From contig NC_134029.1 of the NCBI RefSeq assembly GCF_964204645.1, positions 3,720,001 through 3,784,000 of the forward strand: 64,000 nt of DNA, written 5' to 3'. Within the stretch, counting starts at the first letter, position 1, and every line of letters starts with the position of its first letter. Origin of the DNA: Tubulanus polymorphus. Its lineage: Eukaryota > Animalia > Nemertea. Under the pieces are notes generated by a model. That model had not been told where the DNA came from. It saw only the letters and a program-made list of their open reading frames with translations, and did not search any database. Shown here in pieces: positions 1 to 64,000 of this stretch. The position numbers and the translations under genes are program-made.

Positions 1-580
1 AATCACGTGTTCAATAAAGGTACTAATGCTCAGCAACTTGTCGTAGTTATATATCACTCATGACGGGGATCAAGTTCACAGGCGGCATCTTAGTCTTCGC
101 GGTGCCATTTGGTGCGCGGTCATTTGACAAAAAACGGATGGATTCCGGGTAAATTGCGTCGTCGGAACTTGATATTCAGAGCATGGGACATTAATTAATG
201 TCTACAAAGCCACAACTGCGGTGGTCATGTAAATCCATACCGCCTATTTTCTTTCGTGACTTTTGAATAAAAAACTTGTCAATCAGTTCTGAAACTTTAC
301 CCGGTATTGTAAATTGCTTTCGATGAATTTTGATAGGTTTTAGAAAAAAACAGCAATTTCGCGATTTCAGCAATAACGCGACGCGTAATCGTAAACTGAT
401 TGAGATTCTAATGACTTTTTTCGTACCCCCAACGTCGAGAATGGGTTAATTAAGTTCTTCTCTCATTTCAGGTCGAACTCGCTGATTCACAGGGACGAAC
501 ATTTCGTCAAACAGATTCAGGAATCGCGATTTGTGACGGTATTCGCGAATCAGACTTCACACCAGGCAATCAACTCCACA

Positions 581-1693
581 ATGGCGTCGATACTCGACAT
601 AATCTCGCCGGACCCGATTAAACCGACTTCGTGGAACAGCAGCCAAACCGACGGTAACTATTCATCTCGGAATATGATGGCGTTTCAAGTAGGTGTCGAG
701 AGGATTATCGTGCCGGTTATTTTCTCTCTAGTGATTGTTTTCGGTAGTATCGGGAATATGTTGGTCATTTTCGTCGTGATCAGGAATAAAAACCACCAGC
801 GTAACACGACGAACATGTTCATTCTGAACCTATCAGTGGCTGACTTGACGTTTTTGGTATTTTGCGTTCCATTTCATACGGCCGTGTACGCGTTACCGCA
901 ATGGCCTTTCGGTCAGTTCATGTGTAAATTTGTGCATCTGGTTCAATATTCGAGTATGATCACGAGTGTTTTTACACTAGTCGCCATGTCTACCGACCGT
1001 TACCTGGCCGTGGCGCATCCCCTATTAACGAAACACATTCGTACTCCGAGAAAAGCCTTCATAACTATCGTCATTATTTGGATCCTTGCGTTGGCAATGG
1101 CTACGCCTTGGCCGATATACTACTACGTGAAAGTCTACACTAACTTCGGCCCGCAACCGTTGTCAATTTGCGCCGATAATTGGGGATCTTTAAAACGGCG
1201 ACAAATATATTTTCTGTTTTTGTTTTTATTCGCGTACGCCATACCACTGGTAACTATCACCATTTTCACGACGTTGATGGTTAAACAACTGTGGTCTATC
1301 GAGCACCCGGAGCCAAACTACCGCGGCCATCTGAAAACGAAGCGTAGAGTTACTTTAATGGTTATTATTATGGTGATAGCATTCCTCGTTTGTTGGTTTC
1401 CTTATCATCTAACTTGGATGTGGCTGAGTTTCTTCCGAAATTCATGGGATCGGTCAAAGAAGTTCTACTCGCTGCAGGTGTTCTCGCACGTTTTGTCGTA
1501 CGCAAATAGCAGCATGAACCCGATCATTTATGCCTTTTTATCGGTGAATTTTCGCCGCGGATTCCGGCGGGCCTGTCGCCACGGCAGCGACCAGGTTCGC
1601 TCTAATAAGTACAGCGTCACAAATACAGACAACACGGCTCTCGTCAATCTGCAGCACAATAATCATCACGATAACCACCATCATCTCAGATGA
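581..1693 (+). CDS. Class A neuropeptide GPCR, galanin / allatostatin-A receptor family, intronless CDS
   Basis: Seven hydrophobic segments with GN (TM1), LSVAD...CVPF (TM2), MSTDRY, CWFPYH and NSSMNPIIYAFLS. First ATG is at 581 (the track start is a GTG). A splice acceptor ttctctcatttcag ending at 471 suggests an upstream 5'UTR exon. Confidence 0.9.
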   Translation: MASILDIISPDPIKPTSWNSSQTDGNYSSRNMMAFQVGVERIIVPVIFSLVIVFGSIGNMLVIFVVIRNKNHQRNTTNMFILNLSVADLTFLVFCVPFHTAVYALPQWPFGQFMCKFVHLVQYSSMITSVFTLVAMSTDRYLAVAHPLLTKHIRTPRKAFITIVIIWILALAMATPWPIYYYVKVYTNFGPQPLSICADNWGSLKRRQIYFLFLFLFAYAIPLVTITIFTTLMVKQLWSIEHPEPNYRGHLKTKRRVTLMVIIMVIAFLVCWFPYHLTWMWLSFFRNSWDRSKKFYSLQVFSHVLSYANSSMNPIIYAFLSVNFRRGFRRACRHGSDQVRSNKYSVTNTDNTALVNLQHNNHHDNHHHLR

Positions 1694-3390
1694 TAAATCG
1701 TGACGTCAAAAAGACGACATAACCCGTGTACATAGAATGAACAAGCCGTTATGAAGACTAACATCATATATATTCATGTATGATCCGGCTTTCCAACTAT
1801 TTTGCCATAAAGGCTTTATTGGCCGCGCTCAAAATTGCATCTTTATGAATTCGTATTGACGATAGTGAAATTATATGGAAAAATGTTGAAATAGGCACAT
1901 TGGGCCACGCCGCGCCTTAACACGGATATTCTTCTTTAGAAGACCGACAAAATACCATATAATTCCACAATATTTACACATTATAATGTCCTGTAATTGT
2001 CTTCTTAACCAACTGAGTACAAATAGGGTATGTTTGTAACTATTCTGAATCGAAGTCAGAGAAAAGCAGGGGCTTTTAGACCACACCGCTTTGGTTCTTG
2101 TGACACGGTTCTGTCGATGAAAGCGACATGGCCAGAACTATTCTGGCGTTATTCTTACACACAAACGAACTCCTGGGTGGATTTATGTTTTCCCGAGTTA
2201 CACGGGAGTCGTGACATATGGATACGGCCGCCGAGTGTCGAAGCGATTTCCTTTCAACCAAGGACAAGAACCTTCACAACCAGAGAATATCTCCCCTGCG
2301 AATCGATAAAAAGCGGAATTAACTGAATGACATTGTGTTCACTAACTCATCATGGAAAACCCATTACCGAATAGACAGTTTTCAATGTGATCTATCTATC
2401 AGTAAAATTTCGTTCCACAGGCAGGCTTCTCTGTTTACCGGTACTCTTTTTCAACCCAAACTCAAACTCACCCGCTTATATTCTGTTTCTTCTTTTTTCA
2501 ACCAAACAGGGAGAGGATCATACTCATGTTCACTATAATTACTGGTAACGATCTTAGGTAAAAAATCAATATATTCATCGGTATGAATTATATATTATCA
2601 AAATAAATGTATCACAAAACGAATGAATAAAATGTTGTTATATTTCAAAGATGTCCTTTGTTTTTTCTGTGTCGGTCGTTTCTTTGTCATGGGACGAGTA
2701 AATTCACTAATACTGACCTATCTCAGATACATCAGAGATACTTCTGAATAATATCAAATCGCTGATCCGGGCATCGTTTGGCCTACATTAAGGAAGATAG
2801 ATGGTGTACTGCATCGCAAAATCAAAAGCGCTCGGTTGCAAACCGAACTCTGGCAAGTGAGGGTGGTTCAGCGGTCATTACACTATAATCCGAAAGATGG
2901 CGTACACGTCTCCACGTGTAACATTGTCATGAGAGATGCTGAAACATGCTGAACAGAAGCAACAAAACTAATCCAAACCTGGAACACTGAAAGACTAATC
3001 TCGATAATGTTTCCTTAAAAACAACACGAACGAACCAGATAGAAACATCTGTAGTATATTCATATCTTTACAATGAAATTTTCATGTGAAGCCTACAGAA
3101 CAGGCATATCATACAATACATGTGCAATAACGTAAATATTATCCCAAATTCTACAATCAAGTTCAAAATATGGAATTTAAGGTTCGAATCGACAAGAGCA
3201 CAGTCAGTGTACTTTGCAGTTGGAATCAAATCAGAAAAGTTCATCTTTAAATAGAGTCAAACTCGCTTAAGTCGTCACAATTTCAACGACTTATCTGAAG
3301 GACAACACTATGTAAATTGTACTCGATAGCAACGACTTGTGGCGACTTAAATCCAAGTTTGACAGTAGAAAATGTCAATCAATCAAAATT

Positions 3391-4506
3391 TTACATGTCT
3401 TCATCATCGGAATCATCGGATTCTTCCATCGAAACCTTCGCGTATTTCTCAGCTTCGAGATGTACGTCAGCCGGTACGAGTTGATGTCTACCGTCGGTGT
3501 CGGCTCCGACCCAACTTAATTCCAGTTCGAAATGCTTATCCTTCACTTCGTCGTGAACCGTATAAATAATCTTCGCCGCTTCCTTAATTAGATCTTTCAT
3601 CGACATATCCTTCATCTTGATTTTCTCGATTTCCGTTTTCGCCGCCTGTTTCGCTTTGCCGATCGCGCAGCCCCAATAACCGTGCGACACGCCTGACGGA
3701 TCGATCAGGTATAATTGGGCGCCGTCTGTCTCGTCATAGGAGGCGAGCAGCGTCCCGACTCCGAACGGACGTACCGAGCTGTACAACGTACATGAATGCA
3801 CGTACATCGAAACGCGCTCGACGAGATGCTTCAGAGGAACGGGACCGCCGAAATTCGATCGGTAATTAGCGGCCTCCTCGCGCGCCGATTCCGCTAGATG
3901 GCGTGAATCGGCTAATAGTCCGGCTACAGCCATACCGACGTGTGTATCGATATGAAATATACGTTTATTCGAACCGGCTTCGTACAACTTCGACGTGACT
4001 AATTTCTCAACGGCGAAAACGATACCATCTTTACCTGGAATAAAGAGAACAATCAAATTAGATTCGCTTAAAGAACAAATATAGTTCAGGTGTTTCCTAG
4101 ATAACCAAAACCCTAAGTACCTCAATCAGTACCACTAGTCTCATAATACATCTCGGTTATAGGAGGACCCGATTGTTGATGCCCCAAAACCACTTTATGA
4201 AATCCGAAATTTACCCAGAGAGCCTGCGGCACACCTCTGCTCTGCCTCTGGTCACACCTATGTTTTGTTCAAATCCTACTCAATTTAGTTAAACCTTATA
4301 AGCTCTTCGTTTTACTAGAGGTTACTAAAACACCATTCAATAATCAATTCAATTACAAGTCATTATTATTATTGGTGCTTACCGCGAATAGCGACTGCTG
4401 TGCCGCTGTTTTCAACCGCTTTCTGCGCGTATTCAACCTGAAATACGCGGCCGTCGGGAGAGAATTGAGAGGCAGAAAGATCGTAACCCGCTCCGATTGA
4501 CGACAT
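3391..4506 (-). CDS. PSMA3: Proteasome subunit alpha type-3 (alpha7), 2 coding exons, 255 aa
   Basis: Exon 1 4506-4383 ([41 protein letters not shown], donor GTAAG) joins in phase 1 to exon 2 4034-3391 ([19 protein letters not shown]...ELELSWV...acidic tail [11 protein letters not shown]). Confidence 0.97.
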
Positions 4507-4974
4507 GATCGCTTTCTTTCACAGAATTAGTAAAATTAACTCGAATTTTTCGTCAAGTCACGAAATTTATACCGGGTCTAGTTTGGCTAATGTTGACAGT
4601 CGAAAACGGGGTGGCTCCGGAAATATCAACGATGCCGAACATATTTTGGCGATCTTTCGACTTATCATTTTCATTCATCTTCTTTTTACCCTCCGACTTA
4701 TGTTTTGAGGGCATTTCTATTCACCGCTTATGGAAATTAAGCAAACATATGATGGATAGGTTTACGACGCAGCGATATCAATAAATGATAATTTGAATTC
4801 GTACCGAGAACACAGAGAGGACTGAGCAACATGTTACACACGGTCACAGCGACACCTAACGCCAATATAATGAACTATTTGACAGCTCCAGTACTACTGT
4901 GATTAATTGTCGCTAGGCACAGTGTAAACTGTGACTATCGTGCTGGAAATACTCTCACTCGGATACAAATTACA

Positions 4975-15641
<10,667 letters not shown>

Positions 15642-18197
15642 TGACCTCGTCGAACTGTAAACAGAATGTGGGACAAAGCATTATTCACTGTGGGGGCCAA
15701 AAAAATTAAAGTACATATGGTACACATCTGAGGGAGGGTTACAGATATGCTTAAAATTGCGCACATGGGGGTGTTGAAAATCGGCAATATTTCGCTTACG
15801 TAAATAGTACGATGGCCCGACTGAGAGAATGATAATCGTACTCGGTTCAACCAGTTTTGAACATTCTCAATACAAGTATTAAACCAACGAGAACGTTTCT
15901 TGCTTCTAGCTCGAGATGAGGGATTGATTATGGCTTGATTATTGAAATGGAATCTTTTCTGAGACAGGTTCATTTATATAGACACGTATATGTTTAAATG
16001 TCTGTGATTAGTGTATTAAAAATTGATGTCAAATATTACCATATATGTGCGATTGTAATTACAGTCAAATGCGCATAAATCGTAGCTCTCGGGACCTAGT
16101 GAATTTATACGTCTTACATCAGCTATGAGTTGTACATAAGTTAGATTTTTACTGAAATCGTAAAATGTACTTGTGAGAACATGAAACTTACTTATTGAGT
16201 GAACCAGTATTTCTTCTGTTACATTTTAGTGATTTTGTTAAGAACATGCCATCGTTCCTGTGATCCAGAAAGTGTTGTCAGCGATAGATAGAGGCCATAA
16301 TTACCATTCTTTCCCGTAATTTCGAAAATTTCAGTTTTTTCAATCAGAAAGTGGACCCCGTGACTTAGCAAATTAGATTTATAGGGGACAAAGGGAATTG
16401 GGTCATCCAATGCTAGTGTGACTCTTAAAAACTACGATTTAAGGGACAGATACGCATTTTGAAGAGGAAAAACTGTATTTTAAGATTCATTCGACCTACC
16501 TAGGTGATTATTTGAATTGAAACATAAAGATTTATGCGAGTTTGGCTGTATTAGTGTTATTATCGGTATATATTGATTTATTGTGATCTATCTTTGAAAG
16601 GATTATGCCTTTTTTGCTCATTCCGACCCTTATTTACATGTTGGGTTTTATATTTATATAGATCATGTTTATTTTATGTTGTTTTATATCTACACTCTCA
16701 TCCCCTATTTTAGATATGATACGTGTAATCAAATATATATTGTATCGATGTTATTTGTATAGAGATTTTTTGATGAATTTTTGTAGTGTGACCATCATTT
16801 TCCATTTCTTAAAACCTTCCATCTTCTAATAGATTCTACTTATATGCTGAGTACCCAGTTCCAGTTGGGAGGTGAAATTTGACTCTTAAATTAAATATTT
16901 GAGAATGAACTGATTTTAACTCCACGAAAACTGTACTTTATTTCTGAACAAGGGTCTTAGACCTAGTTCCACAGTTTCTGGTTTTACTCTCGCATCAAAA
17001 TGTTGGAAATAAACTGATTTTTGATAACTCTTAGAAAACCATGGACTTCAAAAAGAAAGAATTCGCTTTGAAGTCTTTGGTCAAACTTAACCGAGGACAG
17101 TGCCACCGGATCCAGGTTTATTATATTCGACTGCTTCTATATCTTTCCATTTGTTATTGCTTCCTTGTAGATTTTTGTATACAAAGACTGACATATTTTT
17201 TTCCCATATTTTGGAAACTTGAGCTATGTTTTTTGTTCAATATTTACTGCTACTGGAAATGAGTTTTTTTTTTGTTTCAATCCATGATGTATGTACGTAG
17301 TGGACTGTGATAATTTTCAACACAAATACATGTTTTATGTAATGTGATCATTGTTCAATATGCCAACGAATAAATAATTAATTAACTGTTAAGAAAAGTC
17401 TTTATCTTAATTTTCTATCTTGGTAATAGAGATATTTTGTATCAACGCATTAAGGGAACAGCATCCACGTTTCAAAGAGCAGGAAAGCAACTAAATTAAA
17501 GATTATTGGTTAATAAATGATAGCGTATTTATATTTATCATAATAAGTCTATAGGATACATACAGCTGACAATAAGCACATAAAGAGTCGGATTGATGAA
17601 CTGAAATTTTCACATTTCTTTGCATCATTACATTCTCATATTTTTCAACAAAAGATACCGGGATTTTTCACGTCAAGGTATAAAGTGGCCACTGCCCTCG
17701 AAAACTCAGGGAATCAGATCTAGATCTAGAAAAGATTCAAGGAATACTCGGAAAATTGACAGATTTTACCAAAAACTCAGGAGATTTGTAAATGGGCAGA
17801 AAGCGGCCACCCTGAGGTACATGTACAATAACAATACGTTAGCGGTTACTGATCACAATCTGGACAAAGTAAAATGTCATTTTATTGGTAAAGTCTAGTT
17901 TTCACCTGGATTCAGTGCCAGGTTGATTACTTCAATTGAGTGAAGACCGAAGATCCTAGTGACGTAAAGCCAAACAAAACAACAAACAAACAAACTTAAG
18001 TGTTAACACTTCTTGAGCATAAATTCTGGTATGAAAAGGAGATAAAGATATTAAGACAGACACAATTCTTGAATTTTTCGTATTTAACCATTTTTCAAGA
18101 GAAAGCACTAATACTAGTCCCAAGTGTGAAACAGAAAGAACTGCAGTTCCCACATTTTTAATTATATCTTATATGAAATATTATAGCACATTTTCGA

Positions 18198-21562
<3,365 letters not shown>

Positions 21563-22004
21563 TTCACCGAAGTTCACCGGCTATATTTGTCTTGAAAGCG
21601 AAAATCGGTTTGGTAAATAGACGAAAACCAAATAAAACAAAATTGTTTATGTCTAGCTGTATCAATGGATTTGGACTGGTTGTCGGTGCTAAATCTATGG
21701 ATCTGGCTAAGGACACCGTGCAATTCTCTTCCGAAGCCAAATCCGCGTTCTAGGCATGCGGGAGAACTGTCATTTCCGGGTTTGTGGGCTAGCAGGTTTG
21801 TTTATTGGCTCCGAACCGCTGGATTTTACGCCTCTGTGATTTTTACAGGTGATTAAAAGCGTCTTCTTTAAAACAGCGGAATAAATTGTTCAAGTCGACG
21901 TCACCGTCGGATTAACCCACCCTATATAGAATTCAAAGAGAAGCGGAAATTTCTTTTGATTTCATCATTGCTATCGTCGTCGCGAGGAGGTCGAGAACGT
22001 CGTC

Positions 22005-25000
22005 ATGTCGATTGCAGGTCTTCGAAAACAGTTCAATAAAGCCAATCAGGTAATTGATTTGCTTCAGAAATTCCCCGTCTTGCTTTTTATTGTGCGTTAT
22101 GTTGAAGATTAAGTAAAAATCCATTGCCTCGCTTGCCGATACTACACTTTTTATTTGTTTAAAATTGATTTTGATATCATGGATGTGGATATTTTGCCAA
22201 TATGCAGCATTCTAACTAAACTAATAGAAATAATTATGACATTTTTTTATTAGAGGCCAGTTGCTAAGAGTTACTAAAGTTGACAAGAGTTAACCAATGG
22301 ATAGTTGATGTAAGCCTGGTGACAATTAAAAGTTCATTGTTACTATGGTATTTATCCACCAGTTATCTTTAACCAACTTTAAAGCAATTGGCCCCAGAGG
22401 GTTTGGTTTAGGTTTAGGATCCTGAGGATGAGATGCTATCTATATATTGGCCCGGGCTTGAAAACTGCCCTCATCTGAACGAACCATTGGCAAAATAGCA
22501 TTAACTGGAATAGGCCTAATGCTGCATTGGCAAATCATTGCTTGCCTATATCATTATTAGGGCATTGGACGGATTGAGTGGTCAGTAACCTAAATGTGGT
22601 TATTTTCTATCAGATATTTGCATTATTAGCTTAAACTAAAAATCAACATAACCAATGGGACATTAGCACTTACAATTAATTCTTCCTAGTCAAAAGCATT
22701 AAGGTATGTTTGATAGTGCAGGGTTAGGATTTATAAGGGTTTGATGCATAGGCCTGCCTCTGCAGAGACTGTCAAATTCTGATTAGTTATTGAGAGATGA
22801 CCTTCTCGCGATTCAAATAATCGTTATTTCGGTGGGGATAATTGTGGAATTAAAATGGCTGTGGTTGTCCCCAGTCTGCATTACTGGCTGTATGTAGTAT
22901 TGATTGATTGATTGATTGATTTTTCTGCTGATGTATTCACTCGTATACATGTTTGTGTTGTATGCGCGTGGACTCATAGAGAACGGGCAATGCGTTATCT
23001 CGCCACTCCAGATACGTACATACCGGCAGTCACCCATTCATGACAAAATACTCAATCAGTAGTTTATTAGCGTTCATTCATTCATTCATTCATTAAACAT
23101 ACACAGTTCCAATCATAACCCGCAGGACCGCAAAAACTCATTCATTTATTCCAACAACTATACTATTTTGTCTGATAGTAATTCAGTCGGGTAAGCTCTT
23201 GGAAATGGTTTTTACTTGTTTGAAAAATTTATTGTTGCGCTTTTTGAGATCGATTGAATTTTCTTTTTTCAGTATGTCAGCGAAAAAATTGGCGGAGCGA
23301 AAGGAACTGAATTGGAGGATGATTTTCTGGAGATGGAACGGGTAAGATAAGTATTGAGATGGCGAAAGCTGCCATTTTAAATTAGATTCAAATAAACTAC
23401 AATTGCGCAAGCATTTTTCAATCATTCACATTGATGCCAATTGCGCTTGTTCCTGTTTAACACGGGCCAAATTTGACTTTGGTCAGTCCGTCCAGTCATT
23501 CTGAATCAGGTTCATGTCGTTCTTTTGTAGAAAATCGATGTCATGACAGACTTTGTCGACAAAATCATCAATCAGACTCATGAGTTTTTACAACCAAATC
23601 CAGGTAACAATATTTTCTAGGCCTATCGGCAGAAATTCTTTAAAGAACCTAGCTCTATCTACTAATATGTAAACCAGGGGCCTGTTGCACAGTCGTGACT
23701 TAAGTCCAAAAGTGTTCTTAAATCTTAAGACTGGTCTTAAGTTGTGAGATTGGCTATAGAACTAAGTTAGTCTTAGACTGGTCTTAAGTCTAAGCCATGA
23801 CTATGCAACCGGCCCCAGGCTATCATAATCCATCTTCGCATGATTCTCTATCACCGCATGGAGGAACATGATTCATATTTACGATGTATATTTAACCAAA
23901 AAATTACTCACTCAAGGTATCTCTCCCCTTCAAATTAAACACTAGTCATGAAGTTTTTTGCTATGTCTCAACTTAATATAATTTTGATCCATTTATTACA
24001 TTAATAGGATCAGGTAAGATCAAAATATGTGAAAACAATTTAGCTTAGAGATGTGCGAAAGACGATTCACGTACGTTCGTAGCTTTGGGTGAATTTAGAT
24101 TTTTTTCGTTTTTAGGGTAGAGGTATCTTGAATTGAAATGATTGGGTTTCTTTTATCATTCATTGATTTAATTAGGGTTATTTTATAACATCTACAAATT
24201 GCACACATAGGTAATTAGGGTTTAACATTGTGATGTTTTAGTAATTTCTATTCAAATAATATTTACCATTCCAATAGCCTATTAGGAAAAATTTAGAAAT
24301 AGCCCATACTTCACTGCATGTTAGGCCTTTTTCAATTGCTTGGAGTACGGGGGAAAAGAAAACAGACTTTTGAAAATCAAAGGGGTCATGAAAAAAGTTT
24401 CAAATTTTGGAAGTACTATGGAAAAAATTTTTTAGAATGAAAATTGTTTTCAATTGAATTCAAATGATGGAGAAACAAAGAAAAGTAACTTTTTGCAAAT
24501 TAATAGATCAAAAGTATCGAGAAAATATGTTGTTGTTTTTTTTCAAAATCTTGTTGAAAACCCAATGGAGACTAAAAAGTGATTTCTTGGGACGATACGT
24601 TTTGGAGATTTCTGGGCGACAGATCTGTACTCCAAGTAATTTAAAAAAGAAAGCCTTGTCTAGATTTTTGCATGATATCAAGCAATTTTAACCCACAGCT
24701 GATTGATAATTTATGAAATGCAAGTGAGATGCTCGTATATCAGTACAAGTTTCTAGCATATTCTTTGCAAGATGATTTATTAAAGCACTTTAGCAATGAG
24801 AAGCTCCTTTGCTGCCTCAGCACGGAATGCATGCATCACGACCCATCATCTCAATAGAAATGAACGACAATCATTCATTATTTGACGTTATCGATGCAGC
24901 GGAGCTTGTTACAGACTAAACCGAGGTTCTTCATCTTATTCTATCGATCAATGTTCAATTATACATATCTATATATGTGATGTTCCTCACCCCCGCAATT

Positions 25001-28000
25001 ATACATGCGATATACGCACGACAAACAATAGTCTTCAGAAATCTAATTCCATTTCATTCTTAAATCAATGTATTTCTGAGCAGAGATGAGTACACGTAGT
25101 ATATATCTGTGGCTCTGACACGGACAAGGCGAATATATCCTCGATGAAATCTATACCAGGGTTCTGTCTGTCAACGATATCCATGGCCATATCTTAACCA
25201 GGGTTCTGACTAGTATATCCCTGACCGAATTCGGGCCAGTGTTCTAACAAGATTATGCCTAGCAAAATCTATACCAGGGTTCTGTCTGTCAACGATATCC
25301 ATGGCCATATCTTAACCAGGGTTCTGACTAGTATATCCCTGACCGAATTTCGAGCCAGTGTTCTAACAAGATTATGCCGAGCAAAATCTGTGCCAGGGTT
25401 CTGATAACGAGGATCTCCGTGACAATATCTAACCAGGGTTCCGTAAAGAATATCCCTGACCTAATCCGTACCGGGGTCTCGTCAAGATTATACCGGGCCA
25501 AATCAAAATACCTTTGATTACATCGATTGATATGTGTAAGCTGTATGAATGTTCACAATTAATAATTAACGATCGGTTAATGTGGTGTTTACTAGACCTA
25601 TCAATTGATCATAAATTCATCGAAGCCTTATTTGTATTTATATATGTGTATACCTGTACTGTATATATTTGTGCTAACAGGTCACTGGAAAATGGACTAA
25701 CAACAGTTCAATATTCAATATTAGCCTAACACGTACTTAGCAAACCTCGAATGGTTTTAAGATAAGCTGTTCGTTTTTAATTGAGTTGTTATCTTATCTG
25801 GCCTCGTGTAAAAACATCGAACAAAAGTGTCTCGTGTGATATGGACTGATTTTATCACGACGCCTCAAGACTTTGTTGTATGCTTTTAAGTATTGGCGAG
25901 TAATGTTGAAGCACCTTTTTTTAAACTGAGGCATTTGCCTCGGTGTCAGTCTCAGCAAGGTTAATACTATGGCTGTGGACAAAATTCACTTAATGTTTTG
26001 GGTTGGTTAAAAAAAACAGCGATTTAAGAAAATACATCCTTGTAATAAAACAATATTTGACGAAGAATTTGAAACCATGTTGGCCCTACATGTACTCCAG
26101 GGTTCTTATGGATCAGGGAAAATTTGCGAATTTTTCTGACATTCTTGAAAATCAGGAAGAAGTGGGGGAATTTGAATTTTTGGTGGACTGTTGTTCTTTT
26201 TGGTGACAAGTGGCAAAATGAGCAAACTTCTTGACAAGTAACTGCACCAAGAGGGGATATCATATAATTCAGCGAATGTTTGGTCATAGGTCAGGGAAAT
26301 GTTGGGGGATTTGGGATTTCGTGATCTGTAAGGACCCTGGTTCTCGGCGAACCTATGCCGAAGTTCTATATTCAGTATGTTAGTTTTATATCAATACATG
26401 TTTTATTGTCAGGACTGTTATTGATTATTTCTCAATACACAGTAGAATTAACCCATTTATTCACAGCTGTTCTTTAATCTCAATCGATTTAAAAACTACT
26501 TATTCTGAACTCGTTCCATAAAATGGACTTAATCCTGTTTAAGTGTGCAGCTACTTGGCAACAACTGAAAATAAAGAAGTTATCTTTCCCTTTTATGAAA
26601 ATGAGCACCACTCATTATTTTACCCAAGGATCATTCCAATGATGGGAAAAGGCGGCTCCAGAGCCTTTAAGACTAATTTCAAAAGATCAAATTAAATCCA
26701 AAACATATCTCCAGATTTAAGACTTATGTTAGCTGGTTTTAGTGTCACAATAAGCATAGCCTGTCATTGATAGCCTACATGGAACGAAACTAAACTAAAA
26801 TCCGATGGTTGTTTTTTCAGGTCACAGAGTGAAACTGGCGACGATGAGCGCTTATCAGAAAATGCGCGGTCAAGCGCGAAGTCTTCAATATCCACAACCA
26901 GAAGCAGTAATGGCTGAAACTATGAACAAAACCGGTTCCGAATTCAATGATACTTCTCCATTCGGTATGTTTCAAAAATAAATGGGTTTGAGCTTGGCAA
27001 AAAATTGTTGGGTCTACTATATTTTGTGAGTAATTTTCTAGTGATGTTTACTTGTTTAGTACCGCTCTTTGTTTGAGTGTAGGAAATAGCAACTTGACCA
27101 ACATTATAGATATTTTACTGAGGAGGCAGGATGTAGCAGTGGAAGTACTTACCTGACCTATAAATGGGTTGAATGATTGATGATATTTTATTAGTCCACC
27201 GGGTCTGACTGCTGCTCTGGGACTCTTTGAATCGCATTGATCCAATTTTAAGATGACCAAAAGCGGGGATCAGATCGATGTGAAAAATAGATGAAGTTTA
27301 AGAAATTTCATTTGAATCTGTCCTGATTTTGATCAGCAACAGCTAATGTTATTGTACCTTGACCTGAACAGATCTGAAAAACATGAAAAATCCTGGTTTC
27401 TTTTTCTTGTGAAAAAATCTGACAAAGGCATAAGGATGTGAAAAATGTGAAAATTGCAAAGTTCATTGATCCGACCCCTTTGAAAGTAGAAGAGTCGATC
27501 ATTCCTGTCGAATATTCATTAAAGATTTGTATATTTTGTGTTGTAGCGATGTCGTTAGCGGAGGCTGGTGAATCGTACAAACAGCTCGCTGATATCAAAT
27601 ACTCCCTCGAAGACAACGTCAAACAGAACTTCCTCGAACCATTACAACATTTAGCGACGAAAGACCTAAAAGAAGTTGCTGTAAGTTTCTACGTAGATTA
27701 TCACATTCATGCATCGTAGGTTGGCTTTTCCGGTCCATTTGTGGCATTTTTAATTTCTTTTTCATCAGTAGAAAATTTTGGATAGATTTTAAGTTTGAGC
27801 ATAGACAATACAAAAAGGAATGTCTATTGATTTTGTGTGGAGCGGATGCTTGTTTTTTTGTCGCTGCTTGCGGCTTCGATGCTGCAACGAAGTCATGTAC
27901 GCCTATATTAATCAAGCGAAAACTGTTGCCAGACAAAAACGACAGACGGACAATCCGGCCGGCCGCGAACCCTCTGTTTAGATGATACACAATATCTGAC

Positions 28001-31000
28001 GGCGTTATGAAGATAAACAACCGCGATCAGATAAACTCAAATGATCCGCTCGAACCATCCGCAATAAATGATCAATGATTATGCATCAATTCTGTACCTA
28101 CATACGTGATCCACGAACCTGTAAAAACCAGTGTAAACCACTGCCTGTTTTATTGACTGCTGTGCAGGATGTTTTATGGTTGTTGTTTGTTTTATCAATA
28201 CTCGCCTCTGCACATAAGTTGCCCACTTCAATACGATGCTTTTATAAACTGGAGTCTATTAATCCTAATATGATTATCGTGCATAAAGGGAATACTTCCT
28301 GATGTATATATAAAAGGCTATTGGTGGATATAGAGTGAGCGTTCTCTTATAATGGCTGTGACCATCGCTTACATTTCATCACACCTCGAATCCCAAATGG
28401 TTATTACCAATAATCTCAAGAGCTGAGTGGAAGTGTTAATAGACTTCAGTCCAGCGATGTGTTTCACCTGAGCCGCAAATTTGGTAGTCAGCTATGCAGG
28501 GTTCGCACTAATTCCTAAAAATCCTGGAAAAGTTACGGAAATTTGTAATCATTTTTTCAAGGTTTAGAAAAGTTACGAAATTATGAAAAAAGCTAAAGAA
28601 TTTTAGAAATGAGGTCTGCATAATTTATACTTGTGGTTTTAGATAGATATGTCGGCCGGTTTCATTTCTGCCTTTGGACATTTGCCCTGCATAAGGTACG
28701 GAAAATCAAAGACTGAAATAGTATGAACCCTGGCTATGTGTTGACATATTATAGTGAACAAGAATTTGTCTTCATTTATCGACCATTAGGTATTGTATAT
28801 ACAATACATATAACCCATCCTACATTATCCATCATAATCAAATATTAATTTCTTCTGTTTTCACCAGTGGGTGAATGTCTTGTAGCGTCTGTCAGGCATC
28901 GCTGCATCAATCATGGTCGGATGATGATATATTCTCTCACCCGGTCGATCATATTCATTTGTAGCGGAATTATTTTCGCGGTTGCCATCTCTTAATTCCG
29001 GCTCGGAGTCCGTGCGGCGATTGCCAATTGACTCGTTTAGGTTCGATACGATGTCATCATTGAGATGTCTCTCTCTACTGTAATATATAATGTCATCCCC
29101 TGTGGTGATGATGATTGTAGTCGTTGTGGTATCACATTTCATCTTATTTGAATTCGATGTCATCTTACTTAATGCTGCTGGTAATTTTAGATTTAACCCT
29201 TTCCGATTCGTTTGCTATATTATCAATACCGTGTAATCCGTACAGGAGAATGAAAGCCTGCCAATCGATGGTCTGGCCCCTGGATTTCATAAGAAGAAGA
29301 TCTCGAACAGAATTTGACTGTCAGTAGTCGCTTTGGTTTCGAGGAAAATAATTTGGCTACTTCTTCAAGCAAAGTGTTCTGACATGAAAGATGAATTTGC
29401 GGCCCAGATATGGATAGTATGAATACATATGTCGTGTATCTAGGTTGTGATCACATTAAGTACATTGGAAGCAGCACAGATTGTGTAATGTCAACTAATT
29501 AAATGGTAGTTTCATTAATAATGTACTTTTATATAACCCGATACAATGAACCATGCCAGATTTCCGAGAGAACTTTTCCAGGTTTTCGTGATCATGTTTT
29601 TAAGCGGATTGAAGCCTTGACTATTCGAACTTACCTGGACCAGTCAAATTTGGCCAATGCCTAATAAATGCTATCAAAATGACTGTGGCGAGTGAGGTGA
29701 GACATTTTCGGAACCGGTTAGCTTTCGAATCGAATGAATTTGGCATGGGCATAGGCTCATTTGGCCTCAGTGTGTTGATGCCTGCGACTAATCTGGCACA
29801 GGCCAAATTGGCCTAGGTCAAAAATGCTCGCGTGAAGACGGCTCGGTATCATTTTCTACCGCCTCCTTCCTTCTTTATAGTGTACATGATGTAACTGATC
29901 TATATACATGGCAATTCCTCGTGTCTACGCTATAAATAGAATATTGTTTATTGAGAAACTGTTTCGACAAACAAGGAAAAATAGAGATTGTATATTATGT
30001 GTGCGGGTGACACGCTGCCCTCTCTCTGTGAGAATCTAATATCGATTCAATTCGGATAAAGTCGTCTCCCGGTTTATGTTCTCCCGGTCGTCATCCGATG
30101 ATCGAACCGGTCGGTATTGCGTTTGCTGATTTGCTTAGACGTAATACGCAATACCCCCGCAGAAATGCTGAAAGCATCCAGTTTACAGCGGCCCCGTCTA
30201 ACAGCCAGCGCATGCACACTTATGTGATACATATATTCTGTGAAAGTCACATTCGTTGACTGACGTCGTTGGAGATTGTATACGGTATATGAAAGACTGG
30301 GGAAAGCATCGATTTAATGTCACTATTAGGCTAAGAAAAATGATGCTTTGTTTCTCCTAATCGGGCAGGTCGCTTTTGTAAACTGCGATAAAATTTGTAA
30401 TCAGTTCATTTCTATAACTGCCGGGTCCGTTATTGTTAGCTTGATCATGATGTTAAAAAGTAATTTACACGGTAGATATGCGGTCGAGTGGTCAACTTTT
30501 TAGCTTCGCAGATATAAGAAACTAGGTATAAATTTTTTAGCCTTATGTTCGTTAGAATGCTGTGATTTGTAGAAGATTCCAGGCATTTATTGCTAGCGCT
30601 AGCTGATCTCTCTCTTTCTCTCTCTCCTCATCCTCTCTCCTCATCCTCCTCAGGATCCTTCACTCTCTCCCCTCCAGTGTAACTCTCCATTCTCCTCTCT
30701 CCTTGTCTCATGTCAAATGAATTTGAGGGAAATCTGAAAAATTGTCTTTTTGTCAAAATACTTCGCTAAGATTTCCGGGTTCTATCAATCGAGTAGAATG
30801 AACTCATGCATTATGTAGATTCACTTTCATCGGCAGCAGCAGCAGCAGCAGAGTTTGAGCTGATTAGTGCCGCAACTTTCTCAATACAGGATTAGACATT
30901 GCATAACTGTATGAACTGTAGATAAAGGGTCTGTGGTAAGCTGATTGAGTTACTATTGACTTACGGTCCCATTAGTAGATGACAACTGAGTCTTCTCATA

Positions 31001-34000
31001 TCAGAAAGTACAGTAGGCAGATTTCGTGTCTGAAAGCTGTCAGCGTCACCCACAACTGTAGACAACCTGTAGGTGTAACGTCTCTATCGGATCCTGTCTA
31101 GGGGTCTCGTGGGCAGAAGGTGAAACTAGAAACATCATGTGTCCCCCTATTCACGTAACACTGTCGTTAGGAAATACAGCTCAGTTCCGAGTTCATACTG
31201 AAAATCAAATCGTTGCTTTTATAAAGTTGAATCAGTGATTAGTAATGAAACTCGTGAGTTAGTTGAGTGAGCGAGTGAGTGCTGATACGTAATAATGTCG
31301 AATGCAGTGATGCAGTAATAAAAGAGCTGTATCTCCTTCCTTCACAGTTCATTAAACGCTAATCTCTACTGCAGTCTTACTGTCTGAATGTGCATTTGTC
31401 ATAAAACGTTTGCGACACTCATCGAATCTATTCCGATGTACGACGAAATGTATTTCGTATTTCAACAGGGATTTCAAAGCACTTAAGTGGTCAAGACTTT
31501 CTGGCCCCTTGACCACTGTTTTCACAAAAAGCTGCTATTTCGTGTCATCAATTCCGTCAATTTCATGTTTTCCATCCCGATATACATTAAGAAGGAGTGG
31601 TATCAAAGGCTTTTTTCACCTTGGGGAACATTTTCAATTAATCATTTCGTTATCAGTAGTTACTGCATGATTTTACCATTAGGTCGTTAAGTTTATGAGC
31701 TGAATCCACATATTTTGATCCACGCGCGATCAATCTTACGTTAATTAATTACAGCGAAACCTTACATTTTACATTGGAATTACGCTGTGAAAGTGGGTTC
31801 TGATCAATTGATGCTTCCTCTTCTAATGGACTCGTTTATCTCTATGGAAACATTCAGATTGATTCATAAACCAGACAATGAAATCCAGCAGCATTTTGGA
31901 GCCATGTAGATTAACATGTATTTAGTAATGTTATATAGTAAAGTATCATATTTTCTTATGGTATGTTTGGAATTGTTTTGGAGGCAGTGTTGTACTATAT
32001 ACGGCCTGAATTATATCCAGGTTATCAAACTCACGTAAGCCATTTACCATCACTGCATGCCAGAGTCGGTGTTTGGTAAAGCCAGTCCATCGGACAATCC
32101 GTTCAGCTATGACTCTATCAGTATCTAAGAAACTTGTTGTAATCATAAATCTTAACTTCCCGTTACGCGTTCATTTCAAGCATTATTTATTTAGTGGGAA
32201 AGTTGCTCGATGAACTTGAAGAGACTTATACCACAACCCAGGCGGATACATTGTTTTACCACGTGTACACATGATTGTACGGTAATTCGCATCGATTTTG
32301 TAATCGATGTCTGCATTTATCGTGATTCCAGCGTTGGAGAATTTGATTGAAGCAGTGATGTATGTTCTCTGGTATATCGATGGCTCTTCAGTAATTACCA
32401 ATGACACCGATATACGAAGCGTGTTTCTTTTTGCACTGCACCGTATTTATATCTGATTACCGCAAATTGCTGATGACATTTCCATCAAAGGAGAGGGAAA
32501 CAGCTTTCTCGTAAATTCAGTCCCCGCGGCGCGCCGCAAGTGTATAAAATAGCTGGTATGGCTTACGAGGGAAATTAGTCTCGCGTCTCCTTATTGCTGG
32601 TTGATTCTTAGTTATGACATTCCAGACCGGCTTCTACGGTTATGAGTCTAAACACAACTAGTAGAGGACTATTCAGTCTGTTATTCATTAGACCAGGTAC
32701 CTCTAAGTGAGTTGAGAGGGAAGAAGGATAAAGCCGCGATCACAGTGTGGAGACTGCCTGTCACACTGGCCCGGACCGGACACGAGTCAAATTTAGCCTA
32801 TACCCTAAGAAAGGGTTCACCGGCGAATCACTTATTTGTTACTAATAATGCTGTGGCAAGCGAGTCAGCTCCAGAACCAATAAGCATCCTCATAGAATAA
32901 TTTGACCCGTGTCCAAATTTTGGATGGCCGTCGTCTGATTTTTTGGTTGGGCCAAATTTGGCTACAGTGTGAGTAGATGGTCCTGGTCAAAAACGCTTGT
33001 GTGATCGTGACCCATAGTGTACAGGCTTCAAACCCGGCATGACTTGGTGGTACTCCACACTGTGTTCCACACTGTTTAACCTAAAAAATCCTACCATATC
33101 ACAAGAAATAATATTCTATTTATGTTTTTTTTAGCATCATCGGAAGAAGCTCCACGGACGACGTCTTGATTACGATTGTAAAAAGAGAAAACAACAAAAA
33201 GGTGAGAAAATGTGGATATCTGTTGTAAACCCTGAGATCGGTTATACCTCGACTGTGCTCATTTCAACACCATTATCAAAAGCATTTTCATTATTCCCCC
33301 CCCCCCCCCGAAGAGATCTATTTTCGCATTAACTTTACAATTTGAAAGCTCAAAGATCGGAATGAAATTGCGTTGTTATTAGTTCTCTATCGCTTTCTGG
33401 CAGCGAAGTTAAATCGCCTGTCGACATTATATCGAGTTTAATTGAAATTTGCGGCAACCCGATACAATCCAATACAATCCGATACAATCCGATACAGCTG
33501 TATCAATTTTCCACGAGATGAAAACGTCGCCGTCGTCGTCGCAGATCTCGCGACTGTATCCTAGTAACATGTTCATCACATAATTGAAATTTTATCATCA
33601 TTCGAAAAAGATACCGCTAGTAACTTCCCCCTTCACTGCTCCAATTTTATTATTCAATGTATATTCCAGTTTTTCTAGATAAAATCTTTAATTTCTCACT
33701 TTTGATTCTGAAATATGTATTTGTACCTGTTACTTATTTGATTGATTGATTCGGGTTTAATTTTGTGTCCCCTCTTATCTCGCCGCACCTGCCTGTAATG
33801 GAACAGAGTATGGTTTTTAAATCGAGATTCATGCAACAGATATAATTGGATGGTCGGTCAAATTTACAGAATTGTTGTTTTTAAATCGGAGTACCAGGTA
33901 GACTACCTACCATCTAGCCTGAACCGGCGAGCAACTGATTGGGTTTTTAAAAATTTTTCTAGGCTGCCTAACTTAATACATTTGGAAACCCTTTATCAAA

Positions 34001-37000
34001 CTTCAATTTCTTCACGGCAGCATCATGAATTGACAGATAGAAAGTATTTGAGGATGTTAGGATGTTTCAAAAGCTTCTTTCAAGAGCAGCTGTCGCATAT
34101 GGCTAAGAAGATTTTAGTTGTGACAGGGTTTTTTTTATTGAAGCAGAATATCAGTTTTTTGTATGAGAATTTATTTTCCATGTGCCCTGCCACCCGCAAC
34201 CCCCTCCCCCTGGCCAGTCTGTGTTATACACCAGCATATACCTCCCCCTCAAGCTCCCATCACTGGCTGTTGCCAGGAAGGTCTTACAGTCACATAGTAC
34301 AATGAATAGGTTTCCGATGATTGCATTAGATTACGATTGCAGTGAGGATTATGACTCCAGTGAGGATTACAACTCCGACGAGGATTACGCGCAGTTCTCT
34401 GCTTTCGTTTCTTAATCAGCGGCGCGTTTAATCACGACTTGGAGCTCATTCATGACTTCTATTCGTAAATACTGATGATGTCGATTCGAATTTAATCTCG
34501 CATTCAATCTTCATTCATTCTGAACGCAGTTCATTTTTCATCTTCAAACAGATTTCATTTACTGTCGGTAGATCAATTCTCAGCTTATCATAAAGTCATT
34601 TCTACTGGATAATACGGAAATATTCTGGGCCGAATTTAGATTCCTTTACGCATTTGATATGACGCAAATATCAAAAATGATTACCATAACTAAATATGAC
34701 TGAGTTTATCGGAACGAAACTAGTTAAATGTCTGTCGATTATCATTTCTTCGATGTTCATTTTCATAATTTTCTCTCTTCGCCTGGGGAGAGGATTTGGC
34801 CGCGATCAAATTTGGCCCACGCTTAACTAGAGAGCGCATTCACTCAGATCAATCACTCGTTACTAAAATGGTATCAAAATGATGCTGCTGCAAATGAGTT
34901 GAATCACTTCAAGAACCAGTTACCATTCACACAGAATCATCTAATCTGTGCTAGAATATGGTGCAGGCCTGGTCTGACGTTTTCGGACGGCCAAATTCGG
35001 CCAGTGTCAAATAGGCACAGATTGTTTTGGCACGAGTGTGATTGATTGGCCCCAATCAAAAATGCTTGTGGCGTGATCGCGGCTTTTAATGAAACATCTG
35101 TTTTAAGCCCAGTCATGATCTTATAAAGAAACAAATCAATTTTACAAGTTATGATTATTTGAATTATGCCTGGTTCCTTGAATTGGTTCATTCTGTGTAG
35201 ATGCACCATGATAAAACATCCTTCCTTCCGCTACATCACGCATATCGCTTTCAAGTGTCAGTCGTGCGACCCCCGTAATCGAAACGAAACGATCGAGGCA
35301 TCTGACAGGAAATTAGAGCTGGACCATCCGACTGAGCGACTCTCGATCGGTTTATTACTGATTGAGACCAGACACGACTACGCAACGTCGGACGTTATTT
35401 CGATTTCGAGATATCTCGAAAAATCATCATCTGCCACGAAGAACGATGAACAAATGATTGCGATATTCATGACATCTCCGGCACGCAGTTTCTCTTTTAT
35501 TTGAACACGATCATGATTTCGTATATTGTATCATTTACAGTACATAGCTGTATTAACTGTATTACTCTATGTGCTGTGTTGAATCTAGGTAACCCCCGTT
35601 CACCCCTAGAAAAATCCTTCTATAGATAAAAATTCCTGCCTGGTAAAACAATTTCTCAGACAATAGCATAACTCTTTTCATAGAAAACTGGATTTGGGAT
35701 GATTTTTATTTAGGGGGATATTTAACGAGCTGATTTTTATTTTATTGGCCCGTTACTGCTGTGTCGGTCCCCAAATCATCATCACAATGAGTCACACGTA
35801 ATTAATTACAATGAAATACGTAAGACCCTTTATTATTCTGGCTTCTTTGGACGTATTGAGTAATGAATTTCTGATGATGATAGCTGTGAATGTTGAGGTA
35901 TTCAGACATTACCTATTGAACTGTGGGCCGTAGTAGCAATTCATTCCCCCTTTGAATTTCAATAGACAATTGGTTAGGAACGTGATGGAAAGTCTTGGAA
36001 TTTGGTAGATTCAGTACGGGAACACCGCAGAAATGAACACTGCATCATACATAGTTTTAACTCATATCCATCAACTTCATCATTACATTCAGTTTTGTTG
36101 TGATTATTGCAGGTGCAAAGAAAGGTAAATGATAGAAAGTTCAGACCATATATCGGTATATACTGATATACGTAGATCTAATGAAGTGCGCACAACACGA
36201 TGTTAATATTCTCATCTTTAATCGTTCACAATTAGTGTTGATAGTTTTTTTTCGCGAACGTTTTCCGATAATAAACTGCTTCTCATTAATAACTGTTCAG
36301 TGGTAATATTAATTACTACTAATAACTTTTGACCTCTTTTTTCAATATTCGAATTAACGTATTGTAGAAGGTAACTATATCGATCTCGTCCAGCACCCGG
36401 TGGACGATGGTTCTAACAGTATTTTCAATATTTTTACTAAGATATTTAACGGTCGTTTTCATTCGTGGTGAATAATTATTTCTCGGGCACCGATGGTTAA
36501 ACGGTGGTCGGTACGTGTTTCTTCGTTCGTTTTTCGCTACTGGGAATTTTTTCGCTAATTTCTATGCTGAAAACTATTATTTTCATATGATTCTGTATTT
36601 ACGGTAATACTGAGGTTTGGATTCGTGATATTTAGTAGCAATTCCAGTAAAAACTGATGTAATTCATATGTTACTGATATGGAAATCTAATAAGTTCTAC
36701 TGAAATGTTTTCATTTTTATCCGATGATGTCCTGTTGTTTAGAAAGGCTCCAGAATATTAGGCAATATATATAACACTAACATGAACACTAACATCATAT
36801 TGATAAAACATTGAAAATGCTTTCAGGAGCTAGTCCCAACATAACTGGTAAAATTAGAGTCTAACCCAGAAGTGTGGAACTGGCTCCAGATATATATCTA
36901 ATCCCTGATTCTTTCTTCTCTCTTTGTCTCTCTCATTCGATTGCCGTATTTAGCTGCAGGTAAATTCTTTTTCATTCTTCCACTAATTATGCATTACAAG

Positions 37001-39237
37001 AAATACTTCCGAAATAGATATCCAAGAAAGCTTCACCTACTAATAATGATATATCCGTTTCGTGACGTTCAAACAGCTAAATTCTATCATTTTCTCGGCA
37101 TCTTTTGAATTTCTGATAAAAAAATATTCCTTTTCTATTATAATTTGAAGCTGCCGGTAAGTCGTGATAATGTTGTCTGCTAAAGATGCGTTGATGTATA
37201 CCTAGGGCTTTAAAGCAGTGTATAACACATATATACAATTTTGCTTATTTTCTCATTGAGTCGTGTGCTTTATCCGGATATTTGAATAGAAATCAATATT
37301 AGACGATTATTTAGTTCTATTTCTTAAGTTCGCTAGTTTAAAAATGGATCATTTAAATCATAGACTATTAGCTACGCTATCGTGTCTTCCTACACTCTAT
37401 AGTTGTGTGAATTATCCCTGTAGGTGGCGCTATTAACGAAGATGAACTACACATAGCCGAAGAGAAATTCGAAGAATCAAAGAACCTTGCGGAGATCGCC
37501 ATGCAGAATGTACTCGATAATGACGTAAGTCTCAGAAAACGAGCCAGTATGGCCAATTTATGATAATTATTATGATAAATTATTGAGCTTAAAATCCATG
37601 TAAAATATGGTCATTGGCTTTACATGATGAAAAAACCAAGACTGGTTTAATTGAAAGCTTAGCTGAGTAAATTGGTTTCAAGATTTTATTAAAAAGCATC
37701 GATTGATAGACTAGATGTGATTGAACTAAGTGAAGTATTCCAAACTACAAAGGCAGAGTACTACATCATCCATTGACTTCTAAGCATGATTCCATATTCC
37801 CGCGATATATACCGATATGTTAACGGTTCACATGTATCTCGCGTCTTTAAGATTGTTTTTTTGTGCGCAGGTTGAGCAGATTTCCCAATTGGCTTCGTTC
37901 GTCGAGGCTCAAATTGACTATCATCGACAAGCGCAAGACGTGTTACAAGGACTTTTCGAAACGTTACAAAACAAGTACGTCTTATCAACCCTGGCGAAAT
38001 ACAGGGGTGACTTCTAACCCGTAGTAGCAACAGAAAGGGGCATCATTCCAGCGAAAAGGGCACCAAAAACTATATACAGTAGACTCTGCTTGCTCCTGAT
38101 CTTGCTGGACCAATAAATTTGGTCCGATGTACAAGATTTCCTGGAGAAACTGGTCGTTATCTCGATGAAATGGAATACAGAAATTTGTAATATATCGTCC
38201 GGAGCGTGGTACAATCAACTTCAGGGTGAATGGAGTCTACTGTATCTCCTATTATTCTCCATTCTCTTACAGTCTTATAGCAGCTTTCTGCAGCTATAAA
38301 CGTTACTTATTTCGCGGTTTAATGATGAATAATTTCAGACAAGCCGAAGCGGCGAATCGACCGAGAGTCCAACGTGAGAAGAAAACGTTTAATCTGTTGC
38401 CTCGCAGTAACAACGACAATATCAGCGACGCCGGGTCAGACTACGCTATATCTCCGATGACAACTCCAACGCATCATCCTAACAAAGGTTTGTATTCATA
38501 TCATTTTATTTATTTGCGTACTTAATCAACATCAAAGCGGAAAAATGAATTGAATGCTGGAAAAGTGTTCAGTAATCATTTAACAAAACATGGTATTAGT
38601 TATATGATATATATTCAGTTTAACAAATAATACTGGTAACAATATTATATCATTTTATATATTTTATAGAGCATAAAATTGATAATTGAATAAAACTAAA
38701 ACATCAGCAGAAATGCACGTTGAAAGATGGTTTACCTTTAAAAAAAAACACTTGGTCTGTTCAAAATTGAAGCAGACTAATTCTAGAACATTCTGAATAG
38801 TGTAGTGTGGACACGGCTATAGACTATCCTGGAGCCAGTTGCACAGTCATGGCTTAAGTCCAAAAATTGTCTTAAATCTTAAGACTGGTCTTAAGTTGTT
38901 GGATTGGCTATAGAACTAAGTTGGTCTTAGACTGGTCTTAAGTCTAAGTCATGACTATGCAACCGGCCCCTGAGGATTAGTTTGAAAGATGGTTTTATGG
39001 TTTATACATACACGGTAATTATGAGATCTAATTTTCTGATGATTTTTAGACTTGACGACTCCGCAGGCGCGAGCGCTGTACGACTTTGAAGCCGAGAATG
39101 AATCAGAACTGGAATTCAAAGAAAACGAAATAATCACGTTGACCCAACAATTAGATGAAAATTGGTATGAAGGTGAAATTCATGGTCGTACCGGTTTGTT
39201 TCCGTGTAATTATGTCGAGGTTATTGTCCCATTGTAG
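22005..39237 (+). CDS. SH3GL/EndoA: Endophilin A (N-BAR + SH3), 10 constitutive coding exons
   Basis: Exons 22005-22049 ([15 protein letters not shown]), 23273-23341, 23531-23603 (EFLQPNP), 26821-26964, 27547-27680, 33135-33201 ([19 protein letters not shown]), 37424-37524, 37871-37974, 38339-38487 and 39050-39237 (SH3 [17 protein letters not shown]...GLFPCNYV). Phases are consistent. Confidence 0.95.
22254..22394. mobile_element. Harbinger-like MITE
   Basis: TIRs ggccagttgct / agcaattggcc with flanks tag/cag. Confidence 0.55.
23678..23815. mobile_element. PIF/Harbinger-like MITE, CAG target-site duplication
   Basis: TIRs GGGCCTGTTGCACAGTC / GACTATGCAACCGGCCC with CAG on both sides. A near-identical copy is at 38832-38969. 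Confidence 0.85.
25147..25504. repeat. Minisatellite, 3 x ~120 bp, each built from three ~40-bp ccagggttctg subunits
   Basis: Units 1 and 2 are nearly identical and unit 3 is diverged. Confidence 0.85.
26098..26339. mobile_element. CAGGGT-TIR non-autonomous element
   Basis: CAGGGTTCTTA / TAAGGACCCTG ends with flanks gtactc / gttctc. Confidence 0.6.
28497..28732. mobile_element. CAGGGT-TIR non-autonomous element with 6-bp TSD
   Basis: CAGGGTTCGCAC / GTATGAACCCTG ends with GCTATG duplicated on both flanks. Confidence 0.7.
28861..32435 (-). CDS. Putative nested antisense gene in endophilin intron 5, >=6 exons, ~306 aa, 5' end unresolved; possible tandem-RWD (KNL1 C-terminal-like) protein
   Basis: Exons 32435-32260, 32124-32035, 31515-31381, 31055-30965, 29439-29230 and 29077-28861 have AG/GT boundaries and five phase-matched junctions, giving one open frame ending TFTHW*. 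Confidence 0.6.
36113..37156 (+). other. Candidate microexon cluster of endophilin A (12, 3, 6 and 6 nt)
   Basis: gcag|GTGCAAAGAAAG|gtaaat (36113-36124); gtag|AAG|gtaact (36368-36370); ttag|CTGCAG|gtaaat (36954-36959); gaag|CTGCCG|gtaagt (37151-37156). All are phase 1-1, matching the flanking exons. Confidence 0.65.
36827..36886. mobile_element. 60-bp Harbinger-like mini-MITE
   Basis: TIRs gagctagtccc / ggaactggctc with CAG on both sides. Confidence 0.6.
38832..38969. mobile_element. PIF/Harbinger-like MITE, CTG target-site duplication
   Basis: Copy of 23678-23815 with CTG on both sides. Confidence 0.85.
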
Positions 39238-39634
39238 AAAACAGTCACATCGCTAAAACATTTCCATTATTTTGTCTATTGCTATGCTTAGAAAATACTG
39301 GTACTTGTTGTCCGTTGGGGCAGATTTAGGCAGGTTTCATTTGAGCGTATTCAGGCTTTGGAATAGCAATTCCGGATTACAAACTCTACCGCTTCTATCA
39401 GGTTTACAGATTATAATGCTATTCCAGAATAGGTAGAGCGTATTCTGGTCAAAACAATGCACCAGAAGAGAATTCCGAAATCCATAGAGACCAATCGAAA
39501 ACCTGCCTAATGCTTAAAGAATTTAAGGAAAATTTGAATATATGGTCCGTATATCCTTGGTTTCCCAGTGTTAATATATGGTTGGTCGTACAAATTTCTC
39601 TATGTTATCACTAAGTTGATGGATTTAACCCCAG

Positions 39635-39744
39635 GGAGGCAGTTTCATAAAGATAATTACAATTAGTTTTAATTTGTCGAGTTCATTAAAATGAAATAGT
39701 TGTCATCAGCTACTTATCATAATTTTGCACTGTGAAATTGGCCC
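39635..39744. mobile_element. Degenerate Harbinger-like MITE
   Basis: ggaggcagtttca / tgaaattggccc ends with CAG flanks. Confidence 0.5.
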
Positions 39745-42425
39745 CAGAAGTTTACTTTGATGCCCAGTCTAGTCTCTCTACTGAGGAACTTGCTGCTAAT
39801 CTGTGCTTAGTTCGTGCCTAGTACCGGTAATAGAAGTATCGCTAAAATTAGCCGTGTACAAACAAATTCACATTCAAATGCGAACTAGGGAAATGATTTT
39901 CAGTATTGTGCACAGTAAAATTTATAGTTAGTACCAAAGTTGAATTCTATAATTCAATACGAACATTAACAGATATCACAATGTACTTAGATGGTGATTT
40001 TCCAATATTTTAAAGTCAATTAGATCAGTACGCATATATATTATATGTATATATGTATGTATAGTGTACATAAATATTTAGTGATACTGATAATACGATA
40101 CTCAATGTAGCGCGATGTGACCAAACTTAGATGAACAAAACCAAAAATTGGCATAATTAGAAGAGACCCGCGGTTAATAAATACAATATGTATCGATGTT
40201 TTGAAGAATGTCTAAGACACATTTAGATGAAATAGATTAATGATGATGGTTGTGTAGCTATTTGTTATGTAGTCAGTAATATGCAGTGCTGTAAGCTGAT
40301 GAGCATGGACCCTCCTTACTCGGCACTGGTCAACTCAATAGACCGCTAAATTCAGTCGATTTTACACCTAATCATTTGGGAAACTACTCCTGATTCTGAA
40401 CTCTGTGAAAAATCTACGGTCTATCGAGTAAGGCTGAGTTGACTGAAGTTCTGGTTCTTGATGTGTGTGTATGAAACAGCATGTAAAATTATATATAAGG
40501 AAATATTTATCGGAAATATGGAAAATGTACATATAAATGTGTGTGATAAAGGTCTGATAAGTTGCAGTGGGTTTTTTCATCATTGTCTATCTCCGTGTTC
40601 TCGAGCTATCTAAATATGGTTGTATACATGAATGTCAGTGATTTAGAAGTAGTTCTACTACCATACTACGATAGAAATAATGTTTTACATGTATAAAACT
40701 TTGATTCCATTTTTCTCTCCATTTCGTACTCGAAGCATTCCGGACAGTGTATATTGCGCATATTGATACGATGTTGTATTACGTAGGTATACAGAGAACT
40801 ACTTAAACTTAATGAGAAAATAGACAACACATTTCAACCACCTGCACTACTGGACTAGATTACTGGACTTTTCAAATCATTCTACCGGATTTCGGGTTGA
40901 AGCTCATGTACAGGTTACTCGAATAACCTTCAAATTATTTGTTTGTTCTGTAAAAGACGTTAAATTTATCACTTCCTCAATTGAAGCAAAATATTTTTGT
41001 GTATGATGGTCCTTAAGGGCTAGAAATGTTATCCATAAAGTTATGTGGCATTGAAATTGAGGAATGCATTGAATTTGATTCTTTTAATTCTAACAATCCG
41101 GAAGTTATAACCTTAATGAGCTCGATTATGGTTCTGAAAAGTCTGTCAAGTTATGTACTACTAACTATTATTGCCGTGTATAGACTTGTACATGTGTTGA
41201 AGATATGCGATGTAATCTTAGGTTTTCTGAATGATTAATTCAAATACTTAACGAATGAATATTCATATGTTTTACAATGAATTCTGTACGATATTAATCA
41301 ATCAATTGCGTGGAATAATCGGAATTATTGTGAATGTAATGTTTTTAAATCGCTAACATTAAATGTACTCAATGTACTGGTGCTTTGAGAGCGCGTTTGG
41401 GATACGAAGAAGCATTAATGTCGTTAGTTTGTCTGTGATTTTCACTTAATGAAATATGTTTTTAAATCTTCTAGTCAACGGAATTGTGAATTCGTCGGAA
41501 GCGTTTAAGCTTTTGGAATGTTATTTCAATGGTTGCTCGATGAAGTAAATATGTTGTTTGGTTAATTCTTTCTTGCCATCTTCCTTCAAGTAAGCTAAAT
41601 AGGCTACCAACTTCATGAGACCTATTTATTTAAAGTCTATTTAAGCTTTTCCTGGCCTTATCGTAAGGTATGTTACATCATAGTTTGACCAATGACTTGC
41701 TTTTTTTCAAACCTCAAAACGAAAACCTCACGTAGAATCGAGAACATTATTTCAATCTATTTTGCATGTAGCCAAAAATGCATATGTATTTTTGATGTAG
41801 CAGTATACACTTATGAAGGCTTTTGATTAGCTGTCTGATACCATAAGTGTATTTCTAGGAATCTTTAGCCTATATTATTTGCAGTGACAACCTTTTTGGG
41901 TCGTCGATTAGATTGAACCTGTATTTCTACACATAATAGTGAAATACGACATAGATCAGTGAAAATGATAATCACTGAACAAAAATGTACTTTAATTTTA
42001 TAGTTGTAGGTATTTTTCAAATGGTCAAAATTTAATTTTTTTGATTCTATCTCAATGGTTTCGTATTTGGACCTGACATTCCGAGTGTATCGTGTTTGTT
42101 AGATCATATTCGATATAAGTAGAATGTACGGGTTAGCCATACTTTAATTGCTCTTATTGCTAAAATATCGGTTTTGACATGAAATATCTCAACGTTGTAA
42201 AAGAAACATTTGTGTAGAAAATTAGAAGTAATTTCCGAGTGCCTTAGATGGTGGAGTATTTACTGTTATTTTACTATATGTAGGCTTAACATAGCTTCAC
42301 TGCATTTGAAAATGTTTTAAGTTGCGGCTAATTAGACTATGAATAAAGAAGCAGGCAACAATTTTGACGAAATCCATAATGCTGCCAAGAAAGTAGATAT
42401 TTTTCGGAGAAACCTTTCCTACAGC

Positions 42426-42566
<141 letters not shown>

Positions 42567-43766
42567 GTATAGCTTAAAGTTGAACGGAGGATATATTTGA
42601 ATATCGGAAATGTTTTGGTAGTGTAATGTTATGTTACTATGCATCAAAAACGGATAAAAAATGGGTGATGCAAAACTTTGGGAATTCAATACATCATCAG
42701 TACTGCATGGGTATTTTCAGGGGTCGATCGAGCCCGCTAATACTGTTACCGCTTGAACAGTAGGCCTGCTCATAGATGAACCAAGCTCGCAAATATGATA
42801 TGATCCCTTTATTTCAACTGTGTGGAATTGATTTCCACATTCCAAGAAATGCTCAGATTGTATCTGGACTCTGCTGTGATTGGTCCTGGACTGAGCTGTA
42901 CTGATGAGGCTAGATCCACCCGTGATTACTGAGGGCCCTACTACTAGTGACAGACCCAATCCTCTTTACCTGAGACTGACAATAGATAATGATAGAAATA
43001 GTCCGTAATTTAGATATATATTGCAATAATAGATACAGTAGCTCACCAAGCATGTTATATCGTAATAGATCATTATTATTTCTCTATATATAGATATATA
43101 TTTGTATGATTTGATTAAGCGCATGATATTTTAATCTTTAAGTCTGTGTAGTAGTTAAAATACGTTACACCGGAGTTTATCATTGTAATCTGCAAATATA
43201 TATATGTGTAGAATAATCTATTTTTGTTATTTAACAATAAAATTGCGTGAAATAAATAAAATTAGTGTATTTTCTATGTTAGAATTTTTATCTTATGGTT
43301 TTTAAGAACCCTTGGAGATCTTTGTTTTATTGTAGTGCTATGCACCGAATATGATTCGTCTTGATAGATGACTCTTGAGTGAGTAGCTGCTGGATCGGAT
43401 GTTACTTCTACCCAGGGAAAGATAGGCTGGGGCAGTAAAAACCAATTAATCGATTGATGATAATTAAGCCTTATTCGTTTATACAGAATATAGAAAGCGC
43501 CATTGAACATCTAATAATATTTTTTTAATTCAAAAACTAATGTCATAAAAGATTTTATAATTGGATCACAGTGAAAAGGACGCTATAGAAATTAAATTAC
43601 TATTAATATACTGGTCCGTTAGTAAGGATTGCCGCTGTCCGAACCGTTAGGCCAGTATTAGGCCAGTTCCATGATGTAAGTTAGACTGGTTGCCTGTCCC
43701 ATTCAGTCCGGTAACCAGTCTACAATGGGAACTCAATGCAATGACGCGATTGACGGATGTCCGAAG

Positions 43767-43781
43767 TCGCGCCATTTTGAA
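43767..43781 (+). promoter_or_regulatory. CDE/E2F-CHR-like tandem element upstream of CHAF1A
   Basis: TCGCG, a 4-nt spacer, then TTTGAA, ~125 nt upstream of the ATG. It overlaps a YY1-like CGCCATTTT. Confidence 0.45.
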
Positions 43782-43905
43782 GGGATATCCTGAAAAAGAA
43801 TTCATTTGTTTACGTAGTTTTTTTCAGCTGCCGCAGGACCAGCCCCTCTCTCCTCGACCCCTGATCTCATTGATAAATAGTATCGTTGTGTAGAACGGGA
43901 TTGAG

Positions 43906-46900
43906 ATGTCATCTTTACACGATGGAACGGCTTCAGGTACTGATAATTTGATAGATTACAGTAAAAAAAATCAGCACCCACCAATTAAATTTTGTTGATT
44001 CACGGATTGACCGACGCGACAAAGAATCCAAATTGTCCCGTTTTTTAAAGTACACGAAAAGGATCGTTATTGGATACCTGGTAATGTGTTCGAACTTAAA
44101 GTTGACAAGAAACTTAATCCCAATAATGTAGTTCTGATGTTTTCCATTTTCAGATCCGATTCCTGTTGGAACGTCGCCTTTAAAACCTTCTTCGAAATCT
44201 GGTCTCAAACAAGGTCAGTTCGTTACCGAATATAGGAGTGACTGCTATTTTTAGGTGTCCGTATTGATTAAGTTGCAGATTTTGTCAAATTCCTGAAATG
44301 TAAAGTGATATTTTCAGCTCGTTTGCCGTTTGTTCAACTCGGTCAGAAACCGATCGTCACCGCCCCGGTTCTCGCGTCAAAAAAACGTAAACTTTCCGAT
44401 AACGAAATTCCCGCCCCGAAAGTAATCAAAACGAATAAATCGAACGCTTTAAAATCGGCGACGAATAGAAAAGAAGATAACAAAGATAACGTCTACGTGT
44501 CCGAAAACGAGGTCAGCTCGAGTTCGGAAACGGAAAATATCCCTCTATCGGCTTTAACAACGAAACCGGCGTCTAGACCTGGTTTACTCGATCGGTACAT
44601 CGAAGCCGCCCAACAACGAGAGGTTTCGACTTCCGTAAAGGATGAAAACGAAGACGGCTGCGTTTCCCTTCTCGACGAAAAGGAAAACGAAAAGGAGGCG
44701 ATCGATAGAATCGTCGCGAGAAACGACAAACTAGATCGGTTTATTTACCGCACGAAAAATAGCGACGCGAAAGTCATCGTTGATAATGATGACGACGAAA
44801 AGAAGGAGGAAACCATCAATGAGAAGGATGATAGTGACGATGATGATGCGCTCGAAGCGGCCGATATCTCGGCGATGTCCGTCGATGAAGAGGTGTCGAT
44901 TTTGATGGATAAAGATGCCGACAACAGTATCAACGAACAGAACACGTCCGTAAACTCGAAACGCAGTATAGAAAGCGAAGCGACGCCGGCTAAGAAAGTC
45001 GTTAAGTTACATGAGGGTCAGTCACCTGTAGGAGTCACAGAGTCGACTTCAAAATCACCGGCAATCGTCAGAAAAGTGAGTACTCGCGCAATAAGTGAAG
45101 TCTAAGGTGTTTGTAGCCAGTCTGGCAAAGTTTGAAAGTGCTGAATTAGGAATATGCCTACTTCTGAATCATTCGTGCTGCAAAGTGCTTACTTTTGGAC
45201 TTCAGGTTTCTTAAAAAGTTAAACTTAAAAACGCTGATATTTGACTGTTAAAAATGTTGACTTTTGCTTCAGTCAGACTGCTACAAACAGCTGTTGTTTC
45301 AATGTTTCTCTTTTCACTCTGTGAGCAAGGGTGAACTGAAAATTAAATTGCGGAAATATATGTACAATCTGTTTCCTGTTTCAAGATTTTTCTTGCTGCG
45401 TGCCATGAGTTTAGTGTTGTTATTTTGATATTGAAAATTGTGTTTATTCCACCAAAGACTCCGGCGTCTGGTAAGAAGCTCGCCCTGGAAGCCGAGAGGC
45501 AGCGAAAACGCGAAGAGAGAGAACGAGAAAAACAAGAAAAACTGAGACTTCGCGAAGAGGCGAAACTCGAACGAGAGCGAAAAAAGGATGAAGAAAAGGT
45601 AACATTATTCAATACTTTAGCCCTGGGTGCAAGGTTAGGTAATTGTAGTTGGTTGTTTATCATAACTTGGCTTCATTCCAGAAACGAAAAGAACAGGAAA
45701 AACTACAGAAAGAGAAGGAAAAACAGGATAAAAAAGAACAAGTCGAAAAAGAGAGACTGGAGAGATTGAAGCAGAAAGAAGATGAGAAAAAGAAGAAGAA
45801 TGAAGCTATTGAGTGAGTAGATTGAGAGGCATTCAGTCATCGTTTTCTGCGGTCTTTCCGGAGTGAAATATCTTGTTTCGCTGATTATTCAGGGAAGAGA
45901 AACGTCGAAAGGAGGAAGAGAAGAAATTGAAGGAAAGCGAAAAAAATAAAATCCAGAATGAAAAATTGCGCGATGAAGAAGAAAAGGTATGTTTTAATCT
46001 GTTCATTTCCAGTTGTGGACAGTTCCTTATAACTGATAAGGCCAGTATTACAACAACACAGAGTGGCGTATTGGAAATTTCTTGTTTTGCAGCCATGTTC
46101 TTTTATCATGTACCCAATGCCACATTGATACTCAATATACAATGTATGATTTATAAACTGTTCCCTTAAATCTATAGATGACCATATTATCTTCTGTTGT
46201 TATATGACAGCAAGTCTCCAATACTTGAGGGCAAACAAACTAAAACATCATGTGCAAGACTTTTATTCATTTGAGCGTTGATGACATGAAATCGTCTGAT
46301 TTTTGGTTTATTTTCGTTTTACTGCAGATGAAGAAACAGCAGAAATTACAGCAATCTTTTCGAAGTTTCTTCGTGAAGAATGATACCTCCCCTGTTCTCA
46401 AGGTATAAAAAGAACCTTCAGTGTTTTTTCATTTAATTGCAGTTGATTCTAAATCTAATTTTAGAAACTAATGCGTAATTTTTGCATTCAGACGACGGTC
46501 AAACAGTTCACCACGAACGGATTCTTCCGCGATTTCCAAGTTAAAGACAACATGAGGTTGGCTCCGTCGACTCGCTTTGACTCGGCGAATCACGATTTGA
46601 AAATGGAGGCGTTCGACGATTTGCTGACGAAACAAGATTCATCAACCGCGGAGCTGTATTTACACCGTATCAAATCTACGTCGTATGTTAAAGGCAAATC
46701 AGGGAAAACATGGAAATTGTAAGTAATTTACAGAGGCTCATTTGACTTACTTTTGGGTTTTTATTTATCATTCGTAGAATGGCCACAGTGTGGCCACTGA
46801 CCTGGAAAACATGGAAAATTCAGGGAATTCGGATATGTTATTGACCACACGCTTCTTTATCAATACATAATTCATAAGAGTGAAGAAATTGTAAAATTTT

Positions 46901-49421
46901 AAACCAAGAAATTCCTTGGATTTACTCAGCGTATTGGTGTGTTATGATATTGAAAAATCAAGGAAACTCAGGGGATTTCTAAATGGGTGGAAAGTGGCTA
47001 CCCAAACGTTCGAGCTAAGTCCTCGTTAATACGCTCTTATTGTTATATCAGTGAAAATGAAAGTGACGTGGTCGCAATTGACGACAATTCTGCAGTGAAA
47101 ACGAAAGCAAAACTGATACAATTCCACGAGAATTATCGACCTCCGTACTATGGCACGTGGAGAAAGAAGAGCTCAAAGCTGAACGCTAGGGACCCGTTTA
47201 GAAAAGATGAGGTGAGAGAGAAAGTTTTGAAACAATCTTGCGATAATGACTCGGATTCAACTTTTAATCAACTTTTCGAATTTTCAATAATCTTTCGTAG
47301 AATTTGTTTGATTATGAAATCGACAGCGACGATGAGTGGGAAGAAGAGGAACCAGGAGAGAGTTTATCTCACTCTGAGGTAAAGAAAATCCTGTGAAAAT
47401 GCTATCAGCTTACTCCGCTCAAGTCGGGCTCCAGTCCAACTTGAGAGTAATATCCAAATTACTGGGCAGATATACATAAATTTCGACTAAATGTTGTTCT
47501 GAATATATTTGATAATTAGGGTGAAGATGAAGATGAGAAGGTCGGCGGCGGTGATGATGCAGATGACGATGATGAAGATGGTTTCTTCGTCCCGCACGGC
47601 TATCTGTCGGGCGACGAAGGTTGCGAAGATGATGAAGACGTAAGGAATATTCTCGTATTAAGATTCAGTTTGCAGATGAACACATTTTGTTTGCCCTTTA
47701 TTGAGATATGAAATGTTCGCGATTGTAGATGAGTCCGGAGAAGATGAAAGCTGATCAGCAGCTGAAAGCTCGTCAGTTCGAGATGGATTTAAAGAGACAA
47801 TGTAAAGCGCTTGTTCCGATTATAATCGGATGTTTCATCGATGATAAACCAGGACCGATACCCGTACAATACAATCAATTAGAAACTTATCGGGTAAGAT
47901 TCGATCCAAGGGATTGAACAAAATTGTACCCATTTTGACGAAAAGTGCCTATAGAATGAGTACTCAAAATTTTGGGGGTCCTACAAAAGACTGATCAGAT
48001 TCTCTGGCCTTCCGACTGTCTTACACAATCTCAGATTTGATGTTGTTGTTTTTAGGCTGTTCCTTTGAATGACGGTAGTTTTCCTATTCCAACCTACCAC
48101 AGTACGAAGGGTTCATTACCTACTGATGCAGTCAGTGGGAGCCCGGCATCGAGAGCTGCCTCTCGAGCTCTTAAAAAACCAGTCCCCGAGGAAGGTAAGT
48201 TATTCAATAGTTATCCATCGATCAAGTTTTTGTATTCTTTTTTTGGAAGATCGTTTACGCAACCCAGAACCAGAATTTCCATTCTGTACTTCAATTTTCG
48301 ATTTCAAAATAAAACCCCGTTTCATTGCTGGCAGGTGTAGTGGGTTTGTTAGGAACTATCCTCGCTTGCCAGGATGATAGTTAGATGATTAGGGACACAC
48401 CAAAAATTAGCACGAAAATCAATCAATTAATCATACGTTAACTTTATTTTCAGCTATGTCGGATTTGATTCGTTTGGTGCACGGGAATATATGTGGAATC
48501 AAGAAACTCATTCGCGAATTCCGCGAGTACTGGAGACTGAAAAACGGTTGCAAACCGTCTTCAGAACTCGCAGAACAGAGTCAAGAGAATAACGATAATA
48601 TCGGAGTAGATTCTGGAGTCGCTCCGATGGAAGTCGATGCTCCGGTTATTACCGTACCATCCACTCCGACTAGTCCAGCTAATGTCAACGCGTCCGATTA
48701 CGAGATATCTAAACGTCAAGTCGAATTGAAGATCAACGCGATCGCGCAGTATAAAAAGGACTCGTCATATCCGCGTAAATGCTGGTACGTTAATCCTGAC
48801 ATGTTGAGTCAGTACAAGTTAACTGACCTGCCGATACCGGGTCAATGGCAGTACGTTACTAAACAACCAGTATCACGCGCTCCAACCCCACTGCAGCAGA
48901 AGGACGAACGCGAAGCGATGGATACCTCGACTCCAACTGCAACGTCGAAAACATCTGCGGGAATTTCAATTAAACAGTTCACCGTAAAGAGCTCACCGGC
49001 GGACGCGTTTAAATCGATGCCCATCGCGGAATTGACTCCCCCGAAACCAATTCCCGTTATAAAACCGCCCCGCCGAATAACCTTGACCTCATTTCTAAAA
49101 CCGAACTCGAAACCGACGGATATTTCATCTGCTGAGGGAGCGACCTCCACTGAAGGGACGACCTCTGCTGAGGGAGTGACCTCTGCTGTTCTCGGGACAT
49201 TAACGACTGGTGAATCATCAGTTGAATTGAATATGATGAATGGCAGTCAGAATTCAGTATTTCAGGCTCGACCTGAACACACCAATACAGTGAGCTCGGC
49301 ATTACAGGCTTGGCCTGCACTTGTCAATACCGAGAGTTCAGCGTTACAGGCTTGGCCTGCACGTGTTAATACACAGTTACTAGATGATGTCAGTGATGAC
49401 GATATTATCGTATTAGACTAA
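43906..49421 (+). CDS. CHAF1A: Chromatin assembly factor 1 subunit A (p150)
   Basis: Exons 43906-43936 and 44154-44213 splice to give KQARLPF (PIP1). Also a KER coiled-coil region, QQSFRSFFVK (PIP2-like), KLIQFHENYRPPYYGTW, DYEIDSDDEWEEEEPGESL, DGFFVPHGYLSGDEG and the winged-helix LIRLVHGN...CWYV. Confidence 0.93.
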
Positions 49422-51248
49422 AATGTTGAGCTTTCTTGACAAACTGTTTGTCGACACAGAATGTAGAAACTGATTATAAACTCAGGAGAGATTGAAATGT
49501 TTAAAGATATTCTACTTCTGTTTATACAGTTGCTTGCTGTTATATCGGTGAAAATTTATGTTTTAATATATTGATGAATAATTGAACATTATTTGTTGTA
49601 TAGATATGTTGTGCTCGTGTTGTGTAAGTGTTAGATGGAAGAAGGCTTTCGTAGTTTGGGCCTGAACTTGTGGGTAATCGATACAGTGATTTTGATATGT
49701 AAATTAGTCTCTCGAAACCACCAAAAATACATCACATTCACTGGTGCTATAATATGATATTTAAATTAAAAGTAAATGAATCCTTTTTGAGCTAGGATGG
49801 CTGTTTGCAAAATTGTGTAACATTTTGTATTGTATATAATATAAAGTGGTCGATAAATACATATATTTATATATGCATGTACTAAGACACAAATTTGTTT
49901 GTTTATTGAAATGGTTTCATTCCAAAAGCAATTAAGGAAAGGGTATTTAGCAGAGGACTTTCCAGGCCTTCCAACTGTTGGCTTCGATATTTGGTTATTC
50001 TCGGGAGTTGAGGCGGAGGAGTTTCAGAAAACGTGCAGGAAAATGATCTTCCTTATGACCAAAAAGTAGACTGAAGAAACGCGTGCAATTTATTCATAGG
50101 AATGTTTTTAATCAAACAATTTTAGTAGGAGACAATCTTCAAAATGTTTTAAACAACATAACAAAATATTCAATCCATAACACTTCCGAACCATTTGATA
50201 TGAATAGACCGTTGTTTAAAAGTACTGGTTGATTTAAAAATTGGGCAATTAGTTATTGAGCAAAGATTAAGAAGCAAAATGTGTTAAATTCAACAAACCC
50301 TGATTCTGGAGTTACAATAACAGCCCAATTATCTTAAAGCTATAAACCAGGGGTGGGCTTATTACGCATGACTAGATTAACAAGCCTTCAGAGGAAGAAC
50401 ACTTCAACATACTGATTAAAGGCATTATGCATTACTGGTATAAAAACAAACCATTGATCAGTGAAAAATTATGTTAGGTTATTCTTACTTTGAACCACTG
50501 AACTAGAATTGTACAATCATTCGTTCTGCATGGCAGGAATTCTGTTGTAAAAGACAATATTTGTAATGCAGATTATGATATAAATGACTGACCAATGAAG
50601 CACTTTCTTTAAGCCACATTCATTCCCCTATCTATAATTCAGAGTGCTGGAGAGATCAATTTCCTGTATTTTCATCGGGACAATATGGCTGTATGAATGG
50701 GAATTAAAATGTGTTTACCAAATCATTATTTCCACCTTAATTCATCATCAAATGAATAAAATTAAGAACCCAGACATTACAACATTAGTTCTAGATTGCT
50801 GATTTTACTATGAGTATAGTGAATATTTGAGGTATATTTTATATCATTGCGTTGTATGCAGAGGTCTTTTCCCTGAAAATTCAATCATTGTTTCTAAGCT
50901 CATTTAAATTCTAGTTGCACCAATGTTTCAAAATTTTTACACGCTAATCTTATAAATTAAGAGATCAAAAAGATCATACACAAGAAATAGCCACTATTTC
51001 GGAATGTGTAAATGGATTTGATTACATCTAACTCACTAATAAAAGCAAGCTTAATTCAGAAATTATTGCGTCAAAGTAATATTTAGAGCAAACATTTCAA
51101 AGTTATGCAATTAATACAAATATGTAAACTCTAAGGTCAAACCTATGGACAAAATTTTTTGTAAATTTCCTAGCACTCATTCTACTATATACTTGATTAT
51201 CAAGACAATTTTAGGTTAAAATAAAACAACTAATAAAAAACAAAACTG

Positions 51249-51348
51249 GGGCCAGTAGACTAAAACTCAAACTCTTAAAACCATAAAGCTAAGGTCGTAA
51301 AGAGAACAGTTCATCCAGAGTAAAAACTATGTCTTTAAAAACTGGCCC
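51249..51348. mobile_element. Harbinger-like MITE, CTG TSD
   Basis: GGGCCAGT / ACTGGCCC ends with CTG on both sides. Confidence 0.65.
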
Positions 51349-52106
51349 CTGATGTATAACAATCATATTCTATGAAAAGTATTGATGGCCTATTAAAGGA
51401 AAATATATCTTATTATGTACAGAGCGTATTACTGGCTAAAATTCATATTTATTGCATATTGCATAGATTATTACTTGATTGGCACTTACTGTTCCTCACT
51501 AACTTAGTGCCACACTGGCACTAAGCTAGTTACTGGCACTAAGCTAGTTAGGTTCACATATCAATAATGAGCCATGATGAAGTATTTCATTCATGTATAT
51601 TAATTACATGTACGGGTATAATATTATGTATTTAAAACTATGATGATAAGAAAGACCATTACGGTAGCATATGTTCACTATCCCAGCACAGGTGCCATTT
51701 AACGGATAATCAATTCTATATACAGAATACGTAGAATAAAATGGTAAAAATATGATGAACTGCTTTTACATGTGACACCATTACCGCTATCCAAAGAAGA
51801 CGATTTGGCGCGGACCGGACCCGAGTCAAATGTGGCTGCGCTTAATAAGAAAGAACATTCACACAAATAATGCAGTGGGAAGCCAAAGGATTTACCCCAT
51901 ACTTCCAAACAAGTTAGCATTCACACAGAATAATTTAACCAACGCTAGAGATTGGCAGGGGCCTGTTACGATATTTTAGATTGTGCCAAATTTGGCCCGG
52001 GTCAAAAGCGCCGGTGTAATTCTATTTATTTCAGCATGAACCGATCCCACGTCGTATTCTTCACTTTCGCACCTAAAGAAAATTTTGATTTTGAAATTGG
52101 AAGAAC

Positions 52107-55100
52107 TCAGTCATTACTTAATGAATACTTAAAATCTTTCGATTCTTTCGGAGGCTTTTCACGTACGAAATATGGCACGGATCCGAGCGGTACGGGGTAA
52201 TTCCTCAACCACGCCCCTCGTTTGATCGTATAGATAGCCGCGTGTTCCGGAGACTTCCATCGTCCGGCGGTCAGATAAACGTCGCGACGTCGTTCTCCCT
52301 TGTTCACAGAGGGCGCAACAATCACGTCATCACCCAGCATAAACTGATCGTCGATTACCTGCGCGTAACGATCGTCGTGCTGCGCCGTCCACCACATCGG
52401 ACGGATAATCGGGTCACCGGTGACCGACGCGTGCTCTGCTAATCTCTTCACGATCGGAAACACGAAATCCTCGTGAAGTTTCGCGAGTTTCTTCGCGATG
52501 ACGACGACCGAATCGTTGTATTGCCACGGCAACGTCGAGAATTCGAACGCCGGCAGAAAAACGGCGATTCCCAACCATCGTACGTAGAGCTCTTCTGGTG
52601 GGATCGTCACTTTAGAATCATTCGCTGTATTACGTATAGCGCTGCTACCGACTTGTAAACTCAAATACGGATAACCGTGCAAACCGAGTGTGAGTACAGT
52701 CGGTATAATCGTCTTCAAACCGTTCTGCGAGCCCCAGTTATTCTGTTTGCCTTCGATATTCATCAGAAGCGGTAAATGTTGAGTATGAGCGCCGACCGAT
52801 ACCTGCGTCTGGTCACCCCATTTAAGCGCTAAGGCGATATATTTCTCGACGAATGAGTCCGGATTGCTTAGATTCGCGTAGAACATCGGTTTTTTCGGTA
52901 ACCAGCCGATTTCTCCTCCCGCAACGCGAAAGATGCGCACGCCGTTTTCATTGACGATACGCTCTAGACTGTTATAGAACCATTTGGCGGCGGCCGGATT
53001 CGTGAAATCGCGCACGCAACCTTTACCACGCCACCACGACACGATACCGGGCAGTTTATCGAGGCTGGTTTTCACGTAGTAATCGTTGACGATGCCGGTG
53101 TGGAACTCGACGGAATCAGTGTTGACGAACGGATGAATCCACAGCGTTAGATTAAACCCGATTCGTCTGAGTTCGTCGACCATAGCGGTCGCGTTCGGGA
53201 ATTTGATCGCGTTGAATTTCAAATCGCCGTAACGATTCTCCCAGCCGTCGTGCAGTACGAGGTAACTGTTACGAAACCCGCGGGCCTTGATTGTCTCGGC
53301 CAGGTCGACGACGTCTGCCTGCGTTACGTTCGTACCGAATCGACCCCACGTCGACCACGCCGGATACCGAAATAAACTCATCGCCGGCACGTGCGCGGCG
53401 AATCGAGTCATATTCGCGAGCGTGAATCGGTGCACGCCGAGCATATCCTTGCCGCGACACAGTTCGTAGTTCAGACTCGGTTTATGCCCGCGGTACGGCG
53501 TATCGCGATACGCCGCGCTTAAACATAACTTATCGCCGTCGAAGCTGACGGATAGTGGGACGTCTTCGTCGACGGTCAGCGATATTCCCTTCGACGATAA
53601 CCAGTAACGCTCGACCACCGAACCGTACTCGCCGTCGAACATGTTACCGGTTAAATACGGCTCGAGTGAATGATTCTGACGATCCATCGGCCACAGTTGA
53701 TTCGGTATGATCGCGCCGCCGTACCAGTGACCGCTCAAATCGTAACAATCCATGAGCGGGTATTCGTCGCTTACGGCCGTCCAACTGACGCGGAAACACG
53801 AGATATCCTTGCTGATATCGTGGCCGGAATATTTGATATCCAGTTGACCGTATTTACGCCACAATAAAGAAAGATGCAACTTGCTGTCTCTGTCGGAGCA
53901 GGTTTTCGGGAGGCCCAAGTAAGGCATCGTGACGCCGAGTTTCCCTTTCAGTCGAATGTCTTCGGTATCATTTTCCCGATCAACGATCTACAAAAACAGA
54001 AACGTGATTATTGATAAGGAAATCATAATCACCCGATCATCCTCCCTCAGCACGGATTCGAACCTGATAGCAGCGTTTGACTCAGCTACGGCGAGAAACC
54101 CTGCCGCTGCAAAAATGAAACAGGATTTCTGATAATAATGACATCACTCGGGCTAGTCAGGCAGGGTTTCATAACGCGGTGAGTCTTAATGCCATCAGGT
54201 TTGTATCCCTGCCCATAGATTTCAAGTGAGAATCCACCAGTATCCTCCCCTGAAATCTATGGGAAGTTTGTGCACTTTATGAAAGGGATGTAGCAAAAGA
54301 ATTTTGAAAACTACCTTGAATGTTCGTTTATCTTCGCTGAAGACGATTTTCATCGCGATTTCAACTTGGTACATTTTACGATCATACTGCAGCCACACGA
54401 CAGTAACGCCCCCTACAATTATGACGAACAGGAACACGAGCAATGTCTTCAGTCTGTACTCTTTCGGTTTGATGATCTCAACTTTCTTTTTCGGCGGAGG
54501 TGGCACGATGTCATGCTGAAAATTGAACACACATTTTGGCAGTTAGAGAACTTGTTTCTGTAAAGGGAAGGCTTTTGAATCTCAGATATCCTTCATTGAT
54601 TATAATCCATGGAACCAATGTTAATTTTTTTTGTATATAAGATTAAATGTTGTTTCTGAAACCACTAAGGTTATTAAGAGTAAATTCATATACTATACCC
54701 AACCACAATATAAGTATCTTAAAAAGTAAAACGTATCTTATTTCATATATGTTTACATTTTTCCTAAGGGATCATTCATTTATTACGTACGCATGAGGGG
54801 TGGGTCAAATTTCACACGTAATAAATGAATGATACCTAAGTAGCTACTGTGAGATATTCTTATACGTGTATATAATTGTTATCGCCTTTCAATCAAACCC
54901 ATGAATAGGATCAAGAGCAAGCTTTGAAAATGTTTTTAAAGGAATGTAAGCTGAAGCATAGCACTTAAATAACTACACAAAATTTTTTTCTAGAAATCTG
55001 AGCAAAAGGGTTTGACTAGGAAAATCATGTTATGGTTTGAATTTGGCTTGAAAATTACTCCACATGGTTCATGTGATGTGTGATGACGGGGATTTCGGTC

Positions 55101-58100
55101 AATTTGATCAATATGATGCAATTACGACAAAAGCCATGAAAACCAATTAAGCAGCCTGCATATCGGTGTAGTTAGGTTATTAGATTGCCACAGGTGAACA
55201 GTGGTGAAATTATCAATGTGATATATTATTACATAGGCATTTAGTTTACAAGTGAACAGGTGCTCAACTCTCAGCGTTAGAAACAAAATAGGACGAACTT
55301 ATATCAGTTTTTTATGACATCGACATGAACTACTGAACAAATATACCTATCACACAATGTACACGTGCTTGAAAGCTAAAACTTGTCTTTCAGTAAAATG
55401 TCAGAACAGCGAGGTTAAGTTCTACACACACTAAAACAACAATTCCACACCACATCAAACAGTTAGTAGTAAACGCTGTGCAAATACATCAGAAGAAGTG
55501 TCATCTAAGAGACCCTAGACACTCTACTCTGCATGCTGGTGCTAGAGAAACTAACGTCGGGGCGGGGAGGTCAAGAGAAGCCTACAACTAAAATAGAAAG
55601 TCCTAAAATCCAGCACTTATAGTCCCCTACAGCCTCAGCCTAGGAAGATTATGCCAAAGGCTTCTATGTTGTGTGCAGTTTTGGAATTGGTCCCGACATA
55701 AAGAATCACTGACGACGAAGTCTGGAGGTCGGAAAACAAATCTACACACAAGTTAAAACATCAAGTGAATGAAGCCTATGAAGGTGTTCTAAATTGTGAC
55801 ATCGGTGTTTTTGCGAATAAAGTTTACCGAATGACGTCTTATTTTAGGCTTCTGTTTCGCGCCGTATTCGACGTCTGGTTCCGGGAAGAGTAGGTTGGCA
55901 AATACAACCGCTCTTCGACTAGGAGCGCCACGATACTCACTACTAGTCATCTCTCTTACACTCCTCTCACAGCGAACTGTTAATCGTTAAATTCGGAGAA
56001 AAAGAAAACGAAAAATTTCTAGTGAATTCACAACAAAAATTATTTAGAAGAAACTAAAATGCTAACAGCATGCCTGGTGTTAGAATTGATGAAACCTCGA
56101 TTTAAACTTAAACACGTTGCAAACTCAAGGACTTTTTCCGATTCCTCACATTCAATTTTCATCATTTTCTAACGAGGTTCCATCAAATGTTACGAAATCC
56201 TACAATAGTGATTCTAGAAGATTTACGTTGAAACTGTCCAAGAACGGGGACAGAAGGCGATCTTTCAACGAGTCATGAAATTGTGGCCGATCGTCGGGTA
56301 TTAACTGGAAAAAAAGTTTTATAAAAAAAAGAATTACGAAAATTATCAAAAATCGGCAGCTGTGACTACATTGGATGTTTATTGTAGTTTAACCCTTTTG
56401 AAGCTATAGCGCAAAAGAACACATGGTTTTTGAGAATAGCTGATAGCCCATTGTTGTATCAGATGTTATATATGAATATTTTTCCATTTTCAATATAATA
56501 TTCCGCATACACGAAGCTTTCGTCAAGCACAAATAAATCATTGCTCGACTTCAAAGCAAAATAGTAAATTGTAGTCTGCATAGCTTTTAATTATGAATCG
56601 AAATACCTATATGTTCTGCCTGTGTCTGAATTCAGTATATTATTGCAGTTATTGTGAGATCATATTTTCAAAGAGCGAGAGACATTGCATCGGCATATAT
56701 TACTTTACAGCGAATTCAAAGCAACAGATGTGGCAAACGCGATATTTAATAGTTTTAAAATAAGCCTAATCAAATTTGATTGAATTCGAATAATCTAACG
56801 AATTGATCTGATATTCTTATCATGTGGTCTATTGATACCAGTAAACGGGTTATGTTAATTGATATGAATAGACGAGTCCAAACTAGAATCTATGCAAAAA
56901 TACTGGAGGGAACGAGGATACACGTAGGCCTATTAGAAAGTGCTTTTCAAATTACATTGATGATGACAATTCCGTGATGAAGGGGTTGATTTTATTGCGA
57001 CAAAGGAGATTTCATGGGAGCATTTTAAATCGTGTATCATAATAAATGCGATCATTTACAAATGGGAATATCAATGATGGAAATTTGGTGAAGAAAGGGT
57101 TGATCTTGATAAAATTCTTATTCTGACAAAGATCTTATGGGAGCATTTTAAATCATAGTAAATCCAATCATTAACGAACGGGAATACCACCGGGAATCGC
57201 GTGTACAAAATCAATACTCCATCCGTACACGTATTTGCAGTATTTTGTATAGCATTGAGATATATAAGATGATAAGCAATTATATAAAGATAAGGCTTTT
57301 TTATCAGGTATACATATTTGTTTACTACCTCGATAGCGACTAGGGGTTTGTTACTGGTGGGTATGGCTACGCGGCCATCAATCGAACGTACTGGTGGCCG
57401 TGAAACAGCGCGGCCAGCTCGAATCCATGTAGCCATAATCGCTGAAATGTGTCGTAAACACACAGAAACAGTTGAAATAATGATGTATGATATAATGAAT
57501 TGTAACTTGAAAAAAATAGCTTTTATGGTAAAGAAGAAATTAGATTAAATCATGTAACAACACATTGAAATAGCACACCACAGATTCAATTTCTGACAAT
57601 ATCATCACATTTTTGCGAAGTTACTTCATGATGGTTTCCTCGACCAACTTTTGAACAAGGACCCATTTCCACAGTTGCTGAGTCGAGAATTGACTTAAGA
57701 GTTAACTCATTGAAAATGAACTAATTCCAACTCTTACTTATACAGATCAGTTGTTCCGGGATAACCTATAAGGGGGTATCAAATAGTTTTAAGGAGAACA
57801 TTTCAAGTGGAGTAACAGAAAGAACCTGGTTCCAACTGTACTGATTTCCGCATAGTCTAATGAACAACTTCTCAAGTATCTTATTGCCTATTTCCCAGAA
57901 TTGAAGGAGTTTTAAAGTATTTTCTGCCGTTTCAAGCACATTCAGAGCAAGAAGGAATTTTTGAGGAATCAAGGAGTCGTGTAGACCCAGTCATAACTGT
58001 GGAACTGATCCTGGATATCTTAACTGTAATTAATATCGTTAGGCCTACAGCTTTAAAAAATATACCTTCGATATCGATGGTCCGAATCCGTTGAAAAATG

Positions 58101-58821
58101 AATAGCTACACTTCTCCAAAACAAGATTACTCGACGATTTCTTCTTTTTCTTTTTCGGCGGAGGAGGAGACTGCGGCGTCGACGGTTTCAAGCGAGCGGC
58201 GAGCCAAGGACTTTCAGAAGTTGACCCGACCGATGATTGCGTAACGTCGCTCCCCTCGATAGGAGCGAGTTTTACTAAATTATCAACGCTCCAGTTGACT
58301 GATTTACTGATTTTCCGTCGTGGTACGATCAGCTGATTATCCGACGTGACCGTGTGATACAATCGATCGTCGCTGCTCTCTAACGACTCAGGGAATAATC
58401 CGATCAGTGAACTTGGCGGTTTTAGGATCGAAGATATTTTTCTCGGTAAAATCGCCTCCGATTCCTTACACCTAACTGCGTCCAAGCTACGAACGGTCAA
58501 ATTATCGCTTTCGATATTTTTCAGGTTTTTTGCTGGTTTTATTTTTTCATTTGATGCTTTGTCGATATTTATAGTCGGAATAACTTCAACAGTTTCCGGC
58601 GGTTTGCTTTCGTTATCTACTTTCACGACTTGGAAACGAGAGCGTTTTTCAGTTGGTTTTTCGACATCTTCAACCACGACAGTAGCAGCAGTAGCAGCAG
58701 CAGCAGCAGGTGCGACTTCAGCAGCTATAGCTCCTTCGACATCAGTTGTTGAAATAGCTCTCTCTTCTTCGGGGACAGGGGTCAATTCTGCGGTGGAACC
58801 ATTCGAAAGATCACTTGCCAT
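52107..58821 (-). CDS. MYORG/KIAA1161-like GH31 type II membrane protein, apparently non-catalytic, with alternative first coding exons
   Basis: Shared exons 54515-54315 (TM helix TLLVFLFVIIVGGVTVVWL) and 53987-52107 (HWYGG, YGSVVERYWLSSKG, PAWSTW, LWIHPFVN, DFTNPAAAKWF, ELYVRW, GDPIIRPMWW, DDQFMLGD). Candidate first exons 58821-58066, 57436-57329 and 55950-55828 each end in a phase-0 GT donor. Confidence 0.85.
54768..54836. mobile_element. 69-bp Tourist/Harbinger-like palindromic MITE
   Basis: GGGATCATTCATTTATTACGT / ACGTAATAAATGAATGATACC with TAA on both sides. Confidence 0.75.
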
Positions 58822-60408
58822 AACTCATCTATGAAAGATATTTGAACAATTTTGCACACGAGGAAAAAACAACTTCTTTTTTTATCAGTTACTAAGAAAT
58901 TTTAACTTTTTTACTTTGTGATGATTGAAATGAATCGAAGAATGTGACGACTGACGTGAGTGTAGAGACCGAAGGTGACACTTATAAAAAACATCAGCTT
59001 ACCGCAAGAATCCACAGTAAGAACAACAAACCCAGCAGTAATCAAATCTCATCAACAGCGTAGTTCACAAAATCGTCCGTCATAGAGCAGAAATTTTTGC
59101 CGAACTTTGGAACTTTGACACTGACAGTAATTTGTGAACCCGGAAGCAAGTTTGGTAGCAGTTATTTCGAATGACGCAAATTCTATGACGTCACATTTCA
59201 GCAAAACTAAGTGAGTTCGAATCCGCCAATTCACGCACCGATATAAACCTGGCGATCACTTGATGAAATTGAAATAATTATCAAAAATAATTGGCGTTGT
59301 AACATTTTTTGCAATGATATCCAGCAGCATTTGACACCGGGAGTCATATTTTCAGGGGTCGCCAAACTATGGTTAATCTGTCCACGCCTTTCCCAGTCTT
59401 TCTGGCCCGCGCTTAGTCCCCTCGGCCGGGCTGGGTATTGGCTTCCATTTCGTTCTCATTATTTCATTTCACCACTAAGCTGGTAATAAACTAGCTGTTA
59501 ACCGACCGTCAACTATACAACTACCGGAAAGTGTTTTTCAATAGAATCAATGCCTTCCAAATGACTGGCTGCTGGGGCTGATTCAGATCACGAATTAATG
59601 ATTGCAACGGAAACGTTAGAATAATAACCCGCAATCGATTCTAGCGCTAAATACTATACGCAACTATGGTTACCAGAACTTTCGGGAATTGTCAACACTG
59701 GTGACATTTACTTTCAGAGATTACAATCTAGCCGGCAGGATTAAGTTACTGATACCTTGTTTTCATCGAAAAATAAAGGCACAGACACCGACAAATTTCG
59801 ACCGGATTTTGATGTGACATTTAATAACGGATTAGCAGATATCAAAATGGATTTTTTTTAAATATTTCATTAGTGCTGAGTCGTGACTGATATTTCACGC
59901 ATTTTTCCCGATTTTTTGTCTCGATCAGGTCACAGATAGAATTTGATTGACAGGAATTTTTCACTCGTCACGCTTGACACAATCAAAACAGGCTTAAACG
60001 TCGAAGATTTACTTCTAATGCATGTACTGGTGCGAACTAACCAGGGGACCGTCGACGCTCATTCATTCTTTCGGAGTTATTACCAAAACAAGAGATTTGA
60101 TATATAACGTCGTGTCGTTCACAGTTCAAGTGTTAAAAAGTTTGTGTAGATTTAGTAAATAGACGGCGTATATAGTTTTCTGTTGGCACGCTCAACTCGT
60201 CTTACTACTAGCTTATACCAAACGAGAACACAAACCTTACCTTGACAATAGAAAAACATATCATTACATCATTATCATTAGGTAAGTGTATCATAAAAAA
60301 TGTGTGTTTTAGATAATGGCAATGTAAAACTTCGGTATTATCTAGTATAGTGAATTCATTGTCAACAAAACTTTCGATTGATTACAATTCAGGCATAAAC
60401 GATCGACT

Positions 60409-60843
60409 ATGCCACAAACAAGGCATCGTACGGCCACCATTCGCTCATCGGTCAGACCGAAAAGTTCGAAGCAGCCTTGGGGAACGATTATACAGCCCGA
60501 ATTCGGTATGGGGTACCAACAGTTGACCAATTACGAGGTTCGACAGACTGTTGACAGGTTGTATTATGTACCGGACGTGAAAGAAAGAACCCAACAGAAA
60601 CCGCATATGAAACCGATGACGCGCTCTGCAGTTGAAGATATGGTCAGTTTTTTCTTATTTTGCTGAAGTTTTTTTTAATGCGCAGCACAGTGCCTATTTA
60701 AAAAGGTTAAATTCCGATTTCAGGTGGACAGACTTTCGAAAGCAGACAAAAATAATTCCGTGGATAGTAACAGAACTCAGGCTAACTCGATTTATAAGAA
60801 TATGGGTGTTGTGAATTCATTCGCGTGGAAGGGATACAACTGA
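60409..60843 (+). CDS. Uncharacterised small basic protein, 117 aa, 2 coding exons
   Basis: 60409-60642 joins in phase 0 (gtcagt...ttcag) to 60724-60843. There is an upstream UTR intron (gtaagt at 60282, acceptor near 60392) and AATAAA at 60932. Confidence 0.8.
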
Positions 60844-61344
60844 TTATCCCTCCACTGCTGCAGTCGGTCGGTCTTCCTTGCTATATACATGTATAAGTTG
60901 TGAATGCATCAAGACGTATATTGTATTGTATAATAAACTTAACAATTTTTCTAGAAATTTTTTCTAGTATAGTATCTTATCTTCTAGAATCTTGATTGAA
61001 CTTTTCGAAACTTGATGGCTTCGGGCCCTGGCAATCGCAGTGGTAGCGTTGCCCGGGTAGGGAAGTACGGCAGAACAAACTAGTTTGACAAATCCTGTGC
61101 CCTGTACTATCAGTAGTTTCGACGTTGAAATCATTTCTATGGATCTTTGTGTCCAAAAATGGTTATCATTTTAAGAATTCTATTCTATCTTCACTGTAGT
61201 GTTTAAACGTAGCGTCCTATGGAAAAACATTCACTGGCATGTGAGGGTGCACCGTATGCTACTGCCATCTACAAGCTTACCGTGGTATGTGAGGTTATAT
61301 CTAAGGTGCTGCCATCTGTGTAGCTGATATCGTGGTTAACGCAT

Positions 61345-61390
61345 TTCAAAACAGCCAATCGACGAGCGGCTCGAGATCTCGGTAGCCAAT
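61345..61390 (+). promoter_or_regulatory. Cyclin B promoter: two CCAAT boxes and a reverse CHR-like TTCAAA
   Basis: AGCCAATC with CCAAT at 61355 and 61386 (31-bp spacing), and TTCAAA at 61345-61350. Confidence 0.6.
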
Positions 61391-61577
61391 CAGCATCAAC
61401 CCCGCAATATTTGAGTCGCCATATTGTTTAGTGTTCAGTAATCAGCTGTGAATCACAAATCAGTTAAAGCTTGTACTGACGAATTGAGAAGTTTATAGCG
61501 CTCTGAAAATATTTTCTACGCTACAAGACGTTTATTACGAGTTGATACACGAGAAACAGATACAAAACCAACGCAAA

Positions 61578-63950
61578 ATGTCTCTCGCTGCAAGACACAA
61601 TGCCGTAAGTATCGGGAAAAATCATGACTTCAATTAAAGTTTCAGTTTTGATTTGAGCCTCGCTTGTTGTTAATGTTTTGCGGGGCGTGTGAATGATGGT
61701 GGTGTGAGCGAGGCGCTTAGACTTGTGGGGGTAAAATTTATTTTTAAAAACTCTTGCCCAATACTGTCATTTAAATCCCATATTGGATTCATTGCACAAA
61801 CAAAAAAATTCATTGCACAAACATTGTCGAGCAAAATGGACAATCGTCAATGGATGGAATGAATCAACCACACTCCATATTTCATATCATCTCGGTCAAA
61901 GACAACCCTTATGTTAGCTGGTTAGTGCCATCCTTAAATCTGGTAAAGATCCTGACTAAAATTTGGCTTATAGGCCCTAGGCCTGGGCCTATACTTTGTA
62001 GCTGAGGCCAGCCAGGAGGGTTGTTGAAATTTAGGATTTTGGTCAAAAGGACATACCCTCTGCTAACACTTGTATTGGCAAATGATATGAATTTTCCATC
62101 CAATTTGTTAATTTCTTTCAGAATGTATTTGGTCGATTCAACAATAATGAGAATAAAGACGTCCGTGCTGCTGGTAAAATGGTAACCAGAGCTCAGATAG
62201 GCACACGAGCGGCCTTAGGTGCGCTCACAAACAAAGTCTCAAATCTTGCATTAAATGTAAGTAAAACATTGATTTTGTGGGAATTTTGCTGCAAATTCAT
62301 GTTTTAGGTTTACCTGGTTTTATAAAAATTGGGAATTTCGCTCCGATTTCTAGGCGGGTCTGCCGAAGGAGGGTAAATTACAGAAAAGCAAAGGATTGAG
62401 TGACCTGAAAGCGATAGATAAAGAAAATGCCGGGGCTGTCAGGATAAAGGTATGGAAAAAAGATTTGAATTTATAAACCAGTAAAGTTATATGAATATTT
62501 CCTCAATTTTGGATGAATTTCGTTTCACAGAAGGAAGCAAAACGCGAAGTGAAGCAAGAAATTGCGCCGAAAAAAGAGACGAAAGAAATCGATTTGAAAA
62601 AGTCTGTGAAACAAGAAGAACCACGTCATGAAGCGTTCTCCAGACAGATGCTCGGTCAGATCAATAATATCGATGCTAATGACAGAGGAAATCCACAACT
62701 AGTCACTGAATATGTTAACGATATCTACCAATATATGAGGCATTTAGAGGTTTGTGTCATTTTATTAACTCGTGCTTATTTCAGTTATGCAAAAACAAAA
62801 CAGATGTTTTTATGCAAAATATATCTTCTTGTTGACCTAAGTTGCTACTACTATGTTCCTCTGTATTATGTATGGGTTTTGATATTATATTTTCAGGATA
62901 AATATGCGGTGAAACCTCGATATCTGGAAGGGAGCGAGATTAACGGCCGCATGAGAGCGATTCTTGTCGATTGGTTGGTTCAAGTTCACACGAGATTCAA
63001 TCTGTTGCAGGAGACTCTTTACCTCGCCGTTGCTATTCTAGATCGCTTCTTACAGGTAAAGAACTAAGAACAGCGGTACTGGTCAGTCGGAGACTGTCTA
63101 GGTTCGCAAAACAATCGTACAACTTAAGTCCAGACTGCATCGGACTATTGAAACAAGATTACTCTATCCAATTCGTGTTTTTATACGTTTACAGGTCAAT
63201 CCGGTGCCAAAAAGTAAATTGCAGTTGATCGGAGTTACGGCGATGTTGCTCGCTTCAAAGTACGAAGAAATGTACGCGCCAGAGGTCGGTGATTTCGAGT
63301 ATATCACCGATAACGCTTACACTAAATCCGAAATCAGAAAGGCTGAGGTTTTCATGTTGAAAGCTCTGGATTTCAATCTCGGAAAACCACTCGCGTTACA
63401 TTTCCTGCGTAGGAACTCGAAGGCTGGGGATGTAAGTTTTTTAAGACTAGTCGTGTCAATTAAATGCAGTGTCATTTACAAAACTTGTCCCTTTACTCAT
63501 TTCATTGTTCTCTCATTTTAGGTCGATGCCAATAAACACATGTTGGCTAAATACCTAATTGAACTGACCATAATCGACTACGAAATGGTGCACCACAAAC
63601 CATCGGAAATAGCAGCTGCCGCTCTGAATCTATCAATGAAAATTTACGACCTCCCTTGGGTATGTTCCTTCTACCTCGTAACATTTACTTAAGAGGAAAT
63701 GTTTCTGAAAATTTAAAAAGACGTTTCAAAATCGATTTAATTGCTACTTGAACACAGTTTACCTAAATCAACGATCTAGGGCTCGTTTTGAGTTCCTACT
63801 TGGCTCTCTAGGGAATTGTTAGTTATTTTGACTTGTATTTTGCAGGGCGATACTCTGACGCACTACAGCACGTACAGCGATGACTTCCTGAAACCAATCG
63901 TCTCAAAGATCGCTAATCTAGCAGTTAAAGCGCACCAAGGAAAACTGTTG
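61578..63950 (+). CDS. CCNB: G2/M-specific cyclin B (3' end beyond the window)
   Basis: Exons 61578-61604, 62122-62256 (D-box RAALGALTN), 62354-62449 (KEN), 62531-62749, 62897-63055 ([13 protein letters not shown]), 63195-63431 (ASKYEEMY...[10 protein letters not shown]), 63522-63659 and 63846-63950. Confidence 0.96.
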
Positions 63951-64000
63951 GTAAGTTCATCATCCGTGTGGTGTCCACTGTTCAAGAGGACCATTTGCTC

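What the first reader, a model, noticed from the sequence alone, without database searches (positions are those of the whole stretch)
28861..32435. Hidden multi-exon antisense gene nested in endophilin intron 5, possibly a divergent KNL1-type tandem-RWD protein
Seen: six minus-strand exons (32435-32260, 32124-32035, 31515-31381, 31055-30965, 29439-29230, 29077-28861) with donors GTAAAA, GTGAGT, GTAAGA, GTAAGT, GTATTG and AG acceptors. They join in phases 1,1,1,2,2 into one ORF: ...[103 protein letters not shown]...[42 protein letters not shown]...TFTHW*. An optional in-frame 57-nt exon (31822-31766) also fits. The ORF track shows only disconnected fragments. Inference: the beta-strands / long helix / beta-strands / helix pattern, and segments such as ASIKF..ITI, YRTI, HRL and ExxKRF, resemble my recollection of the KNL1 C-terminal double-RWD region. 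If so, this could be an RWD-only kinetochore-protein paralogue. No start codon or 5' exon could be fixed, and an in-frame TAA lies just upstream of the first exon.
Basis: partly seen in the sequence, partly recalled or inferred. Interest (0 to 1): 0.78.

Follow-up and report, generated by a model that had tools for sequence, protein, structure and literature searches.

The report
Possible orphan gene inside endophilin intron
Six stretches on the opposite strand of an endophilin intron join into one open reading frame of about 300 codons, which likely marks an unannotated nested gene for a predicted binding protein with no detectable relatives, but the splice signals are weak, no RNA could be checked, and the proposed kinetochore identity stays untested.

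Summary
The six minus-strand segments, their GT/AG ends, phases and the 305-codon frame are as described, inside intron 5 of endophilin A. Whether they form a gene is roughly an even bet. For: such a chain is rare in shuffles of the 3.6-kb span (1-2 of 150), exon 1 has a strong beta-strand pattern, and donors are fair. Against: in shuffles of the whole intron it is common (29-33 of 200), all acceptors lie in the lowest tenth of the window's 49 known sites, and codon signal is weak. A neighbouring protein is in NCBI/UniRef while these exons are not. New: a local start (ATG 32485, 75-nt intron) gives a complete 297-codon frame. No search found a relative. Resemblance to double-RWD proteins is by eye only (motif test p about 0.02), and a short KNL1 paralogue with tandem RWD is already known as Zwint-1. 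Odds: working gene about 0.53, RWD kinetochore paralogue about 0.13.

The parts
32520..32540 (-). GC-rich element, candidate promoter (inferred)
   Evidence: Only non-coding place in the window with a 16-mer of at least 15 G+C and 3 CpG; 35-55 nt upstream of the ATG at 32485. Function untested.
32461..32485 (-). Candidate first coding exon (model A): ATG at 32485 and 32479, phase-1 donor
   Evidence: Donor score 4.3; a 75-nt intron to the acceptor at 32385 (score 0.3) skips the TAA and gives a 297-codon frame. Shortest known intron in the window is 78 nt.
32260..32435 (-).
   Evidence: Acceptor at 32435 scores -3.4, at 32385 0.3; donor 4.3. AF2 single sequence: strands 7-17, 23-34, 37-48, pLDDT 66.5.
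32035..32124 (-). Exon 2 (90 nt, phase 1-1)
   Evidence: Acceptor 0.2, donor 6.7; another AG lies 8 nt upstream.
31766..31822 (-). Optional in-frame exon (57 nt, or 54 nt from 31819)
   Evidence: Frame kept; donor 8.5, acceptor -5.4 or -1.9.
31381..31515 (-). Exon 3 (135 nt); carries the segment resembling the central helix of double-RWD proteins
   Evidence: Acceptor 1.1, donor 5.5; 8 of 11 class positions matched, 99 of 5000 shuffles do as well. One amino-acid-changing variant at 31434 in both runs of sample S2.
30965..31055 (-). Exon 4 (91 nt)
   Evidence: Acceptor -0.3, with a stronger out-of-phase AG 11 nt upstream (3.0); donor 7.5.
29230..29439 (-). Exon 5 (210 nt, phase 2-2); predicted strand-strand-helix-strand-strand
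   Evidence: Acceptor 0.1, donor 4.0; AF2 pLDDT 46.2, low confidence.
28861..29077 (-). Last exon with stop codon; polar, probably disordered tail (inferred)
   Evidence: Acceptor 3.8; amino-acid composition more protein-like than non-coding translations, p 0.002.
33789..33832 (-). Alternative first exon (model B), beyond host exon 6
   Evidence: ATG and phase-2 donor (7.2) joining to 32435 give 320 codons; would make the two genes interleaved.
22005..39237 (+). Host gene endophilin A (11 exons); intron 5 is 27681-33134
   Evidence: Joined exons give a 361-residue protein ending in an SH3-like segment (family name from recalled sequence features); exons 5 and 6 match 69-100% to relatives in fetched loci.

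Best explanation
Six segments on the opposite strand of endophilin intron 5 join into an open frame, and they likely form a real but weakly spliced, fast-evolving nested gene whose product of about 297 residues is predicted to be a non-enzymatic binding protein with an alpha/beta domain and a flexible tail. Inferred working: transcription would start near the GC-rich element at 32520-32540, translation at ATG 32485/32479, and a 75-nt first intron would remove the in-frame TAA. Weak acceptors and head-on transcription with the host would keep output low and confined to cells where endophilin is quiet, for example the germ line. The open sheet face and the tail would bind partner proteins. Shown: coordinates, sites, open frame, single-copy status. 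Inferred: transcription, splicing, start, fold and function.
For: Compact chain rare in shuffles of its span (1, 1, 2 of 150) and longer than in 18 of 18 non-coding controls. Exon 1 has 4 alternating hydrophobic runs against a shuffle mean of 0.8 (p 0.0002; one of 34 pattern statistics looked at), and 2 of 152 non-coding 58-residue frames match that; the shorter model-A exon keeps 3 runs (25 of 5000 shuffles, 6 of 403 non-coding frames). AF2 builds a three-stranded sheet from exon 1 alone at pLDDT 66.5 (no control sequence was folded). Composition is more protein-like than non-coding translations (p 0.009). Donors lie in the top 1-11% of background GT sites. A complete local start exists next to a unique GC-rich element. 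Exons are single copy, and the repeats seen in the span fall in proposed introns (weak, as exons are only a quarter of the span). Nested genes are common in animals (PMC13343718 passages).
Against: All 6 acceptors score at or below the 10th percentile of 49 known acceptors and look like background AG sites; 2 of 5 internal ones have another AG within 14 nt, against 3 of 49 known. Good donors with ordinary AGs is what a hand-picked chain would show. The codon model gives -0.06 bits per base (known genes -0.04 to 0.19) and no exon beats its null. Positional base asymmetry is 0.41, below all 8 known genes (0.65-1.28). Whole-intron shuffles reach 296 codons in 29-33 of 200. The neighbouring receptor protein is in NCBI/UniRef, yet searches with exons 1-2, 3 and 5 returned no matching protein, so public annotation apparently did not call this gene. 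The one well-supported variant in an exon changes the amino acid.
Confidence: 0.4

Rival explanations
1. No gene: the chain is a chance join of open stretches in a long intron, built from consensus-like donors and ordinary AG sites.
For: Background-level acceptors, no codon-model signal, about 15% of whole-intron shuffles give a chain this long, introns on this strand are A-rich and not T-rich like known introns, not annotated although a neighbour is.
Against: Beta-strand periodicity of exon 1, composition of exon 6 and of the whole, rarity within the 3.6-kb span.
Confidence: 0.35
2. A divergent double-RWD kinetochore protein, most naturally a Zwint-1-like paralogue of KNL1 or a CENP-P-like protein that lost its coiled coil and would dock on Mis12 or pair with KNL1.
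For: By eye, colinear hydrophobic matches to KNL1 strands and helices and an ungapped 30-residue register match of exon 3 to the central helix of Zwint-1 and CENP-P (supplement sequences read). Exon 1 folds as a beta-meander, the core of RWD. 8 of 11 class positions matched, 99 of 5000 shuffles.
Against: The same pattern reaches 8 or more in 35 of 276 non-coding translations and 9 in the unrelated receptor protein. Family invariants are missing by eye: the YP loop, the last-helix W and the D-aromatic pair of Zwint-1; the H, FSS and AKF positions of KNL1; the HxxPxFI of CENP-O; the W and R of the CENP-P helix. About 30 extra residues lie between the first sheet and the long helix. No coiled-coil-like frame lies upstream on this strand up to 36100.
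Confidence: 0.13
3. A recently dead gene: the frame ran from ATG 32485 straight into exon 1, the TAA is a premature stop, and the acceptors have started to decay.
For: Two ATGs lie in frame 10-12 codons before the TAA, and the strand pattern is strongest when all of exon 1 is coding. The TAA is in both samples.
Against: Five acceptors eroded while 305 codons stayed open is not the expected order of decay, and the 75-nt intron removes the TAA without invoking damage.
Confidence: 0.12

Closest known systems
Intron-nested, opposite-strand protein-coding genes of animals (PMC13343718, passages read: 659 internal genes in Drosophila, 247 in mammals)
   Same: Whole coding region inside one intron of another gene; here on the opposite strand.
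   Different: No transcript, annotation or relative supports this one; the same intron in 6 other animal loci is only 0.08-1.2 kb and holds no relative.
Zwint-1 (non-mammalian), the short KNL1 paralogue with tandem RWD domains (PMC11189300 and PMC6601020 passages; PMC5579357 supplement 3 sequences)
   Same: By eye: a beta-meander, a long helix ending in a basic-x-basic-aromatic pattern, then three strands and a helix; similar total length.
   Different: No coiled coil, no YP loop, no conserved W in the last helix, about 30 extra residues, and a 70-residue polar tail; no profile or structure hit.
KNL1 C-terminal RWD pair (Pfam Knl1_RWD_C; name recalled)
   Same: Scattered colinear matches to vertebrate and deuterostome KNL1 by eye.
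   Different: No MELT region or coiled coil in the model; matches are mostly to residues that vary among KNL1 orthologues, invariant ones are missed; no Pfam or PDB hit.
CENP-O / CENP-P
   Same: Hydrophobic register of the central helix.
   Different: Signature residues absent by eye; no N-terminal coiled coil.
TOPOVIBL (TOP6BL) (PMC9665070 passages and section 8 part 1; PMC9671922 passages)
   Same: Fast-evolving, hard to detect; one segment of exon 6 fits 4 of the 6 REC114-binding positions named in the paper.
   Different: Both tryptophans of that motif are absent and no three-helix SPO11-binding region is evident.

Membership tests
Nested protein-coding gene | Coding region wholly inside one intron of a host gene | tested here: met
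   28861-32485 lies in endophilin intron 27681-33134; model B would cross host exon 6.
Nested protein-coding gene | Splice sites and codon signal like those of the genome's genes | tested here: inconclusive
   Donors fair, acceptors in the lowest tenth, codon signal between noise and known genes.
Nested protein-coding gene | Spliced transcript or conserved frame in relatives | not testable with these tools
   No RNA holder listed; no genome held; no relative found.
KNL1 | Long N-terminal region with MELT repeats and coiled coil before the RWD pair | tested here: not met
   Absent from all three complete models; no long minus-strand frame upstream in the host gene; no coiled-coil-like frame to 36100.
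Kinetochore double-RWD proteins (KNL1, Zwint-1, CENP-O, CENP-P) | Tandem RWD fold | tested here: inconclusive
   Only single exons could be folded: beta-meander for exon 1, low-confidence exon 5; best Z 4.3 and 4.0, unspecific.
Kinetochore double-RWD proteins (KNL1, Zwint-1, CENP-O, CENP-P) | Significant match to family profiles | tested here: inconclusive
   No Pfam hit on exon fragments; fragments of 29-71 residues have little power. Class-pattern test p about 0.02, not specific.
Zwint-1, CENP-O, CENP-P | N-terminal coiled coil | tested here: not met
   No convincing heptad frame on the minus strand 32440-36100; a more distant exon is not excluded.
Zwint-1 | Binds KNL1 and localises to kinetochores | not testable with these tools
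   The host's KNL1 was not available and the spliced protein could not be modelled.
TOPOVIBL | Three-helix SPO11-binding region and C-terminal helix with two tryptophans | tested here: not met
   By inspection against the positions named in PMC9671922 and PMC9665070: neither tryptophan, no long helical region after exon 5.

The most novel reading that the evidence does not exclude
A ribbon worm keeps, hidden antisense in an endophilin intron, a stand-alone double-RWD protein of the KNL1/Zwint-1/CENP-P family that has shed the coiled coil and signalling regions, and acts as a germ-line competitor or modifier of kinetochore docking on the Mis12 complex.
Probability: 0.12. Interest if true: 0.6.

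Novelty: new member of a known kind. Interest (0 to 1): 0.27.

Why it matters
If real, this is an unannotated orphan gene in a genome that has public annotation, and one more case of a nested gene missed by pipelines. That is ordinary for animals. It would matter more if the product is a double-RWD protein without a coiled coil: the four known kinetochore double-RWD families, as seen in the orthologue sets read here, carry one, so a free RWD pair could compete for the Mis12 docking site and would be directly testable. Present evidence does not reach that claim.

Tried and rejected
Blank searches (weak, fragments of 29-87 coding residues): Pfam on 6 exons, one chance row at E 0.1; Pfam on the exon 1-3 read-through, 0; NCBIfam on 6 exons, 0; PDB sequences on 6 of 6 exons, 0; 5.8-billion protein search with exon 5, exon 3 and exons 1-2, 0 of 12, 1 and 38 candidates; 1.84-billion representatives with exon 1, 6 hits, all multi-stretch repeat matches at 25-41% identity, taken as spurious without further test; Atlas with exon 5, no usable hit; metagenome scan with exon 1, 0 of 515; viral scan with exon 5, 0 of 36; prokaryote genomes with exon 5, 1 of 602, a 22-residue seeded match in an acidobacterial contig (L020), taken as chance and not opened; plasmids, 0; Rfam 22-44 kb, 0. 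No RNA holder listed. Fold searches: exon 5 model best Foldseek E 0.33, best Z 4.0; exon 1 model best E 0.086 (NurA), best Z 4.3, no RWD protein listed; a missing row does not exclude the fold. Nineteen endophilin loci from other organisms hold no relative (best E 0.36). Fold ideas considered from recall and dropped for lack of any hit or signature residue: GHKL/TOP6BL, inactive RNase H or integrase core, PB1/ubiquitin for exon 5, adaptin platform. A plus-strand gene in the same place: longest chain 175-179 codons, rejected. A transposon: exons are single copy and no terminal repeats flank the span. Literature: 0 papers with nested gene + endophilin + intron + opposite strand; that is the only search behind 'not in print'. 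The splice and codon models were trained on 49 hand-set introns and 8 genes of this window; at least one ALG8 donor was set too early (compare). The supplement of PMC9665070 could not be read and may hold invertebrate TOPOVIBL sequences.
Full report
Observation. Reading the minus strand and joining the six segments by coordinates gives one frame of 305 codons and a stop, with AG before each segment, the five stated donors and phases 1,1,1,2,2; the optional 57-nt exon keeps the frame. The host is endophilin A: 11 plus-strand exons from 22005 to 39237 join into 361 residues, and the segments sit between exon 5 (ends 27680) and exon 6 (starts 33135). No whole genome is held. Three DNA runs from at most two samples cover the exons at single-copy depth and all carry the TAA upstream of exon 1. 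Earlier notes call the animal a ribbon worm (not checked here).

Is it more than chance? I built splice and codon models from 49 introns and 8 genes of the window. Donors score 4.3, 6.7, 5.5, 7.5 and 4.0, in the top 1-11% of background GT sites and at the 8th to 63rd percentile of known donors. Acceptors score -3.4, 0.2, 1.1, -0.3, 0.1 and 3.8, where known acceptors have a median of 8.2 and a 5th percentile of 1.7; each is at or below the 10th percentile. They are poor in T, and 2 of the 5 internal ones have another AG within 14 nt, against 3 of 49 known; exon 4 has a stronger out-of-phase AG 11 nt upstream. The codon model gives -0.06 bits per base, where known genes give -0.04 to 0.19, and no exon beats its null. 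G at codon position 1 over position 2 is 0.075 (178 of 3000 null draws do as well), and total positional asymmetry is below all 8 known genes. A scored gene finder recovered most exons of ALG8 and of the kinase gene (scores 148 and 209) but gave the minus strand of this intron only 24 and did not return the model.

The frame itself is moderately unusual. In the 3.6-kb span, 1, 1 and 2 of 150 shuffles give 305 codons with six exons or fewer, and 18 real non-coding strand-regions give at most 198; the thresholds were taken from the model and several controls were shorter. Over the whole intron, with an ATG start and seven exons, 29 and 33 of 200 shuffles reach 296 codons. The peptide is more protein-like than non-coding translations (p 0.009, mostly from exon 6), and exon 1 has four alternating hydrophobic runs (p 0.0002; one of 34 statistics), matched by 2 of 152 non-coding frames. 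AlphaFold builds three long strands from exon 1 alone at pLDDT 66.5; exon 5 gives 46.2. Taken together I put a working gene at about 0.53.

The 5' end. The only strongly GC-rich non-coding 16-mer of the window lies at 32520-32540, and two ATGs in the frame of exon 1 follow at 32485 and 32479, before the TAA. This drops the first predicted strand, leaving three alternating runs (25 of 5000 shuffles). Two other first exons also complete the frame: 32688-32628 (309 codons) and 33832-33789 (320 codons, beyond host exon 6). I prefer the local start because it needs nothing outside the intron; this is inference.

Relatives. None was found in any protein, structure, metagenome, viral, prokaryote or plasmid search; all used fragments. 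The neighbouring receptor protein is in NCBI and UniRef letter for letter (1 of 3 start variants), so the genome has been annotated, and an identical protein of 122-2000 residues holding exon 5 should have been found; the model is apparently unannotated. Of 19 loci fetched with endophilin exon 5, 6 show the intron between exons 5 and 6; it is 0.08-1.2 kb and holds no relative, so the nesting is not shared by those animals. In sample S2 one exon-3 variant seen in both runs changes an amino acid, and two more in one low-depth contig fall in one codon; this is too little to measure selection.

What the protein might be. The spliced protein could not be folded or profiled, so the fold is open. Single-exon fold searches were unspecific (best Z 4.0 and 4.3). 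On the RWD idea: papers describe kinetochore RWD domains as non-catalytic, with a beta-meander, flanking helices and often a YPxxxP motif, and report that Zwint-1 is a KNL1 paralogue with tandem RWD domains outside mammals (PMC6601020 and PMC11189300, passages). A short KNL1 paralogue is therefore not a new kind. I read animal Zwint-1, KNL1, CENP-P and CENP-O sequences in supplement 3 of PMC5579357 and compared by eye. The order of strands and helices and the hydrophobic register agree, best for exon 3 against the central helix of Zwint-1 and CENP-P. A class pattern from those two families matches 8 of 11 positions, reached by 99 of 5000 shuffles, but also by 35 of 276 non-coding translations and exceeded by the unrelated receptor; I built the pattern after noticing the likeness. 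Family-invariant residues are mostly missing, spacing needs several insertions, and no coiled-coil frame lies upstream. TOPOVIBL was checked against the features in PMC9665070 and PMC9671922 and fails on both tryptophans and the three-helix region.

Mechanism. No catalytic signature is evident. If the gene is real, the most likely working is a low-output antisense transcript from the GC-rich element, spliced at weak sites and limited by head-on transcription with endophilin, making an alpha/beta binding module with a polar tail. Nested genes are common, and in Drosophila they diverge in expression more in testis (PMC13343718, passages), which makes the germ line the place to look; that step is inference.

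Verdict. The letters are as reported. The gene is plausible but unproven, the kinetochore reading is a lead of about 0.13, and the architecture is a known kind. Interest 0.27.

Noticed in passing
window 36113-36124 (+): A 12-nt in-frame micro-exon candidate with good splice sites in endophilin, between exons 6 and 8 of my model; may be optional.
   Followed up: no
window 22005-39237 and 43922-49421 (+): Endophilin A lies next to a CHAF1A-like gene; from recall, human SH3GL1 and CHAF1A are also neighbours, which would be old synteny.
   Followed up: no
window about 38820-38970, 23680-23820 and 30340-30530: Short, very high-copy repeats; the first looks like an inverted-repeat element with a similar copy at 23.7 kb; summed depth above 100,000 at 38.4-38.9 kb and 44,000 at 30.3-30.5 kb.
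   Followed up: no
window 43770, 61417, 61353, 61384: A CGCCATnTT motif lies just upstream of both the CHAF1A-like and the cyclin B gene, with two CCAAT boxes before cyclin B; 2 of the 3 such motifs in the window are at these cell-cycle genes.
   Followed up: no
window 3391-4034 (-): Most of a proteasome alpha subunit (PSMA3-like, name recalled) is in one 644-nt exon, long for a genome with many short introns.
   Followed up: no
window 58045-58830 (-) and 60403-60820 (+): Two uncharacterised coding segments between the glycosidase gene and cyclin B.
   Followed up: no
window 25140-25480 (+): A short tandem array of about 40-nt and 120-nt units in endophilin intron 3, seen by eye.
   Followed up: no
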